Shown: positions 1 to 44,838 of the stretch, one piece after another
How positions within the stretch are numbered: position 1 is the stretch's first letter
Layout: every line of letters starts with the position of its first letter
Origin: Sedimentibacter sp.
GTDB lineage: Bacteria; Bacillota; Clostridia; Tissierellales; Sedimentibacteraceae
Assembly (NCBI RefSeq): GCF_032080165.1
Contig: NZ_DAMASY010000001.1
Location: 496,247 to 541,084, forward strand
DNA length: 44,838 nt
Reading direction: 5' to 3'
The notes under the pieces: generated by a model
The model's input: the letters and a program-made list of their open reading frames with translations, nothing else
What the model was told of the DNA's origin: nothing
The model's database searches: none
Made by a program: the position numbers and the translations under genes

Positions 1-779
1 CAACTAGAACAGTTAAAAATGGCAAATTCTTTGTTGATATTAAGGTAGCTGATAATGATGCAGATGGGGATACAACTACCTTGGAATATGAAGGAACAAC
101 AGCTGATAACTACTATTCAGTAGGTACACATACCATCCGAGTACGAGCGAAGGACATAGTTGGAACATATTCGCCATGGGTAGAAAAAAGCTTTACAATT
201 GTAAACTCAGCTCCAACGGCTCCTGTAATTAGTAGAACTCCAAATGGAAATAGTGTTGCCCCTGGAACAAAGGTGACTATTACAGCTAGTAGTACTGATG
301 CAGATAACGATCCAATCACTTATATTTGGGAAGGGCGTAATGCAGAACAACAGGTATATCCGTTAGGGAAAAATGTAGTTCGTGTTAAGGCAGTAGATTC
401 AACAGGTGCAGAATCTCCTTGGGCAGCAATTGTATTCTTTGTTGCAGATTCCAATGGTGGTGGAGGAATGATTTTGACGGGTCCAGATTCTGTTATTTTA
501 GAAAATGGATTAGAAGGTGCAACTATAACAGAATATACTTTTACTGTTCCACCTGTATCAGGACATAGCGGAAGTGACCATGGCCGAGTTCGAGGATACA
601 ATGTATTGACAAAGCAGTGGGATCAGCTTGATTATGGAACTACAAGCAATGGAATTACATTTAGTAGAACTCTTGGTGCTGGTGTTTATTCTAAACTAGA
701 ATTTTATTACTATACCAACCATAACTGTATGTATAACAAATCAAATATCACCTATTCCGTTAATTATCACTTTGAATAA
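1..779 (+). CDS. C-terminal part of a repeat-containing (Ig/PKD-like) surface protein; the ORF is open to the window start, so the 5' end is missing
   Basis: The reading frame of ORF 81..779 stays open back to nt 3. Two related segments recur (TAPVISRTPNGNSVAPGTKVTITASSTDADNDPITY and VYPLGKNVVRVKAVDSTGAESPW). A GGGG linker is present. It sits directly upstream of the pilus locus. Confidence 0.5.
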   Translation, partial: TRTVKNGKFFVDIKVADNDADGDTTTLEYEGTTADNYYSVGTHTIRVRAKDIVGTYSPWVEKSFTIVNSAPTAPVISRTPNGNSVAPGTKVTITASSTDADNDPITYIWEGRNAEQQVYPLGKNVVRVKAVDSTGAESPWAAIVFFVADSNGGGGMILTGPDSVILENGLEGATITEYTFTVPPVSGHSGSDHGRVRGYNVLTKQWDQLDYGTTSNGITFSRTLGAGVYSKLEFYYYTNHNCMYNKSNITYSVNYHFE

Positions 780-793
780 ATGGAGGAATCACT

Positions 794-1024
794 ATGAATA
801 AGATAATGATAAAAACAAAAAACTTTTTAGTAAGACAAGCAGTGGCTGTAAAGATTGCAATTAAAAATAACCGTGGAGAAGGGTATATTGATACTGCAGT
901 AAAAATCCTTATTGCCGTAGTCTTAGGAGCATTGCTCCTTGCTGGCCTGTATGCATTATTCGGTGAAGTGGTTATGCCGACATTAGAAGAGCGAATCAAA
1001 GAAATGTTTAACTATGCAGGCTAG
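794..1024 (+). CDS. small Flp/Tad-type prepilin-like protein (class III signal-peptide-like N-terminus)
   Basis: GGAGG RBS. The product is 76 aa with a charged leader, RGEGYID, then a ~20-residue hydrophobic stretch (AVKILIAVVLGALLLAGLYALF). The gene is the first of the Tad locus. Paralogous in its N-terminal motif to ORF 6529. Confidence 0.45.
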   Translation: MNKIMIKTKNFLVRQAVAVKIAIKNNRGEGYIDTAVKILIAVVLGALLLAGLYALFGEVVMPTLEERIKEMFNYAG

Positions 1025-1442
1025 TAGCATCCTACAAGGGGTGCTTTTTTCTTCTCTGCTTTTGGTAGCATCTTATACGGATATTAAAAGAAGAGAAATT
1101 CCAGATACAATCTGCGTACTCCTTGTATTAACAGGATTTCTAAAATTTAGTTTTCAAAATCTATTAGGAATATTTGTTGCTTTGCCTTTTCTTATAGCAG
1201 CAATGTTGAAAGAAAAAAGTATTGGAGGCGGAGATATTAAGCTAACTGCCACAGTAGGTTTTGTCCTTGGATTTTGGAAAGGAATCTATGGATTAATAAT
1301 AGGGCTTACCTTATTGATATTGTTTTATATCATGTTAAGAATTTCATCAATCATCAGAAAAAAGCAGGTGGCAAAGAATTTATCTATGCCACTTGCTCCT
1401 TTTTTAGGGATAGGTTTTATAGTGATGTATTTTATAAATTAG
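1014..1442 (+). CDS. prepilin peptidase, A24 family (CpaA/TadV-like)
   Basis: Polytopic membrane protein with two Asp motifs (YTDIKRREIPD and GGGDIKL) typical of TadV/CpaA-type prepilin peptidases. Located inside the Tad locus. Confidence 0.7.
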   Translation: MQASSILQGVLFSSLLLVASYTDIKRREIPDTICVLLVLTGFLKFSFQNLLGIFVALPFLIAAMLKEKSIGGGDIKLTATVGFVLGFWKGIYGLIIGLTLLILFYIMLRISSIIRKKQVAKNLSMPLAPFLGIGFIVMYFIN

Positions 1443-1454
1443 GAGGAATTTACT

Positions 1455-2297
1455 ATGAGTTTTTTTAGGAATAGAACAGTAGTTGGAGTGATTTGTATCG
1501 TATTGTCGCTCCTTATATGTTTTGGTATTACACCATTATTTAATAAAGGGATCAGTCAAAAGACAGAAATTGTGCGTGTGACAAAGGAGATAAAATCAGG
1601 TGATGAAATCACAAAGGATATGGTTCAAGTAGTAGAAGTAGGTGGATTTAATCTACCTGAAAATGTAATTCGTACCAAAGAAACAGTGATTGGTAAATAT
1701 GCAACTTCAGATTTGGGAATTGGAGATTATATTTTAAGTACAAAATTATCAGAAATACCAGCAGCTGAAAATACCTATTTATATAATCTAGATGGAAGTA
1801 AACAGGCAATGTCCATAACTATTAAGACCTTTGCAAATGGTCTTTCAGGAAAGCTACAAAGTGGAGATATTGTATCTGTTATTGCCCCTGATTATAAAAA
1901 GCAAGGTGCAACAGTTATTCCAGCAGAGCTTAAATATGTAGAGGTAATTTCTGTTACTGCCTCATCAGGATATGATGCTAATACAAATGAACAAGGAACA
2001 GAAGATGAAAGAGAACTTCCATCAACAGTAACACTCCTTGTAACCCCTGAACAAGGTAATATTCTAGCAGAATTAGAGGCGGATTCTAAATCACACCTAT
2101 CACTTGTATATCGTGGAAGTCCAGAGAATACAAAGAAATTTATTGATATGCAAGAAGAAATTATAGAAGCTCTCTATTATCCAGTATCAGAAAAACAAAC
2201 GGAAGAGGTATCTGAAGAAGAAATAATAGATGAGGTAATAGATAATTCAAACACATTCTCTGAAGGAGTAGAAGAAACAGGAAGTGAGGGAGAGTAA
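1455..2297 (+). CDS. cpaB: Flp pilus assembly protein CpaB/RcpC-like (N-terminal TM, SAF-like domain, acidic C-terminus)
   Basis: Strong RBS (AGGAGG). Single N-terminal TM helix, then a periplasmic/extracytoplasmic domain. Sits between the prepilin peptidase and the TadZ-like ATPase, as in Tad loci. Confidence 0.6.
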   Translation: MSFFRNRTVVGVICIVLSLLICFGITPLFNKGISQKTEIVRVTKEIKSGDEITKDMVQVVEVGGFNLPENVIRTKETVIGKYATSDLGIGDYILSTKLSEIPAAENTYLYNLDGSKQAMSITIKTFANGLSGKLQSGDIVSVIAPDYKKQGATVIPAELKYVEVISVTASSGYDANTNEQGTEDERELPSTVTLLVTPEQGNILAELEADSKSHLSLVYRGSPENTKKFIDMQEEIIEALYYPVSEKQTEEVSEEEIIDEVIDNSNTFSEGVEETGSEGE

Positions 2298-2298
2298 G

Positions 2299-3111
2299 AT
2301 GTTAAACTTTAAGAAAAACAGTATTTTTACTCGTGGTTCAAGGGATGAAAATATTAAAGAAGAAATCTTACATGGCGGAGTTTTAGCTGTTTGGGGGAGT
2401 CCCGGGAGTGGAAAAACAACAGTAGCCACAAAGATTGCAAAATATCTTGCTGATAAGAAAAAGAATGTAGTGCTGGTATTGTGCGATATGACAGCACCAA
2501 TGCTCTCATGCATCTGCCCGCCACAAGAACTTGAATGCGAAAAATCATTAGGAAGTATCCTTGCTGCAACCCATGTCACAGAGCCACTAGTAAAACACAA
2601 TATGATTACCCATAAAAAGCTGTCATATCTTACGATCCTTGGTATGTTAAAGGGAGAAAACGAATATACCTATCCGCCCTATTCAGAAATACAGGCAAGA
2701 GAGCTGTTTGATAGCCTTCGTGAAATCGCACCATTTATTATTATAGATTGTGGCAGTTATATCGCAAATGATGTACTATCTGCTGTCGCCCTAATGGAGT
2801 CTGATGCTGTATTAAGACTTGTTAATTGTGATTTGAAAAGTATCAGTTATTTATCAAGTCAATTACCTCTTCTTCGTGATGGAAAGTGGGATGCAGATAA
2901 GCAGTATAAAATAGCCTCTAACATTAAACCACAGCAAGGGGTAGACCATATGAGTCAAGCACTTGGAAGTGTAGCCTTTAAGCTTCCACATTCACAGGAA
3001 CTTGAGGAACAATACCTAGCTGGAAATCTCTTCGATGAATTATCCATGAAGGATAGTAAAGCTTTTCGTAAAGAAATAGAGAAGATAGCAAGGGAGGTGT
3101 TCGGATGTTAG
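2299..3111 (+). CDS. cpaE: CpaE/TadZ-like ParA/MinD-family ATPase of the Tad pilus system
   Basis: Deviant Walker A AVWGSPGSGKTTVATKIAKYLA. Lies immediately upstream of cpaF. ATG at 2299 preceded by GAGGGAG. Confidence 0.65.
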   Translation: MLNFKKNSIFTRGSRDENIKEEILHGGVLAVWGSPGSGKTTVATKIAKYLADKKKNVVLVLCDMTAPMLSCICPPQELECEKSLGSILAATHVTEPLVKHNMITHKKLSYLTILGMLKGENEYTYPPYSEIQARELFDSLREIAPFIIIDCGSYIANDVLSAVALMESDAVLRLVNCDLKSISYLSSQLPLLRDGKWDADKQYKIASNIKPQQGVDHMSQALGSVAFKLPHSQELEEQYLAGNLFDELSMKDSKAFRKEIEKIAREVFGC

Positions 3112-4712
3112 GTAAAAAAAGAGATAGTTCTGTGTTTCTAAACACAAAAGGGCAACAGAAAGTAGCACTTCCAAACGAAAATACAGAAAAAGATGAAACT
3201 GAGAGACATATATCTAATGTGAAAGATTTAAATGCAGCTAATGGAAACACTTCAGAGGCAAAAGTAGAATCAAAAGTCTTCAAAAGAGCAATTGAAATGC
3301 TGGAAGTTCAGGAAGTAGAGCAAGAAGTTCAAGAAACACAAAGGGAGTTAGGTTCTGAAAATAGAACTCACTCCCTATTTTTTACCCCTGAAACAGAGGG
3401 TAAGGACTTTTCTACTGTTCTAAAGGACGTTCAAGAATATATTTCAAGTAATTATTCTGTTCTTATTACTGATGGAACTATGAAGGATTCTAAAGAGCAG
3501 ATGAAACGATATATCTCTAAATACGTTCAGGACAGCAGAATCTCAGTAAAAGGTATGAGTGGCAATGAATTAATAGATGCACTTTATACTGAAATGGCTG
3601 AGTATGGTTTTTTAACAAAATATATTTATGGAGAGGGCATTGAAGAAATAGACATTAACTCATGGAAAGACATTGAAGTCCAGTATTCTGATGGAAGAAA
3701 TGAAAAACTTAAAGAAAATTTTGATTCTCCTGAACATGCAATTAATGTAATAAGAAGAATGCTCCATGTTTCAGGAATGGTACTTGATAATGCTAGTCCA
3801 GCTGTCCTTGGTCATCTTACAAAGAACATTCGTATTGCAGTGCTTAAAACTCCCTTAGTGGATGAAGATGTTGGTATTTCAGCCTCTATTCGTATTGTAA
3901 ATCCTCAAAGTATGAAAAAAGAGGACTTTGTAGATGGTGGTACAGCAACAAATCCTATGCTTGAATTTTTATCAGAGTGTATTCGCTATGGTATTTCTGT
4001 CTGTGTGGCAGGAGCAACCAGCTCTGGTAAAACAACAATTGCTGGATGGTTACTTACTACCATTCCTGATAATAAGCGAATATTTACTATTGAAAACGGC
4101 TCACGTGAGCTTGCCTTAGTTCGTGAACAAGAAGGAAGAGTAACTAATTCTGTTATTCATACCATAACACGTGACAGTGAGAATGAAAGGCAAAGAGTAG
4201 ATCAGATTACTTTGCTTGATATGTCTTTAAGATTTAATCCAGATATTATTGTAGTAGGGGAAATGCGTGGAGCAGAGGCTAATGCAGCACAGGAGGCAGC
4301 GAGGACAGGGGTAGCTGTTCTTACTACCATCCATTCAAACTCTTGTGAGGCAACCTATCGCAGAATGGTATCCCTTTGCAAGCGAGCAGTAGATATGTCA
4401 GATGAAACCCTAATGGGATATGTAACAGAGGCTTATCCTATTGTTGTGTTTTGTAAACAACTTGAAAATAAGGAAAGAAAGATGATGGAGATAATGGAAT
4501 GCGAGATCCTTCCAGATGGCAAAAGGAATTACCGTCCATTATATCAATATGTGATTACTGAAAATCGTATGGAGGGTGGGAAATTTATAATTAATGGTTA
4601 CCATGAGCAGATCAATAGCATTTCAGATAGCCTTAGTAAAAGATTCTTAGAAAATGGAATGCCAATTGATATCATAGAGAAATTGAAAACAAAGGAGGTG
4701 GAAACTATATGA
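3105..4712 (+). CDS. cpaF: CpaF/TadA type II/IV secretion ATPase (pilus assembly ATPase)
   Basis: Walker A VCVAGATSSGKTTIAGW. The IIVVGEMRGAEA box and the His box (TIHSNS) are typical of CpaF/VirB11-family ATPases. The N-terminal extension is common in Firmicutes CpaF. Confidence 0.85.
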   Translation: MLGKKRDSSVFLNTKGQQKVALPNENTEKDETERHISNVKDLNAANGNTSEAKVESKVFKRAIEMLEVQEVEQEVQETQRELGSENRTHSLFFTPETEGKDFSTVLKDVQEYISSNYSVLITDGTMKDSKEQMKRYISKYVQDSRISVKGMSGNELIDALYTEMAEYGFLTKYIYGEGIEEIDINSWKDIEVQYSDGRNEKLKENFDSPEHAINVIRRMLHVSGMVLDNASPAVLGHLTKNIRIAVLKTPLVDEDVGISASIRIVNPQSMKKEDFVDGGTATNPMLEFLSECIRYGISVCVAGATSSGKTTIAGWLLTTIPDNKRIFTIENGSRELALVREQEGRVTNSVIHTITRDSENERQRVDQITLLDMSLRFNPDIIVVGEMRGAEANAAQEAARTGVAVLTTIHSNSCEATYRRMVSLCKRAVDMSDETLMGYVTEAYPIVVFCKQLENKERKMMEIMECEILPDGKRNYRPLYQYVITENRMEGGKFIINGYHEQINSISDSLSKRFLENGMPIDIIEKLKTKEVETI

Positions 4713-5638
4713 GTACCATCTTGTTGATTGCCTGTATCGGAATGATTACAGGTTTTTTTATTTTATTTGGAATTTCACCCATTGAGTTTACGGAAGATAT
4801 ATTTAAAAAGCTGATGAGTAAACCAAGGAGCATAAAGGATGAGATTAATGAGACTACAAAACGAAAGAAAGTATCTTTTTTAAGACGTGAAATCATGGAA
4901 GTGCAAGGGATTTTAAAAGTAACAGGGAGAGAAAAGAAGTTTCCTATGCTTTGTGCCTTATCCTTGTTATTGTTTGCCATTGGAGGGTCTATTGCTATCA
5001 TGCTTAATAATTTTTTCTTAGTACCAGTTATGGCAATAGGCTTTATGTTTCTGCCATTTTGGTATGTAAGGCTTACTCAAAGTTATTTTAAAAGGGATAT
5101 TGCTGCAGAGCTTGAAACAGCACTGAGTATTATAACAACAGCTTATTTAAGAAACGAGGATATTCTTACAGCAGTTGAGGAAAACATGAACTACTTAAAT
5201 CCACCTGTATTGTCTGTATTTAAGGGTTTCGTTTCGAGGATAAAGCTAATAAATCCAGATATTATAGGAGCTTTGCAAGCTATGAAAGGACAGATTAATA
5301 ACGCTGTGTTTCGTGAATGGTGTGATGCTTTAATAGCCTGTCAGCTTGATAGAAGTTTAAAGACAACCTTAACACCTATTGTAAGTAAGCTATCGGATAT
5401 GCGTGTAGTAAATGGAGAACTTGAAAACATGGTCTTTGAACCAAGAAAAGAATTCATTACCATGGTTATATTAGTCATTGGAAATATACCTCTTTTGTAT
5501 TTTCTAAATAAAGACTGGTATCAAACGTTAATGCATACATCTCTGGGACAAATTATTCTTTCTATTTGTGCTATGGCTATTTTTATATCAACAGCTTTCG
5601 TAATTAAATTAACTCAACCAATTGAGTATAGGAGGTAG
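4709..5638 (+). CDS. tadB: TadB-like inner-membrane platform protein (T2SS-F domain)
   Basis: Polytopic membrane protein immediately after cpaF, with translationally coupled overlap. Size and hydrophobicity pattern match TadB. Confidence 0.65.
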   Translation: MSTILLIACIGMITGFFILFGISPIEFTEDIFKKLMSKPRSIKDEINETTKRKKVSFLRREIMEVQGILKVTGREKKFPMLCALSLLLFAIGGSIAIMLNNFFLVPVMAIGFMFLPFWYVRLTQSYFKRDIAAELETALSIITTAYLRNEDILTAVEENMNYLNPPVLSVFKGFVSRIKLINPDIIGALQAMKGQINNAVFREWCDALIACQLDRSLKTTLTPIVSKLSDMRVVNGELENMVFEPRKEFITMVILVIGNIPLLYFLNKDWYQTLMHTSLGQIILSICAMAIFISTAFVIKLTQPIEYRR

Positions 5639-5644
5639 CCGAAT

Positions 5645-6517
5645 ATGACATTCTTAATATTTACATTTGGCATACTACTTGCCATTGGTCTATTTCTAAT
5701 TTCTGCTGATTTGCTAAAATTGCCAAGCATTGCAACACAAAAGGCTATGTTATCTTCTGGTAAACAAGGGAAAGAAAAAGCTAAAACCGTAGATACACTT
5801 CTTATGGGATGGGCAGTAAGGATTGCTAAATATATTCCAATGGATGAGTATAAAAAAAGCAGAATGAAAAACACATTAAATGCTGCTGGAATGAACCTGA
5901 CTCCAGAAGAATTTATTTCATCAGCAATATTAAAGTCGGGAATAATTGCTCTACTATTTATCCCTTGCCTTATGATACTTCCACTTATTGCACCGATACT
6001 TATGTTTTTAAGCATTATAATATATTTCAAAGAAATCCGTAAAGCATATGAAATATTAAAGATAAAGAAAGAGAAAATTGAAGTGGAGCTACCAAGATTT
6101 GTAGCAACCATTACTCAGGAGTTAAAGGCAAGCAGAGATGTATTATCTATCTTAGAGAACTTTAAGAAAAATTCTGGAGAAGATTTTACAGATGAATTGG
6201 ATATCTTAACAGCAGATATGCGCTCTTCTTCTTATGAAGCAGCACTTACAAGGTTTGAGGCAAGGATTAATTCACCGATGCTATCGGATATAACGAGAGG
6301 GTTAATTGGTGTTCTTCGTGGAGATGATGGTTCCATGTATTTTCAAATGCTCTCCCATGATATGAAACAACTTGAGCTTCAAAGGTTAAAGGCACAGGCA
6401 ATGAAAATACCACCTAAGATTCGAGTGTTTTCTTTTGTAATGCTTATGTGTTTCTTAATGACCTATATGGCTATTATTGTATATGAAATTATACGTTCCC
6501 TTAGTGGAATGTTCTAG
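5645..6517 (+). CDS. tadC: TadC-like inner-membrane platform protein (T2SS-F domain)
   Basis: Second polytopic platform protein following tadB. It has an N-terminal TM, a cytoplasmic domain and C-terminal TMs. Confidence 0.65.
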   Translation: MTFLIFTFGILLAIGLFLISADLLKLPSIATQKAMLSSGKQGKEKAKTVDTLLMGWAVRIAKYIPMDEYKKSRMKNTLNAAGMNLTPEEFISSAILKSGIIALLFIPCLMILPLIAPILMFLSIIIYFKEIRKAYEILKIKKEKIEVELPRFVATITQELKASRDVLSILENFKKNSGEDFTDELDILTADMRSSSYEAALTRFEARINSPMLSDITRGLIGVLRGDDGSMYFQMLSHDMKQLELQRLKAQAMKIPPKIRVFSFVMLMCFLMTYMAIIVYEIIRSLSGMF

Positions 6518-6528
6518 GAGGTGTCTAT

Positions 6529-6924
6529 GTGTTAAAAATCTTAAAATCCAAACAAGGAGAGGGATATATAGATGTTGCAATTCTTGTGCTTTGCGCCATG
6601 CTTGTTATTGCTCTTGCAGTGAGAGTATTTCCAGCTTTTATTATAAAACAACAGGTAGATACCTTTGCTACAGAGCTTGTAAGGGAAGCAGAAATTGCAG
6701 GAAGGGTAGGATCAGAAACTACAAACAGGGAGCTTATACTTCGAGAAAAGATAGGTATTACACCAACGGTTAAATGGTCGAAGACAGGAAGAATTCAATT
6801 AAATGAAGAGGTAATTGTTACTGTTACTTTTGAAACAAATATAGGTTTTTTTGGAGGATTTGGTTCCTTTCCTGTTACCTTAAGAGCTGATGCTGCTGGG
6901 AAATCAGAAGTATATTGGAAGTAG
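6529..6924 (+). CDS. pilin/pseudopilin-like protein with class III signal-peptide-like N-terminus
   Basis: GTG start with GGAGG RBS. N-terminus KQGEGYIDVAILVLCAMLVIALAV shares the GEGYID + hydrophobic helix motif with ORF 794. Confidence 0.4.
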   Translation: MLKILKSKQGEGYIDVAILVLCAMLVIALAVRVFPAFIIKQQVDTFATELVREAEIAGRVGSETTNRELILREKIGITPTVKWSKTGRIQLNEEVIVTVTFETNIGFFGGFGSFPVTLRADAAGKSEVYWK

Positions 6925-7478
6925 GTGAAATCTTGAATAAAATAAAAAGAATATTAACCGATAAAAAAGGCAGTTCTTTTCCGTTGATTGTTGCAGTGAC
7001 TTTGTGTCTTGTAATGATTTTTACAGGAGTATCAGAATACTTTAGGCTGATGATCATAGCACAAGGTGTGCGTGATGCTGTTCAAGATGCAGTAATTTCT
7101 ACTGTAAATGACAATTATGATGATGTATATCATGGAGTTCGTGAAGGGTATTCAGGAGGATACCAGCCTATGGCAGATGACTTTGAAGAATCTATTGATT
7201 ATGGAGTGATTTATGATAGACTAGATACAATTCTTGGATTAAGTAGGGAAAGTGGATATCATGTTAAGACCACATCAGAAGGAAAAATAGAGTTTAAAAT
7301 ATGGAATTTAGAAGTAGATATAAGGAATGCTCCTTTAGCTTCAGGGGATAGGCCAGATTCAAGATTTGAGGCAGATAGTAGTCTAATGCTTGAAGTACCA
7401 GTATCCTTTGGAGGCAGACTTCTTCCAAGTATGAAGATGAAAATAAAGACAAGTGCAGGCTATACACCTAAGTTTTAA
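6915..7478 (+). CDS. TadE/TadG-like pseudopilin
   Basis: TTG start overlapping the upstream stop. N-terminus KKGSSFPLIVAVTLCLVMIFTGVSEYFR resembles the TadE-like N-terminal motif (single TM followed by E). Last gene of the pilus block before a gap. Confidence 0.4.
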   Translation: MEVGEILNKIKRILTDKKGSSFPLIVAVTLCLVMIFTGVSEYFRLMIIAQGVRDAVQDAVISTVNDNYDDVYHGVREGYSGGYQPMADDFEESIDYGVIYDRLDTILGLSRESGYHVKTTSEGKIEFKIWNLEVDIRNAPLASGDRPDSRFEADSSLMLEVPVSFGGRLLPSMKMKIKTSAGYTPKF

Positions 7479-7574
7479 AAGATTTGAAGAATTTAATAGA
7501 CTTTCAGGAAATCTTGTGGTAGTTTGTAGCTTGAAAGAAACAGATAATTTAGATTAATAAGGAGGCAGAAACCT

Positions 7575-8141
7575 ATGAACAATATAAATGATAAGACAAA
7601 AAGAAGGCTGATTGTAGCGAGTGGTTTAATAATCAGTGTAATACTTATAGTTTTAATAAGTGCTCAGTTTAAGAAAGAATCCATAGAGGATGCAGTACTG
7701 CCAAATCAAAGCATAGAAAAAAATGATATCATAGTAGAAAAACCTGTAATTACAGAAAAAGAAGATGAAATTATAGTACCAGAAATTGAGATTCCAGATA
7801 CGGAAACGATAAATAATGGCGCGATAGATACAGGCACTGAGCAAACCATTCAAGGAGATGTAGAAAAACCGAAAGAGCCTACAGAAGAACAGCTTACAGA
7901 TCCAACACAGAAACCAAATGGTGAGAAAGAGGAAACACCACCTGAACCTGTAGCTCATGACAAGGTGGAGAAACCTACAGAAACACCGAAAAATATTGAT
8001 GTACCACAAGGTGGAGATACCAATAATCAAGGGAAAACTTACTTGCCTGGTTTTGGGTGGATAGAGAATAGTGGAGAAAATCAAGGGACTGTAGATGAAG
8101 ATATGTATGAGAATGGAAATAAGATAGGAAATATGGATTAA
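7575..8141 (+). CDS. membrane-anchored protein with long P/E/T-rich low-complexity extracellular region
   Basis: AGGAGG RBS. N-terminal TM (LIVASGLIISVILIVLISA), then a PEPV/EKP-rich linker and a GW-containing C-terminus. Followed by a strong terminator. Confidence 0.5.
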   Translation: MNNINDKTKRRLIVASGLIISVILIVLISAQFKKESIEDAVLPNQSIEKNDIIVEKPVITEKEDEIIVPEIEIPDTETINNGAIDTGTEQTIQGDVEKPKEPTEEQLTDPTQKPNGEKEETPPEPVAHDKVEKPTETPKNIDVPQGGDTNNQGKTYLPGFGWIENSGENQGTVDEDMYENGNKIGNMD

Positions 8142-8159
8142 ATATAAATAGTAATGAAG

Positions 8160-8186
8160 AACACTGCAGAGATGCAGTGTTTTTTG
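8160..8186 (+). terminator. rho-independent terminator (aacactgca-gaga-tgcagtgtt + T-run)
   Basis: Perfect 9-bp stem with a 4-nt loop, followed by TTTTT. Separates the pilus block from the downstream module. Confidence 0.7.
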
Positions 8187-8204
8187 TTGTAGAAAGGAGA
8201 GCAG

Positions 8205-9896
8205 ATGAAAAAAATATTAAAGATTTTGATAGTATTTATAATGCTATTTAGTTTAATGATGCCGATTGTGGTATTTGCAGTTGGAGATGGAAATATTGAC
8301 TCGGGTGGTGGAGGTATGGGAGATGGAACGAGTACTGATAAGTGGTCTCCTGGTTACGATGGAGTGCGTGTTACTGTAGTTCGAGCAAGTGACCATGCCA
8401 CAGTAACTACCCCTATTGATTTAACAAATAAACAACCTCCATCTACTATGTTTCACTTTGGTAAGGTATCTAAGATTCAATATAATGGTGGAAGAAATTT
8501 ATCTCCTATTCAAGGTGCATATTCTTACATTAATCCATCTCAAACAATGCCAAGAATAGTGAGTACGAATGGTAGTAGCAATATAGCAGCCATAAAGAGC
8601 TATTTTACAGATGAGCAAGTTATCCGCTCAATTGCATCAATAACAGGAATGGATTTCGATATTCTAATTGGTGGAGATTACAAATTACTCTTAGAGCCAA
8701 TGGCATATTACACATTTCAAGGAGTTATGATAGCTACAACTGCAACAGAAGCTGCCATGTATGATGAACAATTAAGTGGATTGCTTAGAAATAAGATGGT
8801 ATTTTTGTCCCATAAAAACTTGCCCCTTGCTATGTTTCTAGAGGTAGGAGATTTGGGATACCCAGCATGGAGCGGCAGTACTACAAAAGCGGCCTCAAAT
8901 GCAGATATAAAATCTTCGCTTGGACTTGGTATCGTGCGTTTTACAGAGCAACCTGAACCACCAATGGTAAGTGCATATGATTACGAATATAGAGTAAATA
9001 CTGAGGTAATCACTTCTGTTATGATTAGTGGAGGACAATCCGACCCTGACAGTCCTACTCGTGTAATCTTTATTATTGATGGAAGAACTTATAATGTCGG
9101 GAATGTATATTACCCAAGTGGCGACTCTCAGCTTGCATGGGTGAAATGGACAACTCCTGATACGGAACAAGATATGGTAATAGATGTAATAGTGAATGGA
9201 CCGGGTAGTACTAGTAAATCAATTATCAATGTTAAGATTGTTGATTTTGATAAAAATCCACCACCAAATCCTGTAGCAGATGATAGAAATGACTCTTTTT
9301 CTCATTCCTCTGTTCCAAACAGAGAAGAAAAAACAAATGCAAATTGGAGCATATGGAGTCCTTGGTGGCGGGCATATTGGGTGTGGCATAGTACAGGAGA
9401 GGACTCGGGATATTGGTGTGACCATGGTTGGTGGGAGTTTGATCTTGAACAATATACAGCGAGGCTTTCAAGTGATATGAGTATTAAAAACGATAGTAAG
9501 AATCCTACTGCAAGTGGAAGTACTTTTAAAAGTGGATATGGAATCAATCAAACAGTGACTGGAAATGTGAGTAGCAATCAAAGTTCAGCAATAACCTATG
9601 TTCAAAATGCAGTTTCCTATTTTCCTGAATTCGGATATGAAACCTATTGGAGGTTATTAGAGCGTGTTTCCAGTGGTTCAAATGCAAGGTTTGAGTTTAA
9701 GAAAAACAATTATTCCACTTATAAGAATCGTACACATTTTACCCCAATATGGATGCCGGATGGTGTATATACAGTAAATACTTGGCTTATAGATGCATGG
9801 ACACCTGATGGAATGCTCTCAATGAATCTTATAGATACATTAACAATAAAGGGAAACTTGTGGCAAGACTGGCATATAGCACCCTTAAATCCTTAA
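8205..9896 (+). CDS. large secreted protein of unknown function (signal peptide; G-rich N-terminal region)
   Basis: AGGAGAG RBS. Classic signal peptide MKKILKILIVFIMLFSLMMPIVVFA. 563 aa with no recognisable catalytic motif. Position suggests a surface/adhesin or cell-wall-spanning component of the conjugation module. Confidence 0.55.
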   Translation: MKKILKILIVFIMLFSLMMPIVVFAVGDGNIDSGGGGMGDGTSTDKWSPGYDGVRVTVVRASDHATVTTPIDLTNKQPPSTMFHFGKVSKIQYNGGRNLSPIQGAYSYINPSQTMPRIVSTNGSSNIAAIKSYFTDEQVIRSIASITGMDFDILIGGDYKLLLEPMAYYTFQGVMIATTATEAAMYDEQLSGLLRNKMVFLSHKNLPLAMFLEVGDLGYPAWSGSTTKAASNADIKSSLGLGIVRFTEQPEPPMVSAYDYEYRVNTEVITSVMISGGQSDPDSPTRVIFIIDGRTYNVGNVYYPSGDSQLAWVKWTTPDTEQDMVIDVIVNGPGSTSKSIINVKIVDFDKNPPPNPVADDRNDSFSHSSVPNREEKTNANWSIWSPWWRAYWVWHSTGEDSGYWCDHGWWEFDLEQYTARLSSDMSIKNDSKNPTASGSTFKSGYGINQTVTGNVSSNQSSAITYVQNAVSYFPEFGYETYWRLLERVSSGSNARFEFKKNNYSTYKNRTHFTPIWMPDGVYTVNTWLIDAWTPDGMLSMNLIDTLTIKGNLWQDWHIAPLNP

Positions 9897-9924
9897 ACAC
9901 TACAGAAAAAGAAAGGTGGATTTT

Positions 9925-10266
9925 ATGAAGATAAACAAGAAAATAGCACTAACAATGTGCATGGTGCTGATTGGTATATTGATGTTCAGCACTACAACAT
10001 TAGCTTCAGGTACAGGAGATGTTGCAGGGGCAATTGAAGATACTTGGAGTGATGCATCAGAACAGATAAAAACGGTTGTAAATAAGGTTGTGTTCCCTGC
10101 AATTGACCTTGTTTTAGCAGTATTCTTCTTTGCAAAACTAGGTACTGCTTATTTTGATTATAGGAAGCATGGACAATTTGAATGGGCGGCACCAGCTATT
10201 CTGTTTGCATGTTTGGTGTTTACACTAACAGCCCCAGCATATATATGGACGATACTTGGAATGTAG
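9925..10266 (+). CDS. small membrane protein, VirB2/TrbC-pilin-like topology (signal peptide + two TM helices)
   Basis: GGTGG RBS 5 nt before ATG 9925. Signal peptide ending in LASG, then two hydrophobic helices (FPAIDLVLAVFFFA and AAPAILFACLVFTLTAPAYIW). Fold-level guess only. Confidence 0.4.
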   Translation: MKINKKIALTMCMVLIGILMFSTTTLASGTGDVAGAIEDTWSDASEQIKTVVNKVVFPAIDLVLAVFFFAKLGTAYFDYRKHGQFEWAAPAILFACLVFTLTAPAYIWTILGM

Positions 10267-10471
10267 TAAATATAATAATTATATCAGATTGTCTTGATAT
10301 AGATAATTTGATATAATTATTTAAACTGAAAACTGGATGCCAGACGATCTAAAGATACTATATTTGCATGAAATAATCTTTAAATATCTAATAGATAATT
10401 AAGGTTATTGAGAATGATGCATGGAAATAGAATAACTACAGTGATAATTTTTAATAAAAAGAGGTGATTCA

Positions 10472-11749
10472 ATGATATATGTATGTATTGATACAAATGT
10501 ATATATTAACTTACTCACAGAAGTGATGGATACCGATGATACAGGGCAAAATGACGCACCTACTCAATTGGATGACTTGAATCTTCTATGTAAGGAAGGT
10601 GTTGTTACTGTATTAATACCGGAAGTTGTGAAACTAGAACTCCAAAAAGCTAACAATAAATTTGAAGTGGATTGTAAAAGAGAGTATTCTAAATTAATTG
10701 ATTACATAGATAAATACTCTACAAATTTATGGAGTGAAATTCGTGGTGTAGGAAAGAAAATTATAACTCTAATTGAAGATGAACAAGACAAGAAAATTCA
10801 TTATTGGATCAATGAGTATAGTAAGTTAATGACATTTTTTGCAAAGGATTATATACAACATATAGAATTAACCCCTGATATAATTTGCGAAGGTTATAAA
10901 AAGAAAATTGCTGGATTAATTACTGATAGCCAAATAAATGATGCATTAATAATAGAAAGTATTCATTGTTATTTTAAGCAACAAATATGGAATGATAATG
11001 ATCTGTTATTCTTTATTACTGGTGATAAAAAAGATTTCTTTGCTAAGGGAGAAGTAGCAGGTTTTAATATTTTAAAAAATAAATTTAAAATTCCTAATTC
11101 TAAATTATATGGATTGTATAATTTGAAGCAACTTTATAAATATATTAACGCTAATTTTGATGTTGGACTTCCAAAGGAAGAAATAGAAACGAAATGGAGT
11201 GAATTTGAAAAAAGATATCCAGAGTGGGATTTTGAAGATGATGAAGTTAGAGAAGAATATTGTAATATTGAAAAAGATATTAATTTAATGATTAATAAAT
11301 TATTTGAAAGTAAACTTCAAGATTTGCCTAAAGATATAATAGATATAAGGAAAAGAGTATTGAATGAAATAGAAACTATATTATTAAAATGTAGGAATAT
11401 GGTGTCATGGGATAATAGAAGTGAATTAAAGTTATATCAATGGTTAAATAGTAGGTCTGAAATAAATCTTTATTCTTCAAAATTAAGTGATTTGTTTTTG
11501 ATTCGAGATAATTTGCAAGAATACTTAAAGGTGCATGAAAAAATGGATGAAGAAATATTAGAAGGTCATAATTGGAAAAAATGCTGTAAATGTAATAAAA
11601 CATTTGTTTATCAAGTAAATGACATGAATGTACAAGGAGGCAAGGATAGAGAAGATATAATCTGCCCATATTGTAATGCAACAAATGGTTCAATTATTAC
11701 TGATGGTTTTATAAATACTTATAAAGCAGAAGAAATACTACAGATATAG
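10472..11749 (+). CDS. PIN-domain (N-terminal) protein with C-terminal CxxC...CxxC zinc ribbon; putative nuclease of unknown role
   Basis: PIN-like motifs: IYVCIDTNVYINLL (first Asp), LIPEVVKLEL (Glu), LLFFITGDKKDFF (TGD Asp). C-terminal zinc ribbon: CCKCNKTF...ICPYCNATNG. The gene is much more AT-rich than its neighbours. GAGGTG RBS. Confidence 0.55.
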   Translation: MIYVCIDTNVYINLLTEVMDTDDTGQNDAPTQLDDLNLLCKEGVVTVLIPEVVKLELQKANNKFEVDCKREYSKLIDYIDKYSTNLWSEIRGVGKKIITLIEDEQDKKIHYWINEYSKLMTFFAKDYIQHIELTPDIICEGYKKKIAGLITDSQINDALIIESIHCYFKQQIWNDNDLLFFITGDKKDFFAKGEVAGFNILKNKFKIPNSKLYGLYNLKQLYKYINANFDVGLPKEEIETKWSEFEKRYPEWDFEDDEVREEYCNIEKDINLMINKLFESKLQDLPKDIIDIRKRVLNEIETILLKCRNMVSWDNRSELKLYQWLNSRSEINLYSSKLSDLFLIRDNLQEYLKVHEKMDEEILEGHNWKKCCKCNKTFVYQVNDMNVQGGKDREDIICPYCNATNGSIITDGFINTYKAEEILQI

Positions 11750-11821
11750 TAAGTTGGAATTTTGGGAGTTGATTTTATATAAGAAAAATTAATTTTCAAC
11801 TTGTTAAGGTTAATTATCCTG

Positions 11822-11851
11822 GCACATCACATAAAATGGTGTGCTTTTTTT
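11822..11851 (+). terminator. rho-independent terminator (gcacatc...ggtgtgc + TTTTTTT)
   Basis: A 7-bp stem (with one G-U pair) followed by a 7-T run, directly after the PIN gene. Confidence 0.55.
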
Positions 11852-11874
11852 ATTGGAAGGGAGGCGATAGTTAA

Positions 11875-12777
11875 ATGTTTATCTGGGATTTTCTCTTAGG
11901 GGATGTAATGGATCAAATCATTGATTGGTTTTATGGTCAGCTTGTAGGTTTTCTTGCTGATTTCTTTGCCCAGATGGGAGATATGGGAGTGGAACTTTTT
12001 GAGATGAGTTGGGTTCAATCAATTGTTCTGTTCTTCTCCTATCTTGCATGGTCACTCTATGGAACAGGACTTGTAGTGTCCTGCTTTGAAACAGGAATTG
12101 AGTATCAATATGGTAGGGGCAACATGAAAGATGCTGCTTTAAATGCAATTAAAGGATTTATGGCAGTCAGTCTTTTTACTACAGTGCCTATAGAACTATA
12201 TAAGTTCTCGGTCAATTTACAAGCAAGTTTAACTGCTGGTATCACAGGGTACGGGAGTGGAATTGGTGTACTTGCAACATCTATTATTGGAGAGTTAAAT
12301 AATGTAGGTGATATTACAAACATAGGTGGTTCAGGTATATTCGGTGGCATTTCTATGATAACGAGTCCATTTATGGCTCTGTTTATTATTGTCCTAATGG
12401 GTTATGCAGTAATTAAAGTATTTTTTGCAAACCTAAAAAGAGGTGGGATTCTACTTATACAGATAGCAGTTGGAAGCCTATATATGTTTTCTGTCCCTCG
12501 TGGTTACATTGATGGCTTTATTCAATGGTGCAAGCAGATAATCGGATTGTGCCTTACTACATTTCTTCAGGCGACTATACTAACTGCAGGACTTATGGTA
12601 GTAAAAGATCATGCACTGCTCGGATTGGGATTAATGTTATCAGCAGGAGAAGTACCAAGGATTGCTGGTGCATTTGGACTGGATACATCAACTCGTGCAA
12701 ATGTAATGAGTGCAGTTTATACAGCACAGGCAGCTGTGAACACAACCAAAACTATAGTACAAGCAGTACCAAAATAA
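11875..12777 (+). CDS. polytopic membrane protein, possible VirB6/TrbL-like T4SS channel component
   Basis: GGAGG RBS. Multiple TM helices with Gly-rich loops. Position in the T4SS module fits VirB6, but the protein is short for VirB6. Confidence 0.45.
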   Translation: MFIWDFLLGDVMDQIIDWFYGQLVGFLADFFAQMGDMGVELFEMSWVQSIVLFFSYLAWSLYGTGLVVSCFETGIEYQYGRGNMKDAALNAIKGFMAVSLFTTVPIELYKFSVNLQASLTAGITGYGSGIGVLATSIIGELNNVGDITNIGGSGIFGGISMITSPFMALFIIVLMGYAVIKVFFANLKRGGILLIQIAVGSLYMFSVPRGYIDGFIQWCKQIIGLCLTTFLQATILTAGLMVVKDHALLGLGLMLSAGEVPRIAGAFGLDTSTRANVMSAVYTAQAAVNTTKTIVQAVPK

Positions 12778-12797
12778 AAATAGAAAGAGAGGATTTA

Positions 12798-13154
12798 ATG
12801 AAACTAATATATGTTGCATCTCCCTATAAAGGAGATATAAAAAAGAATATAGAATATGCGAAACAGGCTTGCCGATATGTATTAAACAAAGGCAATGCCT
12901 TTTTTTGTCCCCATCTTCTCTACCCCCAGATTTTAGATGATAATAATCCAGAAGAAAGAAAATTGGGAATCAACATAGGAAAAGAGTTTTTATCAAAATG
13001 CGATGAGCTATGGGTATTTGGTGAACATATTTCTCAAGGAATGTTTGAAGAAATTGAATTTGCTAGAGGGATAGGCATTCCTATAGAAAGAATTATGAAA
13101 CTAGATTTTGAAATAAAAGAAGAGGCTCCAATTTGTATGAGGATGGATAGTTGA
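12798..13154 (+). CDS. DUF4406/DUF1937-like (nucleoside 2-deoxyribosyltransferase-like fold) protein
   Basis: AGAGAGG RBS. N-terminus MKLIYVASPYKGD...N...A......G.....PH matches the small ICE/phage-associated DUF4406-type family. Translationally coupled to the methyltransferase. Confidence 0.5.
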   Translation: MKLIYVASPYKGDIKKNIEYAKQACRYVLNKGNAFFCPHLLYPQILDDNNPEERKLGINIGKEFLSKCDELWVFGEHISQGMFEEIEFARGIGIPIERIMKLDFEIKEEAPICMRMDS

Positions 13155-13813
13155 TTACTTTGGGGAGTCTTTTCGATGGGATTGGAGGATTTCCCCTTGC
13201 TGCTGTTCATAATGGAATTACTCCTATATGGGCAAGCGAAATTGAATCCTTTCCCATTGAGGTGACTAAAATACGATTCCCTGATATGCTCCATGTTGGT
13301 GATATTACAAAATTAAAAGGAGAAGATCTACCCCCTGTTGATATCATTACAGGTGGTTCACCATGCCAAGATTTATCTGTTGCAGGTGCAAGGGCAGGGT
13401 TTGCTGGTGAACGTTCAGGATTATTTATGGAGCAGATAAGAATAACAAAAGAAATGAGGTGGGCAGATGCAAGAAGAGGAAAGGCAAATCACCTTATCCG
13501 ACCTCGATACTTCGTTTGGGAAAATGTCCCTGGAGCATTCTCAAGTACAAACGGAGAAGACTTCAATGCGGTCCTTGAAGAAACCACAAGAATTGCAGAC
13601 AGCAGCGTATCTATACCTAGACCTCCGGGAGGGATATGGAAATCTGTTGGGTGCATATTGGGATATGAATTCACCATTGCTTGGAGAGTTCTTGATGCTC
13701 AATACTGGGGTGTCCCCCAAAGACGTAAAAGAATCTTTCTTGTCGCAGATTTTGGAGGACACACCGCACCCAAAATATTATTTGAGCAAGACAGCTTGTT
13801 TGGGAATACTTAG
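13151..13813 (+). CDS. DNA (cytosine-5)-methyltransferase, N-terminal catalytic part (motifs I-VIII) ending in a premature stop
   Basis: Motif I LFDGIGGF, motif IV GGSPCQDLS, motif VI ENV, motif VIII QRRKRIF. TTG start overlaps the upstream stop. The frame terminates at TAG 13811-13813. Confidence 0.65.
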   Translation: MITLGSLFDGIGGFPLAAVHNGITPIWASEIESFPIEVTKIRFPDMLHVGDITKLKGEDLPPVDIITGGSPCQDLSVAGARAGFAGERSGLFMEQIRITKEMRWADARRGKANHLIRPRYFVWENVPGAFSSTNGEDFNAVLEETTRIADSSVSIPRPPGGIWKSVGCILGYEFTIAWRVLDAQYWGVPQRRKRIFLVADFGGHTAPKILFEQDSLFGNT

Positions 13814-14888
13814 AAGAGCTAGAGCAAGAGGAAAGGAACTGCCTAAACAATTAAAAATTGCTTTAGAAATTCAAGGAGAAGCTGAAGGGGCGGAGGAAAA
13901 TTCTAATGACAATATGGTTACCGAATATAAAGCATATCATATTAATCAACGCAATGAGGGTATAGACCTAAATGGAATCTCAGGAGCCTTGATGGCAACT
14001 CAAAATAGGCAGATGCAGACATTTGTCACAGAACCTATGCTATGTCTGAATGATCAGGGTGGTGAACGAATGGATATAACAGAGAATATTACTTCAACAC
14101 TTCGAGCCAGTATGGGAGGAAATCAACCTATAGTCATGGCAACTCAGCAAGGTGGTGCAGAAATATGCGTTGACCTTTGTCCTACTATTACTTCAGCAGC
14201 AGGAACAAGCGGCAACAACCAACCTGTTCTATTTGATAATCATGCAAAAGACTGTAGATATAATGGTCCACTAAATGTAGCACCAACCATATCGGCCACC
14301 TATGGAACAGGAGGAAATAATGAACCATTAGTATCAAAATCAATTGATTCAGACAGTTATTGTATTGCGGGAAATACGATTGATAGACAAGATCATAACG
14401 GTGGAAATGGATGTGGATTTCAAGAGAATATCAGTTATACTCTTACTACCAGCGATATTCATGCTGTTTGCTATCCGTCTAAAACTTATCAAGATACAGT
14501 AGGAGCAATATGTGTGGGAGATGAAAAAGGCAATGGTAACCAATATGTTAGTCAAGACAAATGCATTGTAGACTGTGAAAAAATGACGTTTGGACAATCA
14601 GAATTTGGTAATTACAAAGAAGGTTGTGCAACACTCCGAGCAGAGGGTGGAGATAATGGAGGAGGAAGTGAAAACCTTGTAACTACTAAGAATCTTGTAC
14701 GCAGACTAACACCACTTGAATGTGAAAGACTTCAAGGCTTTCCAGATGGGTGGACTATAATAGAAAAGTCATCCGATAGTGCAAGATATAAGGCATTAGG
14801 TAATAGTGTAGCAATCCCATGTGTAGATTTTATTATGCAGGGGATTGCTTGTTTTTTAAGAAAATTTAAGGAAGAAACGGAGGAATAA
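13467..14888 (+). CDS. DNA (cytosine-5)-methyltransferase, C-terminal part (target-recognition region + motifs IX/X), in the +1 frame relative to 13151..13813
   Basis: Motif IX RRLTPLECERLQGFPDGWT and motif X ALGNSVAIPCV. The first ~90 codons of this ORF overlap the N-terminal ORF and are probably not genuine. Meaningful sequence begins near 13743 (SQILEDTPHPKYYLSKTACLGILRRARARGKELP). Confidence 0.6.
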   Translation: MQEEERQITLSDLDTSFGKMSLEHSQVQTEKTSMRSLKKPQELQTAAYLYLDLREGYGNLLGAYWDMNSPLLGEFLMLNTGVSPKDVKESFLSQILEDTPHPKYYLSKTACLGILRRARARGKELPKQLKIALEIQGEAEGAEENSNDNMVTEYKAYHINQRNEGIDLNGISGALMATQNRQMQTFVTEPMLCLNDQGGERMDITENITSTLRASMGGNQPIVMATQQGGAEICVDLCPTITSAAGTSGNNQPVLFDNHAKDCRYNGPLNVAPTISATYGTGGNNEPLVSKSIDSDSYCIAGNTIDRQDHNGGNGCGFQENISYTLTTSDIHAVCYPSKTYQDTVGAICVGDEKGNGNQYVSQDKCIVDCEKMTFGQSEFGNYKEGCATLRAEGGDNGGGSENLVTTKNLVRRLTPLECERLQGFPDGWTIIEKSSDSARYKALGNSVAIPCVDFIMQGIACFLRKFKEETEE

Positions 14889-14890
14889 CA

Positions 14891-15148
14891 GTGTATATGT
14901 ATCCTGATAATTTAAAGGCCAAAGCAACATTATGGCTATGGGAATTAAAAGATATAGGAATTATTGGAATCGGTCTTCTTATTTCTGTATTTTCCTTAGC
15001 ACAGCTTGGATTTATGCCACCTATTGTAATAACAGCAGTATATAGCTTTTTAACTATACAATTTGAAGACACAAGCATACTGAATTTCATTCGTTATGCC
15101 TGTGTCTTTTTTCTTTTAAAGCAACAGGTATTTGAATGGAGGTTATAA
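14891..15148 (+). CDS. PrgI/VirB3-like small T4SS membrane protein
   Basis: 85 aa. Pattern PDNLKAKATLWLWELKDIGIIGIGLLISV... with two hydrophobic segments, as in PrgI-family proteins. Lies immediately upstream of VirB4. Confidence 0.5.
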   Translation: MYMYPDNLKAKATLWLWELKDIGIIGIGLLISVFSLAQLGFMPPIVITAVYSFLTIQFEDTSILNFIRYACVFFLLKQQVFEWRL

Positions 15149-15741
15149 AATTGGGAAGAAAACAGAAACAGAAAGAAAGACAAAAGCAATCTACTAGAGA
15201 ACTGATTGGTATTGATGAAATCACAGATTATAGTCTAAAGACTCCATATGGAGAGCTAGTGTATTTTATTATTCATCCAACCAATATATCTGTATTGTCT
15301 GAATCAAGTGTAAGTGCAAGGATCTATGCGCTTATGACAGTACTTAAGGGGATTGCTGAAATTGAAATGCTTTGCCTTAATTCAAAAGAAAACTTTGATG
15401 ATAACAAGCAGTATTTAAAAAGAAGAATGGATACAGAGCAAAATCCTGTTATTCGGCAACTACTACAGCAAGACAGTACCAATCTTGATAGGATGCAAGT
15501 TCAGATGGCTACAGCTCGTGAGTTTCTAATTATTATTAGGCTTAAGAATGAAAAAGAATCAGATGTATTTCCTTATCTTTCAAGGATTGAAAAGAGCTTA
15601 AAAGACCAAGGATTTACTACTAGAAGAGCTGATAATTTGGATATAAAAAGACTTCTTGGTGTTTATTATGAGCAGAATGTAACTACGGAAAGATATGAAG
15701 ATTATGATGGAGAGAGGTGGGTGGTATTTGGGGATGTGTAA
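15136..15741 (+). CDS. VirB4-like conjugal ATPase, N-terminal 201-aa fragment (gene interrupted)
   Basis: N-terminus KQKERQKQSTRELIGIDEITDYSLKTPYGELVYFIIHPTNISVL has the layout of Firmicutes VirB4/TcpF/Orf16-type N-terminal domains. No Walker motifs are present. It ends at a stop where the family normally continues. Confidence 0.65.
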   Translation: MEVIKLGRKQKQKERQKQSTRELIGIDEITDYSLKTPYGELVYFIIHPTNISVLSESSVSARIYALMTVLKGIAEIEMLCLNSKENFDDNKQYLKRRMDTEQNPVIRQLLQQDSTNLDRMQVQMATAREFLIIIRLKNEKESDVFPYLSRIEKSLKDQGFTTRRADNLDIKRLLGVYYEQNVTTERYEDYDGERWVVFGDV

Positions 15742-16003
15742 ATGTTAATAATCTGTAAGTTTATTTGACCTTAGATGGCAGTCGGTGATAGAGTTGCTTA
15801 GTTTGCTCCTTTTGCTCCATTTACTGGTCATAATGCTGCAATAAAAGAAACAGCAAAATTGAGTGATAAGAGATAACACTACAGATTTAGTGAGTAGATG
15901 TACGTAATCAGAAATTCATTTTATAATTCAGTATTTAAAAACTATATCTTAGCATGATGCGTCAAGAACTTGAGATTATTATCCTTGATTTTGCTAAATA
16001 ACA

Positions 16004-16032
16004 TTGACATCATGACATTTAATGATTATAAT
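16004..16032 (+). promoter_or_regulatory. consensus sigma-A promoter (TTGACA - 17 nt - TATAAT)
   Basis: TTGACA at 16004-16009 and TATAAT at 16027-16032 with an exact 17-nt spacer, about 35 nt upstream of the XRE-family gene. Confidence 0.6.
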
Positions 16033-16063
16033 AAAAGGGAAAAATATAATTTGAATACAAGGG

Positions 16064-16285
16064 GTGTATGTCGTGAAGATAAGCTACAAGAAATTATGGA
16101 TAATGCTCATTGAAAAAGACATCTCACCTGCCACACTCAGAAAGGATTTGAATATTGCTTCTGGAACGATGACGAAGCTTCGTCGAAATGAGGAAGTAGC
16201 TCTTTCTGTCCTTTTACGTATATGCGAGTATTTAGACTGTAATATAGGCGATATTTGTGATGCTGTACGAACAGACATTGGTTAA
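16064..16285 (+). CDS. XRE/Cro-C1 family helix-turn-helix transcriptional regulator
   Basis: HTH signature ISPATLRKDLNIASGTMTKLRRNEE. The start is GTG 16064, or more likely GTG 16073 after AAGGGG. Confidence 0.7.
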   Translation: MYVVKISYKKLWIMLIEKDISPATLRKDLNIASGTMTKLRRNEEVALSVLLRICEYLDCNIGDICDAVRTDIG

Positions 16286-16349
16286 GTTAGTACTTTTGTG
16301 CTGAGAGAAGGGAACGATATGGACTTCAAAAATCAAAAAAGATGACATA

Positions 16350-16715
16350 TTGGAGTTTTTGAAGTTGGGAAGCGGGTTTTTAGGTGATTTAGCTTTTGAA
16401 ATTTATGGTGATAGTCTTAATCAAGTTGGAGAGATAGCATTTTCTGATGCGATTGAAATTGGAATCGAAAATACCATTGATTCTCTTTACGAGGCAAATG
16501 TTGATGACAAGGAAATTCTACGTATATTCAGTGAGCAGTGGAGAATTAGAATGGAGGATGTTGAGGATTGCCTTGTTTGGGAAAAGAGGAAATCAGCTAT
16601 CCGATCATTGAAACAATATTTGAAACTACAAGGATTCACCAAGGGCGAAATCGATCAGTTTATAAAAACTAACCGTGCAATATTTAAGATAGGACATAAT
16701 AAAGAACTGTGGTAG
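16350..16715 (+). CDS. hypothetical acidic cytoplasmic protein (121 aa)
   Basis: ORF with TTG start and no recognisable motif. Co-oriented between the regulator and the zinc-ribbon genes. Confidence 0.35.
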   Translation: MEFLKLGSGFLGDLAFEIYGDSLNQVGEIAFSDAIEIGIENTIDSLYEANVDDKEILRIFSEQWRIRMEDVEDCLVWEKRKSAIRSLKQYLKLQGFTKGEIDQFIKTNRAIFKIGHNKELW

Positions 16716-16785
16716 CTAAGAAGAAATCCTCAAAAGCTAATGAAAGCTGTCCAAGAAAAATAAACTATGTTGGAGGAATGGGATA

Positions 16786-17247
16786 ATGTCATTTTGCACA
16801 AATTGTGGCAGGGAATTGAGCGAGGAATTTGAGTTTTGCCCAGAGTGTGGTACATGTACTTCTCGCATAGAACAAGATAATCCGTTTTCTTGTTTTAATA
16901 ACCAGTCGGTTCATAAACAGTGCCCCAGTTGCGGCGAGTTAATGTCTGAAGATATGTTTTATTGTTTAGGGTGTGGATATCATTTCAAGAATATAGCTAC
17001 TAAAGGATCAAGTGAGGATCTCAACGTAGTCGTTTATAGAGCAAAGACGATGAATGGCACTTGGAAAAATAAATGGGTGTCGTTGTTGCTATGTATTTTC
17101 TTGGGGTGGTTAGGGGCACATAAATTCTATGAAGGAAAATTGATTATAGGACTAATATACCTATTCACTTTAGGGTTATTTGGAATAGGTTGGCTTGTCG
17201 ATATTATTCGGTTATCTTTTAAGCCTAATCCATATCAAGTTAAATAG
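16786..17247 (+). CDS. zinc-ribbon + TM2-domain membrane protein
   Basis: AGGAATGGG RBS. Two CxxC pairs: CTNCG...CPECG and CPSCG...CLGCG. C-terminal TM2-domain signature LLLCIFLGWLGAHKFYEGKLIIGLIYLFTLGLFGIGWLVDII. Confidence 0.7.
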   Translation: MSFCTNCGRELSEEFEFCPECGTCTSRIEQDNPFSCFNNQSVHKQCPSCGELMSEDMFYCLGCGYHFKNIATKGSSEDLNVVVYRAKTMNGTWKNKWVSLLLCIFLGWLGAHKFYEGKLIIGLIYLFTLGLFGIGWLVDIIRLSFKPNPYQVK

Positions 17248-17260
17248 TGGAGGTGTTATT

Positions 17261-18202
17261 GTGATATTTTGTAATAATTGCGGAGAGAAAGTAATTGACG
17301 GTGCTAAATTCTGCCAAAAATGCGGTGTTCCTACTCATGAGACATCTTCTAATCACGAAAGTCAACGGCAGCAAGAATACGCTGGAAAAAGTTATAAATG
17401 TCCAAACTGCGGTGAAATCTTAAAGTCGTTTGTGACCAATTGTCCGTCCTGTGGATTTGAATTGCGAGGTACGAAAACCACCAGTGCCGTTAGGGAATTT
17501 GCAGTTAAACTGGAGGCGATAGAGGCTCACAGAGAACATACGAAACCAGCAGGGATGTTTAATTATAGGCATCTACTGGAGATTTCAAAAACAGACCAGC
17601 AAAAAATAAATCTCATCCAGAATTTTTCTTTTCCAAATACTAAAGAGGATATGCTGGAATTTATGATTCTCGCGACTTCTAATATATATACATCCACATT
17701 AATAGGAGATGGTAAGGTAACTGAGAAAGCTATATCGAAGGCGTGGGACTCCAAAATAAAACAAGTGTACGCAAAAGCAAAAAATACATACATCGACGAT
17801 CCTGATTTCTCAAAAATACAGGATTTGTATAACTCGTATCATATTGACGCAAAGAAACATAAAAAGAAAAATATCATATACTTGATTGGATTTATTGGAC
17901 TTATTTTACTATTTATTTTTGGGCCCTTTATCTTAATAGCTAACGACCAAAAAAATGATTACAAGAAGGAAGAAACAAGATTAGAGTCTATTGTTATTGA
18001 AATCGATGACGCATTGGGAAAAGGCGAATACAAACGTGCATTGATGAATGCTGAATTGATGGAATATAATGGCTATAATAAGGAACGTGATAGTTACTGG
18101 GATGTTCGCCAGAGATATCTAATCGAGGAAATCCTACATGAAGCAGAGAAACACGGTGTTGAACTGTATTATACTCCACCCGCGGAAGAAGCAGAAGAAT
18201 AG
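17261..18202 (+). CDS. double zinc-ribbon protein with a central TM helix (YdjG/YdjH-like)
   Basis: GTG start after GGAGGTG. CNNCGEK...CQKCG and CPNCGE...CPSCG. TM helix IIYLIGFIGLILLFIFGPFILIA, then a coiled, acidic C-terminus. Confidence 0.6.
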   Translation: MIFCNNCGEKVIDGAKFCQKCGVPTHETSSNHESQRQQEYAGKSYKCPNCGEILKSFVTNCPSCGFELRGTKTTSAVREFAVKLEAIEAHREHTKPAGMFNYRHLLEISKTDQQKINLIQNFSFPNTKEDMLEFMILATSNIYTSTLIGDGKVTEKAISKAWDSKIKQVYAKAKNTYIDDPDFSKIQDLYNSYHIDAKKHKKKNIIYLIGFIGLILLFIFGPFILIANDQKNDYKKEETRLESIVIEIDDALGKGEYKRALMNAELMEYNGYNKERDSYWDVRQRYLIEEILHEAEKHGVELYYTPPAEEAEE

Positions 18203-18373
18203 TATGATTCGTCATCTAATGCAGGGATAGTAGTGGGGTTTGTTATAGGCTTAAGGATGGTATGCAACCCAAGTTGGATACTATCAAAGAAAGTATAAAT
18301 AAATGTGATTGTACCACAAACGGAGAAGAATCAGGGTATTATCTAAAGATAATGTGGTGAAAGGAGATTAAAT

Positions 18374-27208: not shown

Positions 27209-27589
27209 ATGGATAATATAGAAAAGACAATTCGTATCATAAAGATTGAGCCACAAAACTTACCTTATGAAAAAGAAATAGCTAATGACTTGGAGGGTAT
27301 TCAAGGAGAGGTTGAGGGATTATTTGAATGTATTTATTTAGATGATAATTGTATTTTAGTATGTAATGAAGAAGGAAAATTAAATGGGATGGAACTAAAT
27401 CGAAGGGTTGGTAATGACATCATTGCTGGTCCTTTTTTTATTGTAGGGGATAGCCAAGATGGAGAATTTGTATCCTTGAGAGATGAGCAAATAGAAAAAT
27501 ACACACAAGAATTTGGAAAGATTCAAGAATTTACTGGAGAAGAACCAGAGGCACAACCAAGGATGGAGTTTATTGGATTTAATTTTTAA
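27209..27589 (+). CDS. DUF3846-like protein
   Basis: IRIIKIEPQNLPYEKEIANDLEGIQGEVEGLFE ... GNDIIAGPFFIVG resembles the ICE-associated DUF3846 pattern. Confidence 0.45.
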   Translation: MDNIEKTIRIIKIEPQNLPYEKEIANDLEGIQGEVEGLFECIYLDDNCILVCNEEGKLNGMELNRRVGNDIIAGPFFIVGDSQDGEFVSLRDEQIEKYTQEFGKIQEFTGEEPEAQPRMEFIGFNF

Positions 27590-27601
27590 GGAGGGAAAGG
27601 T

Positions 27602-28000
27602 ATGAGTATATCAACCGAAAAAGCAACTTTACAGATAACTTTTCAAAAAGAAAAGTTAGAAGCATTAAGGTTTTATATGAACGAAAAGGATCTGACTGTA
27701 GAGGGAGAATTGCAAAAACATATTAGTAGTATCTACGAAAAATATGTTCCATCATCTACTAGAAGATATCTAGAGAGAAATGATAATGAACAGGAGAACC
27801 AGACGGAAACAACGGCCCCTATTAGTGAAAGGTCATCAGAAGTTACTCCAAGAACTACCTCTAATCGTGGAAGAAGAAGGACTGAAAGGGTGCAAAGTGA
27901 ACAGGCAGAAGTTCCTACAGAAACTACAAATGCAGAAGAAATTGAAGAGTCTCAAGAGCAGACAGAGGATGAAAATCAGGGAATGGTCATGAGTATGTAG
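27602..28000 (+). CDS. small hypothetical protein, paralog A of a tandem pair
   Basis: Shares the motif EKL.A...YM..K...V..EL...L..LYEK.VP...R.Y with ORF 28070. Confidence 0.45.
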   Translation: MSISTEKATLQITFQKEKLEALRFYMNEKDLTVEGELQKHISSIYEKYVPSSTRRYLERNDNEQENQTETTAPISERSSEVTPRTTSNRGRRRTERVQSEQAEVPTETTNAEEIEESQEQTEDENQGMVMSM

Positions 28001-28069
28001 TGACTATTCCTTTTCTGTTTTTGCAATGGAAACCATAAAAAGTTAATAAAATGAAGGAGGCATGTTTGA

Positions 28070-28324
28070 ATGAAAAAAGATACTATTAGCGTAAGTCTTG
28101 AGGCTGAAAAGTTAAGAGCAATTAAGAAATATATGGAGAAGAAAGAGATTGATGTACAAGATGAATTATCAGAACAGCTACAAAAGCTTTATGAGAAGCA
28201 TGTGCCAGTCAATGTTAGAGAATATATTGATGAAAAGAATGAGGAAGAAAGTAAAGCTAAAACGACAAGAAAAGTAGCTAAAAATACTGGTGCAGCTACT
28301 TCTGAATCTACACAACAGGAATAA
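28070..28324 (+). CDS. small hypothetical protein, paralog B of a tandem pair
   Basis: GAAGGAGG RBS. Collinear similarity to ORF 27602 (SLEAEKLRAIKKYMEKKEIDVQDELSEQLQKLYEKHVPVNVREYI). Confidence 0.45.
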   Translation: MKKDTISVSLEAEKLRAIKKYMEKKEIDVQDELSEQLQKLYEKHVPVNVREYIDEKNEEESKAKTTRKVAKNTGAATSESTQQE

Positions 28325-28529
28325 AACCATTTTTGGGGCGATATTTGCCCCTGTGTGGGATTGTATGGACGAGAGTGGCACAAGTTATCATTAACGATAG
28401 ATAAAACGATTTGTGGGCGAATTTGCCGAGATTTATGAATAGAGCAGATTTAGCATTAAGATACTTAGATTTTAGGAGAAATATGAGCCTAAAATGTAAG
28501 TGAACCCCCCTATTGATTTTGGTGCAGGA

Positions 28530-28650
28530 TAAAGAGAGGTGGTCGCACGCGACCTCCTCTCGACCACATCGCCCGGCAGTGCCGAGCGTTTCTCTCAATT
28601 ACGTTAGGTGGTCGAAAAAGCTGTTTTGGGACAAGTAGGTGGTCGTAATA
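28530..28650. promoter_or_regulatory. candidate oriT / operator region: 13-bp imperfect inverted repeat plus three direct repeats of AGGTGGTCG
   Basis: IR gagaggtggtcgc-ac-gcgacctcctctc at 28534-28561 (one mismatch). AGGTGGTCG at 28538, 28606 and 28637. Located directly upstream of the MobC-like/relaxase genes. Confidence 0.4.
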
Positions 28651-28731
28651 ATGTAAAAATGCATTGTTACAAGGCTTGAAAGTGGTCTAAGAGGTGATCA
28701 AATACAATATTAAAGGAATTGGAGTGATGAA

Positions 28732-29154
28732 ATGAAACAAATTCAGCATAAAGCAAAGGATAGAACTGCAGTATGGCTTTATCCGGAAACCATTGAACAA
28801 ATGGATTCTATGCTTGAAACGGATAATGCCAAAAGTCGCAGTGAATTCATAGAAAAAGCACTGCAATTTTATATGGGATATCTGGCAAGTGAAAATACGA
28901 CAGGATATCTTTCAAAAGTTTTAGTATCTGCAATACAAGGGACTTTAAGAGAAACAGAAAACAGAAATTCAAGTAATCTCTTTCGCTTATCTGTTGAAAT
29001 GTCAATGATGATGAATATTCTTGCCGCAGGTCTTGAAATTAGTGATGATGATTTGAGAAAACTTCGTGGCAGATGTATAAATGAAGTGAAAAAGACAAGA
29101 GGAAAAATCAACATGGAGGATGCGGTGAAATTTCAACAAGGCATTGTGGAATAA
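28732..29154 (+). CDS. ribbon-helix-helix (CopG/MobC-like) relaxosome accessory protein
   Basis: AWLYPETIEQMDSMLETDNAKSRSEFIEKALQFYM is a typical RHH N-terminus. Lies immediately upstream of the relaxase. Confidence 0.5.
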   Translation: MKQIQHKAKDRTAVWLYPETIEQMDSMLETDNAKSRSEFIEKALQFYMGYLASENTTGYLSKVLVSAIQGTLRETENRNSSNLFRLSVEMSMMMNILAAGLEISDDDLRKLRGRCINEVKKTRGKINMEDAVKFQQGIVE

Positions 29155-29174
29155 AAGCAGAAAGGAAGATTTAA

Positions 29175-31931
29175 ATGGCAAGAATTATTCTGAAGTGCCC
29201 GTACTTAAAAAGTGGAACGAAAAAAACTTCAGCTCATCTATCCAATCTTGTAACTTATATGGCTACCAGAAATGGTGTGAAAAAATTAACTGTGGAAAAT
29301 AAAAATCTTCCTTTTACTCAAAAGCAAGAGAAGCTTATAAATCAGATTATAAATGAATTTCCAAATACCAAAAACATATTTGAATACGAAGATTATGTTA
29401 AGAACAGAACCATTGAAAATGCATCGGATTTTATTTCAATTGCATTAGAACAAAACCTTGATAAAATTAATAAGCGAGAAAACTATGTCGATTATATTGC
29501 AAACCGGCCAAGGGTTGAAAGAATGGGTACGCATGGCTTGTTTACAGGTGGCGATGATGAAATTGTACTAAGCAGAATTTCAGAAGAAGTTGCTAATCAC
29601 ACAGGAAATGTGTGGACTCCCATAATTTCATTAAGGCGAGATGATGCCATACGTACAGGATTTGATAACGCTGAAGCCTGGCACAATATGTTATCCTATT
29701 ATGCACCAGAGATTGCGGAAAGTATGAAAATTCCTGTTGAAAACTTTAGGTGGTATGCAGCTTTTCATAATGAGAGTCACCATCCACATATTCATATGAT
29801 TTGCTATTCCGTTAACCCGATAGATGGATATCTAACGAAAAAGGGCATTGAAAAAATGAAGTCAGGTCTTGTAAAAAATATCTTCAAAAATGAGATGCAA
29901 TTAATTTATGCTGAACAGAGCCAAAGACGAGATAGGGTAAAAGCCGAGAGTAAAGAAATGCTTTTACAGCTTATTCAGGAGATGAAAATAGGAACGATTC
30001 AGAATACACAAATAGAGAAATTATTTTTAAATTTGACAGAGAGGTTGAAACATACCAAAGGCAAAAGAGTGTATGGATATTTGCAACCAAGTGTGAAAGC
30101 AATTGTTGATGAAATTGCAGATGAACTTTCCAAAGAAGAAAAAGTGTCTAAAGCTTATGAACTGTGGTATGAAATGCGAAACGAAGTGCTGAACAGTTAT
30201 ATGGATGAACCTTCAGAGCCACTACCATTATCAAAGCAGAAGGAATTTAAATCCATAAAAAATATAATTATTGCTGAGGCAGATAAACTTAGCAAAGGAG
30301 AAATTAGTTTTGTTGAAATTGAGAATATTGATACCTTTCTTTATAACAATGATTTTGCAGAATCAGATAACCCTGAAGTTGTTGAAGATACTGTAGATTT
30401 TGAGGTAATGGAAGATAACAATGCTGACGGGTTAGATACAGGACACATTTATGTGAAATGGACTAACGAGTATAAAATGGCTCGTGAGTATTTGTTTGGT
30501 ACAGATGAAATAGAACAGAATTTTAAAGTAACACTAGAATTATTTACGGAAGAATCAGTAAAAGGTAATGCTCTTGCGATGTTTGATATTGGTAGAATCT
30601 ATTCGGATGGTCTTGGTGTAGAAATCGATATGGACAAAGCTAATAATTATTATAAAAAGGCTCTTTCTAGATTTCAAAAAGTTGAATCACAAAAAGCATG
30701 GGAATATACAGAGTATCGTATTGGAAAGATGTATGCGCAAGGTCTTGGAACAGAGAAAGACTTAAAAACAGCAGCTTATTGGTTTAATTTATCTGCAGAA
30801 AAGAAATATAAGTATGCTCAGTATTCTCTTGGTGGTTTATATTACCGTGGGCAAGGAGTGGAACAAAATTTTCAAACATCCTTTTCATTGTATTTAAAAT
30901 CAGCAAATCAAGGGTTTCCTTATGCAGATTTTGAAGTTGCTAAAATGTATCGTGACGGTACTGGTATTGATAAAGATGCAAATGAAAGTAATCATTATTT
31001 TGAAAAAGCCTTTGTAGGTTTTGAAAAATTAGAAAAGCAAGGTTGTGATGATAAGATACAATACAGGTTGGGATGGATGCTTCAAAATGGAATTGGTACA
31101 AATAGAGATATTGCAAAAGCAAAAGAGTATTTTGGTAAGTCTGCAAAATTTGGAAACATTTTTGCCTGTTATTCATTAGCTAAGATAATACTTGAAGAAG
31201 ATAAACCAACTAATGAAGAAGTGAAAAAAGCAATTGATTATATGCATATAGCTTCAAACAGTGGGAATAAGTTCGCACAATACTCTCTCGGTAGAATTTA
31301 TCTGGAGGGTAAACATACCGCGAAAGATATTAATAAAGCAATAACATTATTAACTTTATTGGCTGAACAAGATAATGAGTTTGCAGCATATAAGTTAGGA
31401 ATGATTTATTTAAAAGATGAAGAAGTTACAAAGGATATAAATAAAGCAATTGCATTTATAACGCAATCAGCTGAAAAAAATAATGAATGGGCAAGTTATC
31501 AGCTAGGAAAATTGTACTTGATGGGCGTGGATATTCCCAAGGATACCGAAAAAGCGATTGAGTATCTTACAAAGTCAGCAGAACAGGGAAATCAATTTGC
31601 TCAGTATGTTCTTGGAAAGTTATTTCTGATTGGAAAGGATGTTCCGAAAGATAAAGAAACAGCAGTAAAATTTTTTACTCTATCGGCAGAGCAAGGAAAT
31701 GAGTATGCAAAATTTTTTCTTGAAAACATAGATAAGTTTCGAGAACCATCAGTAGGGTTATGTACATCTCGAGTGCTTCATCATATGAGTAAAATATTTG
31801 AGGATAATATACCGCTTAATAAATCTAAGGTAGGATTAAAAATTGATAGTAAACTACTTAGAAAGCTTAAAGGAAAGAAAATAGCTCAAGGACATAAGAG
31901 AGATGATCATGAAGAGAGGATGACTCTTTAA
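29175..31931 (+). CDS. conjugative relaxase (MobA/VirD2-type His triad) with C-terminal array of Sel1-like repeats
   Basis: Histidine triad HNESHHPHIHMI. A conserved N-terminal Tyr candidate (CPYLKSG). About eight C-terminal repeats of the form A.YxLGxxYxxGxGVxxDxxKAxxYxxKSA. Confidence 0.6.
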   Translation: MARIILKCPYLKSGTKKTSAHLSNLVTYMATRNGVKKLTVENKNLPFTQKQEKLINQIINEFPNTKNIFEYEDYVKNRTIENASDFISIALEQNLDKINKRENYVDYIANRPRVERMGTHGLFTGGDDEIVLSRISEEVANHTGNVWTPIISLRRDDAIRTGFDNAEAWHNMLSYYAPEIAESMKIPVENFRWYAAFHNESHHPHIHMICYSVNPIDGYLTKKGIEKMKSGLVKNIFKNEMQLIYAEQSQRRDRVKAESKEMLLQLIQEMKIGTIQNTQIEKLFLNLTERLKHTKGKRVYGYLQPSVKAIVDEIADELSKEEKVSKAYELWYEMRNEVLNSYMDEPSEPLPLSKQKEFKSIKNIIIAEADKLSKGEISFVEIENIDTFLYNNDFAESDNPEVVEDTVDFEVMEDNNADGLDTGHIYVKWTNEYKMAREYLFGTDEIEQNFKVTLELFTEESVKGNALAMFDIGRIYSDGLGVEIDMDKANNYYKKALSRFQKVESQKAWEYTEYRIGKMYAQGLGTEKDLKTAAYWFNLSAEKKYKYAQYSLGGLYYRGQGVEQNFQTSFSLYLKSANQGFPYADFEVAKMYRDGTGIDKDANESNHYFEKAFVGFEKLEKQGCDDKIQYRLGWMLQNGIGTNRDIAKAKEYFGKSAKFGNIFACYSLAKIILEEDKPTNEEVKKAIDYMHIASNSGNKFAQYSLGRIYLEGKHTAKDINKAITLLTLLAEQDNEFAAYKLGMIYLKDEEVTKDINKAIAFITQSAEKNNEWASYQLGKLYLMGVDIPKDTEKAIEYLTKSAEQGNQFAQYVLGKLFLIGKDVPKDKETAVKFFTLSAEQGNEYAKFFLENIDKFREPSVGLCTSRVLHHMSKIFEDNIPLNKSKVGLKIDSKLLRKLKGKKIAQGHKRDDHEERMTL

Positions 31932-31960
31932 TAAAAATAACCTATAAATTTCTAAATAAA

Positions 31961-31998
31961 AGCAGTCTTTCGATTCTATTAATGAAAGGCTGTTTTTT
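31961..31998 (+). terminator. putative intrinsic terminator after the relaxase
   Basis: Imperfect ~9-bp stem (agcagtctttc / gaaaggctgt) followed by TTTTTT. Confidence 0.45.
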
Positions 31999-32164
31999 AT
32001 ATCTAAATTCAAAAAATGAGGGATATCATTATGAAGAAAAACTTTATTAAGAAAAAGAGTTTATATAATTTAAAACAGAATATTAAACCTTATATGAAAT
32101 GCTGTCCTGTCAAAAGGGCAGCATTTCATCGTATTGGGAATAGAAAACAATAAGGAGGAAGCAT

Positions 32165-33568
32165 ATGGGTATATATATTCATTTTACAAAGGAACAAAAA
32201 GAAAAAGCAAATAGTGTTGATCTTGAAGAATTTCTAAGAATGCAGGGTGAAACACTACTTCCATCAGGCAGAGAAAAAAGACTAAAAAGTAATCATAGTA
32301 TTACGATTCGAGGAAACGAATGGTTTGACCATGCTACAAAAGAAGGTGGTCTTGCTATTGATTTCGTTCAGAGTTTTTATGGATTAGCTTTCCCAGATGC
32401 AGTAACAATGCTACTTGGCGGAGAACAAGGAGAAGTATATTCTATAGTAAAGAAGAAAGAAGAAGTCAGAAAACCGTTTGAATTACCACCTAAGAACAAT
32501 GAAATGCGTAGAGTGTTTGCTTATTTGATTAAGCACAGACTCATTGATCGAGATGTGGTTAGCTTTTTTGTAAAGGAAAAACTCATCTATGAAAGTAAAG
32601 AGCAATCAAAAGATAGAATCAAAGAGTATCATAATGCCATTTTTGTAGGTTATGATGAAAATGGTATTCCTTGTCATGCCCATAAAAGAGGTATTTACAC
32701 AGAGGGAAAAAGTTATAAAGGGAATATTAACAGTAGCAATCCTTGTTATAGTTTTCATTATCTCGGAATTAGTGATAGAATCTATGTATTTGAGGCACCT
32801 ATTGATATGCTTTCCTTTATTACGATACATAAAGATAAAGATTGGAAAAAGCACAGCTATGTTGCTCTTTGTGGAGTGTCTGAGCAAGCATTATTTAAAA
32901 TGCTTGAAATCAATCCTAATTTAAGTCATGTTAGTTTATGCTTAGATCATGATACTGCCGGAATTGAGGCAAGTGAAAAAATAGTAGATATGTTGAAAGA
33001 AAAAAATGTTGGTTATAATAGATTACTTTCCAAACAAAAGGATTGGAATGAGGATTTGAAAGCAGGGCAAAATTTAACTGCAATTCCTTCAGAAGAACAT
33101 CCACAGCATCTTATAAAAGATGAAATTTGTAATGAAATATTGAAAATTATAAAAGAATTAGAAAAGATTGAATTGAAGTATGAGGATGGCTTAAAGGCTT
33201 TTCAAAAGACTCAAAAAACAAATGTATTACAGGCTGAAGCTATGAAAATGGCATCAGCTGTTTTTTTATGTCTTACATTAAAAGAATTCAGACAACTTGG
33301 AATTACTATGACTTCGGAAGGAATTATTCAGAAAATGAGTGAAGAGTTTCGCGCATATCAAAACAGGCGCAAGTATTATTTAACACTTTTTGATGTAGAA
33401 ACCGAACTGTCGACATTCAAAAATCAAAATGGAATTTTTTCTGAATCAGATAAAGCTTTAACTGCCAAAAAGTATGAGAAGATAGCATTGGAACTTTTAA
33501 AGTCAACTATCAGGTTAGAACTAGAACACCAAAAACAAGTCCAAAATCCGGCATTCAAAATGGCGTAA
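32165..33568 (+). CDS. DUF3991 + Toprim domain protein (ICE TraC-like primase)
   Basis: Toprim acidic motifs VFEAPIDMLSF and LCLDHDTAG. The N-terminal zinc-binding-like region is typical of DUF3991/Toprim primases encoded next to VirD4 on Firmicutes ICEs. Confidence 0.6.
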   Translation: MGIYIHFTKEQKEKANSVDLEEFLRMQGETLLPSGREKRLKSNHSITIRGNEWFDHATKEGGLAIDFVQSFYGLAFPDAVTMLLGGEQGEVYSIVKKKEEVRKPFELPPKNNEMRRVFAYLIKHRLIDRDVVSFFVKEKLIYESKEQSKDRIKEYHNAIFVGYDENGIPCHAHKRGIYTEGKSYKGNINSSNPCYSFHYLGISDRIYVFEAPIDMLSFITIHKDKDWKKHSYVALCGVSEQALFKMLEINPNLSHVSLCLDHDTAGIEASEKIVDMLKEKNVGYNRLLSKQKDWNEDLKAGQNLTAIPSEEHPQHLIKDEICNEILKIIKELEKIELKYEDGLKAFQKTQKTNVLQAEAMKMASAVFLCLTLKEFRQLGITMTSEGIIQKMSEEFRAYQNRRKYYLTLFDVETELSTFKNQNGIFSESDKALTAKKYEKIALELLKSTIRLELEHQKQVQNPAFKMA

Positions 33569-33623
33569 CATACGAGGCATAGGGTATATTCCTGTGCCTT
33601 ATTTTATAGAAAGGTCGTGTAAG

Positions 33624-35462
33624 ATGAATTCACAAGTATATATGTTAATGGCTGCTGCGGCTATTATGTTTTCAGTTATTGGAGGATTATCTTTGCTTGC
33701 TCATTATTATACCCTAAACGGAATTAAATCGAAGACTGTAGGAGATGGACAACATGGTGTTGCAAGATTTTCTACAAAAAAAGAAATTGAAGAAACTTAT
33801 CAGCACATTCCATTTGATGTTAAAGCCTGGAGGAGTGGAATGCATCTTCCTGTAGATGAAAAAGGAAATGCGATACAAGGCTTGGTAGTGGGCTGTAAAG
33901 GAAATAAAGGATCTGTTACCGGACTAATTGACACAGGTGATGTACATTGCCTTATGATTGGTGCTGCTGGTGTTGGAAAAACAGCATTTTTTCTATACCC
34001 AAACCTTGAGTATGCCTGCGTAAGCGGTATGTCTTTTATTACTACTGATACTAAGGGTGACCTTGCAAGAAATTACGGAACTATAGCAAAAGAGAATTAC
34101 GGATACAATATTGCGGTCATTGATTTAAGAAACCCTACAAGAAGTGATGGAAATAATCTTTTGCATCTTGTAAATAAATATATGGATTTATACCGAGCAG
34201 ATAACAATAGTTTTTCTGCAAAAGCAAAAGCCGAGAAATATGCAAAAATTATATCTAAAACAATTATCTCAACCGATGGAAATAATGCGGCGATGGGGCA
34301 AAATGCATTTTTCTATGATGCAGCCGAAGGACTCCTTACTGCGGTGATTCTTTTAATTGCAGAATATCTTCCACCAGTAGAGGAGGATGGACATGTGGTA
34401 GATAAAAGACACATTATTTCTGTTTTTAAAATGGTTCAAGATTTAATGGCACCAAGTAATATTAAAGGGAAAAGTCAATTCCAATTATTGATGGATAAGC
34501 TTCCGCCTAACCATAAGGCAAAGTGGTTTGCTGGAGCAGCTCTTAATTCTGCTGAACAAGCAATGGCATCTGTTCTTTCGACAGTGCTTTCTAGGCTTAA
34601 TGCTTTTCTTGATTCCGAGATGGAGCAGATACTTTGTTTTGATACTGCTATAGATGCGGAGACTTTCTGTAAAGAAAAGTCTGCAATCTTTCTTATACTC
34701 CCGGAGGAAGATAACACCAAGTATTTTATGGTATCACTGTTCTTACAACAGTTATATCGTGAAATGCTCACTGTGGCAGACGAGAATGGTGGTAAGCTCC
34801 CTAATAGGGTAATGATTTATGCAGATGAAATCGGAACAATTCCTAAAATAGAATCTTTTGAAATGATGCTATCTGCAGGTAGATCACGTAGAATTTCCGT
34901 GATACCGATTATTCAATCCTTTGCACAGCTCGATAAAAATTATGGAAAGGAAGGTAGCGAAATAATAACTGATAATTGTCAGTTGACAATCTTTGGAGGA
35001 TTTGCTCCAAATTCTGAAACTGCACAGGTACTGTCAAAAGCACTTGGTAGCAGAACAGTTATGAGTGGAAGTATCAGTAGAGGGAAAAGTGATCCATCAC
35101 AAAGTTTACAGATGATAGAAAGACCACTGCTTACTGCAGATGAACTCAAGTCACTTCCAAAAGGTAACTTTGTAGTGATGAAAACAGGTGTACATCCAAT
35201 GAAAACAAGACTCAGATTGTTTTTAGATTGGGGAATTACCTTTGAAAAACCATATGAAACAGAAGAAAAATCACATCGTAAAGTTTATTATGCTAATAAA
35301 GAGGAATTAGAAGAAAACATTATGAGGCAAACAATGGCTTTGGAAATAGAGGAAGAAGATGAAACAGCAGAAGAAAGCAAACGAGGTGGTACGTTACATT
35401 CTACTACTATGGAGCAATCAAAAGAATCTATTTCTAAACGCAAGACAATGATAAGAACATAG
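33624..35462 (+). CDS. VirD4/TraG-family type IV coupling protein
   Basis: N-terminal TM helices. Walker A MIGAAGVGKTAF. Walker B-like MIYADEIG. ATG 33624 after GAAAGG; the longer GTG-started ORF overlaps an upstream hairpin. Confidence 0.8.
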   Translation: MNSQVYMLMAAAAIMFSVIGGLSLLAHYYTLNGIKSKTVGDGQHGVARFSTKKEIEETYQHIPFDVKAWRSGMHLPVDEKGNAIQGLVVGCKGNKGSVTGLIDTGDVHCLMIGAAGVGKTAFFLYPNLEYACVSGMSFITTDTKGDLARNYGTIAKENYGYNIAVIDLRNPTRSDGNNLLHLVNKYMDLYRADNNSFSAKAKAEKYAKIISKTIISTDGNNAAMGQNAFFYDAAEGLLTAVILLIAEYLPPVEEDGHVVDKRHIISVFKMVQDLMAPSNIKGKSQFQLLMDKLPPNHKAKWFAGAALNSAEQAMASVLSTVLSRLNAFLDSEMEQILCFDTAIDAETFCKEKSAIFLILPEEDNTKYFMVSLFLQQLYREMLTVADENGGKLPNRVMIYADEIGTIPKIESFEMMLSAGRSRRISVIPIIQSFAQLDKNYGKEGSEIITDNCQLTIFGGFAPNSETAQVLSKALGSRTVMSGSISRGKSDPSQSLQMIERPLLTADELKSLPKGNFVVMKTGVHPMKTRLRLFLDWGITFEKPYETEEKSHRKVYYANKEELEENIMRQTMALEIEEEDETAEESKRGGTLHSTTMEQSKESISKRKTMIRT

Positions 35463-35476
35463 GGAGGTGTTGAAGT

Positions 35477-35734
35477 TTGAGTTTCTTTGGAAATTTATAT
35501 CGAGAGGAACTTCCTTCTCGTGCAAAAATTGTTTATATGTATTTGAAAGACAGAAGCAATGCAGAGGGAGAATGTTGGCCGGCTATTAAAACCATTGCAA
35601 AAGATACTTCGTTGTCAAAGAGTACAGTAAAAAGAGCCATAGCAGATTTAATACACTGCGGTTTATTAACAAAGGAATCACGCTATCGGGAGAATGGCAG
35701 TAATTCTTCAAACCAATATTTTTTGAAAAAATAA
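35477..35734 (+). CDS. small helix-turn-helix protein (winged-helix/replication-initiator-like N-domain)
   Basis: AGGGAGGTG RBS, TTG start. ECWPAIKTIAKDTSLSKSTVKRAIADLIHCGLL is an HTH. Confidence 0.5.
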   Translation: MSFFGNLYREELPSRAKIVYMYLKDRSNAEGECWPAIKTIAKDTSLSKSTVKRAIADLIHCGLLTKESRYRENGSNSSNQYFLKK

Positions 35735-35939
35735 AAAAGAGTATACAATGTCTATGTGGAAGGGATAGTTTTCCGCCAAGGTACTATTATGCTTTTTTTG
35801 TGGACTGAGTTGGAGTTCACTATGAACTTACCAGAAGGAATCACTCTAATAATTTATTTAACAACAGAGAAATAATAATATATCTGTTATATATGTTTAC
35901 CTGTTCTGGCGTTAATAATAAATATATTTTAGATAACTA

Positions 35940-36156
35940 TAAAGGACACAGGTATTGGAATCCCAAATGAAGACTTAAAATATATTTTTGAAAGGTTTTA
36001 TAGAAGCGATTTATCAAGGAGTCGTCAAACCGGGGGAACCGGTATTGGACTTACAATTACAAAGGCATTGGTAGAAGTACATGGAGGAACTATTAAAATC
36101 CATAGTGAAGTTGGAAAGGGAACTAACGTAATAGTTGAATTTAATATATAAATTAT
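35940..36156 (+). pseudogene. orphan 3'-terminal fragment (about the last 70 codons, HATPase_c G1/G2 boxes) of a sensor histidine kinase gene; diverged duplicate of 42968..43187
   Basis: About 215 nt align collinearly with the 3' end of the intact HK gene, with about 9 mismatches. Homology begins abruptly at taaaggacac and ends just after the shared TAA stop. No upstream coding continuation exists. Confidence 0.75.
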
Positions 36157-36413
36157 TATTAATATTATACAAATTCTTTGTAAAACAGAATCACTATGTA
36201 ATTATTTCTACTCTGTTTTTTATCTATACATTGTAGCTATCTGTAATTCTTATAGTGAAGATGCTATTATGTGCAGATTAAATGTACAAATCATCTAAGT
36301 ATAAACTTAATATAATAATTAAAAAATTTTTTGACAAATATAATAAACGATATTACAATGAGTTAAATATATAAAACATATATGAATAGTATGTAATTAA
36401 AGGAGCGAACAAA

Positions 36414-36938
36414 ATGGCACATATTACACAAGTAAATTATGAAAATGCTTCCCCAGACGTAAAAGAACAATTTAATGATCAAATAAGGAGACATGGTAGA
36501 ATTACTAACATGAAAAAGACACTTTTACATTCCTTACCAGCATTTCATACATTAATGGAATGGTATACACTAGCTGAAGAAGTTGAAAAGTTCTTAGGTA
36601 AGAGAGCTGTAAATTTCTATAGCTATGCAATTTCAACACAGAATAGCTGTTTGATTTGCTCTACTTTCTTTGGTAAGATTTTAGAAGATTTAGATATAGA
36701 CTTTGACAACTTCTCATTTACAGAAGAAGAGTCCGATATTATTGAATACGGTCAGTATTTAGTAAAAGATCCAGGAAATATACCAGATAAATTATTTGAT
36801 AAACTAAAAAAGAGATATACAGAGGAGCAAATAGTATTATTAACAGCCTTTGGAAGCATGATGATCGCAACAAATCTTATAAATACAGCTTTAAAAGTTG
36901 AACTAGATGATATTTTAGTTCCATATACTAGGGGGTAA
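36414..36938 (+). CDS. carboxymuconolactone decarboxylase (CMD/AhpD-like) family protein
   Basis: AAGGAG RBS. Size and cysteine-containing core (NSCLICSTF) are compatible with the CMD family. Tentative. Confidence 0.45.
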   Translation: MAHITQVNYENASPDVKEQFNDQIRRHGRITNMKKTLLHSLPAFHTLMEWYTLAEEVEKFLGKRAVNFYSYAISTQNSCLICSTFFGKILEDLDIDFDNFSFTEEESDIIEYGQYLVKDPGNIPDKLFDKLKKRYTEEQIVLLTAFGSMMIATNLINTALKVELDDILVPYTRG

Positions 36939-36942
36939 TGAC

Positions 36943-37749
36943 ATGACAAGAGATTTTGAAAATAAAACAGTATTTATAACAGGAGCAGCAAAAGGGCAAG
37001 GTAAAGGAGTCGCACTTGCATTTGCAAAACAAGGTGCAAATATTATTGCCTTTGATCTTGGAGAGAAGATTGAATACCCAGCTTATAATAGATCTTCTAA
37101 TGAAGAACTTGAAGTACTAAAGGAAGAAGTTATTGCACTAGGAGGTAAAATTGAAATCTTTGCAGGCGATGTTAGAAAGGCTAAGGATGTTCAAAATGCA
37201 GTAGAAAATGGTGTGAAATCTTTTGGGACAATTGATATCCTATTTAGTAATGCAGGTATCTGTGCTTATGGTCTATCCCATGAATTAACAGAAAATGAAT
37301 GGGATACAATGATTGATATCAATCTAAAGGGTAGCTGGCTAGTATCAAAATATGTAATTCCATATTTTTTAAAGCAAAAAAGTGGAGTTATTATATATAA
37401 TTCATCAGTTGCCGGTTTAAGAGGAATGAATCGTATTTCTCACTATGCAGCTTCAAAACATGCATTAGTAGGACTCGCTAAATCACAAGCTATTGAACTA
37501 GCTCCACATGGAGTGAGAGTATTAACAATTCATCCAACTGGGGTTAATACACCAATGAATGATGGTTTAGCTGAAATGGAAGGATCTACACCAATAGAAA
37601 TCGCCGAAAGGTCTGCAGGTAACCTTATACCAGTACCTTGGGTTGAAGTAGAAGATGTGGCAAATTCGGTATTATTCCTTGCAAGTGATAAAGCAAGATA
37701 TATAACTGGAAGCCAATATCTACTAGATGCGGGATTGTTAACAAGATAA
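36943..37749 (+). CDS. SDR-family NAD(P)-dependent oxidoreductase
   Basis: Cofactor motif ITGAAKGQGKG, NSS, catalytic YAASKHAL (YxxxK). Confidence 0.8.
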   Translation: MTRDFENKTVFITGAAKGQGKGVALAFAKQGANIIAFDLGEKIEYPAYNRSSNEELEVLKEEVIALGGKIEIFAGDVRKAKDVQNAVENGVKSFGTIDILFSNAGICAYGLSHELTENEWDTMIDINLKGSWLVSKYVIPYFLKQKSGVIIYNSSVAGLRGMNRISHYAASKHALVGLAKSQAIELAPHGVRVLTIHPTGVNTPMNDGLAEMEGSTPIEIAERSAGNLIPVPWVEVEDVANSVLFLASDKARYITGSQYLLDAGLLTR

Positions 37750-37820
37750 TAACCTTATGCTCAATTAAAAATAAAATGTAACACTAATAAAATGACAATA
37801 ATTTTTGGAGGAAGATAGAC

Positions 37821-38642
37821 ATGAAAAATAAAAAAGGTATCTTAAGTATAATTCTAGTATTAATATTAACATTTGCTTTAAGCGCTTGCGCTACTGAAAA
37901 TAAAGAAGTTGTAAGTGGAGATAAGACTGAAAAAACAGAAACGATAAAAGTAGGTACAATGGGTACTTATAACCCATTTAGTTTTGAAGACAAAGACGGA
38001 AAATTAACAGGATATGACTTAGAAGTTTTAAGACTACTTGAAAAACAAGATAGTAGTTTAAAATTTGAATTCGTTGCAGCACCTTGGGATAGCTTATTTG
38101 TTGGTTTAGATTCTAATAAGTTTCAAATGCTAGCAAACCAGATTACCACAAACCCTGATAGAGAAGCTAAATACTACTTAACTCAGAATAGATACTTCAC
38201 TTGTGTTGCAGAAATCATTGTTAGACAAGGAACGACTGGAATAAATTCTTTAAAAGACCTTGAAGGAAAGAAAATAGGTCTTACAGTAGGAGATTCCTTC
38301 ACAAGACTAGTTGAAGATTGGAATACAGCAAATGGCAACATCTTAACAATAGTTTACTATGAGCAAGGTATTGAAACAATTCTACAGGATCTTGTAAGTG
38401 GTAGAATTGATGCAACAGTAAATGATCCTATTGTTGCAAGAGATAAAGCAAAGGTTCAGGGATTGGCTGTTGAACCTGTAGGAGAAAGAATAGCAGCAGA
38501 TCCAACTTACTTTATATTTAGAAAAGATGAAGATGGTAAAGAATTAAGAGACAAAGTAGATGCAGCATTAAAGAATATTATAGACGATGGTTCTTTAGCT
38601 GAATTATCAATTGAATGGTTCGGAGTAGACTATACAAAATAG
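37821..38642 (+). CDS. amino-acid ABC transporter substrate-binding lipoprotein
   Basis: Lipobox LSAC after the signal peptide. SBP_bac_3-like sequence. Confidence 0.8.
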   Translation: MKNKKGILSIILVLILTFALSACATENKEVVSGDKTEKTETIKVGTMGTYNPFSFEDKDGKLTGYDLEVLRLLEKQDSSLKFEFVAAPWDSLFVGLDSNKFQMLANQITTNPDREAKYYLTQNRYFTCVAEIIVRQGTTGINSLKDLEGKKIGLTVGDSFTRLVEDWNTANGNILTIVYYEQGIETILQDLVSGRIDATVNDPIVARDKAKVQGLAVEPVGERIAADPTYFIFRKDEDGKELRDKVDAALKNIIDDGSLAELSIEWFGVDYTK

Positions 38643-38658
38643 AAAGTGGGCGATGTGA

Positions 38659-39369
38659 ATGGATAAGTTATTGGACTTCTCTTATATGATAGAATCAATT
38701 CCTGCTATCGCTAAGGGAATTCCAATTTCCTTAGCCATAGCCTTGGTTGCATTCTTTATAGGGCTTATTATTGGACTCTTTGTTGCATTAGTTAAGATTT
38801 ATCGCGTGCCAGTTCTATATCAAATTTCTAGCTTATATGTATCATTTATAAGAGGTACCCCATTATTAGTGCAAATATTTTTATCATACTATGGCATTCC
38901 ATTAGTAATACGTTATATTAATTCTCGATATAGCCTCAACTGGGATGTTTCCTATATTCCAGCAATATACTTTATTTATGTTGCTTTCTCACTAAATTCA
39001 GGTGCATACCTTTCAGAGACTATTAGATCAGCTATACAAGCGGTTAATAAGGGTCAGATGGAAGCTTGTCACTCAGTAGGCATGACAACATCACAAGGCT
39101 TAAGACGAATAATTTTACCACAAGCAGTAATAGTTGCTTTGCCTAATATTGGTAACCATTTTGTATCATTATTAAAAGATAGTTCTTTAGCATTTGCAGC
39201 CTCTGTTCCAGAAATTATAGGGCAAGCAAAGATAATTGCAGGTAGAACTTCACAATTCTTTGAAGTTTACATCGTTGCAGCACTTATATACTGGGGAATT
39301 TGTATTGTTTTCGAAAGATTGCTCGTATATCTTGAAAATAGATTCCGTAAGTTTGAAAGAGGTGTTTAG
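38659..39369 (+). CDS. amino-acid ABC transporter permease
   Basis: Polytopic membrane protein with an EAA-like loop, located between the SBP and ATPase genes. Confidence 0.8.
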   Translation: MDKLLDFSYMIESIPAIAKGIPISLAIALVAFFIGLIIGLFVALVKIYRVPVLYQISSLYVSFIRGTPLLVQIFLSYYGIPLVIRYINSRYSLNWDVSYIPAIYFIYVAFSLNSGAYLSETIRSAIQAVNKGQMEACHSVGMTTSQGLRRIILPQAVIVALPNIGNHFVSLLKDSSLAFAASVPEIIGQAKIIAGRTSQFFEVYIVAALIYWGICIVFERLLVYLENRFRKFERGV

Positions 39370-40107
39370 ATGATTGAAATAAAAAACCTAAATAAATATT
39401 ACAAAAAGAATCATGTTTTAAAAGATATTAATCTTAAGGTTGAAGAAGGTAGCACAGTAGCATTAATAGGCCCTAGTGGCTCAGGAAAGTCTACTTTGCT
39501 TCGTTGTATTAATCTGTTAGAAACACCAACGGACGGAGAAATCTATTTAGATGATATTGTAGTTAATGCACATAAAATAACTAAGCAGAGTATACATGAG
39601 GTTCAGCAAAATACAGGAATGGTTTTTCAAAATTATAATTTATTTGCTAATAAAACTGCACTTGAAAATATAGCAGAAGCCTTAATTGTAGTAAAAAAGA
39701 TATCTAAGAAGGAAGCATATAAACAAAGTGAATTATTGTTAGAAAAAGTTGGACTCTCTGATAGAGCAGATCATTTTCCATCTGGATTATCTGGAGGACA
39801 ACAGCAGCGTGTAGCTATTGCAAGAGCGCTAGCAATTAATCCAAAGGTTATATTATTTGATGAACCAACTTCTGCATTAGATCCAGAACTCGTAGATGAA
39901 GTACTTCAGGTTATAAAAAATGTTGCAAAAGAAAAAATTACCATGATAATTGTAACTCATGAGCTTGAATTTGCAAGGGATGTGGCCGATAAGATTATTT
40001 TCCTGGCAGACGGAGTAATTGTTGAAGAAAATAACTCAAAAGATTTCTTTAACAAACCTAAAGAAGAACGAACAAAACAGTTTCTAGAAAGATTTAGAAG
40101 AGTTTAA
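39370..40107 (+). CDS. amino-acid ABC transporter ATP-binding protein
   Basis: Walker A GPSGSGKST, signature LSGGQQQRVAIARAL, Walker B ILFDEPTSALD. Confidence 0.85.
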   Translation: MIEIKNLNKYYKKNHVLKDINLKVEEGSTVALIGPSGSGKSTLLRCINLLETPTDGEIYLDDIVVNAHKITKQSIHEVQQNTGMVFQNYNLFANKTALENIAEALIVVKKISKKEAYKQSELLLEKVGLSDRADHFPSGLSGGQQQRVAIARALAINPKVILFDEPTSALDPELVDEVLQVIKNVAKEKITMIIVTHELEFARDVADKIIFLADGVIVEENNSKDFFNKPKEERTKQFLERFRRV

Positions 40108-40149
40108 ATCTCCTCATATTTACACTATCCTTTAATTGAATTAAATTTA

Positions 40150-40195
40150 TAAGCTGATAAAGTAATTTAAGATATCAATTGTCAGCTTTTTTATT
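40150..40195 (+). terminator. possible terminator after the ABC operon (long imperfect hairpin + TTTTTT)
   Basis: Arms aagctgata...tgtcagctt followed by a T-run. Confidence 0.35.
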
Positions 40196-40465
40196 TAATT
40201 GGAAATTTTCAATTTTCTATTATTCTATTAACAGGAACCAATAATGTTATGCCCAAGCTTATCCAGATTATGATGAATATACTCATGTTGCTATTTCTTT
40301 AGATAGAGAACTTAATTATATGTACAGATTTGGAAGAAGAGATACTCATTATCCTTTTATATAATTGTTATATCATAATCATATAAAACTTACATAAGTT
40401 CTCCACATTTTTATTATATATTACATGTTAATTATATAACTTAATAAATTGAAAGGTAAAGTAAG

Positions 40466-40870
40466 ATGTTAAGCAAAATGACATTATGGGATAAAATATT
40501 AGTCTGCTCACTTATTATAATAAGTTTTGCATGGTTAGGTTTATCTGTATTATTTAATACAAAAGAAGGAACAAAAATTGTTGAAATTAAAGTATATGGA
40601 AATATGGTAGAAAAATTATCTTTAACTGAAGATACTTCAAATATCTACAGCTTTGAATTTGAAGAAAACACTGGGTATATAGAAGTTAAGGATGGTGCAG
40701 TAAGGATGTTAGAAATGGATAAAGACATATGCCCTGAAGGTATATGTTCAAAAACGGGGTGGATAAAGGAAGAGTATGAAACTATTGTTTGTATGCCCAA
40801 TGGAATAAGTGTTAACATAAAGAATAATGAAAATAAAGAAAAAGATAACGACATAGATGTGATTGCATAA
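40466..40870 (+). CDS. NusG domain II (DUF1312)-containing membrane-anchored protein
   Basis: N-terminal TM helix. GYIEVKDGAVRMLEMDKDICPEGICSKTGWIKEEYETIVCMPNGISVNIKN matches the NusG_II pattern. Confidence 0.6.
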   Translation: MLSKMTLWDKILVCSLIIISFAWLGLSVLFNTKEGTKIVEIKVYGNMVEKLSLTEDTSNIYSFEFEENTGYIEVKDGAVRMLEMDKDICPEGICSKTGWIKEEYETIVCMPNGISVNIKNNENKEKDNDIDVIA

Positions 40871-40871
40871 A

Positions 40872-40898
40872 AATAAGACCTCTTAGGTCTTATTTTTT
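40872..40898 (+). terminator. rho-independent terminator (aataagacc-tctta-ggtcttatt + T-run)
   Basis: Perfect 9-bp stem with a 5-nt loop, followed by TTTTTT. Confidence 0.7.
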
Positions 40899-41140
40899 CA
40901 TTGGTTATATCTTTACGGGGGACTAAATTGCTTAATAATTATAACAATTCGAAATCCTTAAATTAATTGTACATAATAATTATGGAGAAATTATGAAGAA
41001 AAACACATTAAACATATAAATTTTCTTCATAATAACTACATGATTTATTATTAAAATAATAGTGTATAATATAACCAAATATCATATAATTTTGGTAGTA
41101 TCAAATATTAGATTAAAAAGAAAATTATAAGGTGAAAAAA

Positions 41141-41830
41141 ATGAATGAGAAAATATTAGTTGTTGATGATGAGATTAACCTTTTAAATGTCATAAAAGAT
41201 TATCTTTTGCGAGAAACCTATGAAGTTTTTACTGCAAGCCGAGGAAATAAGGCTATAGAGCTATTTCATGAAATAGAACCTGATTTTATAATTCTTGATT
41301 TAATGCTTCCGGATATTTCAGGCGAGGAAATATGCAAATTAATCAGAAAGGAATCGGATGTGCCTATTTTAATGTTAACAGCAAAAAGCAGTGAAGATGA
41401 TAAAGTTACAGGTTTATATATAGGCGCAGATGATTATTTGACAAAGCCTTTCAGTCCTAGAGAACTGGTTGGCAGAGTAAGAGCAATTCTTAGAAGAACT
41501 AAAGGCAATTCTGAATTAACTGATGCTTTAGAATTTAATGATAAAGATTTGTTTATTGATATTCCTAAACACATAGTTAAAAAGGCAGGACAAGAAGTAA
41601 GTTTAACACCAAATGAATTTAAGGTATTATTGACCCTAGCGCAAAATCCACAGAAAGTTTTCACTAGAAGTCATTTGGTAAGTTTAGCTTTTGGCTATGA
41701 TTTTGAAGGATTTGATCGTACCGTTGATACTCATATTAAAAATTTGAGACAAAAAATTGAGGATAATGTAAAAGAACCTAAATATATTGTAACTGTTTAT
41801 GGTGTCGGATATAAGTTTGAGGGAGAATAA
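41141..41830 (+). CDS. OmpR-family response regulator
   Basis: AAGGTGA RBS. Receiver motifs VVDDE and LDLMLPD, and conserved K. Winged-helix C-terminus YIVTVYGVGYKF. Confidence 0.85.
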   Translation: MNEKILVVDDEINLLNVIKDYLLRETYEVFTASRGNKAIELFHEIEPDFIILDLMLPDISGEEICKLIRKESDVPILMLTAKSSEDDKVTGLYIGADDYLTKPFSPRELVGRVRAILRRTKGNSELTDALEFNDKDLFIDIPKHIVKKAGQEVSLTPNEFKVLLTLAQNPQKVFTRSHLVSLAFGYDFEGFDRTVDTHIKNLRQKIEDNVKEPKYIVTVYGVGYKFEGE

Positions 41831-41831
41831 G

Positions 41832-43187
41832 ATGATAAAAATAAGCGAACAGTTACGAAAGTATTTTGTAACAATTTCAATATTATCAATTGCATTTATT
41901 ACAATTACTTCAAATCTTAGTATAAATTATTTTTTTTCAGATTATATTAGGGATTCAAGAAGCAGAGATGATTTAAAAGTAGTTCAGTATGTGGAACGTG
42001 TATTCAGCGATTATAAAGAATTAAATTCTCATTCTTTAATGAATATAATGCATTATGCTTTCAGTGAAGATGTTGTAATTCAAATAAGGGACAAGAATAA
42101 TAATATAAGTTGGAACAGTAGTACATTTGGAATAATGTATGGGATGGTAGATGAATACAGCAGTGATGAAGGTAAATTTTCGTTTAGAAGTTATCCTTTG
42201 ACATACAATAACTCACAAATAGGAACTATAGATGTTGGACGACCAAAAAGCATTATATCTAATATAGAAGATGAAAAGTTTTTAATTACAATAAACAGTA
42301 TTTTTGCAATTGCATCAATTTTGACATTGATTATTGCTTTTCGTTCAAGTAATAGTATATCTAAGAAGTTTTTAAATCCTATATATGTTATTAAGGAAAA
42401 TGCAAAACTAATTGAACAAGGAAAATATAAAAACCTAAAGGAAGTAGAAACAAACACTGTTGAGTTATATGAATTATCCATATCAGTTAAAGAACTTGCA
42501 GAAAGGTTGAATAGCCAAGAATCTCTAAGAAAAAGAATGACTACAGATATAGCTCATGAGCTGAGAACACCTTTGGCTGCAATTCGAAGTCATATAGAAG
42601 CTTTTCTGGATGGAGTATGGGAACCTAATGATGAAAAGCTATCTGTTATTCATGGAGAAATAATAAGGTTAACAAAATTAATTAATGAATTATCTGAATT
42701 ATCAATTGTGGAAGATGATGAGATAAACCTGAAATTAAGCAATGTAGATATATCTTCAACATTGAATAATATAATAGAAAGCTATGAGCCTATGTTTTTA
42801 GATAAAAATATTAATATAGATAAAAATATTCAAAATGATGTTAATTTTATGGGAGACATTGATTATCTAAAACGTATTTTCGTTAATATTATTTCTAATG
42901 CAATTAAGTATACAAATGAAAATGGGTCTGTCAGTGTTTCTTTAGAGCAAATAAAAGATAAAATTAAAATAATTGTAAAGGACACAGGTATTGGAATCCC
43001 AAAAGAAGATTTAAAATATATTTTTGAAAGGTTTTATAGAAGCGATTTATCAAGGAATCGTCATACCGGGGGAACTGGTATTGGACTTACAATTACAAAG
43101 GCATTGGTAGAAGCACATGGAGGAACTATTAAAATCGATAGTGAAGTTGGAAAGGGAACTAACGTAATAGTGGAATTTAATAGATAA
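41832..43187 (+). CDS. sensor histidine kinase (HisKA + HATPase_c), partner of the upstream regulator
   Basis: GAGGGAG RBS. TM segments. H-box HELRTPL, G1 DTGIGIP, G2 [19 protein letters not shown]. Confidence 0.8.
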   Translation: MIKISEQLRKYFVTISILSIAFITITSNLSINYFFSDYIRDSRSRDDLKVVQYVERVFSDYKELNSHSLMNIMHYAFSEDVVIQIRDKNNNISWNSSTFGIMYGMVDEYSSDEGKFSFRSYPLTYNNSQIGTIDVGRPKSIISNIEDEKFLITINSIFAIASILTLIIAFRSSNSISKKFLNPIYVIKENAKLIEQGKYKNLKEVETNTVELYELSISVKELAERLNSQESLRKRMTTDIAHELRTPLAAIRSHIEAFLDGVWEPNDEKLSVIHGEIIRLTKLINELSELSIVEDDEINLKLSNVDISSTLNNIIESYEPMFLDKNINIDKNIQNDVNFMGDIDYLKRIFVNIISNAIKYTNENGSVSVSLEQIKDKIKIIVKDTGIGIPKEDLKYIFERFYRSDLSRNRHTGGTGIGLTITKALVEAHGGTIKIDSEVGKGTNVIVEFNR

Positions 43188-43203
43188 ATTATAACCCCTT
43201 ATA

Positions 43204-43249
43204 CTAATAAATCAAAATTAGTTATAAGGGGTATTTTTTTAGCCCGATG
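43204..43249. terminator. bidirectional terminator hairpin between convergent HK and mrp genes
   Basis: Arms ccccttatactaat / attagttataagggg (14-15 bp, one bulge) followed by TATTTTTTT. Confidence 0.7.
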
Positions 43250-43265
43250 TATTATTGTTTGTATT

Positions 43266-44042
43266 TTATTCCAGTATTTTTGCTATATTATTAAACAAAC
43301 TGTTATCATAAAATTCAATTAATCCATTATCAACAGCTAAAGCTATTTTATGGTCAATTGGAAGCTTTGCCAAAACCTTTATATCATGCTTATTAGCAAT
43401 TTCTTCAATATGACTTTCTCCAAAAATATGATATTCTTTATTGCAATCAGGACATTTGAAATATGACATATTCTCAATTAAGCCAATGATTGGAACATCC
43501 ATCATTTTTGCCATCTTAACTGCTTTAGATACAATCATTGAAACTAGTTCCTGTGGGGAGGTAACAATTATAATTCCATCTAAGGGTATAGATTGGAATA
43601 CTGTAAGCGGAACATCTCCGGTTCCAGGAGGCATATCTATGAACATATAATCAATATCTTGCCAAATTACCTCTTTCCAAAATTGCTTAACAACATTATT
43701 TAAGACGGGTCCTCTCCAAATAACTGGATCCGTGTCGTTTTCCAATATTAAATTAATAGACATTATATCAATACCGGTTTTGCTTGTGACAGGCAATAGT
43801 CCATTTTCATTTGCCACTGCTTTTGTATTAATTCCAAAAGCTTTAGGTATTGAAGGACCGGTTATATCAGCATCGAGTATTGCTGTGTTATGACCTCTTT
43901 TGTTCATGGTTACAGCCATCATAGATGTCACAAGAGATTTGCCAACACCGCCTTTACCGCTTACTATACCAATTACTTTTTTGATACTGCTTAGTTCGTG
44001 AGGCTTTTCGGTAAAATCTATTTTTTTATTATTTACACTCAT
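43266..44042 (-). CDS. Mrp/NBP35 (ApbC) family iron-sulfur cluster carrier ATPase
   Basis: P-loop GKGGVGKS, CPDC motif. GGAG RBS upstream on the minus strand. Confidence 0.8.
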   Translation of the reverse strand: MSVNNKKIDFTEKPHELSSIKKVIGIVSGKGGVGKSLVTSMMAVTMNKRGHNTAILDADITGPSIPKAFGINTKAVANENGLLPVTSKTGIDIMSINLILENDTDPVIWRGPVLNNVVKQFWKEVIWQDIDYMFIDMPPGTGDVPLTVFQSIPLDGIIIVTSPQELVSMIVSKAVKMAKMMDVPIIGLIENMSYFKCPDCNKEYHIFGESHIEEIANKHDIKVLAKLPIDHKIALAVDNGLIEFYDNSLFNNIAKILE

Positions 44043-44233
44043 AACTTACTCCTTATTTTTGATATTTTTGTACCTATATTTATAAATAACATAAAATTAT
44101 GTTATTTATATGGAGAAGTAAAACTTATAAAGATATATATATATATTTTTTAATAATCTTGATACAATCTTCATAATTGTTTGCTAGTATTTAAATATCA
44201 CCGCAGAGGTGGGGTGGTAAAGGAGGTTTTATA

Positions 44234-44494
44234 TTGAATACTATTCATACGGTTAAATTAAAACAAAGTAATATGCTTTGTAACAGGTGTTTAACAAATG
44301 TAGTTAAAGCTCTCAGCCTTATAGAAGGTATACAAGAATTAAATGTAAATCTTGATAAAAAATTGGTTAAGATTACTTATGAAAATGATAAATTATCAAA
44401 AAAAGTAATTCGAGAAATTATAAATGATTCAATAGTACACGGAAAAGTAGGCAAAAAAATATATATTGATAATAGAGCTTATAGAGAAAGTTAG
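44234..44494 (+). CDS. small heavy-metal-associated (HMA)-like domain protein
   Basis: AAGGAGG RBS. M-x-C-x-x-C (MLCNRC) near the N-terminus and ferredoxin-like length. Tentative. Confidence 0.4.
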   Translation: MNTIHTVKLKQSNMLCNRCLTNVVKALSLIEGIQELNVNLDKKLVKITYENDKLSKKVIREIINDSIVHGKVGKKIYIDNRAYRES

Positions 44495-44666
44495 GGGATA
44501 CATTATGGATTATAGAAATGGAAATAGTTCAATTTCAAATAAAGATAAATTCAGATATAAATTAACTGGATTGCTTTTAAGTCTAGATTTAACGTTATTA
44601 ATCATATTATTACAATCTTTAAATGAATTAGCTAGACTAAAAAATATTATACGAATGATTGAATAA
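44466..44666 (+). CDS. small hypothetical protein (66 aa)
   Basis: ORF only. Overlaps the preceding gene's 3' end. Weak. Confidence 0.2.
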   Translation: MIIELIEKVRGYIMDYRNGNSSISNKDKFRYKLTGLLLSLDLTLLIILLQSLNELARLKNIIRMIE

Positions 44667-44838
44667 AACAGATATTTGTATTTTAATAAATATTTTTAAT
44701 TGTTCTCCACAGTATCTCCACAAGCTTTTGATATCATTCTTAAGTCCCTGGAATAACTTAAGAATTATTTAAACAGTAAGATAGTTGTATTTGTCAACTG
44801 AAAATTAGGTCAAAAGGTCATTTAATTTTAGGTCACTT

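What the first reader, a model, noticed from the sequence alone, without database searches (positions are those of the whole stretch)
10472..11749. PIN-domain + zinc-ribbon protein inserted between T4SS structural genes (VirB2-like and VirB6-like)
A single AT-rich gene with its own terminator (11822-11851) interrupts the run of conjugation-apparatus genes. The N-terminus has the three acidic PIN positions (DTN, E, TGD). The C-terminus ends in a CxxC...CxxC zinc ribbon. PIN nucleases fused to nucleic-acid-binding zinc ribbons occur as toxin or defence effectors. On an ICE this could be an anti-phage or anti-plasmid exclusion nuclease, or an addiction module lacking an obvious antitoxin partner.
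Basis: partly seen in the sequence, partly recalled or inferred. Interest (0 to 1): 0.65.

Follow-up and report, generated by a model that had tools for sequence, protein, structure and literature searches.

The report
Cargo PIN nuclease in ICE hotspot
A stand-alone PIN-family nuclease gene has been dropped as optional cargo into a variable slot between two conjugation genes of a Clostridia-type conjugative element, and it is most likely an untested single-protein anti-phage or anti-invader nuclease, not part of the DNA-transfer machinery.

Summary
The ORF (10472-11749, 425 aa) is real and under purifying selection (dN/dS about 0.2). It has three parts: a PIN_12/DUF4935 nuclease domain with conserved acidic residues (D7, E51, D157, D185), a conserved helical module (CRxxxSWDxRSELKLYxWL), and a CxxC...CPYC zinc ribbon.

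It is cargo, not core. In 80 related elements the DUF3852-to-TrbL gap ranges from 75 bp (empty) to 3.8 kb and holds unrelated genes: AbiE, a HEPN-like protein, a group II intron, efflux genes and regulators. Only a few elements carry this gene.

One claim is wrong. The "own terminator" is a backbone hairpin that is also present at empty sites.

Outside ICEs, relatives lie beside AbiU/HEPN, SIR2, ToxN, Hachiman, R-M and CBASS genes, or at prophage edges. The helical module also occurs fused to a different nuclease head (DUF4365). There is no antitoxin gene or RNA.

The closest tested analogue is Cosus (Brc24), a single-protein PIN_12 anti-phage system. It shares only the PIN_12 domain.

Best reading: a new architectural variant of single-protein PIN-nuclease defence. 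The defence function is inferred, not shown.

The parts
9916..10266 (+). Left flank: DUF3852 gene (VirB2/TrbC-like small membrane protein), ICE backbone
   Evidence: Pfam DUF3852 E 1.8e-46 and weak TrbC/VirB2 E 6e-4. 75-98% identical in the 46 related loci where it was detected.
10267..11800 (+). Inserted cargo cassette (about 1.53 kb, 25.7% GC) carrying the PIN gene and its 5' region. It starts directly after the DUF3852 stop codon. The right edge is approximate (11795-11818).
   Evidence: Homology to the empty-site elements L023, L017 and L025 stops at about 10270 and resumes at about 11819. GC values. The cassette begins at the same point in L089, L100 and L043.
10274..10321 (.). Inverted repeat (21-nt arms, 90% complementary, 6-nt loop) at the left end of the cassette. 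It overlaps the promoter-like site and could be an operator or a hairpin.
   Evidence: the repeat finder I1. Conserved with the cassette in L043, L089 and L100.
10289..10317 (+). Sigma-70-like promoter candidate: TTGTCT, 17-nt spacer, TATAAT with an extended -10 TG. This is a consensus match only.
   Evidence: The number of such sites in the region equals the shuffle expectation, so this is weak evidence.
10460..10467 (+). Shine-Dalgarno sequence AGAGGTGA, 4-5 nt before the ATG
   Evidence: Read directly from the sequence.
10472..11749 (+). CDS of 425 aa: PIN_12 nuclease domain, helical module and zinc ribbon
   Evidence: ORF. dN/dS 0.16-0.23 against five homologous genes. AlphaFold model pLDDT 86.9, pTM 0.78.
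10472..11161 (+). PIN_12 (DUF4935) domain, aa 1-230. Putative catalytic residues D7, E51, D157, D185 (plus D188). Long helical hairpin insert at aa 51-123.
11174..11566 (+). All-helical C-terminal domain, aa 235-365. Its conserved core is aa 283-365 (C307-R308, S312-W313, R316-S317-E318-L-K-L-Y, W324, H355). Proposed regulatory or sensor module.
   Evidence: Invariant columns. No informative structural match. The same module is fused to DUF4365 in P0167 and to a Cys/His-rich domain in P0153.
11567..11746 (+). Zinc-ribbon tail, aa 366-425 (C371, C374, C398, C401). Optional and clade-specific.
   Evidence: Alignments A1 and A3. Absent from L021, L089 and distant homologues. 50% identical over 48 aa to a 59-aa prophage protein, P0178.
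11821..11851 (+). Backbone hairpin and T-run (terminator-like). It belongs to the ICE, not to the cassette.
   Evidence: Terminator scan. The same hairpin follows the DUF3852 stop in L017, L023 and L025, which have no PIN gene.
11875..12777 (+). Right flank: TrbL_5 (VirB6-like) gene, ICE backbone
   Evidence: Pfam TrbL_5 E 1.5e-148. 77-98% identical in 80 related loci.

Best explanation
The gene is optional cargo. It sits in a variable-DNA hotspot of a Clostridia/Tissierellia-type conjugative element, exactly between the stop codon of the DUF3852 pilin-like gene and the backbone hairpin that precedes trbL.

It encodes a solitary three-part protein:
- An N-terminal VapC-like PIN_12 metal-dependent nuclease head.
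- A conserved helical module. The same module is also found behind other nuclease heads, so it most likely controls or targets the nuclease (sensor or autoinhibitor).
- In this clade only, a zinc ribbon that probably adds nucleic-acid or protein binding.

The most likely function is a single-protein immunity or conflict system. The nuclease would be held inactive until an invading phage (or other foreign element) is sensed. It would then cut RNA or DNA to block the invader or abort the infection, protecting the ICE's host and therefore the ICE.

What is shown: the gene is real and under selection, it has a PIN_12 fold and motifs, it is cargo at a hotspot, relatives lie in defence or mobile-element contexts, the module is re-used, and there is no partner gene.

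What is inferred: nuclease activity, the substrate, the trigger, and the defence phenotype.
For: Cargo, not core:
- Both genes were detected in 46 of the 80 related loci. There the DUF3852-to-TrbL gap is 75-233 bp (empty) in six (L017, L019, L023, L025, L027, L031) and 448-3855 bp with unrelated genes in the others.
- Cargoes verified by Pfam include AbiEi/AbiEii (L087), a weak HEPN protein (L033) and a group II intron RT (L029).
- PIN homologues occupy the same slot only in L021, L089, L043 (a degraded copy) and L100.
- The insert is 25.7% GC against 37.4% for the flanks.

Real, selected PIN protein:
- PIN_12 hit above the gathering threshold.
- D7, E51, D157 and D185 are conserved.
- dN/dS is 0.16-0.23.

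Defence or mobile-element neighbourhoods of relatives:
- AbiU/AIPR, HEPN_RiboL-PSP, a dCTP-deaminase-like gene and a KAP NTPase (L002).
- SIR2_2, CTD8 and DUF6932 (L004).
- ToxN on a small mobilisable element (L009).
- A prophage lysis end (L015) and a prophage edge (L001).
- Hachiman HamA plus helicase (L096).
- R-M plus CBASS (L111).

Module re-use: the C-terminal module is fused to DUF4365 in P0167 and to a different Cys/His-rich head in P0153.

No partner: there is no antitoxin-sized ORF, no tandem repeats and no Rfam hit in the cassette.

Precedent: Cosus/Brc24 is a single PIN12-domain protein that blocks T7, and T12A, D14A and D96A mutants lose protection (bioRxiv 10.1101/2024.07.02.601719). 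My stitched Brc24 hits the same Pfam model at E 2e-30.

Matelska et al. 2017 (PMC5499597) noted that DUF4935 genes are usually monocistronic.
Against: - There is no experimental evidence for this protein or its roughly 45-cluster subfamily.
- PADLOC (2023 models) gives no hit.
- There is no detectable direct sequence similarity to Cosus beyond the shared Pfam model, and the C-terminal halves are unrelated.
- The hotspot also carries non-defence cargo (by eye, not scanned: MATE efflux, AraC-type regulators, TauE, methionine aminopeptidase, a nitroreductase-like gene). Location in the hotspot alone therefore does not imply defence.
- Guilt by association rests on about ten contexts, not on a statistical enrichment test.
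- Some relatives (L001, L012) have no recognisable defence neighbours.
- The short-form clade in C. butyricum and C. neonatale has a conserved 525-544-aa downstream partner. The family is therefore not always solitary, and this form might have lost or replaced a partner.
Confidence: 0.55

Rival explanations
1. Inter-element competition nuclease. The protein targets incoming plasmids, competing ICEs or phage satellites, not lytic phages, and so acts as an exclusion or interference factor for the resident ICE.
For: The gene is carried on conjugative and mobilisable elements (window; L100; L009 mobilisable element with RepA_N and NikA/MobC). The nuclease head and zinc ribbon are compatible with nucleic-acid targeting. 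This reading differs from the best explanation only in the target.
Against: Many relatives are chromosomal, in defence islands or beside prophages, and not on conjugative elements. VapC-like PINs are typically RNases, which fits abortive infection better than DNA exclusion (established knowledge; structural neighbours). No known ICE exclusion system uses PIN_12.
Confidence: 0.13
2. Orphan toxin or addiction module. The PIN domain is a growth-arresting toxin whose activity is masked in cis by the C-terminal domains, or in trans by an unrecognised factor, and this stabilises the ICE after segregation.
For: The fold is VapC-like. A ToxN toxin lies next to one homologue. Cosus carries a fitness cost when highly expressed.
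Against: There is no antitoxin ORF of 40 aa or more in the cassette, no tandem RNA repeats and no Rfam family. A single polypeptide cannot easily give the differential stability needed for addiction. The gene is absent from most sister ICEs, truncated in L021 and L089, and degraded in L043, with the element persisting in each case.
Confidence: 0.1
3. Dedicated conjugation or ICE-housekeeping factor, for example an RNase that processes the long T4SS operon transcript between the pilin-like gene and trbL, or a DNA-processing accessory.
For: The gene is co-oriented with, and embedded in, the T4SS operon, upstream of the backbone hairpin.
Against: Six related elements with an empty junction, and many with unrelated cargo there, carry no PIN homologue in the fetched flanks. 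Most family members are not next to conjugation genes at all. The GC content marks the insert as foreign.
Confidence: 0.04
4. Counter-defence or establishment factor, expressed to degrade recipient defence RNAs or host transcripts after transfer.
For: Conjugative elements do carry anti-defence genes. This ICE also carries a conserved C5 methylase nearby, which is plausibly anti-restriction.
Against: The gene is not in a leading-region position next to the relaxase or oriT (the relaxase is at 29175-31931). The chromosomal defence-island contexts of relatives do not fit an establishment role.
Confidence: 0.05

Closest known systems
Pfam PIN_12 / DUF4935 (PF16289), VapC-like group of the PIN-like superfamily (Matelska et al. 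2017, PMC5499597)
   Same: Full-length match to the profile above the gathering score. About 350-430 aa, with the PIN domain at the N-terminus. Conserved acidic residues. A long helical insert after strand 2. Monocistronic organisation.
   Different: It is a divergent member at 35.6 bits, and some close relatives fall below Pfam detection. [quoted passage not shown]
Cosus (Brc24), a single-gene PIN12-domain anti-phage system of mobile integrons (bioRxiv 10.1101/2024.07.02.601719)
   Same: A single protein with an N-terminal PIN_12 domain, carried as cargo on a mobile element. The local motifs are parallel: ITID14N vs CID7TN, FPD153AIALL vs IND157ALII, SQD177KGW vs TGD185KKDF.
   Different: There is no direct sequence similarity to the window protein or its family profile. 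The C-terminal half is unrelated, being beta-rich and acidic in Brc24. Cosus is a proteobacterial integron cassette, whereas this is in a Firmicutes ICE hotspot. A phenotype has been shown only for Cosus.
VapC toxins of type II VapBC toxin-antitoxin systems
   Different: There is no VapB-like antitoxin gene. The protein is three times larger, with a 70-residue helical insert and two extra domains. It is not an operon pair.
Variable-DNA hotspots of conjugative elements and phages (SXT/R391 ICE hotspots, PMC4147863; P2/P4 defence hotspots, PMC9122126)
   Same: A conserved backbone with one precise intergenic point, and alternative cargo that includes abortive-infection and TA genes.
   Different: This is a different element family: a Firmicutes ICE with a MobL relaxase and Tad-like pilus genes. 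The hotspot is inside the T4SS operon, immediately after the pilin-like gene's stop codon. The cargo is a mixture of defence and non-defence genes.

Membership tests
Pfam PIN_12 / DUF4935 | HMM match at or above the curated gathering score, covering the profile | tested here: met
   35.6 bits against a cutoff of 32, E 1.5e-8, residues 4-189 covering profile positions 1-172 of 172.
Pfam PIN_12 / DUF4935 | PIN (Rossmann-like alpha/beta) fold | tested here: met
Pfam PIN_12 / DUF4935 | Conserved acidic metal-binding residues | tested here: met
   D7, E51 and D157 are invariant, and D185 and D188 are at least 90% conserved, in 23 sequences that go down to 33% identity.
Pfam PIN_12 / DUF4935 | Metal-dependent nuclease activity | not testable with these tools
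   Needs biochemistry.
Cosus (Brc24) defence system | Sequence homology to Brc24 along the protein | tested here: not met
   BLASTP and the A1 profile against a Brc24 stitched from OCR text gave no significant match. The only link is that both hit Pfam PIN_12. Caveat: the Brc24 sequence was reconstructed from an OCR table that contains frameshifts.
Cosus (Brc24) defence system | Anti-phage phenotype that depends on PIN residues | not testable with these tools
   Shown for Brc24 only.
VapBC type II toxin-antitoxin | Adjacent co-transcribed antitoxin gene | tested here: not met
   The only + strand ORF of 20 aa or more lying wholly in the 205-nt upstream region is a 21-aa ORF (10337-10402); two 37-38-aa ORFs lie on the opposite strand. 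There is nothing downstream before the backbone hairpin.
Type III toxin-antitoxin (ToxIN-like) | Tandem RNA repeats next to the toxin gene | tested here: not met
   No tandem repeat families in 10200-11900. No Rfam hit at E up to 1.
Core T4SS / conjugation component of this ICE family | Uniform presence at a conserved position in related elements | tested here: not met
   A PIN homologue was detected in 3 of 80 related loci, plus L100. Six loci have an empty junction and more than 25 have other cargo there.
Known defence systems in PADLOC-DB v2 (2023) | HMM match to any model | tested here: not met
   0 families at E up to 10. The database predates Cosus.

The most novel reading that the evidence does not exclude
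The helical SWDxRSELKLY module may be a previously unrecognised sensor or regulatory domain that defines a modular family of single-protein immune nucleases. In this family, interchangeable heads (PIN_12, DUF4365/PD-(D/E)xK-like, a Cys/His-rich HNH-like domain) are coupled to one trigger-sensing tail. In the ICE-borne clade, the added zinc ribbon would be a domain shared with, or captured from, a small late-expressed lambdoid-phage 'moron' protein. It could act as a bait or mimic that links activation to a phage or host factor.
Probability: 0.22. Interest if true: 0.7.

Novelty: new variant of a known kind. Interest (0 to 1): 0.42.

Why it matters
If confirmed, this would extend the newly reported single-protein PIN_12 defence type (Cosus) to anaerobic Firmicutes, with a different control architecture. 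It would add a re-usable regulatory module that is found with several nuclease heads.

It would also identify a precise cargo hotspot inside the T4SS operon of a widespread Clostridia/Tissierellia ICE family, through which immunity genes (AbiE, HEPN, PIN) and resistance or efflux genes travel together.

The practical value is a short list of compact candidate defence genes and a comparative handle for mining more: the DUF3852-trbL junction. None of this overturns current concepts, because ICE hotspots and nuclease-based abortive systems are well established.

Tried and rejected
- PADLOC, NCBIfam and PDB sequence searches of the protein returned nothing useful.
- Foldseek against PDB and BFVD gave only weak PIN hits for the whole chain. 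The C-terminal domain has no informative structural neighbour. AFDB50 was not available.
- The word-indexed search with the C-terminal module alone returned only short standalone or fragmentary copies, not a survey of fusions.
- tblastn against phage and plasmid collections found no family members. The only hit was a zinc-ribbon match in a Klebsiella phage.
- The direct Cosus comparison was limited by an OCR-corrupted sequence. I stitched the frames by hand, guided by the mutagenesis primers, so only Pfam-level and motif-level statements are safe.
- I tested whether the large unknown neighbours of homologues (544, 525, 1088 and 690 aa) form one partner family or have a relative in the window. 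They do not; only the C. butyricum and C. neonatale pair are related to each other.
- I rejected the 'own terminator' claim and the 'core conjugation protein' reading.
- A literature search for DUF3852, DUF4320 and DUF6550 found nothing.

Full report
**1. The observation**

- The window has a 425-aa ORF at 10472-11749 (+). It is preceded by a strong Shine-Dalgarno sequence (AGAGGTGA, 10460-10467).
- GC drops to about 26% across the gene, against 34-38% on either side. The segment 10267-11800 is 25.7% GC, against 37.4% for the flanking genes.
- The upstream gene (9916-10266) is a DUF3852 protein with weak TrbC/VirB2 similarity. The downstream gene (11875-12777) is TrbL_5, which is VirB6-like.
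- The rest of the window is a conjugation module: RcpC/CpaB, a TadZ-like ATPase, a CpaF-like T2SSE ATPase, a VirB4-like ATPase, an NlpC/P60 hydrolase, a MobL relaxase, a DUF3991-Toprim protein and a VirD4 coupling protein.
- No integrase lies in the window. However, close relatives of the element are embedded in chromosomes, so 'ICE' is reasonable.

**2. The protein**

- Pfam PIN_12 (PF16289, formerly DUF4935) matches residues 4-189 over the whole profile, at 35.6 bits against a cutoff of 32. PADLOC, NCBIfam and PDB sequence searches are negative.
- An AlphaFold model built on 23 homologues is confident (pLDDT 86.9, pTM 0.78). It shows three parts:
  - An alpha/beta PIN core (aa 1-230) with a long helical hairpin insert (aa 51-123).
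  - An all-helical domain (aa 235-365).
  - A beta-rich ribbon (aa 366-418).
- In the alignment of 23 homologues, which go down to 33% identity, D7-T8-N9, P50-E51, E56, W87, E89 and D157 are invariant. D185, K187 and D188 are at least 90% conserved. These positions fall at the canonical PIN locations in the model: the end of beta1, after beta2, the helix after beta3, and after beta4.
- A second very conserved block lies in the helical domain: C307-R308, S312-W313, R316-S317-E318-L-K-L-Y322, W324 and H355.
- The CxxC...CPYC tail (C371, C374, C398, C401) exists only in the closest clade, at 66% identity or more.
- dN/dS against five homologous genes is 0.16-0.23 and is below 0.55 in each domain. 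All three parts are therefore under purifying selection.

**3. Family size**

- Only 22 clusters at 90% identity were found among 5.8 billion proteins, nearly all from Clostridium-like sources.
- A full HMM scan of 1.84 billion representatives found 495 hits at E up to 1e-3. Only about 45 of these (E up to 1e-30) match across both the PIN domain and the helical module. The rest share only the PIN_12 region.
- Several distant hits are confirmed PIN_12 members by Pfam.

**4. Cargo or core?**

I fetched 80 related elements using the TrbL_5 protein (77-98% identity). In each I located DUF3852, TrbL and any PIN homologue.

- The DUF3852-stop to TrbL-start distance is 75-76 bp in L017, L023 and L025, and 120-233 bp in L019, L027 and L031.
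- It is 448-3855 bp elsewhere, and 1608 bp in the window.
- The occupied junctions hold unrelated genes:
  - Verified by Pfam: AbiEi/AbiEii (L087 group), a weak HEPN protein (L033) and a group II intron RT-maturase-HNH (L029).
  - Identified by eye only: MATE efflux with an AraC regulator, TauE, methionine aminopeptidase, a nitroreductase-like gene and small membrane proteins.
- PIN homologues (about 77% identity) occupy the same slot only in:
  - L021 and L089, a 367-aa form without the zinc ribbon.
  - L043, split into 139-aa and 202-aa pieces that lack the catalytic middle, so a pseudogene.
  - L100, 97% identical, with TetR, AMP-binding and BlaI-like cargo stacked upstream.
- The junction is therefore a cargo hotspot, and the PIN gene is one dispensable alternative. 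This rules out the 'core conjugation component' possibility.

**5. The 'own terminator'**

- The hairpin GGCACATCACATAAAATGGTGTGC followed by a T-run at 11821-11851 is real.
- In the empty-site elements, however, the DUF3852 stop codon is followed within about 20 nt by the same hairpin, and then by the trbL ribosome-binding site.
- Homology between the window and L023 ends at about 10270 and resumes at about 11819.
- The cassette was therefore inserted between the pilin-like gene's stop codon and a pre-existing backbone terminator or attenuator. The hairpin is not part of the cassette.
- The cassette brings its own 205-nt leader. This has a promoter-like TTGTCT-17-TATAAT site with an extended -10 (10289-10317; a consensus match only). 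A 21-nt inverted repeat overlaps it (10274-10321).
- In L043 and L100 the last 21 nt of DUF3852 (TGGACGATACTTGGAATGTAG) are duplicated immediately before the cassette, with additional cargo lying upstream. This suggests repeated insertions at the same point.

**6. Partner genes**

- No ORF of 40 aa or more lies in the leader or the trailer. There are no tandem repeats and no Rfam family. This argues against a type II or type III toxin-antitoxin organisation.
- A short-form clade in C. butyricum and C. neonatale does have a conserved, overlapping or adjacent 525-544-aa downstream gene with no Pfam or PADLOC match.
- That partner is unrelated to the neighbours of other homologues and has no relative in the window.

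**7. Contexts of relatives outside ICEs**

- L002: AbiU/AIPR, a dCTP-deaminase-like gene, HEPN_RiboL-PSP and a KAP NTPase.
- L004-L008: SIR2_2, CTD8 and a DUF6932 nucleotidyltransferase.
- L009-L011: a small integrase/RepA_N/NikA mobilisable element in which ToxN follows the PIN gene.
- L015: immediately after a prophage holin and amidase.
- L001: the edge of a prophage.
- L012: a RadC/DUF960/HTH island.
- L096-L099: a copy of the helical module beside Hachiman HamA and its helicase.
- L111: P0153, a different N-terminal head with the same module, beside a C5-methylase/BpuJI-type R-M system and a CBASS SMODS cyclase.

Five of the eight informative non-ICE contexts contain recognised defence systems within a few kb. 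This is suggestive, but it is not a formal enrichment test.

**8. Module re-use**

- The helical module occurs behind a DUF4365 (PD-(D/E)xK-like) head in P0167 (Pfam E 4.7e-22).
- It also occurs behind a Cys/His-rich head that looks HNH-like by eye in P0153. That head has no Pfam match.
- One tail with interchangeable nuclease heads is the pattern expected of an effector-plus-sensor immune protein.

**9. Literature**

- Matelska et al. 2017 (PMC5499597) classified DUF4935 as a VapC-group PIN of unknown function. They describe proteins of about 350 aa with a helical insert after strand 2, usually monocistronic.
- A 2024-25 preprint (10.1101/2024.07.02.601719) reports Cosus (Brc24), a single PIN12-domain protein on mobile integrons. 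It abolishes T7 plaquing, and T12A, D14A and D96A mutants lose most of the protection.
- I recovered the gcu24 DNA from the preprint's Table S3. It is corrupted by OCR. A hand-stitched protein of 383 aa hits PIN_12 at E 2e-30.
- That protein shows no direct similarity to the window protein or its family profile, and its C-terminal half is unrelated.
- The local catalytic motifs are parallel, at D14/D7, D153/D157 and D177/D185.
- Cosus is therefore a functional analogue at the level of the nuclease domain, not an orthologue.

**10. The zinc ribbon**

- The tail is 40-50% identical, without gaps, to 59-aa stand-alone proteins of Klebsiella and E. coli lambdoid phages and prophages. The pairwise result is 52.8 bits.
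- These phage genes lie between the Q antiterminator and the lysis genes.
- The meaning of this is unknown. It shows that the tail is a separable module shared with phages.

**11. Verdict**

- The gene is accessory cargo in an ICE hotspot. It encodes a divergent, selected PIN_12 nuclease with a re-usable helical module and a clade-specific zinc ribbon.
- The best-supported function is a single-protein anti-phage or anti-invader nuclease (confidence about 0.55).
- The alternatives considered are inter-element exclusion, an orphan toxin, a conjugation role (largely excluded) and counter-defence.
- It is a new architectural variant of a known kind. Interest is moderate.

Noticed in passing
window 13151-13813 and 13467-14888: A C5 cytosine DNA methylase is encoded as two overlapping ORFs in different frames: N-terminal motifs in one and C-terminal motifs in the other. 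The same two-frame arrangement is conserved at 94-98% aa identity in L016, L017, L018, L023 and L025 (79-90% in L030). It is therefore not a sequencing error. It may be a split two-subunit methylase or a programmed frameshift.
   Followed up: partly
window 11567-11746; L101 1414-1653; L102-L108: The zinc-ribbon tail is 40-50% identical, without gaps, to 59-aa stand-alone proteins of Klebsiella and E. coli lambdoid phages and prophages. Those genes lie in the 'moron' slot between the Q antiterminator and the holin/lysis genes.
   Followed up: partly
P0167 (L110), P0153 (L111 243-1142), P0159 (L096 330-743): The conserved helical SWDxRSELKLY module also occurs behind a DUF4365 head and behind a Cys/His-rich head. 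The carriers lie next to R-M plus CBASS (L111) and Hachiman (L096).
   Followed up: partly
L043 2655-2760; L100 4840-4960: The last 21 nt of the DUF3852 gene are duplicated immediately upstream of the PIN cassette wherever a second cargo block has been inserted. Both junctions share a '...TGCAAGGAT' sequence before the duplicate. This looks like repeated, possibly site-directed, insertion at the 3' end of DUF3852.
   Followed up: partly
L043 2872-3886: In Tissierella simiarum the PIN gene is split into 139-aa and 202-aa ORFs and lacks the region with D157 and D185. It is a decaying copy in the same hotspot.
   Followed up: yes
L004 11046-12680; L012 11071-12648: Short-form PIN_12 homologues in C. 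butyricum and C. neonatale are followed by a conserved 525-544-aa protein (93% identical between the two species). It has no Pfam or PADLOC hit and contains an 'IVIEAKS' stretch that resembles a PD-(D/E)xK motif by eye. This may be a two-gene version of the system.
   Followed up: partly
L035, L036, L037, L040, L044, L045, L048, L049, L050, L094 (immediately upstream of TrbL; 10 of the 13 member loci, the ones identifiable): In 13 more distant relatives of the ICE, a conserved ORF of about 145-159 aa with no Pfam match fills the DUF3852-TrbL gap (516-541 bp where it is the only occupant). It is probably a lineage-specific backbone gene and not cargo.
   Followed up: no
window 20001-21500, 35500-37000 and 39500-43500: There are further low-GC (26-31%) islands in the window. 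One holds a 299-aa ORF (20072-20971) with no Pfam or PADLOC hit. Another holds an ABC-ATPase (39370-40107) that hits PADLOC mad3 at 3e-41, probably a generic ABC match, followed by a histidine kinase. These may be additional cargo regions.
   Followed up: no
window 1455-6517 with 9916-12777 and 21561-23381: The element combines Tad/Flp-type pilus genes (RcpC/CpaB, TadZ-like, CpaF-like ATPase, a weak TadB/C-like T2SSF match) with VirB4, VirB6 and VirD4-type T4SS genes and a MobL relaxase carrying eight Sel1 repeats.
   Followed up: no
window 10274-10321: A 21-nt inverted repeat overlaps the promoter-like site of the cassette. It is conserved together with the cassette in L043, L089 and L100. 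It could be an operator for an unknown regulator or an AT-rich hairpin.
   Followed up: no

Follow-up and report, generated by a model that had tools for sequence, protein, structure and literature searches.

Conjugative elements (ICEs) such as ICESt1/ICESt3 in fda, together with tRNA-targeting islands, integrate into the 3′ ends of genes and provide a substitute gene end, with a partial duplication of the gene end being present at attL/attR. The locus described here lies within a 44,838-nucleotide stretch of Sedimentibacter sp. DNA (referred to throughout as the window), in which the 3′ end of an intact histidine kinase (HK) gene (R2) has a diverged counterpart (R1) close to the right-hand end of an ICE. 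R1 resembles the duplications of the ICESt1/ICESt3 type in being a diverged 3′-end direct repeat, stop codon included, at the edge of an element, with homology ending right after the stop. It is unlike them in that R1 and R2 do not bracket the ICE, the intact copy being 7 kb downstream and on the wrong side, in that no integrase was found, and in that the target of this ICE family is rumA.

The nearest known system is that of the rumA-targeting serine-integrase dICEs (Tn1549/CTn5-like) of Clostridia and streptococci (Ambroset et al., 2016, PMC4701971), in which a serine integrase is encoded at the attR end and the repeats are 2–21 bp in length (PMC4701971). Features held in common with these elements are a VirD4-type coupling protein (homologues of which are named ‘CD1115 family’ by NCBI), a MobL-type relaxase, a T4SS and ArdA. 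In addition, relatives of the window's ICE have on their left a rumA gene with an element-supplied 3′ end, and one of them (L090) has large serine recombinases far to the right. Loss of the recombination module, resulting in an immobile remnant, appears to be a further likeness. In contrast to the Tn1549/CTn5-like dICEs, the copy in the window is without an integrase or identifiable attR and possesses a Tad-like pilus module. The streptococcal rumA elements also differ from L090 in the number of recombinase ORFs (one and three, respectively). A third comparison is with ordinary pseudogene fragments associated with decaying elements, which R1 matches in its lack of a start codon and promoter, its excess of nonsynonymous changes, its fixation in the clade and the small deletions nearby. 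It differs from these in being 96% similar to a neighboring intact gene, which points to a recent paralogue or to gene conversion.

The HK 3′-end repeat

R1 (35940–36156) and R2 (42976–43192), both on the plus strand, were found to be identical at 208 of 217 positions in an ungapped comparison at an offset of 7036. The nine substitutions are located at positions 35968, 35974, 36021, 36028, 36040, 36078, 36101, 36136, and 36147. The pair constitutes by far the largest repeat family detected by repeat search within the 44.8-kb window. An initial annotation of this DNA had reported a duplicate of the HK 3′ end of about 215 nt with some nine substitutions, including the G1/G2 boxes and the stop codon, and this description is borne out by the alignment. 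The intact copy had been placed at 42968–43187; its start was 8 nt off, and the correct coordinates are those given above.

R1 is in the HK frame and encodes part of a HATPase_c domain with the G1 box (DTGIGI), FERFYR and the G2 box (GGTGIGL), followed by a stop codon at 36149–36151. The match to R2 continues for 5 nt past the stop, R2 consisting of the matching 3′ end of the intact gene with the same 5 nt included. In-frame stops occur just 5′ of R1 (TAG at 35931–35933) with no start codon, and no plus-strand ORF in the ORF list of the window covers it, confirming the earlier statement that the fragment has no upstream ORF. The equivalent of R1 in L007 has been called as a 72-aa HATPase_c ORF. 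The absence of a start codon and promoter, the upstream in-frame stops and the relaxed constraint (the latter seen in small counts) are those of a pseudogene fragment.

It had also been stated that the homology starts and ends abruptly. This holds for the right edge, beyond which strong homology is gone (9 of 44 positions identical for 36157–36200), and slightly less so for the left. There, identity falls sharply at 35940, from 96% to 59–69%, but the register is kept and weak in-register similarity to the HK gene extends to ~35914–35901 (18/26 identical for 35914–35939 and 23/39 for 35901–35939). The similarity at 35901–35939 (plus strand) has a permutation p of ~5e-4, with 23 of the 43,797 39-mers in the window matching the segment left of R2 as well, and the sequence concerned is identical in all copies of R1. 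It may represent an unconverted, paralogue-level part of the HK fragment.

Gene content and right end of the conjugative element

Positions 1–35872 (plus strand) are occupied by the ICE, as determined by Pfam scans and by alignment with four relatives (L087–L090), its left part being cut by the window edge. It encodes Tad-like pilus genes, TrbL_5, a VirB4-like ATPase and NlpC/P60, along with a MobL relaxase with Sel1 repeats (29175–31931), a DUF3991-Toprim protein (32165–33568), a VirD4-type coupling protein (T4SS-DNA_transf/TraG-D_C; 33594–35462) and a small HTH_36 protein (35477–35734). A conjugation module is present, with the MobL relaxase, the coupling protein and the T4SS genes (TrbL_5, VirB4-like ATPase, NlpC/P60) all present. 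To the left of the window the element continues for at least 13.9 kb (L002, L080), with ArsR-HMA-P-type ATPase-CopZ cargo, a 229-aa ORF, ArdA, a methyltransferase, YodL and an SLH surface protein.

Among the scanned ORFs of the window (a scan that passed over some small ORFs), none was found to encode a tyrosine or serine recombinase or a DDE transposase, and the same holds for the called genes in the 13.9 kb to its left. No integrase gene was thus seen next to either copy of the repeat. No tRNA genes, which would be candidate att sites, occur in the window. Taken over window positions 1–35872, L002 and L080, the ICE is ~50 kb long and without a recognizable integrase.

A number of other features of the element were observed. 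Two overlapping ORFs that lie in different frames (13151–14888) together make up a C-5 cytosine DNA methyltransferase, with the N-terminal motifs in 13151–13813 and the C-terminal motifs in 13467–14888; this is either a frameshifted pseudogene or a sequencing error. The MobL-type relaxase (29175–31931) is fused to a C-terminal array of ~8 Sel1 repeats, an architecture also present in L087 and L088. Within the transfer region, positions 15136–21000 form a block of higher G+C content (up to 0.43) that encodes zinc-ribbon/TM2 proteins and a Band_7(SPFH)-GYF protein and looks like inserted cargo. The surface protein is a 1,393-aa SLH/PKD protein with internal tandem repeats of ~237 nt (window 1–779 together with L002 5144–9325); it is broken into two ORFs in MAG contig L003, and two DUF6133 genes flank it.

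The right end of the element could be located by comparison. The four relatives, whose coupling proteins are 81–90% identical and which lie in unrelated contexts, align with the window through the HTH_36 gene and a further ~140 nt of conserved non-coding sequence containing the motifs CCGCCAAGG, GTGGAC, CAGAAGGAATCACT and ACAGCAGAGAA. The backbone homology then stops at window position ~35865–35880, at ...ACAGAGAAA (~35865–35872). R1 starts ~65 nt past this end (~35872), or ~30–40 nt if the weak homology is counted, and is therefore situated at the ICE edge. A short AT-rich joint (35873–35900) with no similarity to the relatives separates the final conserved base of the ICE from the point at which HK sequence is first recognizable; only 11 of 41 positions are identical to the HK gene for 35860–35900. 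This joint is presumed to be a deletion or replacement junction. As the large serine integrase that is present in L090 is absent here, the window's ICE is, on sequence comparison, a defective element lacking its right arm and at most a defective member of the rumA-type family.

Related elements and the rumA junction

Six loci with a readable left flank adjoin a rumA-type U5-methyltransferase gene (L027, L078, L079, L016, L014, and L021, the gene being frameshifted in L079), while in L012 and L019 only the conserved rumA 3′ fragment is seen. Conservation among the elements covers the last ~53–70 nt of rumA together with ~150 nt downstream, even where the rest of rumA is only ~34–36% identical, a pattern that is read as the mark of a gene end supplied by the element. 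L078 and L079 are 95–97% identical to the window's ICE, and the presence of rumA at the left end of the latter is suggested by its relatives. The gene end expected there, if the right-hand side of the ICE was lost by deletion, would be ...ACGTTGAGAGTATAATTCTGATGACG. The MAG contigs L080 and L082 start exactly at the element-supplied sequence and consequently show nothing of the left flank in the clade. A search of IMG/VR yielded two relatives of the ICE and four contigs with the element-supplied rumA end; no match to an R1 26-mer was obtained in IMG/VR, and no match to window positions 35400–36420 in plasmid records.

In a comparison of L078 with L079, the region of 98.7% identity was observed to start in the middle of rumA (4078–5290) and not at an att crossover. 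This suggests that the ICE, or its flank, may also spread by homologous recombination.

Past the backbone, the relatives carry differing cargo. In L090, three large serine-recombinase ORFs (domains Resolvase + Recombinase + Zn_ribbon_recom) come after an ImmA-like gene, and the cargo of L087 and L089 includes type I restriction-modification systems accompanied by a tyrosine recombinase of the hsdS-shufflon kind. L088 has no recombinase within 9.7 kb after HTH_36, and a missing integrase may therefore not be unusual in this ICE family. In this last element, a Qat-like anti-phage set (KAP NTPase, QatB, QueC-like protein, TatD) was also noted between the relaxase and primase genes (374–5137).

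The right ends of L087–L090 contain no HK fragment, and blastn and tblastn searches of the window and of L087–L090 did not reveal a directly repeated rumA 3′ end at the right ICE edge. Similarly, no third HK-like copy was found at the left end of the ICE in the available left sequence, which stops short of the left junction of the source contig. The initial annotation had taken R1 for a probable integration or recombination scar marking the boundary of an element. Its position at the right ICE edge is upheld by these comparisons, but an att duplication of this ICE is not. The relatives adjoin rumA and not HK, and the repeats published for rumA ICEs are of 2–21 bp as opposed to a 217-bp gene end. 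Moreover, what R1 and R2 bracket is the CMD-SDR-ABC-NusG_II-RR-HK5′ segment, with the ICE wholly to the left of R1.

Distribution and age of the arrangement

The gene order ICE end, R1, CMD-like protein, SDR, ABC transporter, NusG_II, RR, HK, ParA/Mrp (the last on the minus strand) was found in the window and in five further contigs from JGI and NCBI MAG assemblies, one of which (L077) begins inside the last ICE gene. The HK proteins of these five are 90–99% identical to that of the window, which is itself 100% identical to Ga0121003_100001 (over the overlap) and to contigs of MAG GCA_032080785.1. As the order recurs in five further contigs, it is not a chimeric join or other assembly artifact. 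One fragmented MAG contig starts inside R1, at window position 36103, which shows that the 217-bp repeat breaks assemblies.

All six copies of R1 share one left border and one 30-nt left flank, even though the HK proteins differ by up to 10%, and a single event is therefore considered to be their common origin. Between strains, the ICE right end shows 86–97% identity, which makes it as diverged as the neighboring chromosomal genes, and the identity is distributed in mosaic fashion. In the case of L006 and L008, for example, 100% identity runs from the ICE over R1 as far as the SDR gene, within which the two begin to diverge. These patterns fit an ICE and R1 that are old, vertically inherited and immobile, and that have been shuffled by homologous recombination. 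A recent site-specific arrival of the ICE was considered and rejected, given that the ICE is no more identical than its flanks and that its identity is mosaic. None of the six clade loci recovered is free of the ICE. In the ICE-free S. saalensis-like genomes there is one HK 3′ end only, but CMD-SDR-ABC is missing from them as well. Separately, an IS110-family transposase was observed between the ParA/Mrp and HMA genes in L006 and L007 (12470–13633), which is absent from the window.

The native HK unit and the region downstream of R1

The intact gene (41799–43187, plus strand) encodes a sensor histidine kinase of 462 aa with HisKA and HATPase_c domains (Pfam), orthologues of which occur across Sedimentibacter at 84–100% identity; one MAG among the carriers is labeled Aminipila. 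It forms a three-gene unit with a NusG_II-domain protein and an OmpR-type response regulator (40466–41830, plus strand; Pfam). In ICE-free Sedimentibacter saalensis-like genomes, NusG_II-RR-HK (L009) and RR-HK (L010) are found in a chromosomal context, with HK proteins 84–85% identical, and the homology between the window and L009 begins at ~40383. On these comparisons NusG_II-RR-HK is regarded as native to the genus Sedimentibacter. A variant of the kinase (P0094) was also noted that is without the G2 box owing to an internal deletion (…SRNGGTIKID…).

The HK gene is followed by a predicted intrinsic terminator (43193–43240, plus strand), consisting of the hairpin AACCCCTTATA...TATAAGGGGT and a T run, with a folding energy of −18.1 kcal/mol (z −3.9). 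It resembles the terminator after the HK gene of L010 (local alignment score of 40 compared with a shuffle maximum of 28) and is thus taken to be the ancestral type, common to this outgroup. A terminator of this type is absent after R1, where the sequence (36157–36330, plus strand) is unrelated to that downstream of R2 and shows no similarity to the sequences downstream of the outgroup HK genes. In L006, L008, and L077, a hairpin with a T run is instead present ~20 nt after the R1 stop, followed by two further hairpins. A consensus terminator scan, which required at least three G-C pairs in the stem, returned no terminators and folding was applied in its place. The L006 hairpin folds with −15.3 kcal/mol (z −3.3), whereas the fused version in the window (−5.5 kcal/mol) is not significant. 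The window lacks ~180 nt that are present in L006 (4240–4420), L008, and L077, with an AATTA microhomology junction near 36200–36205, and this gap fuses the halves of two terminator hairpins.

Further downstream, a predicted sigma-70 promoter (TTGACA-17-TACAAT; 36331–36359, plus strand), with 11 of 12 matches and also present in L006, precedes an operon encoding the CMD-like protein, the SDR and an amino-acid ABC transporter made up of SBP_bac_3, permease and ATPase (36414–40107, plus strand; Pfam). With its own near-consensus promoter, this operon should be independent of read-through from R1. Pairs of CMD and SDR genes are conserved in 40-odd genomes of Clostridia and Bacilli, several of them with ABC genes, and the operon is widespread and not mobile DNA. 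Across 185,579 GTDB species representatives 47 CMD loci were found, 45 of which lie outside the clade. Only one of the latter has an HK gene within 5 kb of CMD, namely L074 from an unrelated Christensenella MAG, in which the HK gene lies directly upstream. An ancestral HK-CMD arrangement was rejected, as the HK gene of this sole locus is only 28% identical. The proposal that 36157–42967 is itself a recombined-in module does not agree with these distributions, NusG_II-RR-HK and the R2-type terminator being present in ICE-free genomes and CMD-SDR(-ABC) being a widespread operon.

Sequence evolution of R1

The nine differences between R1 and R2 were polarized with the outgroups L009 and L010. Six were assigned to the R1 lineage and three to the intact gene. 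The R1-lineage changes comprise five nonsynonymous ones (K to N, N to S, A to V in EAHGG, D to H, and R to I) and one synonymous, while the intact gene has acquired one nonsynonymous change (Q to H) and two synonymous ones. These ratios (5:1 vs. 1:2), although based on small counts, fit pseudogene decay. Distances between R1 and R2 copies are 4–13 of 211 positions, HK alleles of different strains differ at 0–17, and R1 differs from the outgroup genes at 22–35. Because the R1–R2 distance is within the between-strain range of the HK gene, a foreign donor is not needed to account for the divergence of R1, which looks like the decay of a local copy. The earlier argument that this divergence indicates a copy brought in from another genome is weakened accordingly, more so as three of the nine differences are derived in the intact gene.

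A number of variants are common to R1 copies and intact genes, namely an F-A variant in the R1 of L006 and HK P0010, a terminal Ile codon in the R2 of L005 and some R1 copies, and a T at column 91 in both R1 and R2 of L008. These suggest occasional gene conversion between R1 and intact HK genes. The R1 frame and stop codon are kept in all six genomes. At the R1 stop, a 13-nt tandem duplication (AATTTAATAGATA) was observed in L006 (~4170–4195), L008, and L077, and is absent from the window, L005, and L031.

Origin of R1

R1 is probably an ancient remnant, now inert, as opposed to an att site of this ICE. The more specific history favored here, which is given about an even chance of being correct, is that of one deletion or cargo replacement extending from the boundary between ICE backbone and cargo into a second HK copy. 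R1 would then be the last ~220–250 nt of a second copy of the local HK gene, either a paralogue or a close allele. In the ancestor of the clade, a deletion or cargo replacement would have started at the backbone/cargo boundary and ended inside this second copy, taking with it the cargo, the recombinase gene(s), attR and the 5′ part of the HK copy, and the ICE would have been immobilized through the loss of its recombinase arm and attR. The product would have been a defective ICE followed by a joint of ~30–65 nt, the HK stub, the stub's own terminator and the CMD-SDR-ABC operon. Subsequently, the stub would have decayed, mostly by nonsynonymous changes, and gene conversion between it and the intact copy, at a distance of 7 kb, may have taken place from time to time. 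It is proposed that R1 has no function of its own.

Both the single deletion at the junction and the former existence of a full second HK copy are what we infer from the structure of the locus. The terminator peculiar to R1, the end of homology at the end of the coding sequence and the paralogue-level left edge argue that R1 formerly terminated a complete gene located in another context, and against its being a copied patch. Two proteins of this HK family, K0R07_1651 and K0R07_1913, have the same locus-tag prefix, from which it appears that one Sedimentibacter MAG holds two HK paralogues; this makes a second HK copy plausible. Against the deletion, a left breakpoint exactly at the backbone/cargo boundary would be a coincidence, unless the boundary is a recombination hot spot, and no intact precursor with a full HK gene upstream of CMD was found among the 45 CMD loci outside the clade. 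The initial annotation had set a mobile-element scar against a local deletion, and it is the latter that the evidence favors, with no genome carrying the intact precursor having been found.

It is also conceivable that R1 and CMD-SDR-ABC came as one foreign block from a donor with an HK orthologue just upstream of CMD, the block having been cut inside HK. Several observations would agree with this: CMD-SDR-ABC is absent from this locus in S. saalensis-like genomes, its G+C content is 0.33 compared with 0.26–0.28 for NusG_II-RR-HK, the most similar homologues of the operon beyond the clade come from other Clostridia MAGs, R1 is followed by a terminator of its own and by sequence that differs from the native one, and the blocks of 100% inter-strain identity, from the ICE across R1 into SDR, show that large recombinational transfers occur here. 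Nevertheless, such an origin is unlikely. No HK orthologue followed by CMD was found among the 45 loci outside the clade, and with the nearest CMD locus (L032, 88% identity) homology does not begin until 36385, the stretch between R1 and CMD not being conserved. The donor would, furthermore, have to be a very close relative, since R1 is nearer to the clade HK genes (4–13 differences) than to those of the outgroups (22–35). Somewhat less probable is a true insertion scar, in which a serine-integrase ICE inserted at a secondary site in a second HK copy and its integrase arm was later deleted near attR. Serine-integrase ICEs do use secondary sites inside protein-coding genes, as with CTn5 of C. 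difficile, which occupies an adhesin gene in one strain and rumA in a second (PMC4701971), and R1 is within 65 nt of the end of the ICE backbone; the left flank in the clade is, in addition, not shown by L080 and L082, which start at element-supplied sequence. However, all six loci with a readable flank have rumA (or a frameshifted rumA) at the left, including L078 and L079 with their 95–97% identity to the window's ICE. Two events would be needed, the second of which must delete the integrase gene almost exactly to attR, and 30–65 nt of unrelated sequence would be left to explain between the backbone and the HK homology.

Direct repeats exactly one unit apart, with a novel joint right after the HK stop, are also what a tandem duplication of a 7,036-bp unit (36157–43192) would produce if the first copy was then lost but for its last 217 nt. 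This is judged highly improbable, as a further deletion, roughly as large as the duplication itself, would be required, the position of the joint 5 nt after the stop codon would be a coincidence, and R1's own terminator hairpins and the ~400 nt that follow it in L006, L008, and L077 would have to be the native upstream sequence of CMD. Two complete tandem units are absent in all six genomes. The identity across the left junction, which should be uniform and ~96% after a recent duplication, instead drops to 59–69% in register over the 26–39 nt left of 35940. Least credible, with very little probability attached to it, is the retention of R1 as a silent donor cassette for gene conversion that diversifies the ATP-binding end of the HK. 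If true, R1 would repeatedly rewrite the kinase C-terminus and generate HK alleles in Sedimentibacter populations, as a one-cassette analogue, in a signaling protein, of the cassettes of antigenic variation. Derived variants common to R1 copies and intact HK genes (F-A, the terminal Ile codon) and the frame and stop codon retained by R1 in all six genomes would be in keeping with such a role. Yet there is one cassette only, with few common variants, and no selective rationale is apparent. The changes private to R1 strike conserved residues (A to V in EAHGG, D to H), as in decay, some copies have the 13-nt tandem duplication at the stop (L006, L008, L077), and 217 nt free of indels is unremarkable at 2–5% divergence. 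The deletion or cargo replacement into a second HK copy accordingly stays the favored history, at the strength given above.

Implications

As a consequence, the 217-bp repeat is unsuited to delimiting the ICE or to inferring its target site. R1 and R2 could mediate RecA-dependent loss of the 7-kb segment between them or gene conversion of the HK gene, neither of which would be conceptually new. R1 is a real but ordinary pseudogene stub beside a degraded ICE, a known kind of feature.
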